Shown here: piece after piece, positions 1 to 64,000 of the stretch
Numbering within the stretch: the stretch's first letter is position 1
Layout of the letters: the number at the start of each line of letters is the position of its first letter
Assembly (NCBI GenBank): GCA_934122155.1
Contig: CAKOVX010000002.1
Coordinates: 1,437-65,436 of the forward strand
Direction of reading: 5' to 3'
Source of the DNA: an uncultured Clostridia bacterium
GTDB taxonomy: Bacteria > Bacillota > Clostridia > TANB77 > CAG-508
DNA length: 64,000 nt
Made by a program: the position numbers and the translations under genes
Notes under the pieces: model-generated
What the model was told of the DNA's origin: nothing
Database searches by the model: none
What the model saw: the letters and a program-made list of their open reading frames with translations, nothing else

Positions 1-481
1 CCGTTATTTTAGTATAGTCTGTTTCTTCTCTATTTAATATATATTGTCTTACATCATCTGTGAGATATATATTAGTTTTTTTGCAGTCAGGTTTATTTGC
101 ATTTTCATGGTTATAAAATAGTACATTATAGTTTAATGACTTTGATATTATGCCTTTTTCTGTATATATGCTGTAATATATACTATTTTCTTCACATATA
201 TCTATTAGTTGTAAAACTTTTTCTTTGCTTAAAAAGTTTTCATATATTATTTGTTTTTCTTTTAAATCATATACTATTGCTCCATTTCCGCAAATCATAT
301 ATTCGTTAGTTTCAAGCTCAGTCGCAAAGTTTTTTACGGACATAGTTCCTCTTCCTGATGCTAAAACTACTTTTACGCCTTGTTCCATTGCTTTATTTAT
401 TGCTTCTTTGTTTCTTGTTGTTACTTGTCCATATGAGTCAAGTAAAGTTCCATCTAAATCAATTGCTATTAGTTTATACAT
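1..481 (-). CDS. Cof-type HAD-IIB family hydrolase (partial; C-terminus runs off the window start)
   Basis: Minus-strand translation starts MYKLIAIDLDGTLLDSYGQVTTRNKEAI...GRG with HAD motifs I and II (DLDGT, SGR); ATG at 481..479. Confidence 0.8.
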   Translation of the reverse strand, partial: MYKLIAIDLDGTLLDSYGQVTTRNKEAINKAMEQGVKVVLASGRGTMSVKNFATELETNEYMICGNGAIVYDLKEKQIIYENFLSKEKVLQLIDICEENSIYYSIYTEKGIISKSLNYNVLFYNHENANKPDCKKTNIYLTDDVRQYILNREETDYTKIT

Positions 482-637
482 AATTACCCCTTTACTATTT
501 AATTTTAACATATTATATTCTTTTATATTCTTAATTGTCAATGTATATTTTGTAAAACCTCTTGCAAAAGAAATATAAAACATATATAATAGTTTCATGC
601 CAATGAAAATATGTAAATTTTGGAAGGAGAGATTATT

Positions 638-1168
638 ATGAACATAAAAATAGTATCTAAAGATTTAACAGCAACAGATGCAATAAAAGATTATATTGGT
701 AAAAAATCTGAAAGATTAGTAAAATATTTTGGAGAAGACTTTGATGTTACTGCAACAATTAAAACAGAAGGTGGTTTACAAGTAGCAGAAATGGAAGTTA
801 AAACTTCTACTGACAGATTCAGAGCAACTACTGAGCATAAAGACTTATATGCTTCTATCGACAAGGATCTTGATATTTTAGAAGGTCAAGTTAGAAAAAT
901 GAAAACTAAAAAAGACCAACAAAATATGACTGAATCTATTCGTATCAAAGAAATGGTTCAAAGTGAAGCTCCAGTAATTGAAGGAGAAATAATAAAAACA
1001 ATATATTATGATATAAAACCACTTTCTCCAGAAGATGCAAAATTAAAGTTAGAAGAAAAACCTCAAGACAAATTCTTAACATTTATTAATGTTGAGAGTG
1101 GAAAAGTTAATGTAATTTATCGTTTAAAAGATAATAGCAATTTTGGTTTAGTAGAACCTGAGGCTTAA
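638..1168 (+). CDS. hpf: ribosome hibernation promoting factor, long form
   Basis: MNIKIVSKDLTATDAIKDYIGKK... is a sigma-54 modulation/RaiA fold with a C-terminal dimerisation extension. GGAGG lies 7 nt upstream of the ATG at 638; the ORF-track start at 620 is upstream of this RBS. Confidence 0.9.
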   Translation: MNIKIVSKDLTATDAIKDYIGKKSERLVKYFGEDFDVTATIKTEGGLQVAEMEVKTSTDRFRATTEHKDLYASIDKDLDILEGQVRKMKTKKDQQNMTESIRIKEMVQSEAPVIEGEIIKTIYYDIKPLSPEDAKLKLEEKPQDKFLTFINVESGKVNVIYRLKDNSNFGLVEPEA

Positions 1169-1175
1169 TATAAAA

Positions 1176-1218
1176 AGAAACTTACCTAAATTTAAAATCT
1201 GGTAAGTTTCTTTTTTTG
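1176..1218 (+). terminator. intrinsic terminator after hpf
   Basis: Stem agaaacttacc/ggtaagtttct followed by a T-run. Confidence 0.7.
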
Positions 1219-1275
1219 TTGTATTAGAAAAATTGTATAACTTTTCTAGTACAACAGATTTAATGTGATCTTAAA

Positions 1276-1470
1276 CTATTTCATGTTGTTTTCAGCTTGT
1301 TGAATCATTTTTCTAACCATGTTACCACCGATTCTACCAGCATCTTTAGAAGATAAATCTCCATTGTATCCTTGTTTTAAGTTAACACCAACTTCGTTAG
1401 CAACCTCATATTTGAATTTGTTTAAAGCTTCTTTAGCTTCAGGAACTACTGATTTGTTACTGTTTGTCAT
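1276..1470 (-). CDS. small acid-soluble spore protein, alpha/beta type
   Basis: MTNSNKSVVPEAKEALNKFKYEVANEVGV...GDLSSKDAGRIGGNMVRKM is the SASP alpha/beta signature; GGAGGTG lies 8 nt upstream of the ATG at 1470. Confidence 0.85.
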   Translation of the reverse strand: MTNSNKSVVPEAKEALNKFKYEVANEVGVNLKQGYNGDLSSKDAGRIGGNMVRKMIQQAENNMK

Positions 1471-1660
1471 ATTTTTCACCTCCTAGAATGTGATTATTTT
1501 TGTTTTTGAAAAAACTTTTTTGCTTTTTCATTATTTATAATGCTCTTTTTGTCTTTTTTTAAACTGGTAATTTTTTGAATAATTTTTTGTATTTTGAATT
1601 GTAATATTATGTAACCTGTGTTATAATATTTATATATTTTTTTAGAAAGGATGATTACTA

Positions 1661-1993
1661 ATGTATAAAGTAGATTACATTGAAATTTACTACGAACTCA
1701 GCTCTACTCTTGAGCTGCAAGGAAAATACTCTTCTATTGAACGGTATTTAAGTGCCGGCTATTACATTCAAGAAGATCGCAATGGCTACTGGGTTTTGGT
1801 CAGACCTTCAAGAGTTTTGGTTTCTGCTTATTGCGGCAAAAATGGAACATTTACTCATGACATGAAGTCTGGAATTCTGAACCATTATAACCGGATTAGA
1901 ATTTCACAAAAATTAATTAAGACTTTTAAAAATGACTTTTTTGATGGAAAGGTCAAAATTCTAGCTGATGAAACCGGCTATTTAGTAATTTAA
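1661..1993 (+). CDS. hypothetical 110-aa protein with atypical codon usage
   Basis: Intact ORF followed by a terminator; GC and codon choice (CTG, GCC, CGG, TCC) clearly differ from neighbouring genes; no family recognised. Confidence 0.5.
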   Translation: MYKVDYIEIYYELSSTLELQGKYSSIERYLSAGYYIQEDRNGYWVLVRPSRVLVSAYCGKNGTFTHDMKSGILNHYNRIRISQKLIKTFKNDFFDGKVKILADETGYLVI

Positions 1994-2003
1994 TTTCCTT
2001 ACT

Positions 2004-2038
2004 GAGAACTGCTGCAAAATGCAGTTCTCTCTTTTTTT
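2004..2038 (+). terminator. intrinsic terminator
   Basis: Stem gagaactgc/gcagttctc plus T-run. Confidence 0.7.
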
Positions 2039-2048
2039 GTAAAATCGC

Positions 2049-2077
2049 TTGCAAAATCTCTTTCTACGTGGTATAAT
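2049..2077 (+). promoter_or_regulatory. sigma-A promoter of rpsT
   Basis: TTGCAA, 17-nt spacer, TGgTATAAT extended -10. Confidence 0.6.
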
Positions 2078-2119
2078 ATTTGAGTCAATTTATGAACGTT
2101 TAAGAAGGAGGTGCAAGAC

Positions 2120-2386
2120 ATGCCAAATATTAAATCAGCAATCAAACGTGTTAATGTTATTGAAAAGAAAACTCTTAGAAATAATATGATTAAGTCAGGA
2201 TATAAATCTGCAGTTAAAAAATTCGAACAAGCTGTTGAAGCTGGAAATAAAGAAGAAGCAGCTAAATTATTATCTGCTGCTACAAAAAAAGTAGACCAAG
2301 CTTGTACTAAAGGTGTTATTGTAAAAAATACAGCTGCTAGAAAAAAAGCTAATATGGCAAAAAAATTAAATGCAATGAATGCATAA
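2120..2386 (+). CDS. rpsT: 30S ribosomal protein S20
   Basis: [26 protein letters not shown]...; AAGGAGG RBS; the ORF-track start at 2111 is upstream of the RBS-supported ATG. Confidence 0.95.
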
Positions 2387-2421
2387 GCTTAGAAAATTGT
2401 GCACAGTTTTTTAAGGTTAAA

Positions 2422-2446
2422 AGATGCTAGAAATAGCATCTTTTTT
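2422..2446 (+). terminator. rpsT terminator
   Basis: gatgcta/tagcatc stem plus T6. Confidence 0.6.
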
Positions 2447-2554
2447 GTATGCCAAACGGTGACTGAGAATTTTGGTACAAATTTCCTTTGTTTTTCTTCT
2501 TGTTTTATGTTAACATTTAATTAAGATGTATTTTAATTAAGTGAGGGATTTAGA

Positions 2555-2803
2555 GTGAAACAAATATTATTAGAATTTAAAAATTTAGATAATACTATTA
2601 TTAATTTAATGAAATCTGGTCTCAAATTTTCTTTTTTGCTTATCATTTTAGCAAGTATAATTTTATTGACATATGATTTTTTATTTACATATCCTATTAT
2701 CTATTATACCGGTTTTTCATTATTTAAAACAAGTTTATTTTTTATGGCAGGATTTGTCATTTTTGCATTTGCATTTAATAGAATAAAGCAAGAAATCTTT
2801 TAA
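2555..2803 (+). CDS. hypothetical small membrane protein
   Basis: GTG start with GAGGGA RBS; two predicted TM helices; no family recognised. Confidence 0.4.
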   Translation: MKQILLEFKNLDNTIINLMKSGLKFSFLLIILASIILLTYDFLFTYPIIYYTGFSLFKTSLFFMAGFVIFAFAFNRIKQEIF

Positions 2804-2810
2804 TTTTTAA

Positions 2811-2880
2811 AGAGGTAGTAATATAATATTTTTGAGCGTGGGAGCTCAAAAATATTATATTACTACCTCTTTATTTATTT
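2811..2880. terminator. bidirectional terminator, 27-bp perfect hairpin
   Basis: agaggtagtaatataatatttttgagc / gctcaaaaatattatattactacctct with AT-rich runs on both sides, between convergent genes. Confidence 0.7.
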
Positions 2881-4318
2881 ATTTTATTAACTCTTCTAAA
2901 AATAATTTATTAAGTAACTGAGGATTAGCTTTCCCCTTAGTCTCCTTCATTGCTTGACCAACTAAAAAACCTAATGCCCTATCTTTTCCTGCTTTGTAGT
3001 CTGCAATAGATTGTGGGTTATTTTCTAGTATTTTTAATACTATTTCTTTTATAGCTCCCTCATCTGAAATTTGTATCCATCCTTTTTCTTTTACTATTTC
3101 TTCAGGATTTTTTGGATTTTCAAATAGTTCTTCTAATACTTTTTTACCAATTGCAGAACTTATTGTTCCTTTATCAATTAGTATAATCATTTCAGCTAAT
3201 TGTTCTGCTGTAAATGGAATTTGAGATGGCTCAAGTTCTTTTTCATTTAATATTCTTGAAACATCTGAAAGCAACCAGTTTGCTACTGATTTTGCATTAT
3301 TACATATTGATAATGCTTTTTCAAACATATCTGACATGTGTTTTGAAGCAGTTAACATTCTTGCATCTTTTTCAGATAAATTGTATTCTGTTAAATAACG
3401 TTCTTTTCTGCTTTCTGGTAATTCTGGTAAATTGTCTTTTATATTTTGAATATATTCGTCTGATAATCTAATTGCAACTAAATCTGGTTCTGGAAAATAT
3501 CTGTAATCTTGTGCATCTTCTTTATCTCTCATTGAAAATGTTTTACCAGATATATCATCCCATCTTAAAGTTTCTTGGTCAATTTTTCCACCATCTTCAA
3601 GAACATCAACTTGTCTTTGTGCTTCATATTCAATTGCTCTTACAATTGATCTAAAAGAACTCATATTTTTCATTTCTGTACGAGTTCCAAACTCTTTACT
3701 TCCTTTTTTCATAACAGAAACGTTAACATCTGCTCTTAATGAACCTTCTTGCATTTTACAATCTGATACTTCAATATATTCTAATATAGATTTTATTTTT
3801 CTCATATATGCTTCCGCTTCTTTAGCTGAACGCATATCTGGTTCTGAAACTATTTCTATTAGTGGAACTCCTGCTCTGTTTAAATCTACTAAGCTTCCTG
3901 CTCCAAATTCATTATGATTTAATTTTCCAGCATCTTCCTCAATATGTATTCTTGTAATTCCTATTGTCTTTTTTTCTCCATCTAATACAATTTCTACATT
4001 TCCATGTTCACATAGAGGTTTATCAAATTGTGATATTTGATATGATTTTGGAAGATCTGGATAAAAATAATTTTTTCTATCATTTTTAGAGTCTTTTGAA
4101 ATTGTGCATCCTGTTGCTAGTCCTGCTTTTACAGCATATTCAACTACTTTTTCATTTAGCACTGGAAGAGCTCCTGGCATTGCCATACATACTGGGCATA
4201 CATGTGTGTTTGGTTCTGCACCAAATTCAGTAGAGCAGTTACAGAATATCTTTGTTTTTGTTGAAAGTTCAGCATGTATTTCTAGTCCAATGACTACTTC
4301 ATAATCTTCTATTGACAT
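2879..4318 (-). CDS. gatB: Asp-tRNA(Asn)/Glu-tRNA(Gln) amidotransferase subunit B
   Basis: MSIEDYEVVIGLEIHAELSTKTKIFCNCSTEFGAEPNTHVCPVCMAMPG... full-length GatB. Confidence 0.97.
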   Translation of the reverse strand: MSIEDYEVVIGLEIHAELSTKTKIFCNCSTEFGAEPNTHVCPVCMAMPGALPVLNEKVVEYAVKAGLATGCTISKDSKNDRKNYFYPDLPKSYQISQFDKPLCEHGNVEIVLDGEKKTIGITRIHIEEDAGKLNHNEFGAGSLVDLNRAGVPLIEIVSEPDMRSAKEAEAYMRKIKSILEYIEVSDCKMQEGSLRADVNVSVMKKGSKEFGTRTEMKNMSSFRSIVRAIEYEAQRQVDVLEDGGKIDQETLRWDDISGKTFSMRDKEDAQDYRYFPEPDLVAIRLSDEYIQNIKDNLPELPESRKERYLTEYNLSEKDARMLTASKHMSDMFEKALSICNNAKSVANWLLSDVSRILNEKELEPSQIPFTAEQLAEMIILIDKGTISSAIGKKVLEELFENPKNPEEIVKEKGWIQISDEGAIKEIVLKILENNPQSIADYKAGKDRALGFLVGQAMKETKGKANPQLLNKLFLEELIK

Positions 4319-4343
4319 TTTAAATCTCCTTTATTCAAATTTT

Positions 4344-5804
4344 TTATAAATTTGGTTTATATTTGCTTCTAAAGTTTGTTGCTTGTTCATAAGTATATGC
4401 TGCATTTAATATAGTTTCTTCATCAAAATAATTTCCTATCAATTGCATTCCTATTGGCATATTATTGCTATCTACTCCACATGGAATTGAAATAGCAGGA
4501 ACTCCTGCAATATTTACAGGAACTGTACATATATCTGATAAATACATTTCCATAGGATTTGATGATTTAGTACCAATATCAAAAGCAACTATTGGTGAAG
4601 TAGGTGTTAATATCACATTATACTTTTCAAATGCTTTTTGAAATTCTTGTTTTACAAGTGTTCTAACTTGTTGAGCTTTTTTATAATATGCATCATAATA
4701 ACCTGAAGATAGCACATAAGTACCTAATATAATTCTTCTTTTTACTTCTGAGCCAAATCCTTCACTTCTTGAATTTTTGAATAATTCTTTTAGGTTTGTA
4801 TAATTTGGTGTACGGTATCCATAACGAATTCCATCAAATCTACCTAAGTTTGAGCTTGCTTCTGCTGGTGCAATTATATAATATGTTGCTAAAGCATAGT
4901 CAGCAATATCTAAGCTAAATTCTTCTATTTCTGCACCTAGTTCTTTATATTTTTCAATTGCTTCTTGTATTTTTGCTTTTACTTCTGAATTTATTCCTTC
5001 TCCAAAGTACTCTTTTGGAATTCCAATTTTTAAACCTTTAACATTATTCTTTAGGCATTTAGTATAGTCTTTTTTATCAGCTTCTGCTGAAGTTGTGTCT
5101 TTTTCGTCATGTCCACTAATTACATTTAATAAAAGTGCTGCATCTTTAACATCTTTAGTTATTGGACCTATTTGGTCAAGTGAAGATGCAAATGCTACTA
5201 GCCCATAACGAGATACCAACCCATAAGTTGGTTTAAGGCCTACCACTCCACAAAAGCTTGCTGGTTGACGAATTGAACCACCTGTGTCTGAGCCTAGTGC
5301 CCATGGTACCAAATTTGCCGCAACAGCTGCTGCACTTCCTCCTGATGAACCACCTGGTACTGTATTTAAGTTCCATGGATTTTTTGTTGGATGGAAATAT
5401 GAATACTCTGTTGATGATCCCATTGCAAATTCATCCATATTCAATTTTCCAAGCATTATCATATCTTCTGCATTTATTTTTTCCATAACTGTTGCATTAT
5501 ATGGTGAAACAAAATCTGCTAACATTTTAGAACCACATGTAGTTTTTATACCTTTAGTGCATATATTATCTTTTATTCCAATTGGAATACCGGCTATTTC
5601 TCCTACTTCTGATTTTTTGTCAATCTCTTCTGCCCTTTTGATAGCTTCATCTGTTAATGGTGTAATAAAAGCTTGTACATCTTTTTCTTTTTCATTTATT
5701 CTATCTACATAAGCTTTAGTAATTTCAGCAGATGTTAATTCTTTATTCTTTAATTTTTCTAAAAGCTCATGTACAGTTACTTCTGTAATATTCATTTTAT
5801 TCAT
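4344..5804 (-). CDS. gatA: Glu-tRNA(Gln) amidotransferase subunit A
   Basis: Amidase signature [12 protein letters not shown]; 486 aa. Confidence 0.97.
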
Positions 5805-5817
5805 TCCTTTCTGTTAA

Positions 5818-6105
5818 TTATTGAATTACTTTTGGAATTTTAAACATATTTCTTTCTTTTTCTGGAGCATTAGCCATTAATGCTTCTTTATCTTCAAAGT
5901 TTTTAACTTCATCTTTACGAAATACATTATATTTATTTTCAACACCAATAGCTTCTGATAATCCTTCTGTTGGTGCTTTGCTTACTATATTTGCATAGTT
6001 CAAAATGTCTTGTAAGTGTAAAAGATAAGTATCTACTTCATCTTCTTTCAAATTCAAACTTGACAAATTTGCAATGTGTAATAACTCTTCTCTTGAAACT
6101 TTCAT
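5818..6105 (-). CDS. gatC: Glu-tRNA(Gln) amidotransferase subunit C
   Basis: 95 aa, MKVSREELLHIANLSSLNLKEDEV..., directly upstream of gatA. Confidence 0.9.
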   Translation of the reverse strand: MKVSREELLHIANLSSLNLKEDEVDTYLLHLQDILNYANIVSKAPTEGLSEAIGVENKYNVFRKDEVKNFEDKEALMANAPEKERNMFKIPKVIQ

Positions 6106-6184
6106 CTAAGCTCATCTCCTTTATAAACATTGTCCTTATTATATATATTTTTTGCCCAAATTACAAGCATTGAAGCTATAATTT

Positions 6185-7933
6185 TTACTTTGTTTCAGTT
6201 ATTCTAATATTTAATTCTCTTAATTGTTCTTTTGTAACAAAGCCTGGTGCACCCATCATTAAATCTTCAGCTTTGCTGTTCATTGGAAATGCAATAACCT
6301 CTCTAATGTTTTCAGCATCTGTTAAAAGCATTAACATTCTATCCACACCTGGTGCAATTCCAGCATGTGGTGGTGCTCCATATTGAAATGCATTAAATAA
6401 AGCAGAAAATTTCTCTTCAATGTCTTTTTTAGTATAACCTGCTATTTCAAATGCTTTTACCATTATTTCTGGATCATGGTTTCTAACTGCTCCAGATGAA
6501 AGCTCAATTCCATTACATACAATATCATATTGATATGCTAAAATTTCAAGTGGATTTTTTGTAAGTAGTGCTTCCATTCCTCCTTGTGGCATTGAAAATG
6601 GGTTATGACAAAATGCTATTTTTCCGTCATCTTCTAATTCATACATTGGAAAATCAACGATCCATGCAAATTGAAAACTATCTTCATCTATTAATTCTAA
6701 TCTTTTTCCTAGCTCTGTTCTTATTTGTCCAGCTAACTCTGATGCTCTTTTTTCATTATCTGCTATAAAAAATATTGTATCTTCGCTTTTTAAATCTGCA
6801 ATTTTTATTAATTCTTTTTTCAAATCAGCTGGTATAAATTTATCTATTGGGCCTTTTAATGACATATCTTCTTGTATTTCCAAATATCCAAGTCCAGGCA
6901 TTCCTAAAGACATTGCATATTCTAACATTTTTTCATGAAATCCCTTTGATAAATGTTTATTAACTTTAATTGCTCTTACTGTTCTGTTAATAAATGGTTT
7001 AAATGTACATTGTTTAAAAAATTCTGATAAATCTATTATATACAATGGGTTTCTTAAGTCTGGTTTGTCTGTTCCATATTTTAGAATTGATTCTTTGTAT
7101 GCAATTCTTGGAAATGGATATTTTGCTATTTTTTTAGTAGAAAATTTACTGAATGTATTATAAATAACAGGTTCTATTGCACTAAATACATCTTCTTGTG
7201 TAGCATAAGACATTTCCATATCTAATTGATAAAATTCGCCTGGGCATCTGTCAGCTCTTGCATCTTCATCTCTAAAACATGGTGCAATTTGAAAATATTT
7301 ATCTATTCCAGATACCATAAGCAATTGTTTAAATTGTTGTGGTGCTTGTGGAAGTGCATAAAATTTTCCTTTATGTACCCTGCTTGGTACTAAATAATCT
7401 CTAGCTCCTTCTGGTGAAGAACTTGTCAAAATTGGAGTTTGTACTTCTAAAAAGCCACTGCCAATCATTTGCTCTCTTAAATATTGAATTACTTTTGAAC
7501 GCAAAATTAAATTGTTAGTTAGTTTTGTACTTCTTAAGTCCAAAAATCTATATTTAAGCCTTAAGTCTTCTCTTACAACTTGATTTTTGTTTACTTCAAA
7601 TGGCAACTCCTTTGTTCTTTTTCCTAAAACTTCAATTGTTTCAATTTTAATTTCTACAAGTCCTGTTTTTAATTTTGGATTTATGGTTTCCTCATCTCTT
7701 TTTTTAACTGTTCCTTCAACACAAACTGATGATTCTATTGGTATATGTGATGCAAAGTCTACATCTTCTGTTTTTCCAGAAGTAACTACTTGTGTAATTC
7801 CATACATATCACGTATGTCTAAAAATACCAATCCTCCTAAATCTCTAATTGTTTCTACAAATCCTGCAATTTTAACTTTTTTGCCTACATCTTCTAGGCT
7901 TATTTCATTACAGGTATGTGTACGGTAACTCAT
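6185..7933 (-). CDS. aspS: aspartate--tRNA ligase, bacterial type, presumably non-discriminating
   Basis: FRDEDARADRCPGEFYQLDMEMSY class II motif; 582 aa; co-operonic with gatCAB. Confidence 0.95.
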   Translation of the reverse strand: MSYRTHTCNEISLEDVGKKVKIAGFVETIRDLGGLVFLDIRDMYGITQVVTSGKTEDVDFASHIPIESSVCVEGTVKKRDEETINPKLKTGLVEIKIETIEVLGKRTKELPFEVNKNQVVREDLRLKYRFLDLRSTKLTNNLILRSKVIQYLREQMIGSGFLEVQTPILTSSSPEGARDYLVPSRVHKGKFYALPQAPQQFKQLLMVSGIDKYFQIAPCFRDEDARADRCPGEFYQLDMEMSYATQEDVFSAIEPVIYNTFSKFSTKKIAKYPFPRIAYKESILKYGTDKPDLRNPLYIIDLSEFFKQCTFKPFINRTVRAIKVNKHLSKGFHEKMLEYAMSLGMPGLGYLEIQEDMSLKGPIDKFIPADLKKELIKIADLKSEDTIFFIADNEKRASELAGQIRTELGKRLELIDEDSFQFAWIVDFPMYELEDDGKIAFCHNPFSMPQGGMEALLTKNPLEILAYQYDIVCNGIELSSGAVRNHDPEIMVKAFEIAGYTKKDIEEKFSALFNAFQYGAPPHAGIAPGVDRMLMLLTDAENIREVIAFPMNSKAEDLMMGAPGFVTKEQLRELNIRITETK

Positions 7934-7974
7934 AAAAAATTCCCCTTTCTATATTATATTTTTTCTTATATAGT

Positions 7975-8220
7975 GTAGGGATAAACAAAAGTCCCCGCAC
8001 TATAAATAGTGCAGGGACGAAATCTCTTTTAGTTCCGCGGTACCACCCAGCTTGAAACTTTTATTATTGTTTCCTCTTTTCAAAATTACAGACTACTCCT
8101 ATGTGTTGGCAAAGTTATGTTCTTCTACAAAAGGCTCTCAGCGCAGTCACCTTTATTCTCTGTTAGCAACTTTTAACTCGTCGTCATATTCATCACAATC
8201 TAATAATTTTTATAATTGTG
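7975..8220 (-). promoter_or_regulatory. T-box riboswitch leader of aspS-gatCAB
   Basis: Minus-strand RNA has AGAGA and GGUGA stem-I elements, a specifier region uagaaGAACAuaac, the T-box sequence AAGCUGGGUGGUACCGCGG, and the terminator gucccugcacuauuuauagugcggggac followed by UUUUGUUU. Confidence 0.85.
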
Positions 8221-8221
8221 T

Positions 8222-8251
8222 ATTATACCTCATGAATTTCAGTTTTGTCAA
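8222..8251 (-). promoter_or_regulatory. sigma-A promoter for the T-box leader
   Basis: On the minus strand TTGACA, 18 nt, TATAAT; it sits immediately after the adhE stop. Confidence 0.6.
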
Positions 8252-8268
8252 TAGGTAATTAATTATTT

Positions 8269-10878
8269 TTATACTTCATTTCCATAATAGCTGTCTATTA
8301 ATATTTGTTTTAATTCTTCAACTAATGGTAGTCTTGGGTTTGCAGTTGTGCATTGATCTTCAAATGCTCTATCTGCTAGCAAATCAAGTTTTGCCATAAA
8401 TTCCTGTTCATTAACTCCTGCTTCTTTAAAGCTTTTTGGAATATTCAAATCTGCATTTAATTTTTGAATTTCTCTAATTAAAGAGTTAACTCCTTCTTCA
8501 TTTCCATAAGCAGGGAAATTCATTCTTCTTGATAAATCTGCATATTTTTGGTCTGCAATATAATACTCATATTTAGGGAATGACACAAACTTAGTTGGTC
8601 TTTGACTGTTATATCTTATTACATATGGCAATAAAATTGCATTTATTCTTCCATGTGGCAAATGGAATTCTGCACCTATTTTATGTGCTAAAGAATGGTT
8701 TACACCCAAGAATGCATTTGTAAATGCCATACCTGCAATTGTACTTGCATTATGCATTTTTTCTCTTGCATGTGCATTGCTTCCATTGTTATATGCTTCT
8801 CTTAAATTTTTAAATACTAATTCAAATGCTTTTTCTGCTAATCCATCTGTATAATCAGATGCCATATTTGATACATAAGCTTCAATAGCATGTGTTAAAA
8901 CATCCATACCAGTGTCTGCTGTAATTGTTTTTGGTAAACTCATAACTAGATCTGGGTCAACTATTGCAACATCTGGTGTTAATTCATAATCTGCTAAAGG
9001 ATATTTTTTGTTTATTTTTTTATCTGTAATAACAGCAAATGATGTTACTTCTGAACCTGTTCCTGATGTTGTTGGAATTGCAACTAATTGTGCTTTGTTA
9101 CCTAATTTAGGGAATTTATAGGTACGTTTTCTTATATCCATAAATTTAAGTTTCATTCCTTCTGCATCAGCTTCTGGGTGCTCATAAAATAGCCACATTC
9201 CTTTTGCAGCATCAATTGGGCTTCCTCCACCTAATGCAATAATTACATCTGGTTTAAACTCTCTCATCATTTCAACGCCTTTATAAATAGTCTCAAATGA
9301 TGGGTCTGATTCTACATCTGAAAAAATTTCTGAATGAACATATTCTTTTCTTTTTCTTAAATAATATAAAATTTTATCAACATATCCTAAGTTTACCATT
9401 GATGAGTCTGTAACTATAAATGCTCTTGATATATTAGGCATTTTTTCTAAGTATGCAATAGAGCCTGCTTCAAAATATATTTTTTGTGGTATTTTAAACC
9501 ATTGCATATTAACTCTCCTTTTTGCAACTCTTTTAATATTTATTAAGTTTACACTTGATACATTAGCTGTTGTTGAATTTCCTCCAAATGTTCCACATCC
9601 TAATGTTAATGATGGCATATTTGTATTATATATATCACCTATTGCTCCATGTGTTGATGGTGAATTTACTATTATTCTGCCTACTTTTACCTTTTCTGAA
9701 AACTTCCTTATTGTTTCATTATCCTCAGAGTGAATAACTGCTGAGTGCCCCATCCCACCAAATTCAATTAGTTTTTCTGCTAGTTCTATTCCTTCATCTG
9801 CATTTTCAACTACATAATATGCAAGTACTGGACTTAGCTTTTCTTTTGAAAATGGGTATTCAATACCAACTCCATTTTCTTTTAATACTAATACTTTTGT
9901 GTCTTTTGGAACTTCAATGCCTGCACTCTTTGCAATAATATATGGACTTTTTCCTACTATATCTGCATTTAGTGCACAGCCTTTTTCAGATATAAACATA
10001 CTATTACGCAATTTTTTTGTTTGTTCTGCATTTAAAAAGTAGCATCCAGCTTCTTTCATTAATTTTTCAAATTCTTTGTGAATTTCTTTGTCAACTATAA
10101 CTGATTGTTCAGATGCACAAATCATTCCGTTGTCAAATGATTTTGATAATACTAAATCATTTACTGATGTTTTTAATTTTGCTGTTTTATCTATATAGCA
10201 AGGCACATTTCCAGGTCCAACACCTAATGCTGGTTTTCCACATGAGTATGCTGATTTTACCATTCCACTTCCACCAGTTGCTAAAATCAAATTGACTTCT
10301 GGATGATTCATTAATGCAGTTGTAGCTGTTATTGATGGTTCTTCAACCCATAAAATACAATCTTCTGGAGCTCCTGCTTTTATTGCAGCATCTCTTAAAA
10401 TTGTTGCAGCCGCAACACTACATTTTTGTGCAGATGGGTGAAAACCAAATATTATAACATTTCTAGTTTTAGCCGCAATTAATGATTTAAACATTGTAGT
10501 TGAAGTTGGGTTTGTAACAGGTGTTACACCTGCTATAATTCCTATTGGTTCTGCAATTTCTTCATAACCTTCTTCTTCGTTTTCTTCAATTATTCCAACT
10601 GTTTTATCATATTTTATACTGTGATAAATGTATTCTGTTGCAAACATATTCTTAGTAATTTTATCTTCGTAAATGCCTCTACCAGTTTCTTCTACTGCCA
10701 TTTTAGCAAGTTCCATATGATGCTCTAATCCCGCCATTGCCATTTGCTTTACAATTTCATCAACTTGCTCTTGGTCTAATTTTAAGTATTCTTCAGATGC
10801 TTTTTTAGCTCTTTTTACTAAGCCATCTATCATCTCTTCAATTCTTTTTTTCTCTTCTTCACTAATTTCTTTTGCCAT
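8269..10878 (-). CDS. adhE: bifunctional acetaldehyde-CoA/alcohol dehydrogenase
   Basis: 869 aa with an N-terminal ALDH domain and a C-terminal Fe-ADH domain. Confidence 0.95.
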
Positions 10879-10977
10879 TTTAAAACTTTCCTTTCTCTCT
10901 TGTGAATAATTATTTCCAATTCTTTGTAATTATATACTAATAAATATTACTTGTAAACAATATAACTATAAAAAATA

Positions 10978-11008
10978 AACCCATAGCTAATATTATTAGC
11001 TATGGGTA
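10978..11008 (-). terminator. intrinsic terminator of the 11015..11281 gene
   Basis: acccatagctaatattattagctatgggt hairpin followed on the minus strand by a T-run. Confidence 0.6.
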
Positions 11009-11014
11009 AGGACT

Positions 11015-11281
11015 TTACCTAAGTTCATTTAGAACTTTATAAATTCTTTCTGAGAGCTCACATTCAGAAATCTCACCTTTTTCAAAATCACTAATTGCTT
11101 CTTCTACTTTTTGTTGATATTCTGCGAATTCTTCTGGCCAGCTTGCATGTTGTTTTTCTAGGTTACATAGTAGTTTGGTCGTTTTTTCTACCCGCTTGTT
11201 GCTCCAATCAATATATTCAATTGAGTAGAGCAGTTGTTGCAAGAAATTAGCATAGTCTTTTTGAATCTGTGCATTCTTCAT
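11015..11281 (-). CDS. hypothetical 88-aa protein
   Basis: ORF followed by a terminator; no family recognised. Confidence 0.5.
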   Translation of the reverse strand: MKNAQIQKDYANFLQQLLYSIEYIDWSNKRVEKTTKLLCNLEKQHASWPEEFAEYQQKVEEAISDFEKGEISECELSERIYKVLNELR

Positions 11282-11422
11282 TCTGCTTCCCCCTTTAGCC
11301 CTTTTATAAAATAATATGAGTTCTTTTGTATATTATCATAAATTCAACTTTTTTTCAATAGTTATGTCTTTTTATATATGTGCATTTTTAGTTATTTAGC
11401 TTTGTTTTGTCTTACAATATAT

Positions 11423-11605
11423 TTACTTTTTATCTTCATAAAACCAATCTGTACTTTCTTTGTACTTTGTTGGGTTTTCTGCCTTAGATAAATCCTTACT
11501 TATTAAAAACAATGCAATTATATATAATATAGATAAAAATTGTACTATAAAATGTGCATAACCTAAATAAATTATATCTATAACGTCTTCTATATATGGA
11601 AGCAA
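11423..11605 (-). CDS. hypothetical small membrane protein
   Basis: 60-aa ORF with a hydrophobic core; weak support. Confidence 0.25.
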   Translation of the reverse strand: MLPYIEDVIDIIYLGYAHFIVQFLSILYIIALFLISKDLSKAENPTKYKESTDWFYEDKK

Positions 11606-11680
11606 TTTTATGGTATCATATATTAGAATCCAGCCTATTGATGCAATTGCTATATATGTAAATATACATCTTTTTTTCCT

Positions 11681-11899
11681 TTACATTTTTACATTTTCTT
11701 CTTCATCAAATAATACTATATCGTCTTTATTTAGTCTTTCTTTTTTTGCATTATTTTTTTGCATTTTTAGTATTTGATAAATTAATAACATATTTAATAA
11801 TAAATGTACTATTAATGTTGCATAACTTTTTACTTTAAATACATTATATGCTTCTATACACTCATCAATATAATATTGTTTGTCTGTTTTTAGTGCCAT
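11681..11899 (-). CDS. hypothetical small protein
   Basis: 72-aa ORF; weak support. Confidence 0.25.
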   Translation of the reverse strand: MALKTDKQYYIDECIEAYNVFKVKSYATLIVHLLLNMLLIYQILKMQKNNAKKERLNKDDIVLFDEEENVKM

Positions 11900-12194
11900 T
11901 CCTGTTATTCCAATATCTACTTTTGTTTTTTGCTTATCATTTTGAGTAGTATTTTGTGCATTTATTCTTCATTACTTATAGATGGTATGTTTCCTCTATC
12001 CATAAAAGCCATTTTGTTTTCCCCCTAACTTTCTAAGTCTCTATTAAAGTAATTTTAGCATATAAACTTTTTTAGGCAATATTTCCATTAAATTCCTTAT
12101 TATTTTATTTTTTAGCAAATTCTACTTTTCTTTCTTTAAAAATTGTTATATAATAAAGCTCGAATTAATTATAAATACAAGAGGAGTGAAGTTT

Positions 12195-14621
12195 ATGGGA
12201 TACAACTTTAAAGATGTTGAAAAAAAATGGCAAGACAAATGGTATAGTGAAGGCACTTTTTATGCAAAAAATGATCCTTCAATGAAAAAGTGGTATGGAT
12301 TAATTGAGTTTCCATATCCTTCTGGACAAGGATTACACGTTGGTCACCCTCGTAGCTATACTGCATTAGATATTATTGCTAGAAAAAAGAGAATGGAAGG
12401 ATATAATGTGTTATACCCTATTGGGTTTGATGCATTTGGTTTACCAGCTGAAAACTATGCTATTAAAAATCACGTTCATCCTAAAATTACAACTGAGAAA
12501 AATATTAATCATTTTAGAGAGCAATTAAAAGCTTTAGGTTTTTCATTTGACTGGTCTAGAGAAGTTAATACAACTGATCCTAATTATTATAAATGGACTC
12601 AATGGATTTTTATTCAATTATATAAACATGGCTTAGCATATAAAGCTACAATGCCTATAAACTTCTGTACAGGTTGTAAAGTAGGTTTAGCGAATGAAGA
12701 AGTTGTTAATGGTGTTTGTGAAAGATGCGGAAGTCCAGTTGTTCAAAAAGAAAAAAGTCAATGGATGTTAAAAATTACAGAATATGCTCAAAGATTAATT
12801 GACGACCTAGATGATGTTGACTATTTAGATAAAATTAAAGCACAACAAAGAAACTGGATTGGTCGTAGTGAAGGTGCTGAAGTTAAATTTAAACTTGCAA
12901 ATCATAATAAAGAGTTGGTTGTATACACAACAAGACCTGACACACTATTTGGTGCAACATATATGGTAGTTGCTCCAGAACATCCTATTATTAAAGAATT
13001 AGAAAATGAAATTACTAACCTAGATGAAGTAAAGGAATATCAAAGACAAGCTAGTTTGAAATCTGATTTTGAACGCGCTGAATTAAATAAAGAAAAAACA
13101 GGTGTTGAAATTAAAGGTATTAGAGCAGTCAACCCTTTAACAAATACAGAAATTCCAATTTGGGTTTCAGACTATGTTTTAATTACTTATGGTACTGGTG
13201 CAATTATGGCTGTTCCTGCTCATGATACAAGAGACTGGGAATTTGCTAAAAAGTTTAGCTTACCTATCATTCAAGTAATTGAATCTGCAAATGAAAATAC
13301 AGTTTGTGATATTGAAAAAGAAGCTTTTACAGATGTTGCAAGTGGCAAACTTGTTAACTCTGGTTTCTTAACAGGTCTATCTGTTGAAGAAGCAAAGAAA
13401 AAAGTTATTGATTATTTAGAAGAAAATAAAATTGGAACTAGAAAAGTAAATTATAAATTACGTGATTGGGTATTTTCAAGACAACGTTATTGGGGTGAAC
13501 CAATTCCTATGGTTCATTGTGATAAATGTGGATGGGTTCCACTTCCAGAAGAAGAGCTTCCATTATGTTTACCTGATATTGAAGATTATGAACCTGGCGA
13601 AAATGGTGAATCACCTTTAGCTAAGCATACTGATTGGGTTAATACAACTTGCCCTCATTGTGGTGGAAACGCAAAACGTGAGACAGATACAATGCCTCAA
13701 TGGGCTGGTTCATCTTGGTATTATTTAAGATATATGGATGCACATAATGATAAAGCTTTAGCTTCTAAAGAAGCCCTAGAATATTGGAGCCCTGTTGATT
13801 GGTATAATGGTGGTATGGAACATACTACACTTCACTTATTATACTCAAGATTTTGGCATAAGTTCTTATATGATATTGGTGTTGTACCAACTAAAGAACC
13901 TTATCAAAAGCGTACTTCACATGGTATGATTTTAGGTTCAAACGGAGAAAAAATGTCAAAGTCAAAAGGTAATGTTATAAACCCTGATGATATTGTTGAA
14001 GAATTTGGCGCAGATACATTCCGTGTTTATGAAATGTTTATGGGACCATTTGATCAAACTGCTCCATGGTCTATGGAAAGTATTCGTGGATGTGGCAAAT
14101 TTTTAGATAGAGTTTGGAATATGCAAGAATTTTTAGTTGATGGAGATAGCTATTCTCCTGAATTTGAAAAAATGATGCATAAAGCTATTAAAAAGGTTTC
14201 TTCTGATATTGAGGAAATGAAGTTTAATACAGCTGTTTCTACTTTTATGACAATGACAAATGAATTTTATAAATTAAAGAAAATAAACAAAGCAGAATAC
14301 AAAACATTTTTACAATTGTTAAATCCTTTTGCTCCACATATGACTGAAGAGTTATTTGAGATAATTGGCTCAGAAGACACAATAGCAAATACTCCATGGC
14401 CAACTTATGATGAAGCTAAAACTATTGATGATGAAATTGAAATTCCAGTTCAAGTTAATGGAAAAGTAAAAGCAACTGTATCTATTGCCTTAGACACTGA
14501 CGAAGCAATTGTAAAAGAAAAAGTTTATGAAAATCAATCAGTAAAAAATGCAATTAGTGATAAAAATATTGTTAAAGAAATTTATGTAAAAAATAAAATT
14601 TATAATCTTGTTGTTAAATAA
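12195..14621 (+). CDS. leuS: leucine--tRNA ligase
   Basis: [12 protein letters not shown] (HIGH) and KMSKSKGN (KMSKS) motifs; GAGGAG RBS before the ATG at 12195; the ORF-track start at 12186 overlaps the RBS. Confidence 0.97.
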
Positions 14622-14782
14622 TTATAATTTTTAGCATATGTATTTAAAAATGAGAAACTTTATAACAAAGCTTCTCATTTTTGTTATATTTTTGTAACAA
14701 AACTGTAATGTTATTGTAATATTATTTTGTATTATTATGTTATATAATGTAAAAGTAAATTACTAAGGAGAAGCATTTATAG

Positions 14783-15874
14783 ATGAACATTGAAGCAGAA
14801 TTAAAAAAAGATGGAATTGAAATTATTGGCAGACTAGACACATTAAGTGTAAATTCTCTTGCTAAAAGTGTTGCTGAACAAATATGTAGCACATTTCCTA
14901 GTGCTCATTTTGATTGCAGTCAACTATTTATTGAGTTTTCTAGAACGCCTATGTATATAGCTACAATGCCTGAAGGTTATGCTGAGGCTACTTATTTTTA
15001 TAAAAATTCCTCTATATATTTTAAAGCTGGAATACCTTTAAAAGACTTAGAAAAGTTTGCTATTCATGAGCTTATTCATCATATTCAAGAAGTTAAAGAT
15101 AAAAATGGTTGTTTATATCGTTTGGGATTATGCGAATTTGGTGCATTAAAAACTTATGGAACAGCTTTAAATGAAGGGGCCGTTCAGTTAGCAACATCAA
15201 AAATATTAAATCAAGAAGAAACTATTGTTAAATATTATGAAATTTCGCTTCCTACAAATAGCCCAAACTGCTACCCTCTTTTATGCAATCTTGTAGCACA
15301 GTTAGCTTATTTAGTTGGTGAAAAAGCTCTATTTGATAGTACATTATTTAGTACAGATCAATTTAAAATTGACTTAATAAATACTTGTGGACGAAAGAAT
15401 TTTGAAATGATTCAAGATTCACTAGATAAAATTTTAAATATTGAAGAAAAAATTATTGTTTTAAACAATAAATTATTAGAAAATGAACTTGCTGATGAAA
15501 AAGCTCAAAAAATTGCATTTAAAATTGGTAAATTAAAGGCAGAATTAAAGTCTACATTTATAAGTACTCAGAACCTAATTTATGGTTCATATTTTGATAA
15601 TGAGTTTCATAAGTTACATACTACTCAAGAAATTGAGCTTTATCGTACTAAACTATACAATTATAAAAATTATATTGGTATTACCGAAAATTATAATGAT
15701 TTTAATAGCTATTATATTGATAAAATGTCTACATTAGAAGAAAAACATGAAGCAATATTAAATAATGTTTCTTTAGTATTGGTTAAAGAAAATAAATTGT
15801 CTAAATTATTTAATAGTATAAAATCTATCTTTAAACTAAATAAAAGTTTTGAAAATGATGAAAATATACAATAA
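14783..15874 (+). CDS. hypothetical protein with HExxH zincin-like motif and coiled-coil C-terminus
   Basis: AIHELIHHIQ with NEGAVQ about 35 aa downstream; no signal peptide; no family recognised. Confidence 0.6.
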   Translation: MNIEAELKKDGIEIIGRLDTLSVNSLAKSVAEQICSTFPSAHFDCSQLFIEFSRTPMYIATMPEGYAEATYFYKNSSIYFKAGIPLKDLEKFAIHELIHHIQEVKDKNGCLYRLGLCEFGALKTYGTALNEGAVQLATSKILNQEETIVKYYEISLPTNSPNCYPLLCNLVAQLAYLVGEKALFDSTLFSTDQFKIDLINTCGRKNFEMIQDSLDKILNIEEKIIVLNNKLLENELADEKAQKIAFKIGKLKAELKSTFISTQNLIYGSYFDNEFHKLHTTQEIELYRTKLYNYKNYIGITENYNDFNSYYIDKMSTLEEKHEAILNNVSLVLVKENKLSKLFNSIKSIFKLNKSFENDENIQ

Positions 15875-15901
15875 AAGTTGGAATTATAAAATTTCCAACT
15901 T

Positions 15902-17164
15902 TTATTGTTTTTCTAAATATTCTATTATGTATCTTGCTGCCTTTTTTCCATCACTCGCTGCCCACGCTACTGTTGAGTTTTGTCCTGTAACATCTCCTCC
16001 TGCAAATACCTTTTTATTTGAAGTTTGGTTTTGTTCATTTACTTGTATATATTTTTTAGGCGTCATATTAATATTGCAACTTTCTATAAGTTCTTTTTCT
16101 GCCTTCCCACCAACTGCCATAATCACATAATCCATATCCATTATATAATTACTGTTTTCAATATTTACTGGGTATTTACGTGTCTCTCCTTCTTTTTGTA
16201 CTAGTTCAGTTTTTATACATTCTATCTGTTCAACTTTATCTGTTCCTAATATTTTTACAATATTGTTTAAAAATAAAAACTCTACTCCTTCTTTTTTTGC
16301 ATCTGCAATTTCTTTTACTTCTGCTGGCATTTCTGCTTCAGACCTTCTATATATTACAACTACTTGTGCAGCTCCCATCTTTTTTATAGTTCTTGCACAG
16401 TCCATTGCAACATTTCCACCTCCAATAACAGCAACTTTTTTATTAGTATAATCAGGATGGTTTTGATTTTCTAGCAGTGAATTGCCTCCATATACTCCAT
16501 TTAGTTCTTCACCTTCAATTACCATTTTTTTGGGCACATTTGCTCCTATTGATAGATATATTGCATTATACTCTTTTTCTAGATCGGCTAAGTTTAAATT
16601 CTTGCCCAACTCTTTTTTACATTGTACTTTTATTCCTAGAGACAAAATCTGTTTGATAGTTTTTTCCACAATTTCATTTGTTAATCTGAATTCTGGTATT
16701 CCTCTTTTTAAAATTCCGCCTAAGTCCTCTTGTTTTTCATATATTGTTACTTGATATCCATTTTTTCTTAAAAATGCAGCTGCTGTTAGTCCAGATGGAC
16801 CTCCTCCAACAATTGCAACTTTTTTGCTTTTTTCTTGAATATTTCCACAGCAGTTTAATAGGCTATCTGAATTATTTAATGCCCAATCTCCTACATATGC
16901 CTCTAATTCTCCAATTGAGACAGGTTGTGATTTGATACCTCTTATACATTTACCTTGGCATTGTCTTTGATGTGGACATATTCTACCACATAAAGCTGGC
17001 ATAACAGTTGTTTCACACAATATTTTATATGCTTCTTCTAAATTGCCTTCTTTTACTTTTTGTATAAAACCTGGAATATTATTTTCAAGTGGACAACCTG
17101 TTCTGCATTGTGGATTTTTGCAATTCAAACAATATTCAGCTTTTTGTTTTATATCATCTTCCAT
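15902..17164 (-). CDS. GltD/SudA-family NAD(P)H oxidoreductase (glutamate synthase small-subunit-like)
   Basis: N-terminal Cys clusters CLNCKNPQC...CGRICPHQRQCQGKC, then GGGPSG FAD and GGGNVAMD NAD(P) motifs. Confidence 0.8.
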   Translation of the reverse strand: MEDDIKQKAEYCLNCKNPQCRTGCPLENNIPGFIQKVKEGNLEEAYKILCETTVMPALCGRICPHQRQCQGKCIRGIKSQPVSIGELEAYVGDWALNNSDSLLNCCGNIQEKSKKVAIVGGGPSGLTAAAFLRKNGYQVTIYEKQEDLGGILKRGIPEFRLTNEIVEKTIKQILSLGIKVQCKKELGKNLNLADLEKEYNAIYLSIGANVPKKMVIEGEELNGVYGGNSLLENQNHPDYTNKKVAVIGGGNVAMDCARTIKKMGAAQVVVIYRRSEAEMPAEVKEIADAKKEGVEFLFLNNIVKILGTDKVEQIECIKTELVQKEGETRKYPVNIENSNYIMDMDYVIMAVGGKAEKELIESCNINMTPKKYIQVNEQNQTSNKKVFAGGDVTGQNSTVAWAASDGKKAARYIIEYLEKQ

Positions 17165-17188
17165 ATCTTACTCCTAATTTATTTTATA

Positions 17189-17740
17189 TTATAAATTCAA
17201 AAAATTCACAACCTCTTTCAAATCTTTCCAAAACTCAATTTTTTTATTTTCATCTCTAAGTAGGGCAGCAGGATGCCAAGTAGGCATATATTTTATTCCT
17301 TTTTGCTCTATCCATTTACCTCTACTTGCTGTAATAGAATAATCTTTGCCTAATACATTTTTTAGTGCTGTACTTCCTAAAAGTACTATAACTTTTGGCT
17401 TTACTAATATTACCTGATTACGCAAATAATTTAGGCACGCTTCTGCTTCATCTTGTTCAGGAACTCTATTTGCTGGTGGTCTGCATTTTACTATGTTTGT
17501 AATATACGCCTCTTGCCTTTTTATTCCTAAACCTTGAAATGCTTTGTTCATAAGTTGACCAGCTTTGCCTACAAAAGGTAGACCTTGAGTGTCCTCGTCT
17601 GCTCCTGGACCTTCACCTATAAACATCAAATCTGCTTGTATATTTCCATCTCCAAACACAATGTTTTTTCTTTTATTACATAATTTACATTTATTACAGT
17701 TTTTTATTTCGTTTTTTAAATCTTCCCAATTGTTATACAT
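17189..17740 (-). CDS. uracil-DNA glycosylase, family 4
   Basis: NCNKCKLC...GEGPGADED...KCRPP motifs. Confidence 0.85.
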   Translation of the reverse strand: MYNNWEDLKNEIKNCNKCKLCNKRKNIVFGDGNIQADLMFIGEGPGADEDTQGLPFVGKAGQLMNKAFQGLGIKRQEAYITNIVKCRPPANRVPEQDEAEACLNYLRNQVILVKPKVIVLLGSTALKNVLGKDYSITASRGKWIEQKGIKYMPTWHPAALLRDENKKIEFWKDLKEVVNFLNL

Positions 17741-17755
17741 TTTTTGTTCCTTTTC

Positions 17756-18871
17756 TTATTTTTCAATATACCCGCTTGTTTTTTGAGTGTACATTTCATC
17801 TGTTACTGATTTATATGTTTCTCCTTTGTAATCATCTGTAAATCCGTTATATGCTTTATATATTTCTCCTGTATCTGTATTATAAACTCTTTCATAACCT
17901 AAAGTTGCATCACTTTGTTTTTGGCTCATAATATCATAAGTTGTTTGTCTGTTTTCCCATGCTTGCATATATGAGTCAAATGCTGCTTGAATTGAGGCAC
18001 TTAAAGCTAAAGCTTGTTTTGTTTGCGCATTTCCGTCATCTATTGTCTTTTTTACATAAGCATCACTAAATTCAATTGAATTAGCTGATTGCAACAAAAC
18101 ATCTTTGTAGTCTATAAATTCATCTTTAGCAGAAGTTATTGACATTATATCATATACCATATAATATAGCATATCTGTTCCACCTTGATATTGGTTTCCA
18201 AAGTTTACTATTGATGCCATAAACATACCTTCTCCTTGTTTGTCATTATCTCCTGTAAATGTGGCTCTCAATACTTTACTATCTAATGCAACACTTTTCA
18301 TAGATGCTTTAGAATCAGATTCTTCTAATTTTGTAAAGTTATTAAATTTAGGAAAATTAAATGTGCTTAATGTTGGTTCAATTGAATTCATGTATGAGCC
18401 TATTTCATTAAATTTTTGATAAAATCCTTCTGTTGTTGGTTTTTCTAAAACCACAGCATCTGCAAATACTTTGTATTGGCTGTTGTTTCCACTTAGCTTA
18501 TAGTAGTTTTGCCAAAAAGCTTTTCCTGCTGTACTTTTTAGTAATGGTTGCATTTTTAACATTAAAAATATTTGATTATTTGTTTCATTTGGATCATATA
18601 CTTTAATTGCATAATACATTCCTGTTCCACCTGTTTCAACTTTCCACCCTTGTGGTTTCTTCATTGAAAACTCTGCTGTTGAATAATCCTCTAATGTTAT
18701 TTGACTTGCTGTATTTGCAATTATTTTAACATTATCTTGGCCTTTAACCGTTCCTCCGTTATTGTTATTTTGTTCTGTATTATTGTTTCTTGTCATTAAA
18801 TATCCTCCTCCAAATACAAGTATAAAAACTACTACAATAGCTATTATCCAATTTCTTTTATTTTTATCCAT
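17756..18871 (-). CDS. hypothetical membrane-anchored extracytoplasmic protein
   Basis: Single N-terminal TM (WIIAIVVVFILVFGGGYL) then a 340-aa polar domain; no family recognised. Confidence 0.6.
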   Translation of the reverse strand: MDKNKRNWIIAIVVVFILVFGGGYLMTRNNNTEQNNNNGGTVKGQDNVKIIANTASQITLEDYSTAEFSMKKPQGWKVETGGTGMYYAIKVYDPNETNNQIFLMLKMQPLLKSTAGKAFWQNYYKLSGNNSQYKVFADAVVLEKPTTEGFYQKFNEIGSYMNSIEPTLSTFNFPKFNNFTKLEESDSKASMKSVALDSKVLRATFTGDNDKQGEGMFMASIVNFGNQYQGGTDMLYYMVYDIMSITSAKDEFIDYKDVLLQSANSIEFSDAYVKKTIDDGNAQTKQALALSASIQAAFDSYMQAWENRQTTYDIMSQKQSDATLGYERVYNTDTGEIYKAYNGFTDDYKGETYKSVTDEMYTQKTSGYIEK

Positions 18872-19023
18872 ATTTTCTTCCTCCTTGAGTGTATTATACT
18901 ATAATGTAATTATAAAAATCTAGTTTTTATATTTATTTTTACCAATTTTTCTGTGACTATTCGGTAATTGATTTTTGCATAATTTTGTGCTAATATAGAT
19001 GAGCAAATTAATGGAGGTTTAAT

Positions 19024-20760
19024 ATGACTTTTAGTGAACAATTAAATAAATATTTAGAACAATTTTCTTGTTCTTCTCAAGAACTGGTAACTGCTTCTGG
19101 CTTATCTTCAACAGTTGTTAGCCGTTATCGCAAAGGAGATAGAACTCCAAGTATAAAAAGCACTCAACTTGAGCAATTAGTAAAAGGGCTATGTTCTATT
19201 GCAACTGACAGAAAAATTAATATCTCGCAAGATGAAATTTATAGTAGTTTGGCAAATACTTTAAATGATGTTTTTGTTGACTTTGAACAATTAAGTAAAA
19301 ATTTTAATGAAATAATTTCTGCTTTAAATATAAGTGTTGCTGATTTAGCTCGTTCTATTGGTTATGATGCTTCTTTTTTATCTAAAATTCGTACAGGAAA
19401 TAGAAGCCCAGCAAAGCCAAAGGATTTTATTGAATCTGTTTGTAAATTTATAGTAGCAAAGTATACATCTCAAGCTAATAAAGAAACTATTGCTTTGCTT
19501 ATTGGGTGTAAAATTGAAGATTTAAAAGATGCTAATTATTTAATTAAATTAGAAAGTTGGTTTTCTACTAATACCTCTACTAATTCTATTAGTAGCTTTT
19601 TAAAAAACTTAGATGAATTTGATTTGAATCAGTATATAAAAGCTATTCATTTTGATGAAATGAAGGTCCCTTTTGTACCTTTTTATAAATCTTCTTCTAA
19701 AAATTATTATGGTATAGAAGAAATGAAAAAAGGAGAATTAGACTTTTTTAAAGCTACTGTTTTTTCAAAATCTGATGAACCTGTTTTTATGTGTAGTGAT
19801 ATGCCTATGGAAGATATGGCTGAAGATATAGATTTTGGTAAAAAGTGGATGTTTGCTATTGCAATGACTTTAAAAAAGGGATTGCATTTGAATATTATTC
19901 ATAATTTAGATAGACCTTTTAATGAAATGATGTTAGGTTTAGAAAGTTGGATTCCTATTTATATGACAGGACAGGTTTCTCCTTATTTTCTAAAGGGTAC
20001 TCCAAATTCTATATATTGTCATTTTAATTATGTTTCAGGAGCTGCTGCTCTTACAGGAGAATGTATAAATGGATACCATAGCAAGGGAAAATATTATTTA
20101 ACTAGTTCTAAAAATGATATTGCTTATTACAAAGAAAAAGCTAAATGCTTACTTAGTAAGGCTACTCCTCTTATGGAAATTTATAGGTCAGAATCAAAAA
20201 ATGCCTTTTCTGTGTTTATGGCTTCAAGTACTAAAATCAATTGTCCTCGTAGAAGAATAGTGTCTTCATTACCAATTCACACTATATCTGAAGATTTACT
20301 TTTAAAAATTTTAGAACATAATAATATTTCTAAACAAGATGTTGAAAACATATTAAATGCTGTTAATGAACAAAAAAGGTTAATTACAGCTGTGTTAAAA
20401 GAAAATACTTTTGAAGATGAAATAACAGAACTTTCAAAAGAAGATTTTGAAGTATTACATCCTTCCCTTTCTCTTTCAGATAGTTTTTACGAAGGTAAAA
20501 TTTGCTATAATTATGATGAATATTTAGAGCATTTAGAATTGACAAAAAAATATGCAGATAAAATTAATAATTATATATTAAATACTAATTGTTACCATAC
20601 ATTTAAAAATATACAAATTTTATTCTGTGGAAATGAATGGGTAATGATTTCAAAGGCTAATAGTCCTTCTATTCATTTTGTAATTCATCATCCAAAATTA
20701 ATGGAAGCACTTAAAAATTTCATACCACCAGTTATAGAAAAAAGAGACAGTGACTTATAA
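19024..20760 (+). CDS. putative transcriptional regulator, tandem XRE-type HTH domains plus a large uncharacterised C-terminal domain
   Basis: Two HTH-like segments (SQELVTASGLSSTVVSRYRKGDRTPS and VADLARSIGYDASFLSKIRTGNRSP) followed by about 430 aa of unknown function. Confidence 0.6.
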   Translation: MTFSEQLNKYLEQFSCSSQELVTASGLSSTVVSRYRKGDRTPSIKSTQLEQLVKGLCSIATDRKINISQDEIYSSLANTLNDVFVDFEQLSKNFNEIISALNISVADLARSIGYDASFLSKIRTGNRSPAKPKDFIESVCKFIVAKYTSQANKETIALLIGCKIEDLKDANYLIKLESWFSTNTSTNSISSFLKNLDEFDLNQYIKAIHFDEMKVPFVPFYKSSSKNYYGIEEMKKGELDFFKATVFSKSDEPVFMCSDMPMEDMAEDIDFGKKWMFAIAMTLKKGLHLNIIHNLDRPFNEMMLGLESWIPIYMTGQVSPYFLKGTPNSIYCHFNYVSGAAALTGECINGYHSKGKYYLTSSKNDIAYYKEKAKCLLSKATPLMEIYRSESKNAFSVFMASSTKINCPRRRIVSSLPIHTISEDLLLKILEHNNISKQDVENILNAVNEQKRLITAVLKENTFEDEITELSKEDFEVLHPSLSLSDSFYEGKICYNYDEYLEHLELTKKYADKINNYILNTNCYHTFKNIQILFCGNEWVMISKANSPSIHFVIHHPKLMEALKNFIPPVIEKRDSDL

Positions 20761-20777
20761 AATGTCACTATCTTTTT

Positions 20778-21689
20778 TTATTTTACACATTCTTCTATTA
20801 ATTCAATTTTCTTTTCTAAGTTTGTATCAATCTTTGCCATTGTTCCAATTGGTATAACAGTTTTCTTATCTATATGACCAAAATTATTTGATTTTATTAT
20901 TGGAAAACTGTATTCTCCATCTAATGTATCTAACAAAATTTTTTCTATACTTACTGCCCCATCATAATTTCCTAGCCAAATTCCTTTTATTTTATCAAAT
21001 ACTCCATTTTGTTTCATATGATAAAAATAATTGCTAACTAATTCTGGTGGTGTTTCAACAAATAGCTCTTCTAAAAATAGTATTTTATCTGTAAAATCAA
21101 TACTATATTTTCCACATATCATTTCATTTACCAAGCTTAAATTACCACCTACTAAAATTCCCTTTGCTTTTCCTTCTTTAATTGTAACATATTCGTCATC
21201 TGCTTTTCCAAAGCTTAAACCACCTTCTACAAATCTTTTCATTACTTCTTCATAGCCATATTTAGTTTGCCATGAAGTTAATGCTTTAAATGTTGGGCCA
21301 TGAAAAGTTACTAATCCAGTTTTTGCATAAATTGCATTTAAAAGTGATGTTGAATCACTAAATCCACATATTATTTTAGGATGATATTTTATTGCATCAT
21401 AATCTAAATAATCAAATGTAGAATTTGAATTAAAACCTCCTGATATGCAAAATATAGCTTTAGTTTCGTCATCTTGAAACATATAATTTATATCTTCTGC
21501 TTTTTGTTTTGCTGTTGCCGAATATCCTAATTTATTAGTTATTGCATTTGGTGCAAATTTAATATTAAACCCTGAAATTTCCATAAGCATTATTGAATTA
21601 TTTATTGTTTCTAGATCTTCTTTTAATACAGGGCTTGATGGTGCTATTAAACCAATAGTATCACCTTTTTTTAACCTTTCAGGTATCAT
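20778..21689 (-). CDS. LD-carboxypeptidase (peptidase S66)
   Basis: GDTIGLIAPSSP...GFSDST...HGP family motifs. Confidence 0.85.
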   Translation of the reverse strand: MIPERLKKGDTIGLIAPSSPVLKEDLETINNSIMLMEISGFNIKFAPNAITNKLGYSATAKQKAEDINYMFQDDETKAIFCISGGFNSNSTFDYLDYDAIKYHPKIICGFSDSTSLLNAIYAKTGLVTFHGPTFKALTSWQTKYGYEEVMKRFVEGGLSFGKADDEYVTIKEGKAKGILVGGNLSLVNEMICGKYSIDFTDKILFLEELFVETPPELVSNYFYHMKQNGVFDKIKGIWLGNYDGAVSIEKILLDTLDGEYSFPIIKSNNFGHIDKKTVIPIGTMAKIDTNLEKKIELIEECVK

Positions 21690-21699
21690 ATTACTCCTC

Positions 21700-22509
21700 C
21701 TATTTTATTGCTATTATTGCCCCATTTACTCCAAAGCTTTTTCCATCTGCTCTATATGAATGAAACTCTTTTGAATGACACATTGTACAAATATTACTGT
21801 CTATTATATTTTCCGTTTTTAATCCTATATTTTTTAATGACTCTATGTTAATTTTTACTGTATCAATATAGTATTTCTGCTTTTCTTCTTTTTTGTCTCC
21901 TAGTTTAATTATTTCATCAATGTTTTTTAACTCTTTGTATTTATTATAAAATAAGTCTTTTACATCTTCATCAACTTCAAAACAACATTGTCTTATACTT
22001 GGACATATACAGCATATAATATTTTCTGGTTTACTCTGATATTCAGTTACCATCTTTTCTATTGCTTTTACTATTATTCCTTTTAAAGTACCTTTCCAAC
22101 CTGAATGAATACTCCCTATAGCTTTTTTTACTGGGTCATACAAAAGCATTGAAATGCAGTCTGCAGAAGTTGTAAGTAATGTAATATTTTTTTTATCAGT
22201 GACTATTCCATCAACATCCTTTAGTTCATCAGTTGTTTTTACTTCCTCGACTTTTTCTACTATATCTGTATGGGTTTGGTATGGCCTTACAATTTGTGCA
22301 TTTTTTAAATTTAAACTCTTTAATATTTTATCACAACTTTGCTTAAAAAAGTCACGATTTTTTATTTGAAAATTCAACTGGTTATTACTTCTCATTGTAT
22401 AACAATGTATTATTTCTGGATACTCTAACAATTTTCTAAACTGAATATATTCAATTCCATTTCTATTTTCATATACTATATTCTCCACTTGTAGTTTACT
22501 TCCTCCCAT
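21700..22509 (-). CDS. pgeF: peptidoglycan editing factor PgeF / YfiH (DUF152)
   Basis: TADC...HSGWKG...CTMC conserved His/Cys pattern. Confidence 0.85.
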   Translation of the reverse strand: MGGSKLQVENIVYENRNGIEYIQFRKLLEYPEIIHCYTMRSNNQLNFQIKNRDFFKQSCDKILKSLNLKNAQIVRPYQTHTDIVEKVEEVKTTDELKDVDGIVTDKKNITLLTTSADCISMLLYDPVKKAIGSIHSGWKGTLKGIIVKAIEKMVTEYQSKPENIICCICPSIRQCCFEVDEDVKDLFYNKYKELKNIDEIIKLGDKKEEKQKYYIDTVKINIESLKNIGLKTENIIDSNICTMCHSKEFHSYRADGKSFGVNGAIIAIK

Positions 22510-22521
22510 ATTAAGTTATTC

Positions 22522-22551
22522 TTGACAAATTTTAATCAATTGTTATATAAT
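22522..22551 (+). promoter_or_regulatory. near-consensus sigma-A promoter driving a short terminated RNA
   Basis: TTGACA, 17-18 nt, TATAAT. Confidence 0.55.
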
Positions 22552-22555
22552 AATA

Positions 22556-22643
22556 ATAGGAAATGAAAAACCACAAACGTGGTTTGCCATATAAAATGCA
22601 AAAAGCGCATCTACAACGGTCAAATTACAGATGCGTTTTTTTT
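22556..22643 (+). ncRNA. candidate small RNA of about 88 nt (putative type I antitoxin RNA)
   Basis: Promoter at 22522; internal hairpin aaaccacaaacgtggttt; terminator 22605..22643 shared with the convergent peptide gene. Confidence 0.35.
22605..22643. terminator. bidirectional terminator
   Basis: cgcatct/agatgcg stem flanked by A4 and T8. Confidence 0.6.
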
Positions 22644-22649
22644 ATTGGT

Positions 22650-22772
22650 TTATTTCTGTTTACTCAAAATTACAGCTAATACTATAATTAAGGCAAACGT
22701 AATGATAGTTACTCCAATTAAAGAATAATATAATATGTATATTGTTGCAATTAATGATTGTATTTCTACCAT
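22650..22772 (-). CDS. 40-aa hydrophobic peptide with lysine-rich C-terminus (candidate type I toxin)
   Basis: MVEIQSLIATIYILYYSLIGVTIITFALIIVLAVILSKQK; AAGGAGGTG RBS 6 nt upstream, which can pair with the upstream CCUCCU; not in the ORF track because it is under 60 aa. Confidence 0.5.
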   Translation of the reverse strand: MVEIQSLIATIYILYYSLIGVTIITFALIIVLAVILSKQK

Positions 22773-22857
22773 ACGCCTCACCTCCTTGTAGGAGGCAAAC
22801 CACATCTGTCTTTTTCATTTCCTATAATTATATAGTACAACATTTACTTATAAATGT

Positions 22858-25800
22858 CTAGCGAACACTTGAAATTTTTTCCAATACTTTTTCCTTATTA
22901 ACATTTGGTATGTAATTATAATTATTTTTTGTAGTTTGATTAAACTGACAAATCGCCTTATAACTACAATATTCGCAAGGTGTTTTCTTATCCCTAGTTC
23001 TATAATATGGTTCAATTCCAATATTTCCATTTAAAATTTCTTCTGAAATTTGTTTTATGATTTTTTTCATATAATTTTGTAAGTTTTCAAATTGTTTTCT
23101 ATTTAATGTATTTGGTTTGTCACTAACCTCTCCGTCTTTGCCTATATATGCTGGAACAATATTAGAACTACCAGATACTAAATTCGTGTCCATTTTTCTT
23201 ACAATATTACTATCTACAAGTATAAGCCCTTGCATTTTAAATTGTTTTCTTAGTTCTTCTGTAATTTCTTCATCAGTCATATTTGGATTTGCATTTAATA
23301 CTGGGTCTATTAAATTAAAATACAATGCGCCTGCTGGTGTTACTTCTTCATTTTCACAAGCAGCATCCAAATATGTTAATAATTGAAGTTGCAAACCTGC
23401 ATATACTTCATTTAAATTTATATTTTTTATTGATGATTTATAATCTATTATTCTAATATAATTTCCCTCTGCAGTTTTTGCAATATCTAGTCTATCAATT
23501 TTTCCAGTTATCTCAACTTTTTTACCATCTTTTAATTCATATATAATTGGCTCATATTGGCCACCTTGTTTAAATTCAAGTTCATGTCCTATTACTTCAA
23601 AGTCACTATATTTTAAACTATCTACAATATATTTCATAGATTTCGTAATTACTTTTTTTAGTCTTTGAGCTAATATTCTGTATTTTGGAATACTATTAAA
23701 TATATCATATTTTTTTAATGTTAGTTTTTCTTCAACAATATCTTCTGTAATTTGTTTTATTTGTTCTTCTTCAATATTTTTTACAGATATGTTTAATTCA
23801 TCTAATCTTTCGAAAAAGCTATCTATTACTTCATGCATTAAGTTTCCTGTATCAACAGCCTCAACATTAAAGCTATCTTTTTCTTTTAATTTTAGTCCGT
23901 ATTTTAAATAATATGAAAAAGCACAAGCTTGATATTGTTCTAGTCTTGACACACTTGTTTTTAAAGTATTGCCATATAATTTTTCCAATTTATTTTGCTT
24001 TAATTTTTCTGGCTCATTTTTATATTGTAAAGCTTTTATTGCTGACTCTAATTTTGTTTTATAATTAGCTTGATAATAATTGTATACATCGAACCAAATA
24101 GGTTCTATTTCCTCACCCTGTGTAAAATTTCTTAAATTTACTAATAATTCATCAAATGTAGTTTTAGAAAGTAATACTTCACTTTTTCTTTCTATTACAT
24201 CACTTTGTTCTTTTATATTAGGAAATATTCTTTTAATTTTATTTATTAATATTGACGCTCTTAAAGATTTTCCCTCTGCATCTGATGAAGCATAAGATAA
24301 ATAAAGTTTTTCTTCTGCTGTTGTAAATGCCTTGTAAATATTAAAATTGTCGTCATAAATTTGCTCTATTGTTCCTTTTGCAAGTTCTATTCCTTGCTCT
24401 TTTAATATATTTCTATCTTTATCGTCTAAAAATCCTTCATCTTTTTGTATACTTGGAAAGCTTCCATCATTTAAACCTATAATAAATACTGCCTTTACTT
24501 TATGTGATCTTGAACGGTCTACATCTCCTACTATTACTTGGTCTGCAGTTGCAGGAATTGTGCCTAAGTCACTTTGGTTAAATCCCATTTTTAATATTTT
24601 TGCATATCTATCAAAAGTTATATTTTTATTGCCTAAAACTAGTACTATTTCATCGAATAAATCGGTTAAAATTTTAATACTTAATTCATATTGTTTTGCA
24701 ATTTCTAGTTCATTATTTTGTTTCAATTCTTCAATTTTTTGTTCTAGCTTTTCATATATATTATTTTGGACTAAAAATTCATATAATCCAGTCGTTATTT
24801 CTTTTACTGTTTTTAATCCTGCTAACTGTTTTTTGAATTTCAAAAGAGGTTCTACAACTTTATCTCTTGCATATATTATTTGCTTTTGTTGCTCTTCTGT
24901 TTCATTGTAAAAGTTCCATTCTTTTGCATGCCATTTACTTCCTTTTATGCCCCATTTTAAGCAATAATTTTCTAATACTGCTATTTCTTGTGTATCTAAA
25001 TCTAGTAACCCTGTTTTTATATATCCAAAAACAGATTCATAAGACCAGTTCTTTGCAAATATTTCTAATAAAGATAATACATATCTTACTAAAATATTAC
25101 TTCCTAAGTCTTTTTTCTCATCTATAAAAACTGGTATATTATATTGCTCAAAAATTGCTTTGCATAAACTTGAATATGTTTCTATGTTTTTTGTAATTAC
25201 AGCCATTTCTTCATATTTGTAGCCTTTTTTTGCAAGTTTTGTTATTTGTATTGCAACATTTTCTATTTCAGAATATGGATTACTTGCCAAAAATATAGAT
25301 AAGTTTTCATTTTGTTTGTCATATTTTTTATAAAAAGGAGAGGCCATATCTTCTGCTAGATGTTGTAATTCTTCAGTTTTAAATCTATATGGTGTATTTA
25401 AAAAAATTGGTTTTTCTACTTCTATTTGCTCTTGGTTTGCAATTTCTAAAATCCTTTTTGCTGTTTGTTTATTACTATAAAATGTGTCTATATCAGCATT
25501 TGTATTTTCTTGTAAATTATCTGCACAAATTGTTATTGTAATTTTATGTGATATTCTCATAAGTTTTCTTAAAATTTCATATTCTTGCAAAGTGAAACCT
25601 GCAAATTCGTCAATATATATATCACAATTTTTAAATTCATTTGATTCTTCTAGCTCTTCTGCTAAAAGAGTTAACCCATCATTTTCGTCAATATATTGAT
25701 TTTGAATTGAAGTGTTATATAAATCATATAAATTTGTAATATCTTCAAGCTTTTTTTGTAGATATTTATCTTGAGTATTTTTAGTAACTTCTTTTAATGT

Positions 25801-26202
25801 ATCTAGCTGAACTTGATGTTTTTTTAGCTCAGTTAATTGTCTTGATATCATTTCTACATTTTCATCTGATTTGCCTAAAAATGAAAACTTATTGTTTTCC
25901 GTTAGTAAAATGTGGTCTATAAGCATTGCCTTGCCTGAACCTGATAAATTTATTCTTGTTTTTTTGCCTACTTCTCCTAAGATTCTATATGCCATACGTG
26001 CAAATGTAATTACTTCTGCTGAAATCATACTTTGTGAAGAAGATGTTTCAAGTAATTTTTGCTCTGCTGTATATGAAAATTGTTCTGGTGTAATTACTTT
26101 TATTTTGTATGGACTTTTTTGTTTTATTTGTTCATTTATTTGGTTAAAAATATATGTACTTTTTCCTGTACCTGATGTTCCATATACAATTTGAATACTC
26201 AA
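22858..26202 (-). CDS. addB: ATP-dependent helicase/deoxyribonuclease subunit B
   Basis: N-terminal GTSGTGKST P-loop; C-terminal PD-(D/E)XK nuclease with a CEYCSYKAIC Fe-S motif; 1114 aa. Confidence 0.9.
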   Translation of the reverse strand: MSIQIVYGTSGTGKSTYIFNQINEQIKQKSPYKIKVITPEQFSYTAEQKLLETSSSQSMISAEVITFARMAYRILGEVGKKTRINLSGSGKAMLIDHILLTENNKFSFLGKSDENVEMISRQLTELKKHQVQLDTLKEVTKNTQDKYLQKKLEDITNLYDLYNTSIQNQYIDENDGLTLLAEELEESNEFKNCDIYIDEFAGFTLQEYEILRKLMRISHKITITICADNLQENTNADIDTFYSNKQTAKRILEIANQEQIEVEKPIFLNTPYRFKTEELQHLAEDMASPFYKKYDKQNENLSIFLASNPYSEIENVAIQITKLAKKGYKYEEMAVITKNIETYSSLCKAIFEQYNIPVFIDEKKDLGSNILVRYVLSLLEIFAKNWSYESVFGYIKTGLLDLDTQEIAVLENYCLKWGIKGSKWHAKEWNFYNETEEQQKQIIYARDKVVEPLLKFKKQLAGLKTVKEITTGLYEFLVQNNIYEKLEQKIEELKQNNELEIAKQYELSIKILTDLFDEIVLVLGNKNITFDRYAKILKMGFNQSDLGTIPATADQVIVGDVDRSRSHKVKAVFIIGLNDGSFPSIQKDEGFLDDKDRNILKEQGIELAKGTIEQIYDDNFNIYKAFTTAEEKLYLSYASSDAEGKSLRASILINKIKRIFPNIKEQSDVIERKSEVLLSKTTFDELLVNLRNFTQGEEIEPIWFDVYNYYQANYKTKLESAIKALQYKNEPEKLKQNKLEKLYGNTLKTSVSRLEQYQACAFSYYLKYGLKLKEKDSFNVEAVDTGNLMHEVIDSFFERLDELNISVKNIEEEQIKQITEDIVEEKLTLKKYDIFNSIPKYRILAQRLKKVITKSMKYIVDSLKYSDFEVIGHELEFKQGGQYEPIIYELKDGKKVEITGKIDRLDIAKTAEGNYIRIIDYKSSIKNINLNEVYAGLQLQLLTYLDAACENEEVTPAGALYFNLIDPVLNANPNMTDEEITEELRKQFKMQGLILVDSNIVRKMDTNLVSGSSNIVPAYIGKDGEVSDKPNTLNRKQFENLQNYMKKIIKQISEEILNGNIGIEPYYRTRDKKTPCEYCSYKAICQFNQTTKNNYNYIPNVNKEKVLEKISSVR

Positions 26203-26220
26203 AACTCTCTCCCTCCAATT

Positions 26221-27084
26221 TTATGCTTCGCGTTTCCAATAGAATAGATACTGCTGTGCTAGTCCTGCTAGATCTCCATATTTTTCTGTCGCCAGCTTTT
26301 CTATTGCATCTCTTTTTAGTTTTGTTTCATCTGGTAATTTGAAATATAGTTCATTCATAACTCTTCTTACCCATACATCTACTGGAAATACATCTAAACA
26401 TTTTAATGTTGAAAATAACATTATACAGTCTGCTACTTTTGGTCCAACTCCTGGTAACGTTAACAAAGTCTCTTTTATTTTTTTACTATCTGTTTCTTGT
26501 TCTAATTTTTCTAAATCTATTTGTCTTGATATAACTAGTTTTGTCGTGTCATATATTCTTTTATCTCTAAACCCTAATCCTAATGCTCTTAAATCTTCTA
26601 CACCTGCTTTTGACAATTGTTCTGGTGTTGGAAATGTATAATATTCATTTCCTTTCCATTCAATTTTGTTTCCATATCTTCTTGCCATTCTTTCTATTAT
26701 GCCTTTTATTCTTGGAATATTATTGTTAGCTGAGATTATGAAAGATATTGTTGTTTCCCACAAATCTTGATTTAGTAACCTTATTCCGCTTCCATAATCA
26801 ATGCTATTTTTTAAAGGTTCATCTATTTTAGATAATTTATTTTTTATATCATCATAATCTCTATCTAAATCAAAATATTTTGTTACTATTTCTTTTATAT
26901 CCCCATCACAAATACCATCAAATATAATTTGATGGTTTTGTTCTTTTACATTTAATACATTATTTTTGAAAACTCCTGTATAACTTCCATCTAGCTCTTC
27001 ATTCCATCTAAAGCACTGTCCACATTCAAATATGTGCTTCAACACAAAGCTTCCGTTGTTTTCTATTTTGTATTGTTGTTCCAT
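26221..27084 (-). CDS. ogg: 8-oxoguanine DNA glycosylase/AP lyase (Ogg, HhH-GPD)
   Basis: LPGVGPKVADCIMLF HhH-GPD motif with a conserved Asp. Confidence 0.8.
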   Translation of the reverse strand: MEQQYKIENNGSFVLKHIFECGQCFRWNEELDGSYTGVFKNNVLNVKEQNHQIIFDGICDGDIKEIVTKYFDLDRDYDDIKNKLSKIDEPLKNSIDYGSGIRLLNQDLWETTISFIISANNNIPRIKGIIERMARRYGNKIEWKGNEYYTFPTPEQLSKAGVEDLRALGLGFRDKRIYDTTKLVISRQIDLEKLEQETDSKKIKETLLTLPGVGPKVADCIMLFSTLKCLDVFPVDVWVRRVMNELYFKLPDETKLKRDAIEKLATEKYGDLAGLAQQYLFYWKREA

Positions 27085-27097
27085 TTTTTATTCCTCT

Positions 27098-28606
27098 TTA
27101 TCTTATCCGCCACGTCGCTTGCACTGTTGAGATATCAAAATAAAATTCTACTCCATTAGAAAGATTTTGCACGCCGTATTCATTTTGATAATTATTTTGT
27201 ATAGCTTTTACTATTGATAATCCTATTCCGCTTCCGCTATTTTCACGGTTACGTGAATCGTCCACTTTATAGAATCTGCCCCATACCCTTGTCAAATCTT
27301 CTTCTGGTATTTTATCTCCTGTATTAAATACAGTTACTCTAATTTTATTTTTTACATTTTGTATTGAAATTTTTATTTGTTTTTTTCCATTTACTTCTCT
27401 TGCATGTTTTATTGCATTTGTAAAATAGTTAGTTACAACTTGCTCTATATAAAATTCATCAGCATACACATATATAGGTTCTTTTTCATCAAATACCATT
27501 TGTATTTGGTTTTCTTCTAACATTACATTGCATTTTCTAACAACTTCATTTATTAACTCAACAATATCAAACTCTTCATCATCAAATTCTCTTTTTCCAT
27601 ATTCAAGCTTCATTAATTCTAATAATTGTTTTACTAATACATCCATTTTGTTTGATTCGTCTAGTATTACTTCTGCATAAAATTTTCTAGACTCATCATC
27701 AGTGTTTACATTTTCTATTAAGCCTTCAGCATACCCTTGAATTAATGCTATTGGAGTTTTTAGTTCATGTGATACATCTGATATAAATTGTTTTCTCATT
27801 TCATCTATTTTAGACTTTTGTTCTATGTCTTTTTCAAGCTCATTATTAGTTTCTCTTAGTTGGTTTATTGTAGTCTCAAGTTTGTCAGACATAGTATTTA
27901 TGTTTTTTCCCAGCTCATTTATTTCATCATCTGAATCATTTATTCTATATTTTTGTTCAAAATCAAGTCTGGCCATTTTTTTAGTAATATCATTTAATTG
28001 TAGTATTGGTTCTGTAAATTTTCTAGATATTAGTGAAGCTACAAATGCTGATATAATTATAGTTGCTGCTCCTATTATAATTAATGTACGATTTGAAATT
28101 CTTACACTTTCTTCAATAGGCGCTATTGGTATTCTTATGTATAAGCTATATCCATTATCTAACTTTCCATATAATAATATATAATTTAAGCTATTACTAG
28201 TATCATCAATTTTTCTTATAGTCATTTTTTCATCTGTATAAAGCAAGTTTTTTCTTTCTTCCGCATGAGTTTTATACTTTTCTTTTGCCAATTCTATACT
28301 TGATAAAAAATCTTTATTAGTAGTAAATAATATTAAGTCTGTATCTGATTGTATTAAAATATCGAAATTATTTCTAAAAGCTGTTTTTTTCAACTCAGTT
28401 TCTAAATTTATTTCTAAATCTGGTTCTTTATAATAATTATTTATTTTACTATATAACTCTTTAATTGTATTGGTTTTGTTATAAATATAAAAATTTTCTA
28501 ACACTAAACTATTTATAGCTATTAAGCATATTACCAAAAGTATAGTAACCACACAAAGTACTAAAAATAATCTAACCCTTACTGATTTTAATTTTTCTTT
28601 TAACAT
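27098..28606 (-). CDS. sensor histidine kinase (HAMP-HisKA-HATPase)
   Basis: SHELKTPIALIQGYAEGL H-box and G-box GSGIGLSIV; two TM helices. Confidence 0.9.
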   Translation of the reverse strand: MLKEKLKSVRVRLFLVLCVVTILLVICLIAINSLVLENFYIYNKTNTIKELYSKINNYYKEPDLEINLETELKKTAFRNNFDILIQSDTDLILFTTNKDFLSSIELAKEKYKTHAEERKNLLYTDEKMTIRKIDDTSNSLNYILLYGKLDNGYSLYIRIPIAPIEESVRISNRTLIIIGAATIIISAFVASLISRKFTEPILQLNDITKKMARLDFEQKYRINDSDDEINELGKNINTMSDKLETTINQLRETNNELEKDIEQKSKIDEMRKQFISDVSHELKTPIALIQGYAEGLIENVNTDDESRKFYAEVILDESNKMDVLVKQLLELMKLEYGKREFDDEEFDIVELINEVVRKCNVMLEENQIQMVFDEKEPIYVYADEFYIEQVVTNYFTNAIKHAREVNGKKQIKISIQNVKNKIRVTVFNTGDKIPEEDLTRVWGRFYKVDDSRNRENSGSGIGLSIVKAIQNNYQNEYGVQNLSNGVEFYFDISTVQATWRIR

Positions 28607-28620
28607 TATTTTACTCCGTT

Positions 28621-29298
28621 TTATTTAACTTCAAATTTATAGCCTACGCCTCTCATTGTCTCTATGTATTTACCTTTTTTGCCCAACTTATGTCTTATTT
28701 TTTTGATATGACTGTCAATAGTTCTTGAATCTCCATAATAATCATAATTCCATACATTATTTAATATTTTGTCTCTGGATAAAGCAATTCCCTCATTGTC
28801 TAATAGATATTTTAATAATTCGTATTCTCTAAGGCTCATTTCTATTGGCTTATCATCCACTTTAACGGTTCTTCCATCTGGGTCTATTACAATTCCACCA
28901 TAATCCTTTACTTCTGTTTTGTCTCCCATTGTTCTTTTTAATATAGCTTCAACTCTTGCTACTAAAATTTTAGGGCTAAATGGCTTTGCAATATATTCAT
29001 CTACTCCAAGTTCAAATCCAAATAGTTCATCTTGTTCTTCTCCTCGGGCTGTAAGCATTATAATTGGTACTTTTGAACTTTGTCTTATTTGTCTAAGTAC
29101 TGACCAACCATCTAATTTTGGCATCATTACATCTAGCAATATAAGGTTAATATGACTTTTATTTTCTTCATATACTTTAAGAGCCTCTTCTCCATCTCCA
29201 GCTTCTAATATACTATATCCTTTTTGTGTCAAAAAATCCTTTATTAATTTTCTCATTCTTGATTCGTCATCTACTACTAAAATAGTAATGTTATTCAT
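28621..29298 (-). CDS. OmpR-family response regulator
   Basis: MNNITILVVDDE... receiver plus winged helix; GGAGG RBS supports the start at 29298 rather than the ORF-track start at 29322. Confidence 0.9.
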   Translation of the reverse strand: MNNITILVVDDESRMRKLIKDFLTQKGYSILEAGDGEEALKVYEENKSHINLILLDVMMPKLDGWSVLRQIRQSSKVPIIMLTARGEEQDELFGFELGVDEYIAKPFSPKILVARVEAILKRTMGDKTEVKDYGGIVIDPDGRTVKVDDKPIEMSLREYELLKYLLDNEGIALSRDKILNNVWNYDYYGDSRTIDSHIKKIRHKLGKKGKYIETMRGVGYKFEVK

Positions 29299-29419
29299 AT
29301 ACCTTTCCTCCCAAATATACATAACTATTATATATTATACAAAGGTTTTATGTCTAGACTGTGAACAAAAAAAGAAAAAATTGCCATTAAATTTCAATAG
29401 CAATTTTATAATTTTCAAA

Positions 29420-30424
29420 TTATACTATATATTTAATTTCATTGCTTGGAAAATACCTTTTCATTAAATCTCTTAAAAATATTTCAGCTTCTTGCCTTAC
29501 ATCTTTGTTATATGTGTATTTTCCCTTTCCCCTTCCAGTCATTATTTCTTGATTATATAGGCTCATTTGCTTTGGAAATGCTTCTTGATTTATCATTCTA
29601 TGCACATAACTATATGTCATAAATATTATTTCAAAAAATACATCTTTTTTTACCTGTTCTGATAAGTTTTCTGCCAAATATTGTACTAATTCTGTATATT
29701 GCTTTTTCCAGTCTTCTACTAAAATTACAGGTGCAATTAGAATACCCAGTTTATATCCTGCGTCTTTTAATTTGTTTATTGCCCTTACTCTATTTTCTAA
29801 AGGTGAGGTTCCAATCTCAACTGTTCTAATTATTTCTTTTGGATTTACACTCATTCTTACTATTACTTTTCCTTTATGATCTAGTGGTAAAATTGAATCT
29901 ACCATATCAAACTTAGTTGGAAATGTTAGCAGTCCTTTTGGATTATCTTTAAAATTTTCAATTGTCCATACTAAATTATTAGTAATTGTATTTTCTAAAA
30001 TCAAATCACTATTGCTTCCTATTTCAAAAGTCAAATCTTTATCTGCCTCATTTGCTACCTTTATTATTTTTTCTAGCATTTGTTCTCTATTAACAAATAG
30101 TCTTAAATATGCACATTTGTTATAATTGCAAACTAAGTAGCAGTATAAACACATTGCTATACAGCCTGATGAAGTATATGGAACTAAAAAATCTGATGTT
30201 TTATGATTTGGTACAAATTTGTGTGTTTTTCTGACTCCAATTATTAAATTTTGTTTCATTTGTGGAAATTCACTATTCTGCTTTTTTCTCATTTCTTCTA
30301 TATTATTATGATTTTCTATTTCAATACATTGTATTCCCTTTTCTCTATATCTTTGTAAAAGTTCTTTTCCGAGTTCATAATTTTCACTGTCTTTTTCGTA
30401 ATAAACTGCTTTAGGCAAGAACAT
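29420..30424 (-). CDS. splB: spore photoproduct lyase (radical SAM)
   Basis: CIAMCLYC CX3CX2C cluster; 334 aa, typical SplB length. Confidence 0.88.
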   Translation of the reverse strand: MFLPKAVYYEKDSENYELGKELLQRYREKGIQCIEIENHNNIEEMRKKQNSEFPQMKQNLIIGVRKTHKFVPNHKTSDFLVPYTSSGCIAMCLYCYLVCNYNKCAYLRLFVNREQMLEKIIKVANEADKDLTFEIGSNSDLILENTITNNLVWTIENFKDNPKGLLTFPTKFDMVDSILPLDHKGKVIVRMSVNPKEIIRTVEIGTSPLENRVRAINKLKDAGYKLGILIAPVILVEDWKKQYTELVQYLAENLSEQVKKDVFFEIIFMTYSYVHRMINQEAFPKQMSLYNQEIMTGRGKGKYTYNKDVRQEAEIFLRDLMKRYFPSNEIKYIV

Positions 30425-30470
30425 ATTAAAGTCACCTCTAATATATTCTTGCCTAACATTGTTTAATTAT

Positions 30471-31151
30471 TCAGTTTTCACTGCAAATAAGTGCTTTTAT
30501 TTTTATTCCTTGTTCTGAAAACATTTTCTCATGTTCTGTTTCAATGTTTTCCCAAAAGTCTGGCTCTTTTTGTAAATCTCTTGTAAGTTTTTCAATTTTA
30601 AAACCTGCATTTTCAAAGTAATGTATGCTTTCTTCAAATAAATTATCATCATCTGTTTTAAAATAAATTTTTCCACCAGTTTCTAAGAACTCCTTATAGT
30701 GCTCAAGTTGTCTGGTATATGTTAATCTTTTTTTGTGATGTTTACCTCTTGGCCAAGGGTTACAGAAATTTATGTATATTCCTTCAATTGAGTCTTGTTT
30801 ATTTAAAATTAACAAAATTCTTTCAATATCAAAACGAGTAAGTATAATGTTGTCTATATCTCTATTGCCTTGAGTATATACTTCTTCAACTTTTCTTTTT
30901 GCTAAACCTAGCATTGGATCTACTAAATCAATTGCCAAATAGTTATTTTCCGGATGTAAAAAAGCTTTTTGTGATATGAAGCCACCTTTTCCACATCCTA
31001 GCTCAACAAATAAAGGCTGGTCTGGTCTTGTATATTCATTTTTCCAGTTTCCTATTATTTCTTCTGGATGTTCTCTATAAAATTTACTTTCTTCTAGTTC
31101 TTTTCTAGCCCATGGCTTATATCTAATTCTCAATTTCTTCTCCTTTAACAA
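30471..31151 (-). CDS. trmB: tRNA (guanine46-N7)-methyltransferase
   Basis: ELGCGKGGF SAM motif plus TrmB family features. Confidence 0.9.
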   Translation of the reverse strand: MLKEKKLRIRYKPWARKELEESKFYREHPEEIIGNWKNEYTRPDQPLFVELGCGKGGFISQKAFLHPENNYLAIDLVDPMLGLAKRKVEEVYTQGNRDIDNIILTRFDIERILLILNKQDSIEGIYINFCNPWPRGKHHKKRLTYTRQLEHYKEFLETGGKIYFKTDDDNLFEESIHYFENAGFKIEKLTRDLQKEPDFWENIETEHEKMFSEQGIKIKALICSEN

Positions 31152-31174
31152 AATGTCAGTTAGAGTTAAAAACT

Positions 31175-32044
31175 CTAAACTGACAAAAATTTACTTTCTA
31201 ATTCTGCATTATGATATATTTTTATTGCTTTTGGTATGATTTTTATTTCAAATTTTGTGTTTTCTATTGTTTCTCCATCAACATTAAATCTAATTGGTTC
31301 TTCTGATGTTACTGTAATATTGTTTGTTTTAAAATGATTTGTTCTTTTATCTTGTTCAAGTTTTCCTTTTTTCAATTTCAAAAGTAAATTTATAATTGAT
31401 GGTAATCTTAGTTTATTTATATAATATACATCAAAATAGTTATCCTCTAAACTTGCTTTTGGAGATATGTTATATCCTCCGCCATAATATCTACCATTAC
31501 AAATACTAAGTATTGAAAAGCTTCCCTTTTCGTTTTTTTCTTGTGATTTAAAGTGTATTTGTTTAAATTTAAAATGCGTAAAAGTGTATAAAATACTTGC
31601 TGTATATAAATTTTTCACCTTAACATTTTTCTTTTTCATTAAAGGTACATTGTTAGCAACTTCTGCATCAATTCCAACACATGCAATATTTAAAAAGTAT
31701 TTTCCATTTATCACACCAACATCTGATTCTATTTCTGTTCTGCCAAGTTCTTTTACTGTACGATAAAAGTCATTACCTGAACCTGCTGGTATTATACCAA
31801 TTCTGTTTTTGGTTCCTACTACTCCATTTAGCACCTCAGATAATGTTCCATCTCCTCCAACAGCATATATAATGTTTTCTTCGTCTTTATAGCTTTGTGC
31901 TAGTCTAGTCGCATCTCCTTGTGCCAAAGTGTAACATACTTCATACTCTATATGTTCTTGTTTACATACTTTTTCAATATTTCCTATTATTTTCATTGCA
32001 TTACCTTTTGCCGACTCAGGATTAACTATAAATATATACTTCAT
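31175..32044 (-). CDS. diacylglycerol kinase-family lipid kinase (YegS/DagK)
   Basis: AVGGDGTLSEVLNG...AGSGNDF catalytic motifs. Confidence 0.85.
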   Translation of the reverse strand: MKYIFIVNPESAKGNAMKIIGNIEKVCKQEHIEYEVCYTLAQGDATRLAQSYKDEENIIYAVGGDGTLSEVLNGVVGTKNRIGIIPAGSGNDFYRTVKELGRTEIESDVGVINGKYFLNIACVGIDAEVANNVPLMKKKNVKVKNLYTASILYTFTHFKFKQIHFKSQEKNEKGSFSILSICNGRYYGGGYNISPKASLEDNYFDVYYINKLRLPSIINLLLKLKKGKLEQDKRTNHFKTNNITVTSEEPIRFNVDGETIENTKFEIKIIPKAIKIYHNAELESKFLSV

Positions 32045-32635
32045 TTTTTATCACCTATTCTTTTTAATAATAGCCTTGTTATCTCTTCAGTTAGTACTAT
32101 ATTTGCTTCCGTGGTATCCATATTTTTTACATCTATCGGCTCTCCAAATTCTATTGTCAAACCTCCAAATGGTCTATATTTTCCTGTAATTGCAAATGGT
32201 ATTATTTTTGCATTTGTTTTTTTAGCTAATAATGTAGTTCCTTTTCTAAGTGGTAATAATAATTGGTCTGTTTTGTTTCTAGTTCCTTCTGGAAATATGC
32301 CTATTGATTTTTCTTCTTTTAGTAAATTTATTGCATTTTCAAAGGATTCCTTATGCAATTTTCCTACATGTACTGGCAATACTCCGCAAACTTTTAAAAA
32401 ATGGACCTAATATGCTATTTGTATATACATCTTTTATAAAAAAGTGCACTACTCTTTTAGTACAGCTTCCTACTAATACTGGGTCTGGATATGCTTTATG
32501 ATTTCCTGCCAAAATTATTGGCCCATCTTTTGGTATTGCTTGTTTATTTATTACTTTAGGTTGATATATAATTTTTAATAATACTATTGCAAGTGGTCTT
32601 AAAAATTTGTAATTCCACTCTGGTACTTTCTTCAT
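32041..32635 (-). pseudogene. plsC: 1-acyl-sn-glycerol-3-phosphate acyltransferase, frame disrupted at a homopolymer
   Basis: The N-terminal fragment (NHKAYPDP motif) and the C-terminal fragment (FPEGTR motif) lie in different frames and overlap at 32351..32379; removing one base of the A6 run near 32388..32393 restores GPFLKVCGVLPVHVGK, which aligns to B. subtilis PlsC. Confidence 0.75.
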
Positions 32636-32651
32636 TTATACATCCCTTTCG

Positions 32652-33857
32652 TTAATCATTACTACACATATGCTTTCTTGTAACTTCAAGTAGGTCTAAA
32701 GGTGTAAAACCTACTATTTGAATTTTTGAACGATCTTTTTTTATATGTTCTTCTAGTATCTCTAATATTTTTTGTTTTGTTTCTTTCTTCTCCATGTCTA
32801 TGTAGTCTATAATTATAATTCCGCCAATATCTCTTAAGCGTAGTTGTTTTGCAATTTCAATAGTTGCTTCTTTATTAACTGTAAATACCGTTTGTTCTAA
32901 GTCTTTACTACCTACATACTTACCTGAATTTACATCAATTGCTGTTAATGCTTCTGTTTTATCAATAGTTATAAAGCCTCCACATTTTAGCCAAATTTTA
33001 CGATTATTTGCTTTTTCTATTTGATCTTCTACATCATATATACTTAGTATATTTTCGTTTTGTCTTAGTGCTAATTTTACTTTTGATTCAAGGCCTGTAT
33101 CTTGTAAAAATTTTTGAACATATTTATTTATTTCTGAATTGTTAGTTATTATTCTTTGTAAATCTTGATCAATAATATCAGTTAATATTTTTTCTACAAT
33201 TCCATTGTTTGAATATAGAGCTATTGGCTCAAAGTTGCCTGACTTTTCAAGAGTCTTAGCTTTTTTAATTATTTCATTATATTGTTTTAAAACTCTCTCT
33301 ATATCCTTTTGTATTAAATCTTTTTCTTTACCTTCTGCTGAAGTCCTTATAATAAGTCCAAAGCCTTGTGGTAGAACACTTTTAGCTAAGTCTGTAAGTC
33401 TTTTTCTTTCTTGATCTTTTTCTATTTTTTTAGAAATTGTAATAAACTCTGAATTTGGCATTAGCACTACAAATCTACCAGGAATAGTAATATGTGTAGA
33501 AACTCTTGCTCCCTTTTTATTTGTACTATCTCTTTTTACTTGTACTAATATTGGCATTCCTGTATGTATATAATTTTTTATATCATATTTGCTCAATGCC
33601 TCATTTTTATTGCCTGTTTCATTACTTACCTTAGGAATAATATCTTTTATATGTATAAAAGTATTTTTTTCTACTCCAATATCAATAAAAGCAGCCTGCA
33701 TTCCAACTAGTACGTTTTCTACCTTTCCTAAGTATATATTGCCTTCTAGCCTTTTTTGATCTGGTCTCTCTTCATATTTTTCAACTAATTTTCCATTTTC
33801 TACTAGCGCAACTATTTTATTGTTTTGCTTGTCCTGATTAATTATTACCTCTTGCAT
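32652..33857 (-). CDS. rng: RNase E/G-family ribonuclease (Rng-like, short form)
   Basis: S1 domain with GNIYLGKVENVLVGMQAAFIDIG; ends at TRKHMCSND just before the expected Zn-link. Confidence 0.8.
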   Translation of the reverse strand: MQEVIINQDKQNNKIVALVENGKLVEKYEERPDQKRLEGNIYLGKVENVLVGMQAAFIDIGVEKNTFIHIKDIIPKVSNETGNKNEALSKYDIKNYIHTGMPILVQVKRDSTNKKGARVSTHITIPGRFVVLMPNSEFITISKKIEKDQERKRLTDLAKSVLPQGFGLIIRTSAEGKEKDLIQKDIERVLKQYNEIIKKAKTLEKSGNFEPIALYSNNGIVEKILTDIIDQDLQRIITNNSEINKYVQKFLQDTGLESKVKLALRQNENILSIYDVEDQIEKANNRKIWLKCGGFITIDKTEALTAIDVNSGKYVGSKDLEQTVFTVNKEATIEIAKQLRLRDIGGIIIIDYIDMEKKETKQKILEILEEHIKKDRSKIQIVGFTPLDLLEVTRKHMCSND

Positions 33858-33880
33858 ATTTTTCCTTTCTATTGCAATAT

Positions 33881-34438
33881 TTAATTAAACTTATTCATTG
33901 CATTGTCTATTCCATGTTCAATATAATAAATAATTGCATCTGCGGCTTTATTTATTCCCGCTTCTAGAGGTTTATGTTTTTCCTCATCTAATTTTCCTAT
34001 AACATAATCAATCGCATCATATTCATCTACTGGCTTACCAATTCCCACTCTAATTCTTGGAAAGTCTTCTGATGCAAGTTCATGTACTACTGATTTTGCA
34101 CCATTATGTGTTCCTGGTCCGCCCTTTTTTCTTATTTTAATATTTCCTACCGGAACATCCATATCATCATATATAACTATTACATTTTCCAAAGGAATTT
34201 TATAAAAGTCAGCAAATGGCTTAATAGATTGTCCACTTAAGTTCATATATGTTTGTGGTTTTAATAAAATAACTTTTTCGTCTTTTATAATTCCGCTTCC
34301 ATATAGTCCATTAAATTTTGTTCTTGAAATATCAATTCCACATTTTTTTGCTATTTTATTAATTACATCAAATCCCATATTATGCCTTGTATAGCTATAC
34401 TCTGGCTCCGGATTTCCTAGGCCTACTATTAAATACAT
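33881..34438 (-). CDS. pth: peptidyl-tRNA hydrolase
   Basis: MYLIVGLGNPEPEYSYTRHNMGF... Confidence 0.95.
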   Translation of the reverse strand: MYLIVGLGNPEPEYSYTRHNMGFDVINKIAKKCGIDISRTKFNGLYGSGIIKDEKVILLKPQTYMNLSGQSIKPFADFYKIPLENVIVIYDDMDVPVGNIKIRKKGGPGTHNGAKSVVHELASEDFPRIRVGIGKPVDEYDAIDYVIGKLDEEKHKPLEAGINKAADAIIYYIEHGIDNAMNKFN

Positions 34439-34450
34439 TTTATTTCCTCT

Positions 34451-34915
34451 TTAATTTAATATCATTTCATAATATCTAGCATGTGTTGTAGAATTTCTTA
34501 GCTCTTCTTTTTCAATAAATCCATTTTTTAAATAAAAGTTTATTGCTCTTCCTAAGCTTTCATATGTTCCTAATTGCAATTTTTCTAAATTAAGTGTTTG
34601 TGTTGCAAACATACATACCTCACTTAATAGTTGTTTTGCTAAACCTTTTCCTCTATATTCTATATCACAACAAACATTTTCAATTCTGCCAACACCTTCT
34701 TCTACTCTTTTAAGCATCATTGTTGCTAGTATTTTGCCTTCTTGTTCTATATACCATATATATAAATTTTCGTCATTATAGTTTTTTTCTAAATAATGTT
34801 TGCTAAAAATTTCAAAGCCGATTTTCCACAACCATGACTTCATTTGTTAAATTTTTTATTGCTTTTTCCACTTCAGCATTTTCTTCATATCTTTTTACAA
34901 TATAGTTCTCCATTT
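34451..34915 (-). CDS. GNAT family N-acetyltransferase, with a possible homopolymer frameshift separating the N-terminal 30 codons
   Basis: ORF 34451..34843 carries the GNAT core (RGKGLAKQLL); an upstream 33-codon frame (MENYIVKRYEENAEVEKAIKNL) looks like the GNAT N-terminus; removing one A from an A4 run (plus-strand T4 at 34822..34825) joins the two. Confidence 0.7.
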
Positions 34916-34939
34916 ATTACATCATCCCTTTTATTATTT

Positions 34940-36185
34940 TTAGTGTTGTTTATTTTGTTCTTTTAGTTTGTTCCATATCTCATTTGTTCTTATATATTCA
35001 TTATAATGTTTTTTTACATTTTTATCATATTTTGCTAAGTCTTGTAGTAAAAAACTAAAATCTTCATCTTTAAATAATTTATTAATTTCCGGAATGCTTG
35101 CTTCTAACTTTTTATAAGTTTCTTTCATTTTAGTTGAATATTCTTCTATGTTAGTTATGTATTGAAATAATGGCTTGTATTTTATCCAACCTTTTGAAGC
35201 TTGAATAAACCTTTTAGCAATTTGTTCATCTTCTACTTTTATTTTTCTTAATGTTTTAGGATATTTGCCTCTTAAAATATTTGTATATTTTAAAAATCCA
35301 TCATGAAAGTGATATACTGGAACTTTTACTACTTTTGATTCATTTAATTTTGTAGAAAAGAATGTGTCTTCTCCTCTTGCTCCATCTGGGTTATAGAAAG
35401 CTGGTATCTTATCTATATTATTTAAGTTTAAACATAGGGTAGAACCTGAAACCCACTTTCCTACTCCATCACTTTGAATTTCATATGCACCTTTTCCATT
35501 GCTAATTTCACTATTAGCATAAGTAACTCCATTATATTTAGTAAATTTTTCTTTTATTGAATCCCATGAAATAATGTCATTACTAATAGCCTCTATGTAT
35601 TGTCTAAAAAGTGTTTCATCTACATCTTCATTTAATTCTACATATGGAATTGGAGAAATGTATCCGCAATGATAACCTATTGTTACATCTGCGTCTTTTA
35701 TATAGTCATAATGTATTTTTACATTTTCTTGTTCTTTCCAAGTAATTTCTTTTGAATTATCATCTTTTATACACGCAACCGGGTATTCATCATCATCCCA
35801 AAACAATAAATAGTCTATTCCTTTTATTAGTGCATAATACATTAAAGTATTTCTTCCTTTAGCATGTCCATGCCCGAAAAAAGAGTTCTGTTTCTTCCTT
35901 GGTTAAGTTTCCTCTTCCTACTAATCTCTTTTTCATCTCTTCAATATCTTCTGGGGTAATATATTTAATTTTTATATCTTTATATACATTTGGCATTAAC
36001 CCATAAAAATCAACTCTAGTTGTATATTGATAACCCAAATCAAATAAAATAAATGCTGTTAATTCAACTTTTTCTTCTACATTTTCAAATTGCTTCACTA
36101 GTTGCTCATAAGTATTATTAATTACTTTACATACATTAGGCCTTCCTGTTACAAAACCTAAGCCAAATTGAATCGTCTTTTCCAT
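34940..36185 (-). pseudogene. GT-A-like glycosyltransferase-family protein split by a frameshift in an A6 homopolymer
   Basis: The 108-aa and 300-aa ORFs are separated by 16 nt; the frames overlap across a TTTTTT run (plus-strand A6 at 35877..35882); joined, they read LFFGHGHAKGRNTLMYYALIKGIDYLLFWDDDEYP (DxD-like motif). Confidence 0.5.
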
Positions 36186-36320
36186 TTGTTTCTCCTTACT
36201 ATTTATACTGTCAAATTACAACATTTAACTATAAAATTATATCATATTTTTAATAATGTGTCAATTTTAAGTTTTGGTTGATTTATTGCTACTTTCACGT
36301 GTTTTTTTATGTATTTTAAT

Positions 36321-37235
36321 TTAATTATTCAATTCATTAATTAGGTTTTTATATGCACTTTGAGATAACTCATTATCATAATTTGAATCTACATATCTTT
36401 CTATTATCCAATTGTGAATTGCCCCCTCAAACTCATTTATTTTTGCATCTACTTTATTTTCTTTTAGTTTTTGCCTTAATACTTGTATATCTGGGTTTAA
36501 TATGTCATTTGTTCCTGTATAAATAACTAAATTTTTTATTTCTTTCAACTCTCCATATATTGGACTTACTAAGTAGTTTTTTGTATTTTCCTCTGATTTT
36601 GCATAAAATACTCCAACTATTTTTAAAATATTTTTATTTAATTTTTTATCCTTTTTTTGAACTTCATCTATTTCTGGGTTTGACATAGTTACGTCTAGCC
36701 ATGGTGAAATTAGTATTGTTTTTCTTGGTTGTACAATTTTACTTTCTGCTAATTTTTGTATAAGTGCCAAGCTCATTCCTGCACCTGCTGAATCTCCCAT
36801 TAATATCAAACTTTGCTCTTCTACAACATTTACTATTTTTTCATATAATGGTATAACCATATTAAAAGCGTCCTCATAATTATATTGTGGAGCTAGTGGA
36901 TAGTCTGGTACTATTATTGTAGCATTTGTATCTTTTATTAATTCATTAAAAAATAGCCAGTGTGCTTCTTCAATTTCTCCTACATAAGCACCTCCATGCA
37001 AATACAATATCACATTTTTAGTTACTCCTGTTTTTGGAGCAAGTATAAATACTTTTCTCTGTCCAACCTTTTTTTCAACTATATTATAATTTTTTTCTTT
37101 ATTTGGCTTTGCCTCTATATTTGCATTAAACCAGTAAACTGTTCCAATTATTACTCCTAGTAGTATAGCTATTAAAATTATTACTATTATTTTTATTACT
37201 TTTTTCATTTTTTGCTTCCTTCCACCTAATGCCAA
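36321..37235 (-). CDS. alpha/beta-hydrolase esterase/lipase (HSL-type, fold-3), membrane-anchored
   Basis: HGGAY oxyanion motif and GDSAGAG nucleophile elbow; N-terminal TM. Confidence 0.8.
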   Translation of the reverse strand: MALGGRKQKMKKVIKIIVIILIAILLGVIIGTVYWFNANIEAKPNKEKNYNIVEKKVGQRKVFILAPKTGVTKNVILYLHGGAYVGEIEEAHWLFFNELIKDTNATIIVPDYPLAPQYNYEDAFNMVIPLYEKIVNVVEEQSLILMGDSAGAGMSLALIQKLAESKIVQPRKTILISPWLDVTMSNPEIDEVQKKDKKLNKNILKIVGVFYAKSEENTKNYLVSPIYGELKEIKNLVIYTGTNDILNPDIQVLRQKLKENKVDAKINEFEGAIHNWIIERYVDSNYDNELSQSAYKNLINELNN

Positions 37236-37240
37236 CCTTT

Positions 37241-38635
37241 TTAAATATGAAATTTTCTTTTAATCATTTCTTTTAATGTTATTTCATTTTTTATTCTTTT
37301 TTTCTTTTGTTTAACTATATTCATTAGTGTAAGCTCATCTATTTTAGGGTATAGTTCATTTGCCTCTTTAGTATAAATATCATTTCCTATCACCTTTAGT
37401 TTCATTCCATAATCTTCTAAAAAGGTTGCTATGTCTTTTTCAATACTATTTTCTTGTAAAATAGAGCCAACCGAGAATACAATGGTATCTTTATATGAAC
37501 AGATTGTACATTTAATTTTTTCTGCTTTTTCTGGTGCAATTATAAAAAAGAAACTTTCTATGTATTTTTCATACTCTGGTAAAAAATTTACTTTTCCTAA
37601 GTTTGAAAATGTAGTAGTTGTATATTTTTGAATTTCTCCATATATTATTTTTAATATTATTTTTTTTGCAAAAAGGGGAATTATTCTTATTAAAATTTGG
37701 TTTCCTAATTTAACATTATGTGCCATAGTTTTTGCTAAACTTTCTTTTTGTAAATTATCATGAAAAAATTCTCTTACATATTCTAATATTGCTTCAAAAT
37801 TGTTTAAATCTATTTTTTCTGCTTTTGCTACAACAGTCATATATGTAAAAAAGTTTGTTATTGTATTTGATGGAAAAAACTTTTTTAAGTTTACTGGTAT
37901 ACATACCTTTATGCTTTTTTTATTTTTAGTATTTTTTTGTTGTTGATATATACAATATATTAATACAGCTGTAAAGTACTCGGTTACTGTAACTTTTAGG
38001 TTTCTACAAGTTTTAATTACTGGTTTTAAGTCAATAAAAATTTGTGTAGTTCCTGCTTGATATGGTAATAATTTTTTTCCCTTTAAAATATATGCCCTTC
38101 CAGTGTTATCTTTAAAATGTAAGTTTTTATCATAGTTTTTTAAATAGCTATCTTCTATATCTTGTACTTGTGGCTGTATTTGTTTGCCCAAAAATTTTTC
38201 ATTAAATTCATGACATAAATTCAAATATTCATATACTATTGTTTTTACAAATTCGGTTGCCGTTGTGCCATCTGTCAGTGCATGAAATACCTCAACATTT
38301 ATCTTGTTTTTATAATAAGAAACTCTAAACAAATATCCATTGTTTGTTCTGTACCCTATATATCTACATGGATACCTATCTTCTGGATATACTATGATTT
38401 CTTTATTGTTTTCTTCTAAATAATACCAGAAAAATCCCGTTCTTAGCCTAACTTTAAAATTAACAAATGTAACAAGAGCATTTTCCGTTGCTTTTTTTAA
38501 TTTCTGTGGATCTATTTCTTCTGTTAATATAACAGAAACACGAAATATAGTACTAAATTTTTTAGTTGATATTATTGGAAATAGTTTTGCTGAATTATCT
38601 AGTCTTCTCCATTTTAATTTTTTATTGTTATTCAT
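37241..38635 (-). CDS. WS/DGAT- or condensation-domain-like acyltransferase (HxxxDG)
   Basis: HALTDGTTATEF catalytic motif; 464 aa. Confidence 0.6.
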   Translation of the reverse strand: MNNNKKLKWRRLDNSAKLFPIISTKKFSTIFRVSVILTEEIDPQKLKKATENALVTFVNFKVRLRTGFFWYYLEENNKEIIVYPEDRYPCRYIGYRTNNGYLFRVSYYKNKINVEVFHALTDGTTATEFVKTIVYEYLNLCHEFNEKFLGKQIQPQVQDIEDSYLKNYDKNLHFKDNTGRAYILKGKKLLPYQAGTTQIFIDLKPVIKTCRNLKVTVTEYFTAVLIYCIYQQQKNTKNKKSIKVCIPVNLKKFFPSNTITNFFTYMTVVAKAEKIDLNNFEAILEYVREFFHDNLQKESLAKTMAHNVKLGNQILIRIIPLFAKKIILKIIYGEIQKYTTTTFSNLGKVNFLPEYEKYIESFFFIIAPEKAEKIKCTICSYKDTIVFSVGSILQENSIEKDIATFLEDYGMKLKVIGNDIYTKEANELYPKIDELTLMNIVKQKKKRIKNEITLKEMIKRKFHI

Positions 38636-38645
38636 AAGCTCTCCT

Positions 38646-39371
38646 TTAAAATAGTTCTTCTAATTTATACTCTTTTTCTAGTTTATCATTCAAATATAGT
38701 TTTGTAACTAATTCTATCTCTTTTAAATTTTCTTCTGAGACATTAAATGAAAATATTTTTTTTGCATCTGCTAACACTATATATTGAATTGCAGTTTTGG
38801 TTGAGTTTGATATTTGAATTGCACTTTTATCTACTTTACCACAATTAATACATTTTAGACAATTGTCCTTTAAACTAAAATATCCTAAATTTTCTTTTGT
38901 TTTGCAGTTTCCACATTCTCTTATTTCTGGCATAAAACCTAGCAAACAGCACAACCTTAATTTGAATACAGAAATTACAAAATCCAAGTTTTTTTCTCCT
39001 TCTGAAATCATATATAATGTGTTTAAATATAGTTGCAAAATTTTATATGTATTTTGGTTTTCATCTGTCACATCATTTATTATTTTTGTTATGTATGAAG
39101 CATATTTAAGTTTGTCTAAATCTGTTCGAATATTATAAAAAACTTCAATTGTATCACATGAGTTTATATGATAACTACTACTACTTTGATATAGCAAATA
39201 TTCTCCAAAACACAAAAATTGAGTGCCTGACATCAAAAGGCTTTTTGGTCTTCTAGCCCCTTTTGCCGCACACCCAATTTTACCATTTGGAGTAAGTATA
39301 GTTACCATTTTGTCAAAATCATTCATATTACTTTCTGAAAGGATTATCCCCTTTGTTTTTACTATTCCCAT
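38646..39371 (-). CDS. recO: DNA repair protein RecO
   Basis: Zinc finger CGNC...CINC; conserved position after era-yqzL. Confidence 0.9.
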   Translation of the reverse strand: MGIVKTKGIILSESNMNDFDKMVTILTPNGKIGCAAKGARRPKSLLMSGTQFLCFGEYLLYQSSSSYHINSCDTIEVFYNIRTDLDKLKYASYITKIINDVTDENQNTYKILQLYLNTLYMISEGEKNLDFVISVFKLRLCCLLGFMPEIRECGNCKTKENLGYFSLKDNCLKCINCGKVDKSAIQISNSTKTAIQYIVLADAKKIFSFNVSEENLKEIELVTKLYLNDKLEKEYKLEELF

Positions 39372-39528
39372 ACTGCATTTCCTCTATATTTTTAGATACA
39401 TTTTGTTCAATGTTTTTTTCCATATTTTCTACTTGGAGTAATTCCATAAATGTGTTGATATTTCCAGTTTGTTTAAAAGTGTTCCATGCTAAGTTTTTAA
39501 TTTGATTTTCTTTCATGTACACAATCAT
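39328..39528 (-). CDS. YqzL-family small protein
   Basis: AWNTFKQTGNINTFMELLQ...; sits in the conserved era-yqzL-recO position; start uncertain, overlaps the recO start. Confidence 0.55.
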   Translation of the reverse strand: MIVYMKENQIKNLAWNTFKQTGNINTFMELLQVENMEKNIEQNVSKNIEEMQYGNSKNKGDNPFRK

Positions 39529-39650
39529 CTCCTATCTAGAAGTTCCACTTCTACCCTTATCTTTCGCTTTCCTTTTAATTTTTATGCTGGTATAATTTGT
39601 AAAAATATTTAATATTTATTTTTGAACAATATTTTATCAAAGTCTACACT

Positions 39651-40556
39651 CTAGTCTGTATTTTTAAATAGTTTTACAAATTTATCATTATTTATCCAGT
39701 CTTCGCGTACTTTTACCCACAATTGTAAATTAACTTTATCTTGTAGTTCTTTTTCTAAATCTTCTCTTGCATAAGTTCCAATTTTTTTAAGCATAGCACC
39801 ATTTTTTCCAATGATTATACCTTTGTGCGAATCTCTTAAGCAATAAATTGTAGCTTCTATATTGAAAATTGGCTCATTATCTCTTGTTTTACCTCTTTTC
39901 ATTTTTTCAACTTCTACAAATATCCCATGTGGTACTTCATCTTGTAAAAGTTTTAAAGCTTTTTCACGAATTGTTTCAGATGCTATATCTCTTAAAGTTT
40001 GGTCTGTATATTCATCTATATCATAATATGCAGGACCTTCTTTAAGGTTCTTTTCGATTTCTTCAAGTATAACTTCTGTGTCTTTTGCTTTTAAAGCAGA
40101 AATTGGAATAATGGCTTTGAAATTGTACTCATCTTTAAATGTTTCTATTAGCTTAAAAACTTGTTCTTTTTTAACCAAATCGATTTTATTAATTATCAAA
40201 ATTGTATTAGCTTTTGCTTCTTTAATTTTGTCTAAAATCATTTGGTCACCTTTGCCGATTCCATCTGAAGTAGCTTCCACAACAAATAAAAGTACATCTG
40301 CATCTGGAATGCTGCCCCAAGCAGTGTCATTCATAGTGTTACCTAATTTTGATTTTGGTTTATGAATTCCTGGTGTATCTGTAAATATTATTTGTGAATT
40401 TTTTCTATTTACTATTGCTTTAATAGCTGTTCTTGTGGTTTGTGGTTTATTAACAACCACTGCTACTTTTTGACCAACCATATCATTTAATATACTTGAT
40501 TTTCCTACATTTGTTCTTCCAACAATTGCTACAAATCCTGATTTAAATTTTTCCAT
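39651..40556 (-). CDS. era: GTPase Era
   Basis: GRTNVGKSS G1 and DTPG G3 motifs; C-terminal KH domain. Confidence 0.95.
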   Translation of the reverse strand: MEKFKSGFVAIVGRTNVGKSSILNDMVGQKVAVVVNKPQTTRTAIKAIVNRKNSQIIFTDTPGIHKPKSKLGNTMNDTAWGSIPDADVLLFVVEATSDGIGKGDQMILDKIKEAKANTILIINKIDLVKKEQVFKLIETFKDEYNFKAIIPISALKAKDTEVILEEIEKNLKEGPAYYDIDEYTDQTLRDIASETIREKALKLLQDEVPHGIFVEVEKMKRGKTRDNEPIFNIEATIYCLRDSHKGIIIGKNGAMLKKIGTYAREDLEKELQDKVNLQLWVKVREDWINNDKFVKLFKNTD

Positions 40557-40598
40557 ATCTTCTCCTAATATAATTATATTTTTTACTATTTCCGTACC

Positions 40599-40832
40599 TA
40601 GAAATTATATGTGCCACTTGCAACTGATACACATACAATTTTAAGATTATATTACTTTACAACATAGAAATTATATGTAGAACGCAGGCAACTTCGTCTA
40701 TGCGGAACGAGTATTAGAAATTGTTTTGAGGCGAGTAGGGAATCTCGGTTGTACTGAGGGCGCTACGAGCCGAATAATACAATTTCTTTCGCAGTGCAGT
40801 CTGACAGTTGCAAGTGATACATATAATTTCTA
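40599..40832. repeat. IR-bounded, GC-rich 234-bp element (MITE-like or structured ncRNA) in the era 5' region
   Basis: 28-bp terminal inverted repeats, TAGAAATTATATGTGCCACTTGCAACTG at the left and its complement with 2 mismatches at the right, each flanked by TA; the left 15-mer is partly copied at 40665..40679; the core 40680..40800 is about 50% GC. Confidence 0.5.
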
Positions 40833-40944
40833 ATTTGAAACTAATATAATCTTTTAGCTATTTATTATAGCAAAATTATATTACTATTATAATACAAATT
40901 TTGTAGAAAAATGTAAACAAATTTACACTTTTTTTCTACTATTT

Positions 40945-42678
40945 TTACTTGACAAATTTATATTTTTCTTTTTTAGAATAATGAGTATGTAATAATTTAT
41001 GAGCTAATTCTCCATTAGGTTCGCCTAAAAATTCTTTGTAAACCTGCTTCAACACAGGATTTTTATGCGATTTTCTAATAACACTTTTTTCATCAATTGA
41101 ATACATTGCTTCAGCACGTTTTTTATGTACGTCAACATCTTCTTGAATTTTAGCACTTTTTATAGGTTGCCCTCCACCTGTAATACATCCACCTGGGCAA
41201 GCCATAATTTCAACAAATTGATAATCTGCCTTTCCAGATTTTATCTCTTCCATAATAGTTTGTGCATTTGCTAAACCATGTGCTACTACAACTTTTACCT
41301 TTTCATCTCCAATTTCTATTTCAGATCTCTTTATCCCATTTTCTCCTCTTACTTGTTCAAATGAAATTTTATCTAAAGGTTTTCCTGTTACAATTTCAGA
41401 AACACTTCTAAGAGCTGCTTCCATAACACCACCAGTCACTCCGAAAATTGCAGCTGCACCGGTTGCTTCTCCCATTGGATCATCAAATTTTGCATCTTCT
41501 AAATTTACAAAATCTATTTTAGCCTGTTTAATCATTTTTGCAAGTTCTCTTGTAGTAATAACCGCATCAACATCTTGCTTCATTTCTTCTCTTTGTCTTT
41601 CATATTTTTTAGCAATACATGGCATTACAGACACTACAAACATTTTACTTGAGTCTAATCCTTCTTTTTTAGCATAATATGTTTTTAGTAATGCTCCAAA
41701 CATTTCATGTGGTGATTTACAACTAGACAGATGTCCTATATTTTCTGGATAATTCATTTCAATATATTTTACCCAGCCAGGGCAACATGAAGTTATCATT
41801 GGTAAATTGTCATTATTTTGTAGTCTTTTTATGAATTCTGTTCCTTCTTCAACAATTGTAAAATCTGCACCAGTATTTGTATCAAATACTTTATCAAATC
41901 CCATTTGTTTTAATGCATTTACCATTTTTCCTTCTACATTTGTGCCTATTGGCATTCCAAATTCTTCTCCAAGCGCTACTCTTATAGAAGGAGCAGTTTG
42001 CACTATTACATAAGTATCTTTATCTTTTATTTTGTTCCATACAATTTGTGTTGAATCCTTTTCTGTTAAAGCCCCTGTTGGACATACTTCTATACATTGA
42101 CCACAAAAAGTACAATTTACATCATTTAAACTATTGTGTCCAGCTGTTGAAACACATGAATTGAACCCTCTTTCTGTTACACTTATAGCACCTATTTTTT
42201 GTACTTTATTGCACATTGAAACACATCTTCTACACAATATACATTTATTAGGATCACGTACAATAGATGGAGATTTATCATCTATTTCATAAGTATTTTT
42301 GGTTCCCTCATATACAGTTTTATCTTTATCAAATTGGTTTATAAGGTCTTGTAATTCACAATTTTCGTTTCTTACACAATTATCACAGTCTTGATGATGG
42401 TTAGATAATATTAAGTCTAACATAGTTTTTCTAGCTTCTAAAACTTCTGGTGTTTTGGTATGTACAACCATACCCTCTTCTACCTTTTGAATACAAGAAG
42501 TAGCAAAGCCTCTTTTGCCTTCCACCTCCACAAGGCACATTCTACAGTCTCCAATTTCATTTATTTCTTTTAGATAGCATAATGTTGGAATATCTATATT
42601 CAATTTTGCTGCAGCTTGTAAGATTGTTGTATCTTCTGGCACTGCTATGTTTTTACCATCTATTGTCAGATTTATCAT
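40945..42678 (-). CDS. hydA: [FeFe]-hydrogenase catalytic subunit (HydA/HndD type)
   Basis: N-terminal 2Fe-2S and 4Fe-4S domains; H-cluster motifs TSCCPGW and MPCIAKKYE. Confidence 0.9.
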   Translation of the reverse strand: MINLTIDGKNIAVPEDTTILQAAAKLNIDIPTLCYLKEINEIGDCRMCLVEVEGKRGFATSCIQKVEEGMVVHTKTPEVLEARKTMLDLILSNHHQDCDNCVRNENCELQDLINQFDKDKTVYEGTKNTYEIDDKSPSIVRDPNKCILCRRCVSMCNKVQKIGAISVTERGFNSCVSTAGHNSLNDVNCTFCGQCIEVCPTGALTEKDSTQIVWNKIKDKDTYVIVQTAPSIRVALGEEFGMPIGTNVEGKMVNALKQMGFDKVFDTNTGADFTIVEEGTEFIKRLQNNDNLPMITSCCPGWVKYIEMNYPENIGHLSSCKSPHEMFGALLKTYYAKKEGLDSSKMFVVSVMPCIAKKYERQREEMKQDVDAVITTRELAKMIKQAKIDFVNLEDAKFDDPMGEATGAAAIFGVTGGVMEAALRSVSEIVTGKPLDKISFEQVRGENGIKRSEIEIGDEKVKVVVAHGLANAQTIMEEIKSGKADYQFVEIMACPGGCITGGGQPIKSAKIQEDVDVHKKRAEAMYSIDEKSVIRKSHKNPVLKQVYKEFLGEPNGELAHKLLHTHYSKKEKYKFVK

Positions 42679-42681
42679 ATT

Positions 42682-44541
42682 TTATCCTCCTATGGCGTGG
42701 AATGGGCAAATATTTAAACACGTTCCACACTTAATACACTTCTCCTCATTAATATGATGTGTTTTACCTGGCTCTCCTGTAATTGCTCCAACTGGACAAT
42801 TACGACTACATTTTGTACATCCTCTACACTTTTCAGGATCAATTTGTATTTTTGCTAATGCTTTACATTCTCCTGTTCTGCATTTCTTTTCTTCTATATG
42901 CTCTAAGTATTCTTCTCTAAAATACTTTAGTGTTGAAATTACTGGATTTGGTGCTGATTGTCCTAATCCACATACTGAAGTCTTTGGTATGATTTTCGCC
43001 AATTCTTCTAATTTTTCTAAGTCTTGCTCTGTTGCTTCCCCATTAGTTATTTTTTCTAATATTTCAAGCATTCTTTTAGTTCCAATTCTACATGGCGTAC
43101 ACTTTCCACAAGACTCATCCACAGTAAATTCTAAGTAGAACTTAGCAATGTTTACCATACATTTTGTATCATCCATTACTATAAGTCCTCCTGAACCCAT
43201 CATTGAACCTATTTGTTTTAATGATTCATAATCTATTGGTGTATCTAAATGCTCTTTTGGAATACAGCCGCCTGAAGGTCCTCCAGTTTGTGCTGCTTTA
43301 AACTCTCTGTTATTTGGTATTCCTCCACCAATATCATAAACAATTTCTCTTAAGGTTGTTCCCATTGGAACTTCAACTAACCCAATATTTACAACATTTC
43401 CACCTAACGCAAATACCTTTGTTCCTTTTGAGGTTTCTGTCCCAATACTTGAATACCATTCTGCTCCATTTAATATTATTCTTGTTATATTTGCATAAGT
43501 TTCAACATTATTTATCAATGTTGGTTTACCCCATAAACCTGAATTTGCAGGATATGGTGGTTTTAGTCTTGGTTGACCACGTTTTCCCTCAATAGATTCT
43601 AAAAGTGCTGTTTCTTCTCCACATACAAATGCTCCTGCACCTAATCTGATATCTACGTCAAAGCTGAAATTTGTTCCAAATATATTTTTACCAAGTAGCC
43701 CATAATTTCTTGCTTGTTTTATGGCTACTCTAAATCTATCTACAGCAATTGGATATTCAGCTCTTACATAAATATATCCTTGACTTGCACCAATTGCATA
43801 ACCAGCAATTATCATTGCTTCTAATACAGAATGTGGATCTCCTTCTAAAATACTTCTATCCATAAATGCACCTGGGTCACCTTCGTCTGCATTACATACT
43901 ACATATTTTTGTTCTGATTCTACTGCTTTAGTTAATGCCCATTTCTTACCTGTTGGAAATCCTGCTCCGCCCCTGCCTCTCAGTCCAGAATCTTCTATTG
44001 TTTTAATCACTTCATCTGGTGTCATTTCTAAAAGTACTTTCTCTAATGCTTTATATCCATCAAAAGCTATATATTCGTCAATATTTTCAGGGTCAATTTT
44101 TCCGCTATTTTGAAGAGCAATTCTTTTTTGTTTTTTATAAAAAGTTAAGTCATCTAATTTGTTTACTCTAGTTCCACCTATGTCTTTGCATAATAGTCTT
44201 TCAACTATTTCGCCATCTATAATGTGCTTTTGTATAATCTCTTCACAGTCTTCTGGCTTTACCATTGCATAAAATGTATCTTCTGGTCTAATAATTACTA
44301 TTGGTCCTTTTGCACATAACCCAAAACATCCTGTTTGAATTACACTCACATTTTCTAGATTTTTCTCTTTTACTAATTTCTTAAAGTTTTCTATGACTTG
44401 TGTAGATTTTGAAGATGTACATCCTGTTCCATGGCATACTAAAATATGTTTTTCTCTTCCTCCAACTGATGTATCCACTCTAATGTTTAGTTCTTTTCGC
44501 TTTTCTCCTCTTATTTTTCTTATCTCTTCTAGAGTTCTCAA
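42682..44541 (-). CDS. hydB: NuoF-like NADH-binding flavo-FeS subunit of bifurcating hydrogenase (HydB/HndC)
   Basis: GRGGAGFPTGKKW FMN/NADH motif; C-terminal 2x[4Fe-4S] ferredoxin cysteines. Confidence 0.9.
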   Translation of the reverse strand: MRTLEEIRKIRGEKRKELNIRVDTSVGGREKHILVCHGTGCTSSKSTQVIENFKKLVKEKNLENVSVIQTGCFGLCAKGPIVIIRPEDTFYAMVKPEDCEEIIQKHIIDGEIVERLLCKDIGGTRVNKLDDLTFYKKQKRIALQNSGKIDPENIDEYIAFDGYKALEKVLLEMTPDEVIKTIEDSGLRGRGGAGFPTGKKWALTKAVESEQKYVVCNADEGDPGAFMDRSILEGDPHSVLEAMIIAGYAIGASQGYIYVRAEYPIAVDRFRVAIKQARNYGLLGKNIFGTNFSFDVDIRLGAGAFVCGEETALLESIEGKRGQPRLKPPYPANSGLWGKPTLINNVETYANITRIILNGAEWYSSIGTETSKGTKVFALGGNVVNIGLVEVPMGTTLREIVYDIGGGIPNNREFKAAQTGGPSGGCIPKEHLDTPIDYESLKQIGSMMGSGGLIVMDDTKCMVNIAKFYLEFTVDESCGKCTPCRIGTKRMLEILEKITNGEATEQDLEKLEELAKIIPKTSVCGLGQSAPNPVISTLKYFREEYLEHIEEKKCRTGECKALAKIQIDPEKCRGCTKCSRNCPVGAITGEPGKTHHINEEKCIKCGTCLNICPFHAIGG

Positions 44542-44556
44542 ATCATTACTCCCTTC

Positions 44557-45033
44557 TTATTTAGTTATTAACTCATCTAAAACTTCATCAAGTTTTTTTA
44601 CAGTAGCTCTTCCATAAACCTCTCCATTCACGGTAAATACAGGTGCTATCCCACATGCGCCTAGACAACGAGTACTGTCTATTGAAAATTTTCCGTCTTC
44701 TGTTGTTTCTCCTTCTTTAATACCTAATCTTTCTTTTAATCTATTCATTAGTTTTTCAGAGCCTTTTACAAAACATGCAGTTCCTAAACATACTGAAATT
44801 GCATATTTTCCCTTTGGCTTTAATGTAAATCTAGAATAAAAAGTAATTACTCCATAAATTTCTGCCATTGGGATATTTAAGTATTCTGATATTTCATTTT
44901 GTGCAATTTGTGGAATATATCCATATTTGACTTGCACATCATTTAGTATAGGCACTAAATTATCTTTGGCTATTGTATATTGATTCAAAATTTCTTTTAC
45001 TTCTTGTTTTAATTTTTGTTCTACACAATTCAT
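44557..45033 (-). CDS. hydC: NuoE-like 2Fe-2S subunit (HydC/HndA)
   Basis: CLGTAC...C thioredoxin-like 2Fe-2S pattern. Confidence 0.9.
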   Translation of the reverse strand: MNCVEQKLKQEVKEILNQYTIAKDNLVPILNDVQVKYGYIPQIAQNEISEYLNIPMAEIYGVITFYSRFTLKPKGKYAISVCLGTACFVKGSEKLMNRLKERLGIKEGETTEDGKFSIDSTRCLGACGIAPVFTVNGEVYGRATVKKLDEVLDELITK

Positions 45034-45122
45034 TGGATCAAAATCCTCCTTGTATATTTGTATTTCATATTTACGAGTTTATTATACCAAAACAGTAGTT
45101 TTTATACAACAAAATACGACAA

Positions 45123-45155
45123 AAAAATGAATGATAATAAATCATTCATTTTTCA
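45123..45155 (-). terminator. terminator of the rpn-like gene
   Basis: aatgaatgat/atcattcatt perfect inverted repeat flanked by A- and T-runs. Confidence 0.6.
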
Positions 45156-45158
45156 ATA

Positions 45159-46028
45159 TTATTGCTGTTTTTTCAATTTCTCAATTTCTTCCTTTGTTAG
45201 TCCAGTTGCTTTAATAATTACTTCTATTTCTACATCTGCTTTTAATAGATTCTTTGCTATTTGTTTTGTGCCTTTTTCAATTCCATCATCTACACCTTTT
45301 GCATATATTGCATGTTCATCTCTTATTGCTTTTTCTCTTAACTCTATTATTCTCTGCATTTTCTCATCTTCACTTATTCTATCTAGTTTTTCTACTGCTT
45401 CTTTTAAATTTTCATTTTCTTCCATTCTTCGTGCCACCCTTTCACTTTCTGGATTTTCCAAAAACATTAGCCAATCTAGTAATTGGTCTTTTTCATTTTC
45501 CTTGCCACTTATTTTCGTTAGTTCAATTATATCAAGCTCGAACTTTTCTGTCAATATTAGCTTTTTAGCACTATTAGTCTCTATTATTTTCCATACACTG
45601 TGATATGCTAGCTCTTCTAAACCTTTTATATTAAAATCTGCTATTAGTATTATTATTGTTTTTTCTAGTTTCTTATAGTCCTCTCCTGCTCTGATTTGCT
45701 TTGTATACATTCTGGACCAATAGTATAATATTCTTTCAATAATATTGTTTTTATCTATTAGCTGCATCTCTATATTGCATTTTTCTTTTCCATCTAGTTC
45801 TGTTATTATATCAAGTACTCCCAATTTATCATCTTTTAATTCTTTTCTTAATATTGGATTTTTGTCTAATGATATTTTTTCTATTTTTCTTTTTAATATT
45901 TTTTCTAAAAAGTCTTTTGTTATATTTTCACTCCCTACTTCTCCAAATATTGCTTGAAATATTATATCCATTTTTGGTGAAAATCTTTTAACTTTCTTTT
46001 TTGATTCTATATTATTAGGCTGTTTCAT
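45159..46028 (-). CDS. Rpn-family recombination-promoting nuclease / putative transposase (PD-(D/E)XK)
   Basis: N-terminal DIIFQAIFG... then ...D...IEMQ nuclease core; family recognised from memory. Confidence 0.7.
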   Translation of the reverse strand: MKQPNNIESKKKVKRFSPKMDIIFQAIFGEVGSENITKDFLEKILKRKIEKISLDKNPILRKELKDDKLGVLDIITELDGKEKCNIEMQLIDKNNIIERILYYWSRMYTKQIRAGEDYKKLEKTIIILIADFNIKGLEELAYHSVWKIIETNSAKKLILTEKFELDIIELTKISGKENEKDQLLDWLMFLENPESERVARRMEENENLKEAVEKLDRISEDEKMQRIIELREKAIRDEHAIYAKGVDDGIEKGTKQIAKNLLKADVEIEVIIKATGLTKEEIEKLKKQQ

Positions 46029-46368
46029 CTATAAATTCTCCTCTAAATTTTGTATTTTAGTCGCACTTTTGCAAAACAAATACACCTCTCATTCTTGCTA
46101 ATTTATATTTTCATTGTTTGTGGAAATCTTAAGATTTTAATTTTTGTAGAACTAATAATATTTGAAATAACATTGGCTTCAGATAATTATAGAAAATTAA
46201 AAATTTGATAATTAAGATTCTTAAATAATTCAAAGTTCAATTAAAATATTGTTTTGAAAATAATTTATTGCAAAATAAAAAACGCAACTAAGTTAGTATT
46301 GTTATACTATACTTAATTGCATTTTGCAAGTAAAATTATATGACAAATTTCAGCTTTTTTACCTATAT

Positions 46369-47451
46369 TTATTCAAAACTAATTTTACTGTTTATTGGAC
46401 AGATTTGAATAAATGTTTTTCCGTCATTTACTTTTATTTCGTTTCCTTCTAAGTCTTTATATACTGTTTGGCTGCTTCTTGAGGTTTTGTAGCATTTAAT
46501 TGGTATATATTTTCCATTTGTAATATAATAGCCGTCTAAAGTTTTTACATTATCTAATGTTTGTCTTCCTTTTCCACTTCCATCATCTAAAGTGGTGTTT
46601 TTACATTTTGTTATAATAATATTTTTAGTTTTTACTGTGTTTTTGGTATTCCAATCTGTTTGTTTATTATCTCTTGAGTATCTAATATATTCTTTACTTT
46701 CTTCATCATATTCATATCTTACTGTATTATATGCTGAATATGGAATTGTTACTGTATTTGCTAAGTTTGTAACTTTGCCTTCTGTTTCGCCTTCTGCTGG
46801 TTCTTCTCTTTTATCTGGCAAATTTACCTCATCAATCACATAGTTAAGTACTGTTTTTTTGCTAGTTGTAGTTCTAAATTCTTTGTTTTCAATAAGTTTT
46901 GTCAATTTAGCTGTTGAAGTTACAGCATTATGTGGAGCATATCTACTACTATCTCTCCAGAAGTCTGTTGCACTTTCATATATTCCATTTATATCATCTA
47001 CATTTAATTTTGTAATATCTGCTTTTGCTTGTGGACTTTGACCATAATGTATGCAAATAGCGTCATTTTCTAATACATAATCTAAGTAGTAATGTCTAGC
47101 ACTTCTTAATGGCCCAATTTTGCTTATTTCCTTTCCTTTAATTACTGCCATTAATCTTGTTTCTCCGCCTTCAACAATCATTTCATATACTAAATCTGCT
47201 TGCTCTAGTCCCGCTTGTGGCATTGCATTTATATTATTGTCTATCATAAATGCAAGTGGTCTTTCAGTTCCTGCAAAGGTTTTTGGCTTTAATTCTTCTT
47301 TAGGTGTTTCTGGTACCGTATTTTCTGTACTTCCAACTTCTTGGCTATTTTTAAACTTTTCAATTCCTAGCCATACACTTACTGCTAATATTGCTAACAA
47401 CAATAATATTATTACTGGTTTTATACTTTTCTTAGATTTTTTTCTTAACAT
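46369..47451 (-). CDS. DUF3048-like secreted protein or lipoprotein (YerB-like)
   Basis: Signal-anchor followed by a domain resembling DUF3048; family assignment from memory. Confidence 0.5.
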   Translation of the reverse strand: MLRKKSKKSIKPVIILLLLAILAVSVWLGIEKFKNSQEVGSTENTVPETPKEELKPKTFAGTERPLAFMIDNNINAMPQAGLEQADLVYEMIVEGGETRLMAVIKGKEISKIGPLRSARHYYLDYVLENDAICIHYGQSPQAKADITKLNVDDINGIYESATDFWRDSSRYAPHNAVTSTAKLTKLIENKEFRTTTSKKTVLNYVIDEVNLPDKREEPAEGETEGKVTNLANTVTIPYSAYNTVRYEYDEESKEYIRYSRDNKQTDWNTKNTVKTKNIIITKCKNTTLDDGSGKGRQTLDNVKTLDGYYITNGKYIPIKCYKTSRSSQTVYKDLEGNEIKVNDGKTFIQICPINSKISFE

Positions 47452-47467
47452 ATAAAAGCATCTCCTT

Positions 47468-48214
47468 TTAAACTATTGCCATTGCTCCTCCATATAGTAC
47501 AAGTACTAGTATGGTTGCAAAACACGCACTAAATATTACCTCTGATAATGTATGTTCTTTTGCTGCAATTCTACTTTCAGCTAGTAAAATGGCTGTTACT
47601 AATGATAACATTAAAATAACTATATTATCTGTTAATAACCAAATGAGTGTATTAGCAGCAAACCCAATAGCTGCATGTCCACTTGGAACTAACTTTGAGT
47701 TTAGTCCTTTATGTTTATTAGATTTTGCATATGCAACTAATGCTAGAGCTGCAATCATTACAATTACCATTATTGCAAAAGATAAATGTACAGGATTACT
47801 TGTTACATTTTTCAAAAATGCTAAACCTATATCAGCCATTTTATCAAAAAATAAAAAGTATGCTACTATTATTGCATTTATAGTTGTTATTACCACTCCT
47901 CCTGCTGCAACATCTTTGGCTATTTTTGCCTTTGGATGGTATACATCAACATATAAATCTACTACTGTTTCAATTGCTGTATTTACCATTTCCGCAAATA
48001 TAATAAGCACTATTGTAAATAAAAAACATAAAAACTCTGCACGATTCAAATTAAAAAATAAACTAACAATTACAACTATTACCGCTATTATTAATTGCTT
48101 TTTTATATTGCTTTGCGTTGTTGTTGCATATATTATTCCATTGAACGCATTTTTCCATGCATCTATGAAACTATGGTTTTTTAGTTCTTTACTTTCCTCT
48201 TTTTTTTCTTTCAT
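47468..48214 (-). CDS. dgkA: diacylglycerol/undecaprenol kinase DgkA fused to a PAP2 phosphatase domain
   Basis: AEMVNTAIETVVDL DgkA motif N-terminally; PSGHAA PAP2 motif C-terminally. Confidence 0.8.
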   Translation of the reverse strand: MKEKKEESKELKNHSFIDAWKNAFNGIIYATTTQSNIKKQLIIAVIVVIVSLFFNLNRAEFLCFLFTIVLIIFAEMVNTAIETVVDLYVDVYHPKAKIAKDVAAGGVVITTINAIIVAYFLFFDKMADIGLAFLKNVTSNPVHLSFAIMVIVMIAALALVAYAKSNKHKGLNSKLVPSGHAAIGFAANTLIWLLTDNIVILMLSLVTAILLAESRIAAKEHTLSEVIFSACFATILVLVLYGGAMAIV

Positions 48215-48233
48215 TTTTTCCTCTCTTTATTAA

Positions 48234-48725
48234 TCATCTAGTTATATTTAGCTTAGAAAGCACATTTTCTTCTTTTTCTCTCATTTGAGCTTTTTCTTCA
48301 TCTGTCATATGGTCATAGCCTCTTAAATGGTAAAAGCCATGTACCAACATATATGCAAATTCTCTTTCAAATCCATGTCCATATTCTTTGGCTTGTTCTT
48401 CTACTCTTTCAATAGAAATTATAATATCACCCATAATATCTTGTAACTGCTCATCTTGCATATTAAATTCTTCAGCAATCATTTTATCTAACTCATCTTT
48501 TTCAAACATAGGAAAAGAGAGTACATCAGTCTCTTTATCTATGTTTCTGTACTCTTTATTTATTTCTCTTATATTTTTAGGATCTGTTAATGTAACACAG
48601 ATGTATAAAGAGGTAGGATTTATTCCCTCTACCTCAAAACATTTTTGTATTACTTTTTCAATTATATTTTCTAATTTTTCGTCTGGTTTGATATCTTTCC
48701 AAACAATTTCTGTTGCAGGTTCCAT
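48234..48725 (-). CDS. ybeY: rRNA maturation endoribonuclease YbeY
   Basis: HGFYHLRGYDH zinc motif. Confidence 0.9.
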   Translation of the reverse strand: MEPATEIVWKDIKPDEKLENIIEKVIQKCFEVEGINPTSLYICVTLTDPKNIREINKEYRNIDKETDVLSFPMFEKDELDKMIAEEFNMQDEQLQDIMGDIIISIERVEEQAKEYGHGFEREFAYMLVHGFYHLRGYDHMTDEEKAQMREKEENVLSKLNITR

Positions 48726-48744
48726 TTTACTTTCCTTTACTTAT

Positions 48745-50007
48745 TTATGCATTTACTGCTTTTTTTGCTCTTCCTCTTTTTTTATGCTTTTTTGCTCCTT
48801 TAGTATATGTTCCTTCTGATATATAAGCATTTTTTAAATTCTTCATAGCATCTAATTCTACTAACTTAGCATAATAAAATTGAATAATTTTATAGTATCT
48901 GTTTACATCTTTTCTTAATTTCTTTAAGTCATTTCTTAAGAATAGTACTTGTTTTTCTTTAACATAATCAATATAATTTTTGTCTTTATTTTTTTGAATT
49001 TCTTGATATTGCCTATAAAACTCTTTATAGTTTTCTCTTTCAATAGGTTTATCCCAATAAATTTTAGTAGATAATAGTTTTACATTATATTCTTCAATTA
49101 GCATAATTAGTAAAGAATATGCTTTTTCTTGTTTACGAACTACTTTTGTATCAACAATTAAACTTCTTGTGTCATTTAATAATTTTTCATAGCATTGTTC
49201 AGCAACAATAAGAGGTAAACTGTGTGTAAATAATTTTCTACTTAAGTTTAGTAAAATCATATTTTTTTCAATTTTATCATTTTGGTCTAATTTACCTACT
49301 GTAAATTTTTCAAAGTTCTCATAATCTTCAAGAATTTCTTTGTAAATTTTATTTTCTGGTTCTTTTTTCATTTTTAATGGTAATATATTTTCAATATATT
49401 GCTCTAATGTATCAAATATTTTTGTGTATACTTCATCTTTTGCACTATGTGTTAAATTGTCAGCAAGTTTTATTGAATAATGCTTTAGTAGCCCTTTATA
49501 TAATAATTCCATTTGATATACATATAAATTTTGATATCTTTTTAATAATTGCTCTTTGTTAAGCCCTTCTACTGTTTCATAGTCTAAATTTAATAAATAC
49601 ATTTGCTTTTTGTATTTATATTCTAAATATTCAGTTTCTTTTAGGTGAACTACTGAATAATATGATGATAATGCATTTCTTTCAAATTCACTAGCTGTAT
49701 CACTTTTAACTTTTTTATATATAGAATCCATTATATATTTATCTATTGATTCTAAATATAATGCATATATATCTTCAAACCTTTTAGTAATTGCCTCTTG
49801 TTTTTCTTGGTCTTCTATTTTTTCGTTTGCTTTATAGTTTTCATAAGCTTTTAGTACATTATTTCTTTTTATCGAAATTAGCATTCCATTAATTCCGATT
49901 TTTGTTGGAGTTAATAACTTTGTAATTGTATTGCTAATTTTTGAAAAAAATGTTTTTTCTTGGTATATTCTTAAACTTCTTTCTTCCATGGCATCTGTTC
50001 CTTTCAA
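48745..50007 (-). CDS. hypothetical 420-aa helical protein with a basic C-terminal tail
   Basis: No recognised domain; ends KGAKKHKKRGRAKKAVNA; occupies the slot between yqfD and ybeY where phoH usually lies. Confidence 0.5.
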   Translation of the reverse strand: MKGTDAMEERSLRIYQEKTFFSKISNTITKLLTPTKIGINGMLISIKRNNVLKAYENYKANEKIEDQEKQEAITKRFEDIYALYLESIDKYIMDSIYKKVKSDTASEFERNALSSYYSVVHLKETEYLEYKYKKQMYLLNLDYETVEGLNKEQLLKRYQNLYVYQMELLYKGLLKHYSIKLADNLTHSAKDEVYTKIFDTLEQYIENILPLKMKKEPENKIYKEILEDYENFEKFTVGKLDQNDKIEKNMILLNLSRKLFTHSLPLIVAEQCYEKLLNDTRSLIVDTKVVRKQEKAYSLLIMLIEEYNVKLLSTKIYWDKPIERENYKEFYRQYQEIQKNKDKNYIDYVKEKQVLFLRNDLKKLRKDVNRYYKIIQFYYAKLVELDAMKNLKNAYISEGTYTKGAKKHKKRGRAKKAVNA

Positions 50008-51185
50008 AATACTATTTTTTCTTTAGTCCCGATATTTTCAAGTACTTCGTAAATCACTTCAACTTCAACTTCGTCATTTAATTGACTTGCATTTATTTTT
50101 TTATCTATAATTGATTTATCTTCTATTTGTTCTTTTAATTCTTCTTCTGCTTTTTCAATAGCTAATTGCTTTGCTTCTTCAAAAGTATATTGTACTTCTT
50201 GATTTTCGTACTCTTGATATGTTTTTTTATTTATTTCTATTGGCAGATAAAAATTTGAAAATAGTTTTAGTTTTTTACTCGTCTCTATTGTATCATAATT
50301 TTGAAATTTTGGAACCCCTTTTAGTAAATTTATTTCAAAATTATTTATCTTTACGGAATATTTATTTTTCACGTTTCCTGTTTGGATTTTTTTTGTCTGA
50401 TTTAGTTTTAATCTTTCTTTTTTTGAATACCATACTTTTGCTTGTACTTCGCCATTTGCATGTACATAATGAATTCCTGTAAATTGTCCTTCAAGCCACC
50501 CTTGTACTAGTATTGTTCCTTTTGTAACTATATCTCCTTCTTTTACTACGGCTATGCCATTTTGCGCACTTATTTTAACTATCATTGCGTCTTTTGTTGC
50601 AACAATATTACAATACTCTTGTTCTTGTATGATATCTGGTTTTAAATCTGCCTCCACTACTTTTACAATAGCATTTGTGCCTTTTATCTCTATCCCCATC
50701 CAAGCCAAGTCATCTCTTTTTAGTCTAACCTTATCTATTATTCTCTTAGTGTTTAAATTTATTTTAGTTGTTCCAATTTTAAAATTATTTTCTTCTAAAT
50801 CTCGTAGAATTTCCTCTGATGAAATTTTGTCATTTCCAGTTACTTCAATATTCCATATAAAATTTGACAATGTTATAACTGCAAATATTAAAAGAATAAA
50901 AAATATAGCAAAAATCTTTCTTTTTTTATATTTATGTAGTATAAATGGCATTCCCTTTTTTTCTTGTATTTTTACTCTGCATTTTGTTTTTTGAGCAATA
51001 TTTTTTATTCTTTTAAAATCTTTAATTCCAATGTTAACTTTTATAATTGTAGAATGTTTTCTTTGCATATTCCACAAAAATATTTTTTGGTTATTACAAA
51101 TATTTATAAATCTTTCAATAAAATATCCCTCTACTACAATCGAAACGTAACCAAAAATATAACTTAATAGTATTTTGAAATACAT
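50004..51185 (-). CDS. yqfD: sporulation protein YqfD
   Basis: 393 aa with TM segments; conserved position after yqfC. Confidence 0.8.
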   Translation of the reverse strand: MYFKILLSYIFGYVSIVVEGYFIERFINICNNQKIFLWNMQRKHSTIIKVNIGIKDFKRIKNIAQKTKCRVKIQEKKGMPFILHKYKKRKIFAIFFILLIFAVITLSNFIWNIEVTGNDKISSEEILRDLEENNFKIGTTKINLNTKRIIDKVRLKRDDLAWMGIEIKGTNAIVKVVEADLKPDIIQEQEYCNIVATKDAMIVKISAQNGIAVVKEGDIVTKGTILVQGWLEGQFTGIHYVHANGEVQAKVWYSKKERLKLNQTKKIQTGNVKNKYSVKINNFEINLLKGVPKFQNYDTIETSKKLKLFSNFYLPIEINKKTYQEYENQEVQYTFEEAKQLAIEKAEEELKEQIEDKSIIDKKINASQLNDEVEVEVIYEVLENIGTKEKIVF

Positions 51186-51197
51186 TTTTTCCTCCTA

Positions 51198-51503
51198 TTA
51201 CTCATCTGTAATTGTCTCAAAATCAATACTTTCTATCTTTCCTGTAACAAGTAAATCATCTGTTGTCATTTCTTCTAAGTAAAGTTCATATCCATTTATA
51301 TTTAAAATTCCAATATATGTACTAATTCTAATATAAAAGTCCTGGTATTCTAGTATTCCCTTGTAGTTTTCTATTAACATTTTTTTAAAGCCAATTACAG
51401 TTACTTTTGGCAAATTAGTGGATATTTCTGGTGGAATTTCTAGTATTCGGCTTATTTTACTTTGTATACTTTTATCTTTTTTAGAACGCTTTTTCAAATT
51501 CAC
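51198..51503 (-). CDS. yqfC: sporulation protein YqfC
   Basis: About 100-aa YqfC family, upstream of yqfD. Confidence 0.8.
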   Translation of the reverse strand: MNLKKRSKKDKSIQSKISRILEIPPEISTNLPKVTVIGFKKMLIENYKGILEYQDFYIRISTYIGILNINGYELYLEEMTTDDLLVTGKIESIDFETITDE

Positions 51504-51545
51504 ATCATCCCTTTCATCTGTTAAAACTTAATTATTCTCTAGCTT

Positions 51546-52358
51546 TTATCTTTGAAAATCATCTAAAGTTCTAAACTCATATCCCATTTTTTTAATTTCT
51601 TTAATACAATAGTCTAATATATTGCTATTATCTTTTGAAGTTGCATGTAATAGCATAACTGCTCCTGGATGTATATTCTTTAAAACCATTTTTTTGCCAT
51701 AGTCTTCTCTTCCTTGTTTATTTTTGTCCCAATCATCATAAGCAAAACTCCACATAACTGTTTTGTATCCTAATGTATTAGTATATGCAACTGTTCTTTC
51801 ACTATATTCTCCTTTTGGTGGGCGAATATATTTCATTTCATAATTGAACTTTTGATAAACTGCTGTGTGTAATTCCATTACTTCTTTTTGTATTTGTTCA
51901 TTTGTTAAATCTGGCATACTTTTGTGATTTACTGTGTGATTTCCAACAGTATGGCCTTCATCTAGCATTTGTTTTACTAAATTTGATGCTGTATTCAAAT
52001 AATGAGCTGTTATAAAAAATGTAGCTGGAACCTGGTTTTCTTTTAATACTGCTAATATTTTTGGTGTATAACCTGCTTCATATCCATTGTCAAAAGTAAG
52101 GTATACATATTTTGAATTCTTGTTTCCAATAGCAATTCCATCATATTTGTCTATTATTCTTTTGTTTACACTTCCCAAGTCTGGTTGTTCATTGTTATTA
52201 GCTCTTTTTATTCCCCATCCAATTTTTTTCTCACTTGTTACATTAGCACTAGTTTGAACTGTTTTATTAAAGTTAGTTACAGATATTGAAAATATAAATG
52301 CTATTAATATAAAAGATATAATTATAATGACGTTTGATTTTCCTTTCATTTTTTGCAT
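51546..52358 (-). CDS. polysaccharide deacetylase-family sporulation protein (PdaA/PdaB-like)
   Basis: NodB motifs TFDNGY and HTVNH; signal-anchor. Confidence 0.85.
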   Translation of the reverse strand: MQKMKGKSNVIIIISFILIAFIFSISVTNFNKTVQTSANVTSEKKIGWGIKRANNNEQPDLGSVNKRIIDKYDGIAIGNKNSKYVYLTFDNGYEAGYTPKILAVLKENQVPATFFITAHYLNTASNLVKQMLDEGHTVGNHTVNHKSMPDLTNEQIQKEVMELHTAVYQKFNYEMKYIRPPKGEYSERTVAYTNTLGYKTVMWSFAYDDWDKNKQGREDYGKKMVLKNIHPGAVMLLHATSKDNSNILDYCIKEIKKMGYEFRTLDDFQR

Positions 52359-52559
52359 TCCTCCATTCTTTATCGTAATTTCTATTTACTCGACATTGAC
52401 ATTTTATAAAATTTAGCTTGACAATATAATTTATTTGAATTATATTTAATATTAGACGTCTGGAAATTTTTAGGTAATTTTATGTTATTTTGTCGAATTA
52501 CTACATTACGATTCTATCACCTTTTTATATTTATATATATTATATGGAGGTAAAATATA

Positions 52560-53266
52560 TGTTAGATTTTGTACTATGTGATGACAACTTTAATGTGCTA
52601 AATAAATTAGAAAAAACATTAGAAACAATTTTTATTGATAAGAATTTTGATGCACGTATTGTTCTTAGTACAACAGCCCCTGAAGAGTTAATTAATTTTA
52701 TGAAACACAACACTGCTCAAGTAGTAATATTAGATATTGATTTAAGATCAAATATTTCAGGGTTAGATCTAGCAAATATGATTCGTAACAAGGATAAAAA
52801 TATTTATATTATTTTTACTACCGGTCATCTAGAATATGGACTAATGGCTTATAAGTACAAAACATTTGATTACATACCTAAGCCTATTACTAGAGAACGT
52901 TTAGAAGATACTATTACTAGACTGTTTGAAGATGTATCTGGTTGCCAAACCGATTTTATAAGATTAGATAATAATAAAACCATAATTAAGCAAGATTCTA
53001 TTCAATACATACAAAAAGATGGAATGAAAACTATATTTTATACAGACACACGTGAATATGAAACAAATAGTTCATTTAAAGCTATTATGCAACAGCTGCC
53101 TGAACAATTTATGCAATGTCATAAATCCTATATTGTAAATACTAGCAAAATTGCTAGTATAGATTCTTCAAATAATACTATTGTATTAAATACAGCAGAT
53201 AAAAACAGCAAATGTTTTATTGGTCCAAAATATAAAAATAAACTTATGGAGGTTTTTAATCATTAA
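52560..53266 (+). CDS. agrA: LytTR-family response regulator (AgrA-like)
   Basis: Receiver domain plus LytTR DNA-binding domain; GGAGG RBS before the ATG at 52560; the ORF-track start at 52490 lacks an RBS. Confidence 0.85.
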
Positions 53267-53291
53267 CATTTTCCAAACAATCTGGACAGCA

Positions 53292-54617
53292 ATGACAACG
53301 CAGAATGAAATGGCATCAATAATAGTATTCTTTCCAATGTACTTTATTGATACTTTTGTAAACATGCTATTTTTCACAACTGTTTTTAACATTTCTTCTT
53401 CTAAAAAATCTAAAATTATTTATGTAATATGTATGGGTCTAATAGCCTTTTCATCTAGAACTTTTATACCAGATCCTTATGGTACATTTATTAATATGAT
53501 CTCTATTATACTTTTAATTAAATTCATTTTGAAAACTACTTGGTTAAAATCTTTCTTATCAGAATTTGTAGTAGTTGTATTAAGTATTATCTTAGAGCTA
53601 TTTTTACAAAAATTCTGTTTAGAAGTTCTTCAGATTTCATATAATTCAATAATGTACGTTCCAATATATAGATGTGGTCTTGCTTTAATAATTTATACTT
53701 TAGTTTATATCCTATATAGAATAATCAAATATTTTAAATTTTCTATTGACTTAGAAAATATGACTAAGAAAAACAAAGTTTTATTCATATTGAATTCTAT
53801 TTTAGGTATTATTGCCATTGCAACTCAAATATACTTAATGGCTTTTTATAGTAGTAATATGCCAATTATAATCACTTTGGTAAGTATTGTAAGTCTACTA
53901 GCATATTTCTTCATTAGTATATACAACATGTTAAGTATTAATAAGTTAAATACCACAACTAGAGATTTAGAAGAAGCTCAGTTATATAATAAAACTTTAA
54001 CAATTTTACATGATAGTATTAGAGGTTTTAAACATGATTTTCACAATATTGTTCAAGGCATTGGTGGTTATGCTGATAGAGGAGACTTAGAAGGTTTAAA
54101 GAAATATTATAAACAACTTATGTTAGATTGTAGTCGTACAAATAATTTAACAGCATTAAATCCTGAAGTTATAAATAATCCTGCTATTTACAATATTATG
54201 GCTACAAAATATCATAAAGCAGATGAAATTGGTGTACAAATTAACTTAGGCATTTTTATGGATCTGAATGAAATTGAAAAACATATGAAGATTTATGAAT
54301 TTACTAGAATTTTAGGTATACTTTTAGATAATGCTATTGAAGCTGCTTCTGAATGTGATGAAAAAGTAATTCATGTAAGTTTTAGAAAAGAAGAAAATAG
54401 ACATCGTTTACTTATGATTATAGAAAATACATATAAAAATAAAGATGTTGATATAGATAAAATTTTTGAAAAAGATTTTTCTACCAAATCAAAGAAGACT
54501 AATAGTGGACTTGGTTTGTGGGAAGTTAGACAAGTATTAAAGAAAAACAATAACCTAAATTTATATACTACTAAAAATGAAGAATTCTTTTCTCAACAAC
54601 TTGAAATATATTTTTAA
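53292..54617 (+). CDS. agrC: AgrC-like (HPK10) membrane sensor histidine kinase
   Basis: Six to seven TM helices, HDFHNIVQGI H-box, GHKL ATPase; start is approximate because the ORF overlaps the agrA end. Confidence 0.8.
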   Translation: MTTQNEMASIIVFFPMYFIDTFVNMLFFTTVFNISSSKKSKIIYVICMGLIAFSSRTFIPDPYGTFINMISIILLIKFILKTTWLKSFLSEFVVVVLSIILELFLQKFCLEVLQISYNSIMYVPIYRCGLALIIYTLVYILYRIIKYFKFSIDLENMTKKNKVLFILNSILGIIAIATQIYLMAFYSSNMPIIITLVSIVSLLAYFFISIYNMLSINKLNTTTRDLEEAQLYNKTLTILHDSIRGFKHDFHNIVQGIGGYADRGDLEGLKKYYKQLMLDCSRTNNLTALNPEVINNPAIYNIMATKYHKADEIGVQINLGIFMDLNEIEKHMKIYEFTRILGILLDNAIEAASECDEKVIHVSFRKEENRHRLLMIIENTYKNKDVDIDKIFEKDFSTKSKKTNSGLGLWEVRQVLKKNNNLNLYTTKNEEFFSQQLEIYF

Positions 54618-54624
54618 AAATTCA

Positions 54625-54665
54625 AAAAAGAGGTACCTGAGCAAACTCAATACCTCTTTTTTGTT
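54625..54665. terminator. bidirectional terminator between agrC and agrD
   Basis: aagaggta...tacctctt hairpin with runs on both sides. Confidence 0.6.
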
Positions 54666-54709
54666 CGTCGTTTTAAGGAAATATTTATATAATTATTTTG
54701 ACTTCAGGA

Positions 54710-54829
54710 CTAGTCTTTTTTAATTAAAGATGCAGGCATTTTTGGTTGATGGATAAGCCCCAAAACAAAGCATGCAGTATTTGTAGATTTTGCATATTTT
54801 TCTGCTAATTTAGCTAATAATTTTACCAT
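54710..54829 (-). CDS. agrD: AgrD autoinducing-peptide precursor (39 aa)
   Basis: MVKLLAKLAEKYAKSTNTACFVLGLIHQPKMPASLIKKD; GGAGGA RBS 7 nt upstream; directly downstream of agrB; Cys followed by an HQP..P.SL motif like clostridial AgrD; under 60 aa so absent from the ORF track. Confidence 0.65.
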   Translation of the reverse strand: MVKLLAKLAEKYAKSTNTACFVLGLIHQPKMPASLIKKD

Positions 54830-54893
54830 TTTAAAATCCTCCTTATATTTTTATTTTTCTATTATAAACATTGCCGGCCAATGTATTACAATC

Positions 54894-55514
54894 TTAAATT
54901 GTTTCTTCTGCATATACTTCGTAGCCATGTTTGTTATTTGTTAGTTTATATGAAATAGGTAGTACTGTTAAATTTTGTAAAAACATTCCGTAAATTATCA
55001 TGTATGAAAATTGTTTATATGGGCTAAATATTATAATTGAGAGTAAAATAACTAATGCAACATAAGCTTTTATCTTTTTAATTTTTCTTTCTTTTTTACT
55101 TAATATTGGCATATTTTCTGTGTCTGCTGGAGCATATTTAGTAATTATAAATATACTAAATATTGCTATAATTCCTGCAAAAATGTATATAATAAATTCT
55201 TGAGAAAATTGTATATATTGAGATAATATTATTGGTCCTAGATATAAAATGCTTGTTGTAATCATACAACCTAAATGAGTTTTTAAATGAAAGCCTCCTG
55301 TAAAACTTCTATATGGAGATATTAGAGAAAATAACAATATAGTTTGCCACCCCATATTTAGTAAAAATCCGATGATAAATAATATTAAAACTTTAGGTAA
55401 CTCACCAAAAATTAGCTTAATTCCAAAATTAATAATTAATTCTCTTTCTTCATCAATGTCTGGCATTTTTGCTTTTATTTTTTCTGTTATCCAATCACAA
55501 AATTTATCTATCAT
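54894..55514 (-). CDS. agrB: accessory gene regulator protein B (AgrD-processing membrane peptidase)
   Basis: About 200-aa polytopic protein with conserved His and Cys (FHLKTHLGC). Confidence 0.85.
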   Translation of the reverse strand: MIDKFCDWITEKIKAKMPDIDEERELIINFGIKLIFGELPKVLILFIIGFLLNMGWQTILLFSLISPYRSFTGGFHLKTHLGCMITTSILYLGPIILSQYIQFSQEFIIYIFAGIIAIFSIFIITKYAPADTENMPILSKKERKIKKIKAYVALVILLSIIIFSPYKQFSYMIIYGMFLQNLTVLPISYKLTNNKHGYEVYAEETI

Positions 55515-55682
55515 TTTTCTTTTCCTCTTTCTTTGTTATCTGTATTCTATAACTTTAATTCACAAAAAAATAAAAACTTTATAAAAATATCAAAATCACA
55601 TGCGAAAAATGTCGTTTTTTGTTTTGTGTGCATTTTTAATATTTTCATAAAGTTTAGTTCAATTTTACAAATATAACTCTAT

Positions 55683-56369
55683 TTATAGTTGAATATCTTT
55701 TAATATTGCCCAGCTTCCAAGCATTTGAGGTATATCTTTAAATTCCATCAACTCATTTGTAATAGGATGATATAGTTTTAACTCATATGCCCAAAGTGCA
55801 ATTTGTTTTCCATGACCTCTTCCACCATATTTTTGGTCTCCATATATACTATGGTTTCTACTAGATAGTTGAACTCTAATTTGATGGTGTCTGCCTGTAT
55901 GCAAATTTATTTTTAAAACTGATAAATTTAATTCTTCATCATATTTTAAAACTTCATAATCTAATATTGCTAGTTTACTATTTTTTTTTTCCTCTTTTAC
56001 AACTTTACTCATATTAGCTTTTTCATTTTTTAATAGGTAATCTTGTAAAGTTCCCTTTGGTTCTTCCATTTTTCCATTTGCTATTACTAAATATGTTTTT
56101 TGAAATTGCTTTTCTCTCACTTGGTTACTTAGTCTTCCTGCTGCTTTTGAAGTTTTAGCAAATACCATTACTCCACCAACTGGTCTATCAAGCCTATGTA
56201 CTAAGCCTAAATATACATTGCCTGGTTTATTATATTTTTCTTTTAAATATGCTTTTATTATTGTAAGCATATCTATATCTCCAGTTTTGTCTGCCTGTGA
56301 TGGTATGTTTACTGGTTTTTCTACTACTATTATATGGTTATCTTCAAATATTACTTTTAAATTTTGCAT
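55683..56369 (-). CDS. RluA-family pseudouridine synthase
   Basis: HRLDRPVGG catalytic motif. Confidence 0.9.
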   Translation of the reverse strand: MQNLKVIFEDNHIIVVEKPVNIPSQADKTGDIDMLTIIKAYLKEKYNKPGNVYLGLVHRLDRPVGGVMVFAKTSKAAGRLSNQVREKQFQKTYLVIANGKMEEPKGTLQDYLLKNEKANMSKVVKEEKKNSKLAILDYEVLKYDEELNLSVLKINLHTGRHHQIRVQLSSRNHSIYGDQKYGGRGHGKQIALWAYELKLYHPITNELMEFKDIPQMLGSWAILKDIQL

Positions 56370-57233
56370 TTAATTCTCCCATCTTCCATAAATTCCGCAT
56401 GGTAAAACCATTTTTGAGTTAGTCATTGGAAGACCTATTTCTCCATTTGATACTTTTCCTTTATATTTTTTTGATATTGTAAGTTCCAAAATATTTTGCA
56501 AAACTGTGCTTGATATTCCGGTTGTATATGAATTGATTAAGAAAAATAATGGCTTGTCTGATAATACTTGTGCACATAAATTTACAAGCTCTGGTAAGTT
56601 TTCTTCAAACTTCCAAACTTCTCCATTTGCACCTCTTCCATAAGATGGTGGATCCATAATTATTGCATCATATTTGTTGCCTCTACGAATTTCTCTATTT
56701 ACAAATTTAATAACATCATCAACAATATATCTAACAGGTCTATCTTGTAGTCCTGAAGCTTGTATGTTTTCTTTTGCCCATGCTACCATTCCTTTTGAGC
56801 TATCCACATGACAAACTTGAGCACCAGCATAGCTACATGCTACTGTTGCTCCTCCTGTATATGCAAATAGGTTTAATACTTTTATTTCTCTATTTGCTTT
56901 TTGAATTTTTTCTATCATCCAGTCCCAATTAACTGCTTGTTCTGGAAATAAGCCAGTGTGTTTAAATCCCATTGGTTTTATATTAAATGTTAAGTTTTTG
57001 TATTTAATTTGCCATGATTCTGGCATTTTTTTATTATACTCCCATTTTCCACCGCCTGTTGAGCTTCTATGGTATTTGGCATTGACATTTTTCCATTTTT
57101 CTGGAAAGCTTTTTTGTGTCCATATTATTTGTGGGTCTGGTCTTACTAAAATAACATTTTTCCATCTTTCTAGTTTTTCGCCATTTGCCATGTCTAATAT
57201 TTCGTAATCTTGCCAATCTTTTGCTACATTCAT
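56370..57233 (-). CDS. class I SAM-dependent (rRNA) methyltransferase, RlmI-like
   Basis: LNLFAYTGGATV SAM motif and DPPSY motif; start taken at the ATG at 57233 with an AGGAAGGA RBS; the ORF-track TTG start at 57335 has no RBS. Confidence 0.7.
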   Translation of the reverse strand: MNVAKDWQDYEILDMANGEKLERWKNVILVRPDPQIIWTQKSFPEKWKNVNAKYHRSSTGGGKWEYNKKMPESWQIKYKNLTFNIKPMGFKHTGLFPEQAVNWDWMIEKIQKANREIKVLNLFAYTGGATVACSYAGAQVCHVDSSKGMVAWAKENIQASGLQDRPVRYIVDDVIKFVNREIRRGNKYDAIIMDPPSYGRGANGEVWKFEENLPELVNLCAQVLSDKPLFFLINSYTTGISSTVLQNILELTISKKYKGKVSNGEIGLPMTNSKMVLPCGIYGRWEN

Positions 57234-57300
57234 TTCTAAATATCCTTCCTCTTCTCTATATTCAATTTTATCATATTTTAGTACTTTGCTATGTAATATT

Positions 57301-57434
57301 ATACTTTTCGCAGTGACAGCTGTGGGGACCAGCAAGCTAGAAGGCGTTACTAAATTTTTTCAAATCATTATAAATGTTTGCAAAAAATTGTTGTTATGCC
57401 TTCTTGCGTAGCTGGGATGGAACGAAGAAAAGTA
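57301..57434. repeat. GC-rich imperfect palindromic element with an AT-rich loop
   Basis: Arms 57309..57347 and 57396..57428 pair imperfectly, with an outer tacttttc/gaaaagta pairing; shares the 10-mer tttcgcagtg and ggaacga with the 40.6-kb element. Confidence 0.35.
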
Positions 57435-57439
57435 TAATA

Positions 57440-57652
57440 TTACACAGTTCTATTTAAAATATGCATAAAATTTGTAACTAACATCACATCCATAACTACA
57501 AATGTTAAAAATATTGCTAATGCAATTACTGCTAATTTATGTTTTTTAATTTTTTGCACCAACTTGCTTGTCCACTTTGGTGCCTTCAAACGTAAAGTAT
57601 TGCTACTTTCATCATAACGTATATTTAAAATTAAATCTTTTGTGTACTCCAT
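57440..57652 (-). CDS. hypothetical small protein with a C-terminal TM helix
   Basis: 70-aa ORF; weak. Confidence 0.35.
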   Translation of the reverse strand: MEYTKDLILNIRYDESSNTLRLKAPKWTSKLVQKIKKHKLAVIALAIFLTFVVMDVMLVTNFMHILNRTV

Positions 57653-57739
57653 AAAATAAAATCCTCCTAATATATTTTCTAATAATATATATTCACATAT
57701 TCAGATTTTATGTTAAAAATCGTAACACAAATTATTACA

Positions 57740-59533
57740 TTATTCGCTTAATTTCTGCTTTATACTTTTAGCTAACTTTTCTGTAATTCCTGATACTTCT
57801 GTCAACTCTTCTATGCTAGCATTTTGTATGTTGTTTATAGTTTTAAATTTCTTTAACAAAACTTTTTTCTTTGCTTCTCCTATTCCGTCTACTTCGTCTA
57901 AAACTGAATGTGTTGTTTGTTTATCTCTTAATTGTCTATGATAATTTATTGCTGTATCATGTATGTTATCTTGAAAGTTTGTAATTACTTTCATTAAATT
58001 TTCAGATAATTCAAATTCATTTTTGTTTTCGTCTATAAGTGCCCTTGTGCTATGCTTATCGTCTTTTACCATTCCATATACAGGTATAGATAGGCCAAGT
58101 TCTTTAATTGCTTGTTTAGTTGCTCTTATTTGTGTAACTCCACCATCTGCAAATATTACATCTGGGAAGTTACCAAATGCTCCATTTGGGTTATCTATGG
58201 AATGAAGTAGCCTTCTCTTTACAACTTCTTGCATACATTTAGGGTCATCCTGACCTATTACTGTTTTAATTTTAAATTTCCTTGATAAATTCTTTTTTAG
58301 CTCTCCATCTTTTAATACACACATTGATGCAACCATAAATTGCCCTGATAAATTTGATATATCATACCCCTCAATTTTTCTAGGTAATTTATCTAATTTT
58401 AGCACTTCTTTTAGCTCATTTACAACACTATATTTTTCTTTTTCTTTGTTCATTATAGTAATTTTAGCATTGTTCTCTGCCATTTCAACTAATCTTAATT
58501 TTTCACCTTTTTGAGGTACTTTTATTTCTACCTTATGACTTGATTTTTCTGAAAGTAATTGCTCTAATACCTCTTTATCTTCAATCGCTTCTTTTATCAT
58601 AATTTTATTTGGCAAAAACACATCATTTATATAATATTGTTTAATAAAACTTGATAATATCTCTGCATCTGATTCGTCTTGCAAGCCTTCAAAAAAGTAA
58701 TGATGTCTTTCTATCATTTTACTATTACGAATTAAAAATATTTCGACACATACTTGAGTTTGTCCTTTAGCTATTCCTATTACATCAATATCATGTTCTG
58801 ATATATTAGAAACCTTTTGTCTTTCTTCTGTAATTCTTTGAATAGCATATTTTTTATCTCTTAATTCTGCTGCCTTTTCAAATTCTAGTTTGTCTGCCGC
58901 TTCTTTAATATCTTTATCAAGTTCTTTCATTATTTGGTTTGTGTTGCCCTCTAACAAGCTGATAATTTGATTTATTTCTTTTCTATAATCTTCTTTTGAA
59001 ATTTTGCCAATACAAGGTCCAGAGCATTTTTTAATATGATAATTTAAACATGCTCTACCTTTATATTTAAAAGTTTTACATTGTCTAATTTTATATTTTG
59101 AATTTATAAAGTCTAGCATTGCTTTTGCACTGCCACTATTTGCATATGGTCCAAAATATCTTGCACCATCATTTAGTATTCTTCTAGTTAAGTATATATT
59201 GGGGAATTCTAGCTTTGTGTTTACTTTAATATATGGGTATGTTTTATCATCTTTTAATAAAACATTAAACTTTGGCATATTCTTTTTTATCAAGTTACAC
59301 TCTAAAATAAGTGCCTCTGATTCATTGTCTGTAACAATATACTCAAAGTGATCTATTAAAGACACCATATTTTCAATTCTTTTTGTTTTATTATTTTTTC
59401 TAAAATATTGCCTTACCCTATTTTTTAAAGAAATTGCTTTACCAACATATATAATCTTATCATCTTTGTCATGCATAATATATACACCTGGTTTGCTAGG
59501 CAACTTTTTTAGTTCTTCTTCTATATTAAACAC
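57740..59533 (-). CDS. uvrC: excinuclease ABC subunit C
   Basis: GIY-YIG N-terminus (GVYIMHDKDDKIIYVGKA); C-terminal HhH. Confidence 0.95.
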   Translation of the reverse strand: MFNIEEELKKLPSKPGVYIMHDKDDKIIYVGKAISLKNRVRQYFRKNNKTKRIENMVSLIDHFEYIVTDNESEALILECNLIKKNMPKFNVLLKDDKTYPYIKVNTKLEFPNIYLTRRILNDGARYFGPYANSGSAKAMLDFINSKYKIRQCKTFKYKGRACLNYHIKKCSGPCIGKISKEDYRKEINQIISLLEGNTNQIMKELDKDIKEAADKLEFEKAAELRDKKYAIQRITEERQKVSNISEHDIDVIGIAKGQTQVCVEIFLIRNSKMIERHHYFFEGLQDESDAEILSSFIKQYYINDVFLPNKIMIKEAIEDKEVLEQLLSEKSSHKVEIKVPQKGEKLRLVEMAENNAKITIMNKEKEKYSVVNELKEVLKLDKLPRKIEGYDISNLSGQFMVASMCVLKDGELKKNLSRKFKIKTVIGQDDPKCMQEVVKRRLLHSIDNPNGAFGNFPDVIFADGGVTQIRATKQAIKELGLSIPVYGMVKDDKHSTRALIDENKNEFELSENLMKVITNFQDNIHDTAINYHRQLRDKQTTHSVLDEVDGIGEAKKKVLLKKFKTINNIQNASIEELTEVSGITEKLAKSIKQKLSE

Positions 59534-59697
59534 CTTTATTTTTCCCCCTTAGCATAATATATATTTTAGCATATTTTACTGTATTTTACAAGCTAACTTA
59601 TATGTGCATAAAAGAATTAAAATTTGACACATTTTGCGTTTTATAGTAATATATTAACATTAGGAATACAGATTAAAAAAATATTACATAGGAGGGT

Positions 59698-59880
59698 TAG
59701 TTTAGTTTTAGCGCCAGGACAGTTTTTATTTACTGTTGACGAGGTTAGAGCTTATCGAAAGACTCGGCGGATGGCTCTATGGCATGCGTTACTGTCATTA
59801 CATATTAGCAAAAAATTATAGTAATATAATATAACAAATCTAATATGAGTACGCTTTAATTTGTATACCTTACTTTAAGC
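59698..59880 (+). ncRNA. glmS ribozyme (GlcN6P-responsive self-cleaving riboswitch)
   Basis: Conserved core AGCGCCAGGAC...GACGAGG...UUAUCGAA...CGGCGGAUGGC immediately upstream of glmS; a TTGACA-17-TAATAT promoter lies at 59622..59650. Confidence 0.9.
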
Positions 59881-59899
59881 TTTAAGGAGGTATATTTTT

Positions 59900-61732
59900 A
59901 TGTGTGGCATTATAGGTTATATAGGAGATAGAAAGGCCACTCCAGTTTTAATAAATGGTTTATTATGTTTAGAATATAGAGGTTATGACTCTGCTGGTAT
60001 TGCTGTTATTGAAGATGGCAAAATTGCTGTAATGAAGGATAAAGGAAGAGTTGCAAATTTAAGTTCTCTTCCTGGCATTGATGATTTAGCTTCTACTATT
60101 GGTATTGCTCATACAAGATGGGCAACTCATGGAAAACCTGCAAAGGAAAATGCACATCCACATTTAGATAATAGCGGAGAATTTGCAGTAGTTCATAATG
60201 GTATTATTGAAAATTACAATGAATTAAGAGAATTTTTAACATCTAAAGGGTATCACTTTTTATCACAAACAGACACAGAGATGATTCCTAATTTAATTCA
60301 TTATTATTACACAAATGGTATAAATGATGATGACAAATTCTTAAGAGCTGTTAAGTCTGCTGTTGATGATTTAAAAGGAAGTTATGCATTAGAAATTATT
60401 TCTAGCTTACATCCTGACAGAGTTATTGTTGTTAGAAAAGATAGTCCTTTAGTTTTAGGAAAAGGAAATGGTGAAAACTTTATTGCATCAGATATTCCTG
60501 CTGCTTTAAAATATACAAAGGAATTCTATTTGTTAGATGACCAAGAATATGCTGTTGTTTATAAAGATCATATTGATTTTTATGATAATAGCCTAACTCC
60601 TCACAGCAAAGCTGTTAAAAATATTGAATGGGATGCTACTGCTGCTGAGAAAAATGGTTATGAAGATTATATGTTAAAAGAAATATTTGAGCAACCAAAT
60701 GCAATTCGTGAGACTATTGGCTCAAGATTTAAACTTGGCGAAAAATGTAGTTTTGATGATATTGATATTTCAAAAGATTATTTGAAAAGTATTAATAAAA
60801 TATATATTGTTGCATGTGGTACAGCTATGCATGCCGGATTAGTTGGTAAAACTGCAATTGAAAAACTTTGCAGAATTCCTACCGTAGTTGATATTGCATC
60901 TGAGTTTCGTTACCGTGACCCTATTATAGATGATAAAACACTTTGCATATATATTAGTCAATCTGGTGAAACTGCTGATACTATTGCAGCTTTAAAACTT
61001 GCTAAAGCAAAAGGTGCAAGAACATTAGCTGTTTCAAATGTAATTGGAAGTTCAATTACTCGTGAAGCAGACTATACAATTTACACACATGCAGGTCCTG
61101 AAATTGCCGTTGCTTCTACAAAAGCATATACTTCACAAGTTGTTTTAATGGTAATTTTGGCTATGTATTTTGCTGAAATTTTAGGCACTTGTGACAATAT
61201 TGAATGTTTAAAAGCAGATATTTTAGATTTGCCTTCTAAAATAGAGTCTATACTTAACGAAACAAATAATATTAAAGAGTTTGCTAATAAAGTATATACT
61301 GAACATGATATGTACTTTTTAGGTAGAGGTACTGATTATAATGTTGCAATGGAGGGCTCTTTAAAATTAAAAGAAATTTCATACATTCATTCTGAGGCAT
61401 ATGCTTCAGGCGAATTAAAACATGGGCCTATTGCTCTAATTGAAAACGGTATAACTGTAATTAGTATTTTAACAGATCCTAATTTAGTTGAAAAATCTAT
61501 TAGTAATATTCAAGAGGTTATAACAAGAGGTGCTAAAACATTAGTTATTACAAATCAAAAATTATCAAATAATTCGTTTAATTATGTTATAAATATCCCT
61601 GAAACTAATAGCCTAATTTCACCTATTCTTTCAGTTATTCCACTTCAATTGCTTTCTTACTACATTGCTAAAAATAAAGGATTAGATGTTGATAAACCAA
61701 GAAATTTAGCTAAATCAGTTACAGTTGAGTAG
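59900..61732 (+). CDS. glmS: glutamine--fructose-6-phosphate aminotransferase
   Basis: MCGIIGY N-terminal nucleophile; two SIS domains; 610 aa. Confidence 0.97.
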   Translation: MCGIIGYIGDRKATPVLINGLLCLEYRGYDSAGIAVIEDGKIAVMKDKGRVANLSSLPGIDDLASTIGIAHTRWATHGKPAKENAHPHLDNSGEFAVVHNGIIENYNELREFLTSKGYHFLSQTDTEMIPNLIHYYYTNGINDDDKFLRAVKSAVDDLKGSYALEIISSLHPDRVIVVRKDSPLVLGKGNGENFIASDIPAALKYTKEFYLLDDQEYAVVYKDHIDFYDNSLTPHSKAVKNIEWDATAAEKNGYEDYMLKEIFEQPNAIRETIGSRFKLGEKCSFDDIDISKDYLKSINKIYIVACGTAMHAGLVGKTAIEKLCRIPTVVDIASEFRYRDPIIDDKTLCIYISQSGETADTIAALKLAKAKGARTLAVSNVIGSSITREADYTIYTHAGPEIAVASTKAYTSQVVLMVILAMYFAEILGTCDNIECLKADILDLPSKIESILNETNNIKEFANKVYTEHDMYFLGRGTDYNVAMEGSLKLKEISYIHSEAYASGELKHGPIALIENGITVISILTDPNLVEKSISNIQEVITRGAKTLVITNQKLSNNSFNYVINIPETNSLISPILSVIPLQLLSYYIAKNKGLDVDKPRNLAKSVTVE

Positions 61733-61761
61733 CTTTTATAAAATATAAATATTAATTTAAA

Positions 61762-61826
61762 GGTGCTGATATAATACTTTTTTCCACGAAACCACACTTC
61801 AAAAAAGTATTATATCAGCACCTTTA
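61762..61826. terminator. bidirectional terminator, 25-bp perfect hairpin
   Basis: aaaggtgctgatataatactttttt / aaaaaagtattatatcagcaccttt between convergent glmS and bofA. Confidence 0.7.
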
Positions 61827-61830
61827 TTTT

Positions 61831-62103
61831 TTAAATAAATAATTTCAATATAACTAGTAGCACTGCACCTGGAATTCCTAAAAGACCTACTAATACCGCA
61901 GTAACAATATTTAATCCTATATGAAATTCCCATGCTGAACCTATTAAATTTATTATAAATATTAGCAATCCCCCTAATACAGAGTTTACTATTAATTTAA
62001 ACAAAGCCTTTAATGGGACTGAAAATATTTTTCCAATAATCCATAAAACTATTATACACCCTAAAATAACTAAAGCATTAGAAAAATCCAATTTTATCAC
62101 CAT
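61831..62103 (-). CDS. bofA: pro-sigma-K processing inhibitor BofA
   Basis: 90-aa two-TM protein with an LGIPG motif. Confidence 0.7.
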   Translation of the reverse strand: MVIKLDFSNALVILGCIIVLWIIGKIFSVPLKALFKLIVNSVLGGLLIFIINLIGSAWEFHIGLNIVTAVLVGLLGIPGAVLLVILKLFI

Positions 62104-62144
62104 TCCTTTAATAATATGTATGATACAAATTGGACAAATATTAC

Positions 62145-62420
62145 TTATACTACTTGATTTTTCTTAAAATAAATTTCTTCTATCATATTTAGTGATAGTC
62201 CTTTACTTCTAGCTTTTTCCATTAAAAAGTCAACTTTACTTTTACTTGCTTTTATTTGATATGTGTAATAGTCTACAAGCCCCTCTTCAGCAGTCTCAAA
62301 ATTTTTATTTGCAACATTAAGTTCTCTCTTTGCTTTTAATAAACTCATTATTAGTTCAACCTTTTTATCTTCTTCTGTTTTGTCTTTTATATTTAATTCT
62401 TTTTGATACTCATTATACAT
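62145..62420 (-). CDS. yaaL: YaaL-family protein (DUF2508)
   Basis: Small protein in the conserved yaaL-bofA arrangement; family assignment from memory. Confidence 0.55.
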   Translation of the reverse strand: MYNEYQKELNIKDKTEEDKKVELIMSLLKAKRELNVANKNFETAEEGLVDYYTYQIKASKSKVDFLMEKARSKGLSLNMIEEIYFKKNQVV

Positions 62421-62532
62421 TTGTTTTGTCCCTCCTTATAAAACATTTTATACATCAATTGTTGTTTTATTCAAAAATCTTGATTTTTATATAATATTTT
62501 GTTATAATAATTGCGTAATTTATATTGTTTAA

Positions 62533-62561
62533 GCCCCGCCTTATGCATAGGGCGGCTTTTT
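62533..62561 (+). terminator. intrinsic terminator-like hairpin in the serS leader
   Basis: ccgccttatgcatagggcgg followed by T5, 29 nt before the serS RBS; a candidate TTGATT-17-TATAAT promoter lies at 62480..62508. Confidence 0.45.
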
Positions 62562-62589
62562 ATAAAAATGTATGCAAAGCTTACAAGGA

Positions 62590-63885
62590 GGTAAATTTAT
62601 GATAGATATTAAATTTTTAAGAGAAAACCCAGATGTAGTTAAGGAAAATATCAAAAAGAAATTTCAAGATCATAAACTTGTATTAGTTGATGAAGTTCTT
62701 GAGTTAGATGCTAAAAATCGTGAAGCCAAATTAAATGGTGATGATTTAAGAAGTAAAAGAAATTCATTAAGTAGTGAAATCGGCAATTTAATGAAACAAG
62801 GCAAAAAAGATGAAGCTGAAAATATAAAATCTCAAGTTCAAGAAATTAATAATCAACTTTTAGAAAATGAAAAACTTGAAGAAGAATATGCAGCTAAAAT
62901 TCAAGAGAGAATGATGAAAATACCTAACATTATTCATGAATCTGTTCCAATCGGAAAAGATGATAGTCAAAATGTTGAGATTCAAAGATTTGGAGAGCCA
63001 TTTGTTCCAAGTTATGAAGTTCCATATCACACAGATATTATGGAATCATTTGATGGTATTGACTTAGATTCTGCTCGTAGAGTTGCTGGCAATGGATTTT
63101 ATTATTTAATGGGAGATATTGCTAGACTTCATTCAGCAGTTATTTCTTATGCTAGAGATTTTATGATTAATAAAGGTTTTACTTATTGTGTTCCACCTTT
63201 TATGATTCGTAGCAGTGTCGTAACTGGTGTTATGAGTTTTGAAGAAATGGATGCAATGATGTATAAAATTGAAGGAGAAGATTTATATTTAATTGGTACA
63301 AGTGAACATTCTATGATTGGTAAATTCAAAGATCAAATTCTTCAAAAGGATAAAATTCCTTATACAATGACTTCATATTCTCCTTGTTTTAGAAAAGAAA
63401 AAGGTGCTCATGGTATTGAAGAACGTGGTGTTTACCGTATTCATCAATTTGAAAAGCAAGAAATGATTGTTGTTTGTGAACCTGAAGATAGCTGGAATTG
63501 GTATGATAAATTATGGTCATATACAGTTGAATTGTTTAGAAGTATGGATATTCCAGTTCGTACATTAGAATGTTGTAGTGGTGATTTAGCTGACTTAAAA
63601 GCTAAGAGCTGTGATGTTGAAGCTTGGAGTCCTAGACAACAAAAATATTTCGAGGTTGGTAGTTGTTCTAATTTAACTGATGCTCAAGCTAGGCGTTTAG
63701 GTATTAGAATTAAGGGTGAAAAACAAAATTATTATGCTCACACATTAAATAATACTGTTGTTGCACCACCTCGTATGCTAATTGCTTTACTTGAAAATAA
63801 TTATCAAGAAGACGGCAGTGTTAAGATTCCTGAAGTATTATGGCCATATATGGGTGGAACTAAAGTTTTAAAACCAATTAAATAA
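62590..63885 (+). CDS. serS: serine--tRNA ligase
   Basis: N-terminal coiled coil plus class II core; GGAGG RBS before the ATG at 62590; the ORF-track start at 62572 overlaps the RBS. Confidence 0.95.
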   Translation, partial: GKFMIDIKFLRENPDVVKENIKKKFQDHKLVLVDEVLELDAKNREAKLNGDDLRSKRNSLSSEIGNLMKQGKKDEAENIKSQVQEINNQLLENEKLEEEYAAKIQERMMKIPNIIHESVPIGKDDSQNVEIQRFGEPFVPSYEVPYHTDIMESFDGIDLDSARRVAGNGFYYLMGDIARLHSAVISYARDFMINKGFTYCVPPFMIRSSVVTGVMSFEEMDAMMYKIEGEDLYLIGTSEHSMIGKFKDQILQKDKIPYTMTSYSPCFRKEKGAHGIEERGVYRIHQFEKQEMIVVCEPEDSWNWYDKLWSYTVELFRSMDIPVRTLECCSGDLADLKAKSCDVEAWSPRQQKYFEVGSCSNLTDAQARRLGIRIKGEKQNYYAHTLNNTVVAPPRMLIALLENNYQEDGSVKIPEVLWPYMGGTKVLKPIK

Positions 63886-63910
63886 ATTAAAAACTAGGAG
63901 TAGGTGTAAA

Positions 63911-64000
63911 ATGTTTATTAAAAACCCTGAGTTTAGAATTTCAGCTGTTAGTCCTAAGCAATACCCTGATGACGGGTTACCTCAAGTGGTATTGGTTGGA
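63911..64000 (+). CDS. probable ribosome-biogenesis GTPase EngB/YsxC (N-terminal 30 codons; continues beyond the window)
   Basis: MFIKNPEFRISAVSPKQYPDDGLPQVVLVG resembles the EngB N-terminus before the GRSNVGKSS P-loop; AGGAG RBS. Confidence 0.5.
   Translation, partial: MFIKNPEFRISAVSPKQYPDDGLPQVVLVG

Follow-up and report, generated by a model that had tools for sequence, protein, structure and literature searches.

The stretch of DNA analysed here (the window, 64 kb in length) carries on its minus strand aspS, encoding a bacterial-type aspartyl-tRNA synthetase (AspRS) of 582 amino acids (6185–7933; NF001750, 767 bits), which is followed on the same strand by gatC (5818–6105; TIGR00135), gatA (4344–5804; TIGR00132) and gatB (2879–4318; NF004012), and these profile matches confirm the gene order that the initial annotation had placed behind the leader. 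A long near-perfect hairpin directly past gatB (2812–2870) probably marks the end of the operon, and a promoter-like site in the aspS–gatC spacer (6166–6138) could drive the supply of GatCAB independently of the leader. Upstream, adhE (8269–10878) lies on the same strand as the leader and ends with a stop codon at 8271–8269; the gap to the −35 box is 17 nt (8268–8252) rather than the single nucleotide given initially, and the interval from adhE to the promoter contains no terminator, in agreement with the first description of the locus. The sigma-A promoter described there is likewise present on the minus strand, with TTGACA at 8251–8246 and TATAAT at 8227–8222 separated by an 18 nt spacer (12/12 consensus match), which would place the start of transcription near 8215, about 7 nt past the TATAAT box. 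No tRNA gene, sought in order to check the discriminator base of tRNA-Asn, was found in the 64 kb window; a phmmer search with the AspRS against all of its open reading frames returned neither an AsnRS nor a second AspRS paralogue, and Pfam profiles found no asnA, asnB, glnS or gltX in it. A second, weak T-box ahead of leuS (12186–14621) was also absent.

The minus-strand leader from 8251 to 7981 is, by its sequence elements, a transcription-attenuating T-box. It contains a K-turn, a specifier loop, an AG bulge, a distal loop, stem III and a UGGN–ACC bulge, and the proposal that a T-box precedes aspS–gatC–gatA–gatB is supported by matches to both RF00230 and a family covariance model as well as by the T-box core and the terminator. 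The RF00230 score is 50.5 bits (E = 3.4e-10 locally and 4.3e-08 across the whole window), and the leader is aligned end to end over model positions 1–219 with high posterior probability across the T-box core. As the curated cutoff is 93 bits, a scan at the Rfam gathering threshold does not call the leader a T-box, and it was detected with Rfam only under a permissive threshold. The low score reflects the lack of stem II, of the IIA/B pseudoknot and of the specifier-loop S-turn, and about 40 model positions, corresponding to stem II and IIA/B, are deleted in the alignment. By contrast with the Rfam model, the covariance model of the stem I family scores the leader at 84.7 bits (E about 1e-14). 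A scan of the loci of 15 relatives for canonical T-boxes with RF00230 gave 0/15 at threshold, a result that is uninformative on whether the loss of stem II is a lineage-wide trait.

The fold of stem I (8092–8198, minus strand) was established by comparison, using a set of 22 leaders consisting of that of the window, the aspS leaders of 19 other species-level genomes and two leaders upstream of gatCAB–aspS (L022 and L024). About 20 relatives, with 54–81% AspRS identity, have a T-box core upstream of aspS. A 20-leader MAFFT alignment, constrained folds of the individual sequences and a covariance model of 25 base pairs over the 22 leaders were used together with the Rfam alignment. In the 22-leader alignment of stem I 86.9% of the cells are paired, compared with 70.2 ± 1.2% in shuffled alignments (0/500 reach 86.9%) and 32–52% in slid controls, and compensatory double-sided changes occur in 22 of the 25 pairs. 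Folding of the single sequence with RNAfold did not yield the T-box fold and performed no better than shuffled sequences (z = +1.14 for stem I and −1.59 for the whole leader).

From its base upwards, stem I begins with a K-turn, the 5′ half of which is GAUGA (8190–8194) and the 3′ half GGAG (8099–8096), matching the UGA...GGAG of Rfam and kept in most relatives. The base helix is formed by UAUG (8185–8188) and CAUA (8103–8100), with 98.9% of the cells paired and compensatory changes in 4/4 pairs. Above the specifier loop, GAGUUA (8174–8179) pairs with UAACUU (8117–8112); the letters of this helix differ in every relative while the pairing is kept (UUUAUUA/UAAUAAA, UUGCUA/UAGCAA, CAAUUA/UAAUUG and others). 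An alternative register of the same helix has an equal energy (−3.7 kcal/mol versus −3.6 kcal/mol for the family fold), so that only the comparative data, and not energy evaluation, separate the two. Farther out, the AG bulge ACAGAGAAU (8155–8163) is nearly invariant among the leaders and contains, at 8161–8157, the AGAGA that had been recognised initially as a stem I element. The distal loop UGACUGCGCUGAGAG (8135–8149) is closed by AAAGG (8154–8150) and CCUUU (8134–8130), a helix with 97.1% paired cells. Its conserved motif is GCUGAGA (8142–8136), which is aligned to the GGUGaaA of Rfam; the GGUGA (8151–8147) listed initially as a stem I element lies partly in the distal helix and partly in the first bases of the loop.

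The specifier codon is AAC (Asn) at 8107–8105, followed by the purine A8104 and located directly 5′ of the base helix. It lies in a specifier loop with ACGAC (8184–8180) on the 5′ side and UGCCAACA (8111–8104) on the 3′ side, the latter being 8 nt long in the family fold and 7 nt in the equal-energy alternative, compared with 7 nt in canonical loops. The positional rule of TBDB, by which the specifier comprises nucleotides 2–4 of the specifier bulge counted from its 3′ end, yields the same codon as Rfam, MAFFT, the constrained folds and the covariance model. AAC followed by a purine occupies this register in 21/22 aligned leaders; L062 alone departs from it, with GAC (Asp) at the identical position, and thereby identifies the specifier column. 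An Asn specifier had already been proposed, in the string uuuguaGAAGAACAuaac, which is indeed present at 8130–8114; the identity of the codon thus stands, and its position does not, since structural alignment, including the RF00230 alignment, moves it 14 nt downstream from 8121–8119 while retaining AAC rather than GAC. The specifier loop of the window lacks the S-turn (5′ AGUA and 3′ GAA), showing ACGAC in its 5′ strand and UGCC in its 3′ strand. In relatives these positions are taken by AAAG/GCGAC and by GA or other bases, and the canonical AGGAGUA...GAA occurs only in L062, L022 and L024. The purine-rich AAGAA of the hinge higher in stem I was considered as a stand-in for the S-turn of stem II and was set aside, its geometry appearing implausible.

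Stem I is joined to stem III by a single-stranded linker of 18 nt (8074–8091) that ends in AAGAG (RRRNG) and leaves no room for stem II or for the IIA/B pseudoknot (F-box), both of which are absent and the positions of which are deleted by Rfam. In the window, 43 nt separate stem I from the T-box core; among the other 19 aspS leaders, this distance is 35–57 nt in 17. Stem III (GAAAC...GUUUC, 8054–8073) follows, located by the Rfam alignment, and is succeeded by AA, completing the motif AAGAG–GAAAC...GUUUC–AA at 8078–8052. The T-box sequence reported initially, AAGCUGGGUGGUACCGCGG, is present, with the core GGGUGGUACCGCG at 8048–8036. The antiterminator (8014–8048) pairs GGG (8048–8046) with CCC (8016–8014) and GCGGAA (8038–8033) with UUUCGU (8022–8017), with high posterior probabilities, and its bulge UGGUACC (8045–8039) contains UGGU (8045–8042), the predicted partner of the tRNA 3′ NCCA end. 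The core is kept in 21 relatives; the variable base of the bulge is U or C in all of them, either of which can pair with a G73 discriminator, and the UGGC found in 11 relatives demands G73. In L024, a tRNA-Asn(GUU) with G73 adjoins a UGGU T-box. The intrinsic terminator (7981–8018), also part of the first description, consists of a stem at 8018–7991 (12 bp, of which 7 are G–C) followed by UUUUGUUUAU, the U-tract at 7990–7981, and the 5′ arm of the terminator shares bases with the antiterminator 3′ strand (8022–8014). In every Asn-type aspS leader, the T-box core is followed by a hairpin with a U-run.

Taken together, the leader is very probably a T-box riboswitch that responds specifically to tRNA-Asn(GUU) and attenuates transcription of aspS–gatC–gatA–gatB. 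By analogy with the established T-box mechanism, stem I (8198–8092) would bind the tRNA, with the anticodon GUU on AAC (8107–8105) and A8104 stacking beneath the duplex, and the AG bulge and the distal loop would dock on the tRNA elbow. With uncharged tRNA, the 3′ NCCA end is predicted to pair with UGGU (8045–8042) and to stabilize the antiterminator (8048–8014), allowing read-through into aspS–gatC–gatA–gatB. With tRNA bearing Asp or Asn, the terminator (8018–7991) and its U-tract would form and transcription would stop 48 nt before the aspS start codon. Undercharged tRNA-Asn would therefore raise the output of AspRS and GatCAB, the two enzymes by which Asn-tRNA-Asn is made indirectly.

Three other readings of the leader were weighed against a tRNA-Asn-specific switch. 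The initial annotation had placed overlapping Glu and Asn codons (GAA/AAC) in the specifier loop at GAAGAACA (8125–8118), with a one-base shift allowing tRNA-Glu and tRNA-Asn each to read its codon, as is reported for the NT-box. The GAAGAAC string does exist, and L005, L010 and L040, the closest relatives, keep it as AGAAGAAC; however, it lies where the helix of the AG bulge meets that above the specifier loop, in a stem I hinge rather than a specifier loop, and there AAG (8124–8122) is bulged and AAC (8121–8119) pairs with the conserved GUU at 8170–8168 (81.8% paired; compensatory changes in 3/3 pairs). In other relatives the string is replaced by AGUU/AAGUU (L014–L016 and L020), AAAAC or GUCAAC, and its AAC is displaced by 14 nt from the specifier position given by Rfam, the TBDB rule and the GAC-bearing L062. 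GAA is missing from the true loop, UGCCAACA, and the 22 leaders differ in the base preceding AAC (13 with A, 5 with U, 3 with C and 1 with G), GAAC being found inside the specifier loop in L018 only. As the true loop lacks GAA and the −1 base is variable, there is no support for a dual Asn/Glu reading of the NT-box kind; the dual-codon idea does not hold, and we regard a two-codon switch of this kind as highly improbable. The true loop does, however, contain CAAC, in which CAA (Gln, 8108–8106) begins one base upstream of AAC, and tRNA-Gln(UUG) might thus also induce the operon, by the same one-base shift as that reportedly used by the NT-box. The loop may be slightly enlarged, TBDB allows for alternative specifiers in the −1 and +1 frames, and an Asn/Gln pair would match both substrates of GatCAB, Asp-tRNA-Asn and Glu-tRNA-Gln, the enzyme being needed for Gln-tRNA-Gln in most Firmicutes. 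Moreover, C is found at −1 in two of the four leaders with gatCAB behind aspS (the window and L013) compared with one of the 15 without gatCAB. Against this, the association is weak (hypergeometric p about 0.1, ignoring phylogeny), the composition of the −1 position given above shows no conservation, L005 and L050 have gatCAB yet carry AAAC, most leaders control aspS alone and have no link to Gln, and the promoter-like site in the aspS–gatC spacer could supply GatCAB without the T-box. Induction by tRNA-Gln is accordingly improbable, and there is similarly only a slim chance that a minimal T-box with no stem II or S-turn, a weak AAC:GUU duplex and an 8 nt loop reports the charging of both Asn and Gln tRNAs; if true, such a leader would be for Asn and Gln what the NT-box is for Asn and Glu.

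The sub-threshold Rfam score and the missing stem II and S-turn could also be taken to indicate a decayed, non-functional T-box remnant, and the conservation of ACA/ACG (Thr), which follows from its overlap with AAC and the succeeding purine, would allow a Thr-specific T-box reading ACA in the +1 frame. Decay is opposed by a fold that is kept with compensatory changes over about 20 species-level genomes and by an antiterminator/terminator pair that is intact in every leader. As for Thr, ACA would precede C and not the usual purine, L062 has GAC in the same register and not a shifted NAC, and the gene context is that of Asp/Asn; the discriminator of tRNA-Thr is A or U, and the UGGC bulge of 11 relatives needs G73. 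A Thr specifier was rejected on the grounds of the next base, the bulge and the gene context, and these two readings together seem most unlikely.

The indirect pathway calls for an AspRS that accepts tRNA-Asn. The window encodes a bacterial-type AspRS together with GatCAB, and this context suggests that the AspRS does so. A His31/Gly83 signature in the anticodon domain reportedly marks non-discriminating AspRS, although this rule may not hold in Firmicutes; it is absent from the AspRS of the window, which reads RDLGG...RDEET, with Leu and Glu at the two sites, compared with RDHGG...RPEGN in the mycobacterial nondiscriminating enzymes and RDLGS...RDEKN in the discriminating enzyme of E. coli. 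In every AspRS encoded behind an AAC T-box, the His31 site is L, F or M. Only four of the 19 Asn-type aspS leaders are followed by gatCAB behind aspS (the window, L005, L013 and L050), and the conserved unit is therefore the Asn T-box with aspS.

The aspS–gatCAB operon of Clostridium acetobutylicum is reported to be controlled by a tRNA-Asn-dependent T-box, the NT-box (Saad et al. 2012 JBC, 2013 PNAS). The two systems, compared by published description, share a T-box before an AspRS and GatCAB operon, an AAC specifier and attenuation responding to tRNA-Asn, the last of these being predicted for the window. However, the NT-box is described with a larger loop and overlapping Asn/Glu codons, whereas the loop of the window, UGCCAACA, has no GAA and an unconserved −1 base; the host of the NT-box belongs to Clostridium sensu stricto and that of the window to an uncultured gut Clostridia lineage. 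The equivalence to the NT-box that had been suggested initially therefore extends to the operon logic and the Asn specifier, and not to the overlapping codons. Canonical class I T-boxes (RF00230, e.g. B. subtilis tyrS) resemble the leader in the K-turn, the codon followed by a purine, the AG bulge and the distal loop, in stem III with its flanking purines, in the UGGN–ACC bulge and in the mutually exclusive terminator and antiterminator, and differ in that the leader scores 50.5 bits against a cutoff of 93, with some 40 positions deleted and no F-box.

Independent Asn T-boxes on gatCAB–aspS in another lineage pass the Rfam cutoff (151.6 and 131.3 bits). These T-boxes of uncultured gut 'Bacilli' (L022, L024, L086 and others) share with the leader an Asn specifier in the same register and genes of the same pathway, but they are full-length (131–152 bits), with stem II, IIA/B and the S-turn, and have specifier loops of the form GAA-N-AAC-A; their gene order is gatC–gatA–gatB–aspS, often with tRNA-Asn genes between the T-box and gatC, and their AspRS carries RDHGG.

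The leader has a reduced architecture that lacks stem II, the IIA/B pseudoknot and the AGUA/GAA S-turn. In this respect it resembles the glycyl (glyQS-type) T-boxes, which likewise consist of stem I, a short linker, stem III and an antiterminator/terminator and have neither stem II nor IIA/B. Stem II and the S-turn are thought to help to present and check weak codon–anticodon duplexes, and glycyl T-boxes are reported to dispense with stem II because their GGC:GCC duplex is very stable. The specifier of the window is AAC, forming two A–U pairs and one C–G pair, instead of GGC, and the S-turn is missing as well, and this explanation does not apply to it.

In conclusion, the leader of the window would, judged from its sequence, be a second T-box that senses tRNA-Asn on the indirect Asn-tRNA pathway, phylogenetically separate from the first. 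The whole leader family scores below the Rfam T-box cutoff and is therefore missed by resources that rely on this threshold. An A/U-rich specifier without stem II and without an S-turn does not fit the idea that the loss of stem II requires a very strong codon–anticodon duplex, and the leader, if functional, would be a useful minimal scaffold for probing the role of stem II. For the uncultured gut Clostridia lineage, the arrangement suggests that the expression of AspRS would follow the charging of tRNA-Asn and not that of tRNA-Asp.

On the minus strand of the window, adhE (10878-8269), aspS (7933-6185), gatC (6105-5818), gatA (5804-4344) and gatB (4318-2879) follow one another, each identified by an NCBIfam equivalog match far above the cutoff. 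Inspection of the 335-nt adhE-aspS intergenic region on this strand revealed a promoter of perfect consensus (TTGACA-18-TATAAT, 8251-8222) and a G+C-rich terminator hairpin of 12 bp (8018-7991) followed by UUUUGUUUAU. The sequence strings quoted in the initial annotation were all found in the window; the gap between adhE and the -35 box, given there as 1 nt, is 17 nt, with the adhE stop codon at 8271-8269. As adhE lacks its own terminator, transcription running on from it would also reach the T-box terminator, and the earlier suggestion to this effect is reasonable. Just past gatB lies an A+T-rich, near-perfect hairpin of at least 25 bp, identical on both strands (2812-2870), which is probably a bidirectional terminator, and the operon probably ends at this long hairpin. 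In the 79-nt aspS-gatC spacer, a promoter-like TTGTAA-17-TATAAT (6166-6138, minus strand; 10 of 12 consensus positions) might give GatCAB some T-box-independent expression, the evidence being weak because promoter-like matches are common in the A+T-rich DNA here.

An Rfam scan of the window at curated thresholds gave no T-box, the sole match being a glmS ribozyme. At permissive settings the Rfam T-box model RF00230 aligned end to end with 8202-8010 at 50.5 bits (cutoff 93; E = 3.4e-10 locally and 4.3e-08 over the whole window), the score being low because the leader has no counterpart to about 40 positions of the model, those of stem II and the IIA/B pseudoknot. In this alignment the leader retains the K-turn halves GAUGA and GGAG, the AG bulge, the distal loop and stem III; the conserved distal-loop motif is GCUGAGA (8142-8136), in place of the GGUGA (8151-8147) previously taken as a stem I element. 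The T-box core is GGGUGGUACCGCG, and the 3' strand of the antiterminator overlaps the 5' arm of the terminator. The proposed T-box leader before aspS-gatCAB is thus borne out by the end-to-end alignment, the core and the antiterminator/terminator pair, and falls short in score against the Rfam cutoff.

Folding of the leader as a single sequence was uninformative. For stem I, 20 sequences were aligned with MAFFT, each was folded with the invariant helices alone constrained, and a covariance model was built, which recovers 22 leaders among 81 sources. In the resulting 22-leader alignment, which is fitted to the model and hence biased toward structure, 86.9% of the cells are standard pairs, compared with 70.2 ± 1.2% after shuffling, and changes on both sides occur in 22 of 25 pairs, compared with a shuffle mean of 13.1; neither value was reached in 500 shuffles. 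Sliding the 3' partners by 1-3 columns as a control gave 32-52% of cells paired, and both the plain MAFFT alignment and the folds of single leaders gave the same helices.

Three metagenome contigs in ENA carry this AspRS and its leader. A search with the AspRS across genomes, each species represented once, gave relatives at 54-81% identity, the close ones all being uncultured gut Clostridia MAGs (mouse, human Hadza, rabbit and ruminant), and about 20 carry a T-box core upstream of aspS. The gatCAB genes lie directly behind aspS only in the window and in three relatives (L005, L013 and L050); they are divergent in another (L011) and are not found within 4 kb in 14 others. Since the fusion to gatCAB is rare, the conserved regulatory unit is the Asn T-box with aspS.

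In the 21 non-Asp leaders, AAC plus a purine closes the 3' side of the K-turn-proximal loop and is followed by a base helix of 4-5 bp and GGAG. The more distant leader of L062 has GAC (Asp) in exactly this register, inside a canonical AGGAGUA...GAA-GAC-A loop, which marks this column as that of the specifier. The structural alignment to RF00230 that the initial annotation had proposed was run and placed the specifier at AAC 8107-8105; both this alignment and the T-box database (TBDB) rule, which takes nucleotides 2-4 counted from the 3' end of the specifier bulge, agree with the 22-leader comparison, and the predicted specifier of the window is this AAC, followed by A8104. The element formerly read as the specifier, GAAGAACA (8125-8118), lies 14 nt upstream of it in the RNA, flanked by the helix beneath the AG bulge (CUA 8166-8164/UAG 8127-8125) and that above the specifier loop (GAGUUA 8179-8174/UAACUU 8117-8112). 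Its AAC (8121-8119) pairs with a conserved GUU (8170-8168; model helix 5, 81.8% of cells paired, compensatory changes in all three pairs) and its AAG (8124-8122) forms a bulge, so that stem I has its hinge at this site, where other relatives have AGUU, AAGUU, AAAAC or GUCAAC. An alternative register, AAAGUU/AACUUU, has equal energy in the window alone; the specifier loop and the assignment of AAC as its codon are the same in either register.

The true specifier loop of the window has ACGAC on its 5' side and UGCCAACA on its 3' side and contains no GAA, and no second codon is conserved across the 22 leaders; the overlapping Glu and Asn codons of the initial annotation are therefore not supported. 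The base preceding the specifier is A in 13, U in five, C in three and G in one of the 22 leaders. GAAC within the loop, as in the two-codon NT-box of C. acetobutylicum, occurs in L018 alone, and the GAAAC of many relatives resembles the usual S-turn GA(A) merged with the codon. A shift of one base turns the CAAC of the window into CAA (Gln), through which tRNA-Gln might also be sensed; this is attractive in that GatCAB also makes Gln-tRNA-Gln, but the reading is improbable, as the -1 base varies among the 22 leaders and C at this position is only weakly associated with the gatCAB fusion (2/4 versus 1/15). For a tRNA-Asn ligand, the variable base of the T-box bulge, U in the window and either C or U among relatives, can pair with G73, and a tRNA-Asn(GUU) with G73 adjoins a UGGU T-box in L024. 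Reading in the +1 frame (ACA) would make tRNA-Thr the ligand, which is opposed by the UGGC bulge in relatives.

In the window 18 nt link stems I and III, and the T-box core follows stem I at 43 nt (35-57 nt in 17 of the 19 other aspS leaders), which leaves room for stem III alone; this stem carries RRRNG...AA flanks. Whereas canonical T-boxes have stem II, the IIA/B element and the S-turn, the leader lacks all three, and no F-box was found in it. Absence of stem II is considered typical of glycyl T-boxes, where it has been ascribed to the stability of the GGC:GCC duplex, an explanation unsuited to an AAC specifier.

The AspRS is of the bacterial type with a GAD domain, and its overall similarity places it equally near to solved discriminating and non-discriminating enzymes. 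At two anticodon-domain positions that may separate non-discriminating from discriminating enzymes (His31 and Gly83 in P. aeruginosa), it has Leu and Glu; the first position is Leu, Phe or Met in every AspRS behind an AAC T-box, and the RDHGG motif is found in mycobacterial non-discriminating enzymes, in L021-L024 and in alphaproteobacterial homologues. A non-discriminating AspRS is suggested by the Asn codon in the leader and by the linkage to gatCAB; it does not follow from the enzyme sequence alone. The enzyme (aspS, 6185-7933) is 54-58% identical to those of Alphaproteobacteria, Kiritimatiellae and Victivallales and about 40% identical to the typical Firmicutes AspRS of Bacillus, Listeria, Paenibacillus and Lachnospira, and because of this it may be of a non-Firmicutes type, possibly acquired or a second aspS copy; C. 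acetobutylicum has three aspS genes, one of them T-box-regulated. Within the 64-kb window, which sets the scope of the search, there are no asnS, asnA, asnB, glnS, gltX or tRNA genes.

Elsewhere in the window, the glmS ribozyme/riboswitch (59699-59857, plus strand; RF00234, 86 bits) precedes a putative glmS ORF (59900-61732; 610 aa, the size expected). Upstream of leuS (12186-14621, plus strand), the region 10880-12185 includes about 900 nt of non-coding or small-ORF sequence in which no T-box was detected even at E <= 1; leuS without a T-box is unusual among Firmicutes, and the gene may have another mode of regulation. An agr-like module (52490-55514) comprises AgrB (54894-55514, minus strand), a LytTR response regulator (52490-53266, plus strand) and a GHKL histidine kinase (53220-54617, plus strand). 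Sporulation genes (YqfD, 50004-51185; spore photoproduct lyase, 29420-30424) and an FeFe-hydrogenase cluster (40945-45033) are also present.

The stem I model also matches two loci of uncultured gut 'Bacilli', L022 and L024, which have full-length Asn T-boxes (131 and 152 bits with RF00230) followed by 2-4 tandem tRNA-Asn(GUU) genes and then by an almost spacer-free gatC-gatA-gatB-aspS (L022:323-5734; L024:121-5734). A metagenome scan with the L024 GatA gave ten loci with a T-box, 1-4 tRNA-Asn genes and gatCAB in this order (these two and L086, L087, L092, L096, L105, L106, L113 and L142), and many loci without a T-box. Readable specifier loops here are GAA-N(1-2)-AAC-A; L113 has GAAGAACA in its true specifier loop. 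In about 17 further loci (L090, L094, L098, L099, L101, L108, L111, L112, L114, L115, L117, L120, L122, L136, L149, L152 and L161) a T-box core directly precedes gatC of a gatCAB(-aspS) operon, the specifier being Asn wherever readable; a motif search found the GAA-N(1-2)-AAC-A loop in 10 of 14 of these loci examined. In the ten loci with tRNA-Asn genes, the riboswitch appears to gate the genes for its own tRNA ligand and for the enzymes charging and amidating it, and positive feedback could result; no report of a T-box controlling genes for the tRNA that it senses was found in the literature searched. As for amidotransferase genes, Wels et al. (2008) reported no T-boxes upstream of any in the genomes then available. 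In L024 (23-121), L022 (140-323) and L087 (1630-1820), a tRNA-Glu(UUC) gene, itself after tRNA-Ile or tRNA-Arg, stops some 20 nt short of the Asn T-box with no plus-strand promoter-like site in between, and the T-box seems to form part of a tRNA operon. In L105 (1711-2173), and likewise in L096, L106, L113 and L142, the hairpin past the T-box (CGUCCCUUAAGGACG) has no U-run; the first tRNA-Asn gene begins about 15-25 nt after it, and a canonical terminator stands after the tRNA genes, before gatC.

In conclusion, the leader very probably works as a standard T-box attenuator with tRNA-Asn(GUU) as its specific ligand; undercharging of tRNA-Asn would raise expression of AspRS and, in the window, of GatCAB too. 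The transamidation T-box of C. acetobutylicum is the same kind of system, although the leader of the window lacks its defining two-codon feature. At the Rfam cutoff RF00230 reports no T-box in any of the 15 relatives' loci scanned, and standard annotation therefore overlooks the whole family of Asn-type aspS leaders.

Follow-up and report, generated by a model that had tools for sequence, protein, structure and literature searches.

Between addB and pgeF, the analysed window (the whole stretch of 64,000 nucleotides) carries a small chromosomal module that is probably a type I toxin-antitoxin-like system, with a hydrophobic membrane peptide as the candidate toxin and a convergent antisense RNA as the candidate antitoxin. 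A preliminary description of this DNA had proposed such an architecture, and our comparisons with relatives supported it. Judged by the alignments, this is a real and selected module whose elements are conserved as a unit. It represents a family that is large, has not been described before and is found in uncultured Clostridia of the gut.

Organisation of the module

The elements of the module are distributed over both strands and share one terminator region (Table 1).

Table 1. Elements of the module, with their positions in the window.
Feature	Position	Strand	Basis
Small-RNA sigma-A promoter, TTGACA-18-TATAAT	22522..22551	+	12/12 consensus matches
Predicted 88-nt antisense small RNA, candidate antitoxin	22556..22643	+	promoter and terminator
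Bidirectional terminator and ~44-nt complementary region	22596..22643	both	terminator scan and fold
mRNA terminator 5' arm ACGCAUCUGU	22627..22636	-	complementary to 5'UTR box
40-codon ORF plus stop codon, candidate toxin gene	22650..22772	-	single-helix membrane peptide
RBS-hiding hairpin	22779..22799	-	minimum-energy mRNA fold
5'UTR box GACAGAUGUGG	22800..22810	-	partner of terminator 5' arm
mRNA copy of shared 5' leader AUAGGAAAUGAAAAA	22811..22825	-	exact inverted copy of 22556-22570
Peptide-mRNA promoter, TAGACA-17-TACTAT	22832..22860	-	9/12 matches; alignment with relatives

The minus-strand ORF for a 40-aa peptide with one transmembrane helix, named in the preliminary description, is present and its translation reads MVEIQSLIATIYILYYSLIGVTIITFALIIVLAVILSKQK; the ORF list gives a 51-aa extended form. 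Residues 6-35 of the peptide are free of charge and the tail is SKQK. AlphaFold predicted a single helix comprising residues 2-39 (pLDDT 95.5). The peptide is conserved, with homologues in 76 clusters at 68-93% identity. The codon-position entropy of the ORF was 20.6/9.1/23.2, and indels inside the peptide family comprised whole codons, resulting in peptide lengths of 36-43. These patterns indicate a protein-coding ORF whose product is under constraint to stay hydrophobic. The ORFs of 51/52 aa and an upstream ORF in the leader were rejected as coding, their frames being broken by 1-4 nt indels in relatives. The C-terminal tail is short and sometimes not basic (SKQK, SKSE, CKSK, LSK). Profile searches with Pfam, NCBIfam and PADLOC gave chance-level matches only for this peptide and for a second, unrelated family described below, and assigned the peptide to none of the known toxin families in these collections.

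On the plus strand, the preliminary description had placed a near-consensus sigma-A promoter and a convergent RNA of ~88 nt. The promoter agrees with the consensus at every position and, like the terminator, is found in the sequence; the RNA itself is predicted. It would start with AUAGGAAAUGAAAAA as a single-stranded leader and continue with a 5' hairpin (22568-22585) and the terminator followed by U8; its fold energy was -24 kcal/mol (z-score -4.2). Both hairpins were retained in 89% of cells (71 relatives; pairs counted on the supplied structure). RNAalifold of the small-RNA alignment returned the 5' hairpin only, because the terminator loop aligns poorly. No Rfam family matched the module at gathering score in a search of the whole window, and the best sub-threshold matches in the module region had E = 0.25-8.8 (searched up to E = 10). 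Taken from the sequence, the convergent antisense-RNA gene thus comprises a conserved promoter and terminator and a stretch of ~44 nt with perfect complementarity to the predicted peptide mRNA.

The promoter of this mRNA adjoins addB so closely that the addB stop codon TAG (22860-22858) forms the first three bases of its -35 hexamer. TAGACA, TTGTTT and TTGATT were aligned at the -35 position among relatives, and an alternative, overlapping promoter (TTTATA-16-TATAAT) is found at 22854..22827. Transcription probably starts within ATAGG. In 73 peptide-anchored modules, the mRNA promoter had a mean of 9.1/12 consensus matches, compared with 11.5/12 for the small-RNA promoter, which was perfect in 38 of them. 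The stronger promoter of the small RNA fits an antitoxin that is made in excess.

Both RNAs begin with the same leader, which is present as an inverted repeat, as had been noticed before. Its arms are 95% (22550-22570/22811-22831) and 82% (22567-22588/22794-22815) complementary. In the 64 kb there are just two exact copies of the 15-mer ATAGGAAATGAAAAA, both of them in the module, and across the 73 modules each leader position was 82-100% conserved in both RNAs. Since the leader copies are inverted, the 5' ends of the two RNAs are identical and not complementary, and an analogy with the direct repeats of fst/RNAII fails. A par-like pairing of the small-RNA 5' domain with the 5'UTR and start codon of the mRNA was also rejected as unsupported. 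Its energies were within the range of shuffled sequences, and cognate pairs of the small-RNA 5' domain and mRNA 5'UTR were no better than non-cognate ones. The identical single-stranded 5' tail of both RNAs may be where an RNase or a protein that binds RNA acts on either of them.

The ribosome-binding site (RBS) of the peptide gene, AAGGAGGTG (22787..22779, minus strand), had been expected to be sequestered by an upstream anti-Shine-Dalgarno (anti-SD) sequence. This is what the minimum-energy fold predicts, with anti-SD UUUGCCUCCU (22799-22790), loop ACA and SD AGGAGGUGAG (22786-22777) forming a 10-bp helix. The hairpin stems were invariant in 54 relatives, where variation was confined to the loop and included insertions of 3-4 nt. 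In the SD window 9.0 of 10 nt were paired, compared with 5.1 when the leader was shuffled. The second peptide family has its RBS hidden by a different pair (GCCACC:GGUGG). We conclude from folds and alignments that hiding of the RBS is conserved across the module family.

Just upstream of the anti-SD lies a 5'UTR box whose sequence complements that of the terminator 5' arm in the same mRNA. The RNAduplex energy of box and arm was -14.0 kcal/mol in the window (matched by 1/500 shuffles) and -14 to -20 kcal/mol for cognate pairs (matched by 0-3 of 500 shuffles). Box and arm co-vary between variant classes A-D, and none of 300 partner permutations attained the cognate mean energy. The CAGATGT of the box was invariant in the 54 relatives, and RNAalifold predicted the long-range helix from 60 mRNAs. 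As read from these alignments, the complementarity between the 5'UTR box and the mRNA's own terminator arm, together with its co-variation, is new here. We rejected a pairing in trans of the small-RNA terminator 5' arm with the box as the main interaction, which was weaker than the intra-mRNA pairing in 136 of 167 modules; it is a secondary possibility.

The terminator that both RNAs had been proposed to share was recovered on each strand. On the minus strand, a 12-pair stem (22635..22606) is followed by CUUUUU; on the plus strand, the fold gave a stem that closes a loop of 16 nt and precedes U8. This loop is beyond the limit of the consensus scan. The plus-strand terminator is therefore less canonical, and the 3' end of the small RNA is uncertain. 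The stem sequence CACATCTGT/ACAGATGTG was nearly invariant among relatives. Complementarity of the two RNAs spans about 22600..22643. The overlap of the 3' ends claimed before was confirmed in the sequence, but it does not include the peptide stop codon (22650-22652): with a U-tract that runs to 22643, the small RNA is predicted to terminate 7 nt short of this codon.

Conservation and genomic contexts

When the peptide alone was used to retrieve genome loci, 70 of the 80 obtained contained the complete module, and our collection overall comprised 167 unique modules. The leader-to-leader spacing was 263-283 bp in most of the ~85 modules with a standard 5'UTR, corresponding to a unit of ~270 bp. 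One scan of species-representative genomes yielded 140 loci, and metagenomes contributed >120 among the matches listed. The hosts are uncultured low-G+C Clostridia of the human and animal gut. The preliminary description had named a generic intergenic repeat without linkage to small ORFs as an outcome that would speak against the module. We found that 85 of 103 analysable metagenome matches to the small-RNA promoter and leader (among the matches listed) were accompanied by a convergent ORF of ~27-43 aa, which links the leader specifically to small hydrophobic ORFs. The promoter-leader cassette also serves the second, unrelated peptide family.

About one quarter of the genome loci lie directly downstream of spo0A; the addB-pgeF site of the window was found at only four loci. 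Tandem arrays occurred at seven loci, and single assemblies contained up to five copies. Given these varied contexts, arrays and multiple copies, the module behaves as an autonomous unit. No conserved partner gene adjoined it among the compared loci. At the boundary with a close relative that carries an extra module, synteny breaks, and neither a scar nor a target-site duplication was found. Many type I systems of Firmicutes reside in prophages. A phage or plasmid origin of the present module was rejected: blastn and tblastn searches of phage and plasmid collections found no module, and two IMG/VR scans yielded one contig each. Literature searches with peptide and leader strings retrieved no paper on the module.

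Proposed mechanism and rival explanations

Type I toxins are small transmembrane peptides with a charged C-terminus (PMC6563280). The determinants of their mRNAs are SD/anti-SD pairing, a terminator stem-loop and a 5'-3' long-distance interaction (PMC8594479). All three determinants are found in the module, and the peptide has the generic character of a type I toxin (<60 aa, hydrophobic, with a transmembrane helix and a C-terminus that is polar or charged). We propose that a moderately strong promoter would give rise to an mRNA of ~225 nt for the 40-residue single-helix membrane peptide, and the convergent near-consensus promoter to an RNA of ~88 nt ending at the common bidirectional terminator. 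The two RNAs would be perfectly complementary over ~44 nt at their 3' ends. Folding and comparative data suggest that the anti-SD in the leader pairs with the RBS and probably keeps the mRNA silent, and the co-variation points to a closed mRNA, in which the box upstream of the anti-SD would pair with the terminator 5' arm. The small RNA would be made in excess and pair with the mRNA at its terminator. The duplex would probably be cleaved, as by RNase III in bsrG/SR4 and txpA/RatA, or the closed form would be locked, and no peptide would be made unless the small RNA was depleted. We can only infer that the 3'-end duplex blocks translation, because no second pairing between small RNA and translation start was supported. 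By analogy with known type I toxins, the peptide would damage the membrane when made.

Several observations were counted against the toxin-antitoxin reading: the peptide matches no known toxin family in the profile searches, its tail is short and not always basic, the module is nearly absent from phages and plasmids, the small-RNA 3' end is uncertain, and a second pairing between small RNA and translation start was not supported.

The peptide could instead be a harmless small membrane protein, such as a complex modulator or a sporulation-associated factor, and the RNA would merely tune its level. The lack of homology to characterised toxins is consistent with this explanation, as are the near-absence from mobile replicons and the conserved spot downstream of spo0A in hosts whose Spo0A proteins are only 70-80% identical; a position kept across such divergent species suggests long vertical retention and not selfish mobility. 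However, multiple copies, tandem arrays and scattered sites are typical of type I loci and would be unusual for an accessory subunit, and a conserved partner gene is missing. Moreover, the probable silencing of the mRNA in two layers is combined with a far stronger antisense promoter, and such strong repression is expected for a harmful product. We regard a harmless protein as unlikely. The plus-strand transcript in turn might be an mRNA for a 38-aa ORF (22563..22679), whose ATG lies inside the leader, or a small RNA with distant targets, in line with a conserved 5' domain that does not significantly pair with the peptide mRNA. The ORF was rejected as coding, as no RBS precedes the leader ATG and its frame is shifted by indels in relatives. 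A role on distant targets is at odds with the convergent small ORF, which accompanies the small-RNA gene in the metagenome matches, and with the shared terminator. Both variants are very improbable.

It is hardly credible that the inverted repeats merely mark the two ends of a miniature mobile element or belong to a generic intergenic repeat, and that ORF and small RNA are incidental. The repeats do flank the unit, which is found at many genomic sites, also in tandem, but conservation passes the repeats and reaches both promoters, and the ORF displays a coding substitution pattern. Also, the 64 kb contain no more than two copies of the repeat, which is elsewhere accompanied by a convergent small ORF, and the comparison with the relative carrying an extra module revealed no clean boundary.

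Relation to known type I systems and significance

The par system (fst/RNA II) of Enterococcus faecalis plasmid pAD1 belongs to the Fst/Ldr family, and its features and the Fst toxin signature have been described (PMC7472228). Like par, the module has convergent promoters, a bidirectional intrinsic terminator that gives the two RNAs complementary stem-loops, an RBS hidden by a stem-loop at the 5' end of the peptide mRNA, and a small transmembrane peptide; as with the module, Fst/Ldr systems have chromosomal copies outside mobile elements (PMC7472228). In par, the direct repeats DRa and DRb provide complementary 5' regions that cover the translation start, whereas the repeats here are inverted and pairing between the 5' regions is no better than chance. 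Of the Fst signature (Trp between helix and charged tail; P/D/S/T-xxx-G, also given as PxxxG), the peptide and its alignment have neither the Trp nor the motif in register, and a Pfam search gave no match.

In Bacillus subtilis, the toxins of bsrG/SR4 and txpA/RatA are hydrophobic peptides, 38-59 aa long and polar or basic at the C-terminus, and their RBS is partly hidden. The module resembles these systems in such features and in its predicted convergent antisense RNA, whose overlap with the mRNA is confined to the 3' end. In the B. subtilis systems, the overlap is ~75-120 nt and extends beyond the terminator, whereas here it is essentially the terminator alone. They also reside in prophages or the skin element, unlike the present module, which is not phage-associated. 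Similarity to TxpA or BsrG was searched by Pfam and NCBIfam profiles only and was not detected. Both systems figure in a published list of families (PMC6563280).

In hok/Sok and aapA1/IsoA1, conserved 5'-3' long-range pairing of the toxin mRNA accompanies translational silencing (PMC8594479). A similar pairing between 5' region and 3' end is predicted here. However, the RBS is hidden by a 3' element or fold-back in those systems and by a local anti-SD in the module, where an arm of the terminator hairpin serves as 3' partner. Their antitoxins bind the 5' region after 3' trimming, whereas the antisense RNA here overlaps the terminator arm.

To our knowledge, only the type I systems of Clostridioides difficile have been studied in detail among Clostridia. 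These modules (e.g. CD0956.2/RCd10) encode a cis-antisense RNA and toxins of 34-59 aa that combine a transmembrane segment with a charged tail (PMC6563280), and resemble the present module in clostridial host, transmembrane peptide and the cis-antisense RNA predicted here. They adjoin CRISPR arrays or sit in prophages, in contrast to spo0A, addB and other contexts here, and mostly have Sigma-B-type promoters (PMC6563280), whereas both promoters of the module are sigma-A-like. Toxin families lack sequence homology to one another (PMC6563280), and we found none for the peptide.

Short, rapidly diverging peptides and RNAs make type I systems difficult to detect. The DNA signature of the module is recognisable and could serve annotation, and two unrelated peptide families are found under one regulatory cassette. 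A joint reading, which we offer tentatively and with little confidence, is that such modules make up a so far overlooked superfamily of membrane-peptide genes under antisense control, which share their RNA architecture and not the peptide, and that a common tail factor and strand mimicry are at work. A single cellular factor may recognise the 5' tail and thereby coordinate the degradation or binding of toxin and antitoxin RNAs. The 3' arm of the small-RNA terminator, a copy of the 5'UTR box, may compete with that box for the mRNA terminator 5' arm, and this competition would switch the mRNA between the closed form and a cleavable or read-through form. The co-varying pairing of 5'UTR and terminator is open to a direct test by compensatory mutations. 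If the peptides are toxic, they would be candidate counter-selection markers for genetically difficult organisms.

Organization of the module at the addB-pgeF site

The module pairs a gene for a short membrane peptide with a convergent small RNA, and its features in the window are compiled in the table. As stated in the preliminary description, addA is absent after addB on the minus strand, its position being taken by the module and pgeF. The same arrangement, likewise without addA, was found in four homologous loci from relatives (L012, L020, L022 and L023), the only ones placed between addB and pgeF as in the window. The addB stop codon TAG (22860-22858) forms the first three bases of the module -35 hexamer TAGACA, and the final addB codons (..GTGTTCGC) lie inside the element GTTCGCTAGACA (window 22855-22870). 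Since this element is conserved in front of modules from unrelated contexts too, e.g. those following spo0A, addB seems to extend into module sequence at its 3' end.

Features of the module and its flanking genes in the window
Feature	Position	Strand	Details
addB	22858..26202	minus	
Intergenic unit		 	350 bp, between addB 3' end and pgeF
5'UTR box	22800..22810	minus	GCAGAUGUGG
40-codon ORF	22772..22650	minus	product MVEIQSLIATIYILYYSLIGVTIITFALIIVLAVILSKQK
Terminator 5' arm of peptide mRNA	22627..22636	minus	CACAUCUGU
Predicted small RNA	near 22556 to 22643	plus	88 nt
Sigma-A promoter	22522..22551	plus	TTGACA-18-TATAAT, 12/12 consensus
pgeF	21700..22509	minus	

The peptide ORF is preceded by the ribosome-binding site AAGGAGGTG. 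Among 49 distinct 40-codon ORFs, the codon-position entropy was 20.6/9.1/23.2, and length variants differed by whole codons, the signature of a hydrophobic helix that is translated. AlphaFold predicted a single helix (residues 2-39, pLDDT 95.5). The homologues of the peptide fall into 76 clusters, all unnamed, with 68-93% identity. Many gene calls begin with an apparent extension, MWFASxKEVRR, but this stretch is just the conserved leader in translation, and its one variable residue is the loop of the ribosome-binding-site hairpin.

The convergent RNA had been assigned a near-consensus sigma-A promoter, and the match proved to be complete. The predicted small RNA (fold energy -24 kcal/mol, z-score -4.2) consists of a 5' hairpin (22568-22585) followed by the terminator and a U8 tract. 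The same stem gives a canonical terminator on the minus strand, with 12 pairs followed by CUUUUU, and a less canonical one on the plus strand, where the loop has 16 nt. Because the terminator stem is common, the two RNAs are complementary over ~44 nt (~22600..22643). The 3' overlap claimed in the preliminary description is thus confirmed, but not its inclusion of the peptide stop codon, which lies at 22650-22652, 7 nt beyond the small RNA U-tract. In 89% of cells the two hairpins of the small RNA are preserved, and compensatory changes are few, so that their sequence, and not shape alone, is constrained. In the peptide-anchored modules, a promoter-unbiased sample, the small-RNA promoter had a mean of 11.5/12 consensus matches (perfect in 38/73) and the mRNA promoter 9.1/12. 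Such an asymmetry would be expected if the antisense RNA were needed in excess.

Distribution and a second peptide family

A peptide-profile scan of species-representative genomes yielded 140 loci, the best 80 of which were fetched. The hosts of these 80 were all uncultured gut Clostridia (e.g. Clostridium sp. CAG:567, CAG:575 and CAG:354). The complete module was present in 70/80 loci and tandem arrays of two or three modules in 7/80; counting the fetched DNA alone, 11 of 71 assemblies carried 2-5 modules. The genomic context is variable. In about a quarter of the genome loci the module directly follows spo0A, with Spo0A 70-80% identical between species. Modules adjacent to spo0A (L001-L009 and ~22 genome loci, e.g. 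L024, L034, L041 and L081) have the same orientation as spo0A, and in L001 a terminator separates the two. The module is not phage- or plasmid-borne, being essentially absent from the phage and plasmid collections searched.

In the window, the arms of the inverted leader repeat are 95% (one pair) and 82% (other pair) complementary, and its 15-nt core occurs twice in 64 kb, both times at the module, which the repeat brackets as originally proposed. In most of ~85 modules with a standard 5'UTR, the start codon is preceded at ~53 nt by ATAGGAAATG, whose inverted copy lies 263-283 nt further downstream. Using the small-RNA promoter and leader as query, a metagenome scan returned at least 120 loci. 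Of the 103 analysable ones, 88 had the inverted leader and 85 a convergent hydrophobic ORF of ~27-43 aa, linking the repeat to small ORFs and arguing against a generic intergenic repeat. The same cassette also carries a second, unrelated peptide family (MVKVILFF..LYKNWVDKQLHK, MSFILFL..YIKYVNSIIDKE). A family-2 module lies 2 kb from the ortholog of the window module in L012 and is absent from the window. In this close relative it (MSLILFLVIALMTSITINVALLTILYIKYVNMIIDKE, 5055-5337) follows an LD-carboxypeptidase gene, and synteny with the window breaks there (corresponding window region 20760-20778).

Leader structure and proposed fold-back of the peptide mRNA

The minimum-energy structure of the predicted mRNA places the ribosome-binding site within a 10-bp helix UUUGCCUCCU:AGGAGGUGAG closed by a 3-nt loop, in agreement with the earlier claim of sequestration by the upstream leader. 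Among 54 loci the variant-A 5'UTR hardly changes apart from the hairpin loop, which varies or has 3-4 nt insertions. Across 112 distinct 5'UTRs, 9.0 nt (family 1, that of the window) and 8.6 nt (family 2) of the 10-nt ribosome-binding-site window were paired, and shuffling of the upstream leader lowered this to 5.1-5.9. Family 2 hides the site with a different pair, GCCACC:GGUGG, which amounts to family-level co-variation. A ~60-nt insertion between shared leader and box was seen in a few modules, in L029 (494-625), L058 (2887-3018), L064 (2887-3018) and L045 (212-353); the 5'UTR outside it is unchanged, and in the first three the insertion contains an inverted repeat with the potential to fold into a hairpin.

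The invariant 5'UTR box is complementary to the 5' arm of the mRNA terminator, a new feature of the module. Box/arm sequences are CAGAUGUG/CACAUCUG in class A, UGUGGGUGCU/AGCACCACA in class B, AUGUGUUG/CAACACAU in class C and GCAGA..UGGUU/AACCAUUCUGC in class D. For nine representatives of the four classes, the cognate duplex had -14 to -20 kcal/mol, matched by 0-3 of 500 shuffles, and same-class duplexes were stronger than cross-class ones (-16.4 versus -11.5). Over 167 unique modules the cognate mean was -13.7, compared with -5.9 for shuffled 5'UTRs. Partner permutations reached the cognate mean in 0/300 cases, whether run on family 1, on family 2 or on the pooled modules. The box paired better with the mRNA arm than with the corresponding small-RNA arm in 136/167 modules. 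With 60 mRNAs, RNAalifold chose the long-range box-arm helix, stacked on the hairpin hiding the ribosome-binding site. We read this helix as a fold-back within the mRNA, which would act either after transcription, giving an inert, stable mRNA, or during it, by competing with terminator formation. For type I toxin mRNAs, 5'-3' interactions are among the listed determinants (PMC8594479). The fold-back would be the same kind of element but, unlike those, uses a terminator arm that is also covered by the antisense RNA.

Both RNAs begin with a common 5' tail (AUAGGAAAUGAGAAUA on the mRNA, AUAGGAAAUGGAGAAA on the small RNA), conserved at 82-100% at each position and predicted to be single-stranded. 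The two promoters place it at unequal distances from the -10 box, which speaks for a function in RNA rather than as a DNA operator. Pairing between 5' ends is not supported, and the par DRa/DRb mechanism (PMC7472228) does not apply, because the inverted leader copies produce identical, not complementary, 5' ends and duplexes of the small RNA 5' domain with the mRNA 5'UTR or start region did not outscore shuffled or non-cognate ones. The leader ATG begins ORFs of 38 aa on the small RNA (window 22563-22679, plus strand) and of 52 aa on the mRNA (window 22660-22818, minus strand); in most relatives, the one on the mRNA instead has 13 codons and ends at UGA within GGAGGUGA. As 1-4 nt indels shift the frame and the ATG has no ribosome-binding site, these ORFs are probably not translated.

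Relation to type I toxin-antitoxin systems

No family matching the module was found in Pfam, NCBIfam, PADLOC or Rfam, and a literature string search retrieved no paper containing its sequences. Elsewhere in the window, Rfam identified a glmS ribozyme/riboswitch (RF00234, 86 bits, E = 2e-18) at 59699-59857 on the plus strand. The closest architecture is that of par/Fst, with convergent promoters, a bidirectional terminator and a stem-loop over the ribosome-binding site alike. However, the module lacks both the direct repeats of par/Fst and the signature of the Fst peptide, which places it outside that family. The 3'-overlapping pairs bsrG/SR4 and txpA/RatA are the closest working analogues, and hok and aapA1 are analogues of the mRNA fold-back.

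Judged from sequence, the membrane-peptide mRNA and the antisense RNA constitute a genuine module under strong selection. It has every sequence-level hallmark of a type I toxin-antitoxin system, as the preliminary description had suggested, and its family is an undescribed one, abundant in gut Clostridia. The two genes very probably form a functional peptide-antisense pair, and a true toxin-antitoxin pair is the likely, if less certain, reading. The identical 5' tails and the co-varying box-terminator arm pairing are unusual regulatory features that, if confirmed, could set the module apart as a variant.

What the first reader, a model, noticed from the sequence alone, without database searches (positions are those of the whole stretch)
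40599..40832. IR-bounded, GC-rich 234-bp element with TA flanks in the era upstream region (MITE-like or structured ncRNA)
Seen directly: the termini are 28-bp inverted repeats (left TAGAAATTATATGTGCCACTTGCAACTG; right reverse complement TAGAAATTATATGTATCACTTGCAACTG; 26/28 match; one difference forms a G-U wobble at the RNA level). A TA dinucleotide sits on the outer side of each IR, consistent with a TA target-site duplication of Tc1/mariner/IS630-type MITEs. A partial third copy of the IR 5' 15-mer lies at 40665..40679. The core (40680..40800) is about 50% GC against a background of about 27% and has several local hairpins (cgag-tagggaat-ctcg; ggc-gctacga-gcc). No ORF is present. The element lies 43 nt upstream of the era start codon, on the strand that would be the era 5' UTR, and downstream of the hydABC operon. 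I could not match it to tRNA, tmRNA, RNase P, SRP, 6S, T-box or common riboswitch consensus sequences from memory.
Basis: seen in the sequence. Interest (0 to 1): 0.65.

Follow-up and report, generated by a model that had tools for sequence, protein, structure and literature searches.

The report
Flippable hairpin cassette in era leader
A single-copy 234-bp DNA segment bounded by inverted repeats sits in the leader of the essential era GTPase operon of an uncultured gut Clostridia lineage; related strains carry it flipped, trimmed or deleted, so it is not a multicopy transposon relic but a conserved regulatory-type cassette whose function is still unknown.

Summary
Arms of 28 nt (26/28) at 40599-40626 and 40805-40832 enclose a 47%-GC core in a 28%-GC window.

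The MITE reading fails. Every one of 87 related loci lies at the same hydA-era site, with one locus per genome. There is no precise empty site. No Rfam family, tRNA, phage or plasmid matches.

The element lies between a conserved sigma-70-type promoter (P1) and the era ribosome-binding site.

Related strains carry it in both orientations, flipped exactly at the repeats. The window core and the flipped L007 core are 125/125 identical. Some strains lack 66 bp or 144 bp, lost between direct copies of an AAATTRTAT motif. One strain lacks the whole element.

Orientation never varies within an allele family (48 forward, 24 reverse), so fast phase variation is not shown. No recombinase gene lies in the 64 kb.

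The core diverges 4-8 times more slowly than third codon positions, in both orientations. It is therefore under selection, although support for a conserved RNA structure is weak.

Best reading, at about 0.35 confidence: a rarely flipping, inverton-like leader cassette. It always adds a repeat-closed hairpin to the era mRNA. Its orientation sets which strand is transcribed and where an outward promoter-like site points.

The parts
40599..40626 (.). Era-proximal 28-nt inverted repeat arm (TAGAAATTATATGTGCCACTTGCAACTG). It consists of the outer 15-mer plus a 12-bp near-palindrome, CACTTGCAACTG.
40805..40832 (.). hydA-proximal 28-nt inverted repeat arm (CAGTTGCAAGTGATACATATAATTTCTA).
40627..40664 (.). 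38-nt AT-rich spacer. Together with 40599-40626 it forms the 66-bp block that is missing in 'short' alleles. It evolves at about the neutral rate (5/38 differences between the window and L007).
40665..40679 (+). Internal third copy of the 15-mer TAGAAATTATATGTA. It is a direct repeat of 40599-40613 (end points of the 66-bp deletion) and an inverted repeat of 40818-40832.
40680..40804 (.). 125-nt GC-rich core under purifying selection in both orientations. On the + strand it folds as a rod-like hairpin (-39.1 kcal/mol, z -2.15). On the - strand (era-sense here) it folds only weakly (-24.3 kcal/mol, z -0.83).
40889..40917 (-). P1, a conserved sigma-70-type promoter (TTTACA-17-TATTAT) upstream of the element. 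It is present in nearly all alleles. In the element-less allele L056 it is the only promoter-like site left in front of era.
40801..40827 (+). Outward-facing promoter-like site (CTGACA-15 nt-TATAAT) spanning the core end and the repeat arm. In this window it points at P1 and hydA. In flipped alleles it points at era. The 15-nt spacer is sub-optimal. This site is inferred, not shown.
   Evidence: sequence; conservation
40633..40641 (-). AAATTGTAT, one of the two direct repeats at which the 144-bp core deletion occurred.
40777..40785 (-). AAATTGTAT, the partner direct repeat of the 144-bp deletion. It is also the 3' half of the inner stem AGAAATTGT/ACAATTTCT.
40818..40853 (.). Right arm of a second, overlapping inverted repeat (40643-40679 with 40818-40853, built from pairs I3 and I4). 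It extends into the upstream flank.
40557..40598 (-). Flank between the element and the era start codon, including the Shine-Dalgarno sequence AGGAGA. It evolves at about the neutral rate and exists as unrelated haplotypes among strains.
39651..40556 (-). era (GTPase Era, 301 aa), first gene of era-yqzL-recO.
40726..40833 (+). 35-aa TTG ORF in the frame where the substitutions show 3-base periodicity. It has no Shine-Dalgarno sequence and no homologue. Recorded as unexplained, not as a gene.

Best explanation
The feature is a single-copy cassette bounded by inverted repeats. It is built into the 5' leader of the era-yqzL-recO operon, between the conserved promoter P1 and the era ribosome-binding site. 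The host is an uncultured human-gut Clostridia lineage of the Clostridium sp. CAG:508 group.

Shown:
- The DNA between the repeats has been inverted precisely at the repeats at least once, and probably twice, during the diversification of this lineage.
- It has also been trimmed or lost by deletion between direct copies of the AAATTRTAT(GT) motif that also makes up the repeats.
- The 125-nt core is kept by purifying selection whichever way round it lies.

Inferred mechanism:
- The cassette acts in cis on era expression, like the leader-embedded invertible switches of Clostridioides difficile.
- In every allele the P1 transcript carries a long hairpin closed by the repeats (14-28 bp of near-perfect duplex, a plausible RNase III substrate) ahead of the era ribosome-binding site.
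- Orientation decides which strand of the core is in the mRNA. In this window it is the C-rich, weakly folded strand. In flipped alleles it is the G-rich, tightly folded strand.
- Orientation also decides whether the outward promoter-like site CTGACA-15-TATAAT fires back against P1 (this window) or towards era (flipped alleles).
- Flipping is rare. Orientation is fixed within each allele family, so this behaves as a slow, evolutionary switch rather than as demonstrated fast phase variation. The enzyme, if any, is encoded outside this window.
For: Position. P1 (TTTACA-17-TATTAT, 10/12 consensus matches) lies upstream of the element and is conserved across alleles. In L056 the whole element is gone and P1 sits about 50 nt from the era ATG.

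Inversion. In L005, L006 and L007 the flanks are colinear with the window but the interior matches on the opposite strand. The L007, L055 and L057 alleles are the whole 234-bp element flipped exactly at the 28-nt arms. Their core is 125/125 identical to the window core, although era and hydA third codon positions differ by about 10% and the internal spacer by 5/38.

Number of events. The short (66-bp-deleted) forms also occur in both orientations. Core substitutions group long with long and short with short, which favours two inversions.

End points. Every inversion and both internal deletions end at copies of AAATTRTAT. Six of the 28 window copies of this motif lie within 280 bp here.

Selection. 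Core divergence is 0-6%, against 8-30% at third codon positions, in forward-forward, reverse-reverse and forward-reverse comparisons.

Hairpin. Every allele folds the element as an autonomous repeat-closed domain. The whole element folds with z = -6.2 on the minus strand and -7.3 on the plus strand. One compensatory G-C to U-A change in the closing stem is fixed in 22 loci.

Scale. Size and layout match leader-embedded switches: the C. difficile flagellar switch is 154 bp, flanked by imperfect inverted repeats, lies upstream of flgB and acts through Rho after initiation (PMC7446863).
Against: - Orientation never differs within an allele family. This holds for 48 forward and 24 reverse loci, plus many 'similar places not shown', including about 17 forward-long and 9 reverse-long contigs with intact 28-bp repeats. 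Frequent switching is therefore not seen and would have to be strongly biased.
- No tyrosine or serine recombinase domain is present anywhere in the 64-kb window.
- Other deletions in the same spacer occur at unrelated microhomologies (a 38-bp deletion, and the L056 deletion). Generic slippage or palindrome instability can therefore explain the rearrangements without an enzyme.
- No orientation-specific terminator or occlusion of the ribosome-binding site is predicted.
- The outward promoter has a 15-nt spacer and is unverified.
- era is expected to be essential, an unusual target for on/off switching.
- Fifteen of 87 loci lack the core, so whatever it does is dispensable.
Confidence: 0.35

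Rival explanations
1. The element is an orientation-insensitive leader hairpin. Its job is simply to place a long duplex (an RNase III processing or stability site) in the era mRNA. A hairpin stays a hairpin when reverse-complemented, so rare inversions caused by repeat-mediated recombination or template switching are tolerated and have no regulatory meaning.
For: A repeat-closed hairpin domain is predicted in every allele and both orientations, including the 144-bp-deleted form, which keeps a 28-bp stem. A compensatory change occurs in the closing stem. Orientation is fixed per lineage. Many microhomology deletions in the same region point to palindrome instability. There is precedent that era expression can be set by RNase III cleavage of an operon leader in E. 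coli rnc-era-recO (Bardwell et al. 1989, as listed in PMC8708148).
Against: It does not explain why the primary sequence of the 125-nt core, loops included, is conserved 4-8 times better than silent sites. Meanwhile 6 of 12 stem changes break pairs on both strands. The core folds much less well in the forward sense (z -0.83) than in the reverse sense (z -2.15). The element-less allele L056 shows the hairpin is dispensable.
Confidence: 0.25
2. The element is an active, recombinase-driven phase-variation switch (a true inverton) that turns era-recO expression up and down within clonal populations. One orientation is strongly favoured in the gut for each allele, so assemblies always show the majority state.
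For: Precise inversion at the repeats. Probable inversion across repeats of only 14-15 bp in the short clade, too short for efficient homologous recombination. A motif array in both orientations, as in multi-site inversion systems. Recombinases of known clostridial switches act in trans from distant loci (PMC7446863).
Against: None of 72 core-bearing loci deviates from its allele family's orientation. Forward-long and reverse-long alleles carry the same element yet are fixed in opposite states. No recombinase lies in the window. Read-level heterogeneity could not be examined.
Confidence: 0.15
3. The core is a self-contained gene, either a small RNA read from the window's + strand or a 21-43-aa peptide in that strand's frame. 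It works regardless of orientation because it is expressed independently of era.
For: The core is selected in both orientations. The + strand folds better. Three of four one-sided stem transitions are wobble-compatible only on that strand, and two of those three arose in alleles where that strand is antisense to era. Variable columns fall 10/5/1 on codon positions 3/1/2 of the + strand frame. By my own hand count after adding the later loci this becomes about 11/5/1, chi-square p about 0.01. A +G insertion in forward-short alleles creates an ATG in that frame.
Against: No consistent promoter for that strand exists across alleles, and there is no terminator. There is no Shine-Dalgarno sequence, the stop codons vary, and most alleles have no canonical start. 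No Pfam family and no homologous protein were found among 5.8 billion proteins. No Rfam family matches. Silent positions of the putative ORF are themselves conserved, so coding alone cannot explain the constraint.
Confidence: 0.12
4. The element is a relic of a MITE or other small mobile element (IS630/mariner-type, TA target) that inserted once upstream of era in an ancestor and is now immobile.
For: Terminal inverted repeats of 28 bp begin with TA. The core's GC content is foreign to the genome. Sub-terminal repeated motifs occur in both orientations. It resembles the Correia elements of Neisseria, which have inverted repeats, a conserved core, promoters at either end and RNase III binding (PMC2649163).
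Against: There is one locus per genome and none elsewhere in genome, metagenome, viral, phage or plasmid searches. There is no precise empty site. No transposase is known for it. A dead relic would not keep its core 4-8 times more conserved than silent sites while its own internal spacer drifts.
Confidence: 0.08

Closest known systems
Clostridioides difficile leader-embedded invertible switches (the 154-bp flgB 'flagellar switch'; the cwpV switch; recombinase RecV)
   Same: A short DNA segment of about 150-230 bp, flanked by imperfect inverted repeats, lying between a fixed promoter and the coding sequence so that it is part of the 5' UTR. Both orientations are found in nature. The recombinase is not adjacent. 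The host is a low-GC Clostridia member (PMC7446863; cwpV from my own knowledge).
   Different: Here the orientation is fixed per allele lineage in 72 loci, and no within-population switching has been shown. No recombinase has been identified. The core is GC-rich and conserved in both orientations. No orientation-specific terminator or rut site could be shown. The downstream gene is a housekeeping GTPase rather than a surface or motility factor.
Correia repeat-enclosed elements (CREE) of Neisseria and other bacterial MITEs
   Same: Inverted repeats of about 26-28 bp enclosing a conserved core. They begin with TA, have outward promoter-like hexamers at the ends, and form a long hairpin when co-transcribed with a neighbouring gene, which RNase III can bind or cut (PMC2649163).
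   Different: CREE are present in many dispersed copies with insertion polymorphism. This element has exactly one locus per genome, no empty site and no relatives elsewhere.
RNase III-cleaved leader hairpin of the E. coli rnc-era-recO operon
   Same: A long duplex in the leader of the operon that contains era and recO. This offers a route to set Era levels post-transcriptionally (PMC8708148 and its reference 37).
   Different: There is no sequence relationship. Here rnc is not in the operon. Cleavage is only inferred from the 14-28 bp duplex.
Horizontally switched intergenic (regulatory) regions between closely related strains
   Same: Strains with identical flanking genes (0/2106 and 1/700 differences) carry unrelated flank haplotypes and different element forms.
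   Different: That concept (from my own knowledge of the E. coli literature) describes whole-region replacement. It does not explain the conserved core or the inversion.

Membership tests
Inverton / invertible DNA switch | Invertible segment flanked by inverted repeats | tested here: met
   28-nt arms, 26/28 matching; 0 of 100 shuffles reach this. The short alleles keep 14-15-nt arms.
Inverton / invertible DNA switch | Both orientations occur, with break points in the repeats and unchanged flanks | tested here: met
   Forward-long versus reverse-long, and forward-short versus reverse-short alleles. This holds only between allele lineages.
Inverton / invertible DNA switch | Reversible switching within a clonal population (mixed orientations on identical flanks) | tested here: not met
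   At the level of assembled contigs, 48 forward and 24 reverse loci show no exception within any allele family. Read-level data could not be examined, so low-frequency switching is not excluded.
Inverton / invertible DNA switch | Cognate site-specific recombinase (tyrosine or serine family) | tested here: inconclusive
   None in the 64-kb window according to the Pfam annotation of the called genes and NCBIfam. Only an Rpn-family PD-(D/E)XK nuclease is present, at 45159..46028. The rest of the genome was not available.
Inverton / invertible DNA switch | Orientation-dependent regulatory content (promoter, terminator or leader signal) | tested here: inconclusive
   An outward CTGACA-15-TATAAT site exists, and strand composition and folding are asymmetric. 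No terminator or ribosome-binding-site occlusion specific to one orientation was found.
MITE (IS630/mariner-type) | Terminal inverted repeats | tested here: met
MITE (IS630/mariner-type) | Multiple dispersed copies in the genome or in relatives | tested here: not met
   One locus per genome in 5 genomes. All 18 metagenome hits lie at the era site. No second copy in the window. No phage, plasmid or viral hits.
MITE (IS630/mariner-type) | Target-site duplication and precise empty sites | tested here: not met
   The TA is part of the repeat arm, and the bases outside are CC and AT. The only element-less allele arose by deletion between 10-bp flank repeats.
Any Rfam 15 RNA family (riboswitch, 6S, SRP, RNase P, tmRNA, T-box, ribozymes) | Covariance-model match at or near the gathering score | tested here: not met
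   No hit at gathering score. At E<=10 there were only two spurious hits of about 15 bits outside the core. ARAGORN was negative.
Conserved structured RNA (new family) | Base pairs supported by covariation; variation concentrated in loops | tested here: inconclusive
   One compensatory pair and 4 wobble-compatible changes on the + strand among 11 variants. With 17 variants, 6 of 12 stem changes break pairs, and the loop enrichment falls to p = 0.067. Sequence diversity is too low for a verdict.

The most novel reading that the evidence does not exclude
The cassette is a working DNA-inversion switch, driven by an unlinked and possibly unconventional recombinase acting on the AAATTRTAT(GT) motif array. 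It phase-varies the level of the ribosome-assembly GTPase Era (and of RecO), giving a small-genome, uncultured gut bacterium a bet-hedging control over growth rate. Its conserved GC-rich core would be a new orientation-dependent leader RNA or promoter module.
Probability: 0.12. Interest if true: 0.75.

Novelty: new variant of a known kind. Interest (0 to 1): 0.5.

Why it matters
Known invertible switches almost always control surface structures, motility, restriction-modification specificity or resistance genes. A repeat-bounded, orientation-polymorphic cassette in the leader of era-recO would extend this logic to core growth machinery, in a lineage (CAG-508 group) that has never been cultured.

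Even on the conservative reading the locus is useful. Within one species it provides natural forward, reverse, core-deleted and element-less alleles on near-identical backgrounds. This is a ready-made allelic series for testing what a long leader hairpin and a conserved 125-nt core do to an essential operon.

It also illustrates that a pair of inverted repeats with TA ends is not enough to call a MITE.

Tried and rejected
- **Known RNA families.** Rfam on the whole window at gathering score and on 40450-41000 at E<=10 found nothing relevant. A tRNA/tmRNA scan was negative.
- **Other copies.** The 28-mer, the 15-mer and the core were searched in the window, genomes, metagenomes, viral contigs, and phages and plasmids. 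Only the era locus was found.
- **Recombinase in the neighbourhood.** None was found.
- **Orientation-specific occlusion of the ribosome-binding site or an intrinsic terminator.** Not found.
- **A dedicated promoter for the + strand of the core.** No consistent candidate exists across alleles.
- **Strand asymmetry of folding as proof of an RNA.** It is mostly compositional: 26 of 500 shuffles reach the observed difference.
- **A small protein.** No Pfam match and no homologue were found, and starts and stops are inconsistent among alleles.
- **Within-lineage switching.** Four extra allele families were sampled and none showed a second orientation.
- **Operator-like palindromes.** TGTAAA-N4-TTTACA at P1 and CASTTGCAASTG in the repeats have no further meaningful copies in the window.
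- **Correction of my own labels.** The deletion I first called 147 bp is 144 bp (repeat spacing 40633 to 40777).
- **Inversion count.** The claim of two independent inversions rests on a few substitutions. One inversion plus two parallel 66-bp deletions is not excluded.

Full report
**1. What is in the window**

Genes around the finding are all on the minus strand:
- a NuoE-like gene, a NuoF-like gene and an [FeFe]-hydrogenase large-subunit gene (HydCBA-type operon), ending at 40945;
- then era (39651..40556), a yqzL-like gene and recO.

They are 26/28 complementary with 178 nt between them. No dinucleotide shuffle of the window produces such a pair. A third copy of the outer 15-mer sits at 40665-40679. 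The core 40680-40804 is 47% GC in a 28% GC window.

A sigma-70-type promoter, TTTACA-17-TATTAT (10/12 consensus matches), lies at 40917..40889 on the minus strand. That is upstream of the element and reads towards era. I call it P1. The element is therefore inside the era leader.

**2. Known families**

Rfam 15 gives nothing in the region, either at gathering threshold or at E<=10 on either strand. ARAGORN finds no tRNA or tmRNA. The only Rfam hit in the window is a glmS ribozyme at 59699-59857.

**3. Copy number: the MITE test**

- A scan of one genome per species (185,579 species) with the 28-mer found five genomes, all uncultured Clostridia MAGs or Clostridium sp. CAG:508. Each had a single locus.
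- A metagenome scan with a 21-mer from the core found 18 contigs. All lie directly upstream of era.
- There are no hits in viral contigs, phages or plasmids.
- There is no second copy in the window.
- Sampling eight Era alleles through their encoding contigs raised the set to 87 loci, all at the same position.

The element is therefore single-copy and site-fixed. The TA ends are simply the first two bases of the arms. The MITE reading fails on copy number and on empty sites.

**4. The main new fact: inversion and deletion polymorphism**

Aligning the loci in the era-sense orientation shows several discrete forms:

| Form | Description | Examples |
|---|---|---|
| Forward-long | The window type | window, L001, L004 |
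| Reverse-long | The whole 234 bp flipped exactly at the 28-nt arms | L007, L055, L057 |
| Forward-short, reverse-short | The 66 bp between the direct 15-mers 40599 and 40665 is missing, leaving 14-15-nt repeats | L003, L012 (forward); L005, L006 (reverse) |
| Core-deleted | 144 bp lost between direct AAATTGTAT repeats at 40633 and 40777; both 28-nt arms kept | 14 loci |
| 38-bp upstream deletion | Occurs in combination with other forms | L045, L030 |
| Element-less | Element and flanks lost between AAATATTAAA repeats; P1 left about 50 nt from the ATG | L056 |

Among the 72 core-bearing loci, 48 are forward and 24 are reverse.

The reverse-long core is 125/125 identical to the window core. In the same comparison, era and hydA third codon positions differ by about 10% and the spacer inside the element differs by 5/38.

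Core substitutions group long with long and short with short. This favours two inversions and one 66-bp deletion. One inversion plus two parallel deletions cannot be excluded.

Every inversion and both internal deletions end at copies of AAATTRTAT. Six of the 28 copies of this motif in the window are packed into 40602-40881.

**5. Is it switching now?**

Orientation is perfectly tied to the allele family, defined by the flank haplotype. No family shows both states:
- the forward-long family, about 17 contigs;
- the reverse-long family, 3 shown plus 6 similar;
- two reverse-short families, more than 20 contigs;
- two forward-short families, more than 25 contigs.

Forward-long and reverse-long carry the same element with intact 28-bp repeats, yet they are fixed in opposite states. 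This argues against fast switching combined with a common preferred state.

No tyrosine or serine recombinase is encoded in the 64 kb. The only recombination-related gene is an Rpn-family PD-(D/E)XK nuclease at 45159..46028.

Reads could not be examined, so low-level switching remains open.

Strains with identical flanking genes carry different intergenic alleles. L036 and L037, for example, differ at 0/2106 and 1/700 positions. Recombinant alleles with break points inside the element also exist (L020, L035, L064). The whole leader therefore segregates as alternative alleles in a recombining population.

**6. Is it functional?**

The core differs by 0-6% between lineages whose era and hydA third codon positions differ by 8-30%. 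This holds in forward-forward, reverse-reverse and forward-reverse comparisons. The flanks and the internal spacer drift at about the neutral rate. The core is therefore under purifying selection in both orientations. Yet it is absent from 15 of 87 loci, so it is dispensable.

**7. What kind of constraint?**

RNA structure:
- The whole element folds far better than shuffles on both strands (z = -6.2 and -7.3), mainly because of the repeat stem.
- The core alone folds at -39.1 kcal/mol (z -2.15) on the + strand and -24.3 kcal/mol (z -0.83) on the era-sense strand. Most of that asymmetry is compositional.
- On 11 variants there is one compensatory pair in the closing stem and four wobble-compatible changes on the + strand.
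- On 17 variants, six stem changes break pairs on both strands, and loop enrichment of variable columns is only p = 0.067.
- Support for a conserved RNA fold is therefore weak.

Coding:
- Variable columns fall 10/5/1 on codon positions 3/1/2 of one + strand frame, the frame of ORF 40726..40833.
- By my own hand count, the later variants keep this pattern (about 11/5/1, p about 0.01).
- However, starts and stops are inconsistent among alleles and there is no Shine-Dalgarno sequence. No Pfam family and no homologue exist. Silent positions are themselves conserved.

I record this periodicity as unexplained.

**8. Orientation-dependent content**

Leader folds predict the same repeat-closed domain in every allele. 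No orientation-specific occlusion of the ribosome-binding site is predicted, and there is no intrinsic terminator.

Two things differ with orientation:
- The strand of the core carried by the P1 transcript. In this window it is the C-rich, weakly folded strand. In reverse alleles it is the G-rich, tightly folded strand.
- The direction of an invariant outward promoter-like site, CTGACA-15-TATAAT (40801-40827, + strand). Here it faces P1 and hydA. In reverse alleles it faces era. Its 15-nt spacer is sub-optimal and its activity is unknown.

**9. Interpretation**

The best-supported statement is anatomical. This is a single-copy, repeat-bounded, inversion- and deletion-polymorphic cassette in the era leader, with a selected core.

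Mechanistically I favour, at about 0.35, a slow inverton-like cis-regulatory cassette. It resembles the leader-embedded switches of C. difficile, for example the 154-bp flagellar switch, which has imperfect inverted repeats and acts through Rho after initiation (PMC7446863).

The rivals are:
- an orientation-insensitive RNase III-type leader hairpin whose inversions are incidental (0.25);
- a fully active phase-variation switch (0.15);
- a self-expressed small RNA or peptide cassette (0.12);
- a MITE relic (0.08). The resemblance to Correia elements (PMC2649163) is real in form but fails on copy number.

**10. Verdict**

The MITE interpretation is rejected. 'Structured element in the era 5' UTR' is partly right.

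The new and more interesting facts are the natural inversion, the allelic series and the orientation-independent conservation of the core. The function remains unproven, and the decisive experiments are listed under next steps.

Noticed in passing
window 59699-59857 (+): A glmS ribozyme (Rfam RF00234, 86 bits) lies directly upstream of glmS (59900..61732).
   Followed up: no
window 40896-40946, especially 40912-40927: A perfect 16-bp palindrome, TGTAAACAAATTTACA, overlaps the -35 hexamer of P1. It is nested in a GTAGAAAAA/TTTTTCTAC inverted repeat between the hydA stop codon and P1. It is invariant across lineages whose neighbouring spacer is scrambled, so it looks like an operator. No other good copy exists in the window.
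   Followed up: partly
window 45159..46028 (-): An Rpn-family recombination-promoting PD-(D/E)XK nuclease / putative transposase gene (TIGR01784, 151 bits) lies just upstream of the hydrogenase operon, 4.3 kb from the element.
   Followed up: partly
window 2808-2873 and 61758-61826: Two perfect long hairpins (30-bp and 26-bp stems) with similar arm sequences (TAAAGAGGTAGTAATATAAT... and TAAAGGTGCTGATATAAT...). They may be a small repeat family or bidirectional terminators.
   Followed up: no
window 22550-22570/22811-22831 and 57289-57309/57427-57447: Two more short intergenic segments bounded by 21-nt, 95% inverted repeats, with 240 nt and 117 nt between the arms. They are untested candidates for further invertible or hairpin elements.
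   Followed up: no
L036 vs L037; L031/L033/L038/L043; recombinants L020, L035, L064: Strains with identical hydA, era and recO sequences carry unrelated leader alleles. Some alleles are mosaics with break points inside the element. The era leader therefore segregates as swapped regulatory alleles within one species.
   Followed up: partly
window 40726..40833 (+) and homologous positions in all loci: Substitutions in the core show 3-base periodicity in one frame, and a +G insertion in forward-short alleles creates an ATG in that frame. No Shine-Dalgarno sequence and no homologue were found, and the stop codons are inconsistent.
   Followed up: yes
L015 1250-2100; L063 and L065 upstream ends: A few contigs have a different gene upstream of the element instead of hydA: a divergent ORF in L015, and a glycosyltransferase family 28 gene in L063 and L065. 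In L015 the P1 region is replaced and the era ORF is broken, which may reflect a rearrangement or a chimeric assembly.
   Followed up: partly
window 52490-56369: An agr-like quorum-sensing cluster: AgrB (54894..55514), a 39-aa ORF, an HATPase_c_5 histidine kinase and a LytTR response regulator.
   Followed up: no

Follow-up and report, generated by a model that had tools for sequence, protein, structure and literature searches.

Genes and noncoding elements of the locus

The agr-type gene set lies in a window of 64 kb (the whole stretch of DNA analysed) and consists of agrB and agrD on the minus strand, which converge on agrA and agrC on the plus strand (Table 1). The order rluX > agrB > agrD > < agrC < agrA, followed by pda, is retained throughout 80 species loci, whose AgrB identities range from 41% to 86%. 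The neighbours include sporulation genes (yabP, yqfD and a polysaccharide deacetylase), and the locus occupied the same chromosomal site in 80 of 80 recovered species representatives.

Table 1. Features of the agr locus, with positions in the window.
Feature	Position	Strand	Description
Likely agrAC promoter	52418..52446	+	TTGACA, 17 nt, TATATT; 11/12 positions matched
TGTCGAA in agrA leader	52491..52497	+	Candidate Spo0A box
agrA	52559..53266	+	235 aa; REC and LytTR domains; D59 is the likely phospho-acceptor
Ancestral agrC start codon	53262..53264	+	ATT here, not ATG
agrC	53292..54617	+	AgrC-type (HPK10) sensor kinase, 441 aa counted from the first remaining ATG
Two-way intrinsic terminator	54623..54663	both	Shared by agrC and agrD; hairpin, A-run before, T-run after
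Conserved 3'UTR block TATTTCCTTAAAAC	54670..54683	-	After agrD
agrD	54710..54829	-	39-aa precursor
agrD Shine-Dalgarno sequence GGAGGA	54837..54842	-	Direct reading; AAGGAGG or AAGGGGG conserved in relatives
agrB-agrD spacer stem-loop	54861..54892	-	Conserved; loop GCCGG
agrB	54894..55514	-	Membrane peptidase/cyclase, 206 aa
Candidate -10 box, agrBD promoter	55544..55549	-	TAGAAT here, TAAAAT in relatives; conserved block upstream of agrB
Candidate LytTR (AgrA) site	55578..55607	-	9-bp direct repeats TTTCGCATG and TTTTATAAA, 12 bp apart

The initial annotation had described a complete agr locus with an unannotated agrD. All four genes were found, but "complete" needs qualification because this strain carries a mutation in the usual start codon of agrC. 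The agrD gene does not qualify as unannotated: gene callers predict the ORF in public assemblies, and GenBank names a member of the family "cyclic lactone autoinducer peptide". The regulator gene indeed encodes REC and LytTR domains, but its start had been placed one base off (52559 is correct). The gene order is convergent rather than agrBDCA, as had been noted, but it is not new, the same order being annotated on RefSeq Clostridium plasmids. Literature searches yielded no description of a convergent agrBD/agrCA layout, and the text of the C. difficile "agrACDB" papers gives no strand orientation. A strict staphylococcal definition of agr (one agrBDCA operon plus a divergent RNAIII) does not describe this locus; no RNAIII-like RNA was found, and only glmS reaches its Rfam threshold within the window.

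AgrB matched PF04647 with E = 5.6e-41 (140 bits, cut-off 23). Its residues H76 and C83 align with H77 and C84 of S. aureus AgrB, are invariant among 15 relatives and are likely the catalytic pair; a sequence search found no solved structure for AgrB. The sensor part of AgrC is encoded roughly at 53292-54000 and the kinase part at 54000-54617. By a hydropathy scan, residues 10-210 contain about 6-7 hydrophobic segments, and the kinase half carries a HATPase_c_5 domain (Pfam, 8e-20) and aligns to S. aureus AgrC (PDB 6e52) with E = 6e-21, the H-box RGFKHDFHNI being conserved. The NCBIfam AgrC model matched at 8e-32 with 111 bits, below the staphylococcal equivalog cut-off of 500, as expected for a distant member. 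AgrA contains LytTR (5e-20) and Response_reg (1e-14) domains (Pfam), with D59 within the motif VVILDIDL, and its ATG is preceded at 8 nt by GGAGG. The multi-pass sensor domain of AgrC would bind the peptide, upon which His248 would be phosphorylated and the phosphate passed to Asp59 of AgrA.

The proposed convergence of regulator and kinase on agrBD across a shared terminator was borne out by a two-way hairpin between agrC and agrD. The fold z-score of this hairpin is -3.85, and none of 200 shuffles folded as well; a simple terminator scan missed it because the loop is long. A long-stemmed hairpin (about 12-24 bp) was present at this position in all 16 inspected relatives, with differing sequence, and the median fold energy of the agrC-agrD spacer was -20.8 kcal/mol across 79 relatives. 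The 3'UTR block was found exactly in 33 of the 80 species loci, once per locus and always on the agrD strand, and as a single copy in the window; in the MFE and centroid folds it is predicted to pair with the agrD Shine-Dalgarno sequence. On the other side, agrD is the next gene after agrB but not immediately downstream of it, as had been stated; a 64-nt spacer containing the conserved stem-loop lies between. This stem-loop had 94.3% of cells paired (alignment A3, 68 loci), compared with 27-53% in slid controls, and both sides had changed in 10 of 12 pairs. The sole Rfam match in the agr locus, of the spacer to cow-rumen-4, scored 28.5 bits against a threshold of 48.5, and was rejected; we read it as a generic hairpin-then-Shine-Dalgarno shape.

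The agrAC operon would be transcribed from its own near-consensus promoter, which is the best promoter-like site of the region; of 71 related loci, 69 have TTGACA ahead of agrA. The heptamer TGTCGAA matches the Spo0A-box consensus; 29 of the 71 loci have an exact copy about 70 nt past the -35, and the 64-kb window contains only two copies, the agrA-leader copy included; Spo0A could conceivably bind here. For agrBD, the alignment of the agrB upstream region contained no conserved -35 to accompany the candidate -10 box. In agr-type positive feedback the LytTR regulator binds direct repeats that lie 12-13 bp apart ahead of agrB; a search for such repeats upstream of agrB and agrA gave candidates before agrB in most loci but not before agrA. 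The repeat pair has a 21-bp period and in most loci is positioned 60-72 nt ahead of the agrB start codon; a pair score of at least 15 was reached by 40% of the loci, by 1.7% of the shuffles and by 0% of the agrA upstream regions. Autoregulation of the sensing arm is thus not indicated. AgrA would probably bind the 9-bp repeats upstream of agrB and thereby raise agrBD transcription, a putative autoinduction loop. The repeat motif is AT-rich and nonspecific in the AT-rich window (18 matches versus 9.6 expected), which made a window scan for further copies unusable as a regulon finder.

The start codon of agrC

In 15 of 15 other aligned loci, GGAGG, 9 nt and an ATG are present at the agrC start position. 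In the window, a G-to-T change at 53264 has turned the lineage-wide ATG into ATT. The same T creates the TAA that ends agrA, so that AgrA is 14 residues shorter here (235 aa) than in relatives and other same-species strains (249 aa). The T was seen only in the window and in loci L001, L002 and L005, and it is present in three independent metagenome samples; L003, L004, L092-L095 and L098-L100 carry G. An apparently split agrC in contig L004 was considered as a second natural lesion and rejected, as it is merely an N run in the scaffold.

With ATT as the agrC start codon, sensing in this strain may be weakened, and with the ATG lost the circuit may not respond normally. In the stronger form of this idea, the strain produces the signal while detecting it weakly, if at all, with AgrC either produced at a low level from the ATT or lacking its first 10 residues, and is a natural agr-attenuated variant of the kind that is common in staphylococci. 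We consider this a tentative possibility, somewhat short of an even chance. All other loci that were aligned or checked, which include the same-species L003 as well as L004 and L092-L100, have the ATG 9 nt past GGAGG, and the T allele is limited to the window and three loci; the next ATG (53292) lacks a good ribosome site, and the same base change truncates AgrA. These points are weighed against the fact that ATT behind a strong Shine-Dalgarno sequence can initiate translation, although less efficiently. Moreover, the LytTR domain is whole in the 235-residue AgrA (profile positions 5-97 of 98), the remainder of agrC is intact, and the occurrence of the T allele in three independent samples implies that it persists. 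The reading we prefer is an agr-type quorum-sensing locus in which sensing may be reduced in this strain.

The predicted signal and its ring size

The 39-codon ORF reported at 54829..54710 on the minus strand is present and its translation is exactly as noted (MVKLLAKLAEKYAKSTNTACFVLGLIHQPKMPASLIKKD), with GGAGGA 7 nt ahead of the ATG. The precursor is composed of a leader (residues 1-19), Cys20, a variable core (21-26) and a follower (27-39, HQPKMPASLIKKD), and it matched the curated NCBI model TIGR04223 with 28.7 bits (cut-off 19). The agrB orthologues of relatives are followed by a related rather than a different small ORF: a homologue was found in 80 of 80 species-level relatives, with a length of 39 aa in 79 of them. 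The amphipathic nature of the leader was confirmed (hydrophobic moment 0.60 versus a shuffle mean of 0.26, reached by 0.5% of shuffles). Cys20 is present in 97% of the AgrD sequences of the 80-species set and is replaced by Ser in 2 loci, and P29 and P32 are invariant in all 80. Positions 21-23, 25 and 26 have entropies of 1.9-2.5 bits, and no other position exceeds 1.5 bits; the 80 sequences contain 75 distinct cores. A phmmer search with AgrD against 1.84 billion representatives gave 52 matches at E <= 0.001, of which 50 belong to the same family, so that these matches do not amount to a survey of ring lengths across AgrD proteins at large.

The signal had been proposed to be a thiolactone starting at Cys20, either CFVLG or a longer ring. 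Of these options the longer one is favoured by a spacing rule. In alignment A2, the single invariant proline lies exactly 6 positions past the last ring residue in the precursors of S. aureus, C. perfringens, L. monocytogenes and E. faecalis; in the AgrD described here it corresponds to P32, the sole invariant non-Met column in the alignment with these four. The four AgrD/FsrD sequences were verified by exact database look-up and their peptides taken from PMC12312760 Table 1; the candidate sequences of C. acetobutylicum AgrD and L. plantarum LamD are not exact database sequences and were left out of the comparison. By this rule the ring is predicted to end at Ile26, and a seven-residue ring, CFVLGLI, appears more likely than CFVLG. 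The computed [M+H]+ values are 746.427 for CFVLGLI and 520.259 for CFVLG; they are 633.343 for a six-residue ring and 817.464 or 918.512 for a ring carrying an A or TA tail. The seven-residue prediction draws on the four-system spacing rule and the variability pattern; positions 25-26, which are hydrophobic only, could also be a loosely constrained linker. Macrocycles of 5 or 6 residues have been described, the largest having 9, and none with 7 is listed in a 2025 primer (PMC12312760).

In the proposed mechanism, AgrB would recognize the follower, remove it and close the ring by linking the newly exposed C-terminus to the Cys20 thiol. The likeliest cut would be between Ile26 and His27, giving the ring Cys-Phe-Val-Leu-Gly-Leu-Ile. 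If leader cleavage takes place directly at Cys20, as it does in other clostridia, rearrangement of the ring would give a head-to-tail cyclic peptide.

A classical five-residue thiolactone, with AgrB cutting after Gly24 and Leu25-Ile26 left in the follower, is in our estimate unlikely. Five-residue rings do occur in most characterised agr peptides (PMC12312760 Table 1), and Gly24, which is 88% conserved, could mark a fixed ring end. Such a ring, however, would end 8 residues before the invariant proline instead of the 6 seen in all four verified precursors, and it would assign to the nearly invariant follower two positions (25-26) that are as variable as 21-23. Family members that are one residue shorter (CVLIIF-HQP and CVLLFF-HQP) have no Gly at all. 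Furthermore, clostridial six-residue rings are known by mass spectrometry (PMC8251862), and five residues are therefore not a rule.

Peptide-receptor pairing and relation to known agr systems

The loci L003 and L092 are two alleles from a single species whose DNA is 100% identical outside two places, the sensor region of agrC (57-85%) and the core of agrD, where three codons differ (FVL versus VIW); the AgrB protein is identical in both. A similar pattern is seen for L010 and L011, which have different cores and a sensor that is only 59% identical, compared with 98% for the kinase half, 96% for AgrA and 95-96% for AgrB. Across 36 loci, sensor identity tracks core identity when kinase identity is controlled for (partial correlation rho 0.32, reached in 0 of 300 permutations). 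Because the agrC sensor and the agrD core switch together in otherwise identical same-species DNA, we take the convergent kinase to be the cognate receptor of the AgrD peptide. It is about an even prospect that this gut Clostridia lineage uses a seven-residue macrocycle of the form C-x3-G-x2, with a variant for nearly every species, and that in at least one species two separate variable islands (agrD core and agrC sensor) give rise to two specificity groups, with one AgrB processing both peptides.

Orphan agrBD loci are known in clostridia (PMC4453554; PMC12312760), and here agrBD and agrAC are separate transcription units, which would suit an orphan agrBD beside an unrelated two-component system, with the receptor encoded elsewhere as in C. 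perfringens. We consider this very improbable: core and sensor switch jointly within one species against a background that is 100% identical and co-diverge across species, and the arrangement is retained in 80 of 80 loci.

Compared with the window sequence, the follower codons of the relatives showed 255 synonymous and 41 amino-acid-changing differences (86% synonymous), and the core codons 129 and 289, respectively. Purifying selection acts on the leader and tail of AgrD, with variation confined to the six residues past Cys20. Many short ORFs arise by chance in this AT-rich region and the agrD ORF has no Pfam match, but an untranslated chance ORF has next to no probability and, as we judge from the conservation pattern, is already refuted by the TIGR04223 score above cut-off, the frame, length and Shine-Dalgarno sequence kept in 80 of 80 relatives, the predominance of synonymous follower differences and the lack of conservation of overlapping ORFs in alternative frames.

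Overall, the locus very probably represents a chromosomal agr-type peptide quorum-sensing system of an uncultured gut Clostridia lineage, built from two convergent operons, with agrBD making and agrAC sensing the signal. This reading is supported by the family models, the conserved catalytic and phospho-acceptor residues, the synteny over 80 species, the codon-level selection and the co-variation of core and sensor. It is an ordinary agr system, and the basic picture of agr is unchanged. Agr is well understood in pathogens, but uncultured gut commensals have received little attention in this respect. The roughly 75 natural peptide/receptor pairs form a ready set for studying ligand discrimination by AgrC, and there is also one same-species pair that differs solely in the sensor domain and in three residues of the peptide. 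Confirmation of a seven-residue ring would widen the range of ring sizes known to be made by AgrB enzymes. Synthetic peptides are also possible sporulation or growth cues for attempts to culture the lineage.

The S. aureus agrBDCA system has the same four components, and the AgrB His/Cys pair, the AgrC H-box and AgrA Asp59 align. Its precursor is likewise tripartite, with the conserved proline 6 residues after the ring end, and its within-species specificity groups also differ in the AgrD core and the AgrC sensor. In contrast to the two convergent operons described here, the S. aureus genes form a single operon B-D-C-A with a divergent RNAIII. Here the variable parts are separated by about 700 bp of conserved kinase-coding DNA, AgrB is not variable (identical protein for both alleles), and the predicted ring has 7 residues instead of 5.

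In C. acetobutylicum, agrBD and agrCA are also separate transcription units (PMC3754575; PMC12312760), and the six-residue ring CVLVTL, which is likewise larger than five, lacks an N-terminal tail (PMC8251862). The link of that agr system to sporulation counts as a further likeness; the peptide is different. For C. perfringens, the comparison made in the initial annotation (CLWFT followed by HQPEEPKSL) proved correct, the full 44-aa precursor being an exact database sequence named AgrD. Its follower, like that of the AgrD described here (HQPKMPASL), begins with HQP, two residues and P. Unlike the present system, it has a five-residue ring, CLWFT, and a locus that lacks a kinase or regulator, the signal being sensed by VirS (PMC7492741). 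The E. faecalis fsr system (GBAP) belongs to the agr family, has a ring of more than five residues and obeys the six-residue spacing between ring end and proline, but its product is a nine-residue lactone closed via Ser and its gene order is fsrABDC (PMC3754575; PMC12312760).

The layout agrB > agrD > < GHKL kinase < LytTR regulator is shared with plasmids of C. tagluense and C. estertheticum (NZ_CP086156, NZ_CP086251 and NZ_CP087101), on which agrD is annotated in RefSeq as an AgrD-family cyclic lactone autoinducer peptide. The AgrB proteins of these plasmids are about 29-31% identical to AgrB here, and the genes are plasmid-borne rather than at a fixed chromosomal site. Their agrB and agrD overlap, hence there is no spacer hairpin, and their cores are one residue shorter (CIGYGL and CLGIAL before EEPK(M/I)P).

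Gene content of the locus and conservation of agrD

The agr region of the window consists of two convergent gene pairs, four genes in all, whose coordinates are listed in the table together with the surrounding elements. In alignments, H76 and C83 of AgrB matched the catalytic H77 and C84 of the S. aureus protein (sequence verified by exact look-up), the H-box RGFKHDFHNI of AgrC aligned with RKFRHDYVNI of PDB 6e52, and D59 of AgrA lies within the motif VVILDIDL. The ATG of agrD is preceded at 7 nt by GGAGGA. The hairpin between the two operons was not picked up by a simple terminator scan because of its long loop. The locus is flanked by rluX (pseudouridine synthase) on one side and by a polysaccharide deacetylase gene, then yabP and yqfD, on the other; these latter genes directly adjoin it, and this neighbourhood is retained in most loci of related species with contigs long enough.

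Features of the agr region and its surroundings (window coordinates)
Feature	Position	Strand	Remarks
yqfD, yabP, polysaccharide deacetylase	50004-52358	-	yqfD and yabP sporulation-associated
CTCGACA	52389-52396		
agrA promoter	52418-52446		predicted; near-consensus; conserved in 69/71 loci
Conserved block in agrA leader	52455-52500		resembles two 11-bp repeats
TGTCGAA in agrA leader	52491-52497		exact at same position in 29/71 loci
agrA	52559..53266	+	REC and LytTR domains
agrC (AgrC-like kinase)	ends 54617	+	after agrA; HATPase_c_5 domain
Terminator-like hairpin	54623-54663		between agrC and agrD stop codons; A-run one side, T-run other; fold z-score -3.85
14-mer in agrD 3'UTR	54670-54683	-	exact in 33/80 species loci
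agrD, 39-codon ORF	54829..54710	-	64 nt after agrB
Conserved stem-loop	54861-54892	-	between agrB stop codon and agrD; loop often GCCGGC
agrB	55514..54894	-	PF04647, E = 5.6e-41
Candidate LytTR direct repeats	55578-55607		two 9-bp, 12 bp apart; consensus TTTCRTAAA and TTTYATAWA; 28 nt above -10-like box
-10-like box upstream of agrB		-	conserved; putative regulatory
Second, inverted copy of the direct-repeat pair	~55620-55665	-	closer to rluX
glmS ribozyme RF00234	59699-59857	+	86 bits (threshold 37)

Translation of the small ORF gave exactly the peptide of the initial annotation, and the TIGR04223 match, a homologue in every related locus and the codon pattern identify it as a real agrD. The product scored 28.7 bits against the NCBI curated AgrD model (cut-off 19), and the exact protein is present in public collections and gene-called in ENA human gut metagenome assemblies. 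When an AgrB alignment was used to scan genomes, one for each species, 80 loci were recovered, all from uncultured gut Clostridia (record names include Clostridium sp. CAG:508, CAG:567, CAG:273 and CAG:354, and Candidatus Merdicola), with AgrB identities to the window of 41% to 86%. Where the contig was long enough the order rluX, agrB, small ORF and opposite-strand agrC and agrA was kept, usually with the deacetylase next; a match to agrC was absent, within the available DNA, from one locus only (L053). An unrelated small ORF behind agrB was not seen in these relatives: all 80 carried a homologue, 39 residues long in 79. Two loci deviate in layout, one (L067, 5898-8694) having two AgrC-like kinase genes in tandem and the other (L062, 849-2321) an extra ORF of 282 aa separating agrD from agrC.

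The consensus of the 80 AgrD sequences is MLKLLAKVAEKYAKSTNTA-C-x6-HQPKMPASLIKKD. Variation was limited to positions 21-23, 25 and 26 (1.9-2.5 bits), yielding 75 distinct cores; H27, Q28, P29 and P32 were invariant, Gly24 was found in 88% and Cys20 in 97%. With the window as reference, codon differences in the follower were 255 synonymous and 41 amino-acid-changing, and in the core 129 and 289, respectively. The leader is amphipathic (hydrophobic moment 0.60 versus 0.26 for shuffles).

Overall, the observation is confirmed and its interpretation as an agr-type locus supported. The gene layout is not special, since public genomes already contain it in annotated form: the convergent order recurs on plasmids of C. 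tagluense and C. estertheticum in RefSeq, where PGAP names the agrD product AgrD-family cyclic lactone autoinducer peptide. Nor is the gene family unannotated, as a GenBank protein of the same family (MCI9177652.1) is likewise named as a cyclic lactone autoinducer peptide. Reviews have noted that clostridial agrBD and agrCA may form separate operons (PMC12312760).

The kinase as receptor and specificity groups

Genetic evidence identifies the neighbouring AgrC-like kinase as the receptor for the peptide. Across species the sensor half of AgrC is far more variable than the kinase half. Two related loci, L010 and L011, share 98% identity over the kinase half, 96% over AgrA and 95-96% over AgrB; over the sensor they share only 59%, and they encode different peptide cores. 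With kinase identity controlled, core identity was tracked by sensor identity (rho 0.32, reached in 0/300 permutations).

The plainest example comes from the window's own species, in which contigs carry either a CFVLGLI or a CVIWGLI core, the latter on 19 contigs (groups compared: L092-L094 and L096-L101 for CVIWGLI; the window, L001-L008 and L095 for CFVLGLI). Between L003 and L092, one of each group, the DNA is 100% identical in the flanking regions, in both agrA and agrB and in the part of agrC that encodes the kinase half. The sensor region (53300-54000), by contrast, shows 57-85% identity, and three agrD codons differ (54752-54760); at the protein level the AgrC sensor is 62% and the cytoplasmic half 99% identical. 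The two alleles represent agr specificity groups of the kind known from S. aureus. The differences are that the variable islands lie ~700 bp apart here, because the operons converge, and that AgrB takes no part in the variation, since an identical AgrB protein accompanies both peptides. Such within-species groups with separated islands are a side finding worth recording.

Ring size of the peptide

Four AgrD/FsrD precursors were confirmed by exact database look-up; two further ones were dropped for want of an exact match. Those of S. aureus, C. perfringens and L. monocytogenes bear AgrD or cyclic-lactone-autoinducer names, and E. faecalis FsrD carries no name beyond 'hypothetical protein' and falls in a cluster with FsrB/AgrB entries. 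With the mature peptides taken from Table 1 of PMC12312760, the ring of all four ends exactly six residues ahead of the one alignment-invariant proline. This spacing would place the cut between Ile26 and His27, and a seven-residue ring, CFVLGLI, is on that rule moderately probable. Residue variability supports the same cut, as positions 20 to 26 vary and those from His27 onwards are fixed, and the rare members of the family in which HQP comes one residue earlier fit as well. Described macrocycles have 5 or 6 residues, the largest 9 (PMC12312760), so that a seven-residue ring would be new and deserves recording. Peptides identified from clostridia to date have no N-terminal tail and undergo rearrangement to lactams (PMC8251862). 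In two species Ser replaces Cys20 (L071, TASTLFVIWHQP; L087, TASFIFTIWHQP), for which lactone rather than thiolactone signals are predicted.

The agrC start codon and putative regulatory elements

The initial annotation called the locus complete; all four genes are indeed there, but the normal agrC start is lost. In all other loci compared (15 aligned, including same-species L003; L004 and L092-L100 matched), the start codon of agrC is an ATG that follows GGAGG at 9 nt, within the 3' end of agrA. A single G-to-T change at 53264 (site 53262-53266) converts this lineage-wide ATG to ATT in the window, L001, L002 and L005; it is absent from same-species contigs L003, L004, L092-L095 and L098-L100. 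The same T creates the TAA that truncates AgrA to 235 instead of 249 residues, with the LytTR domain still whole. As judged from sequence, AgrC must start at the ATT or at the next ATG, at 53292, ahead of which no good ribosome site is present; completeness consequently needs a caveat, and sensing may be weakened in the window's strain. This mutation, too, is worth recording.

The candidate direct repeats upstream of agrB occupy a constant position in most loci and are commoner than in shuffled sequence. Their arrangement is the one usual for LytTR sites, but the motif is rich in A and T and lacks specificity. No conserved -35 was found upstream of agrB in related loci, and the region upstream of agrA is without LytTR-type direct repeats. 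TGTCGAA in the agrA leader fits the Spo0A-box consensus, and a reverse copy of it, TTCGACA, stands above the -35 in 22/71 loci (CTCGACA in the window). The conserved leader block reads TAATTGGAAATTTTTAGGTAAT.

Among Rfam families, only the glmS ribozyme exceeded threshold in the window. In the stem-loop ahead of agrD, 94% of cells were paired, with compensatory changes in 10 of 12 pairs (68 loci). Because no U-run follows, it may act in processing or stability and so set the AgrD:AgrB ratio. Transcript folds predict pairing of the 14-mer TATTTCCTTAAAAC with the Shine-Dalgarno sequence of agrD. For the second, inverted copy of the agrB-upstream repeat pair, which lies closer to rluX (e.g. TTTATGAAA), the reverse-strand pair score was at least 15 in 61% of loci. 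This layout is reminiscent of S. aureus, in which two pairs of AgrA boxes stand between promoters P2 and P3, and a divergent transcript running antisense to the 3' end of rluX could be driven from it.
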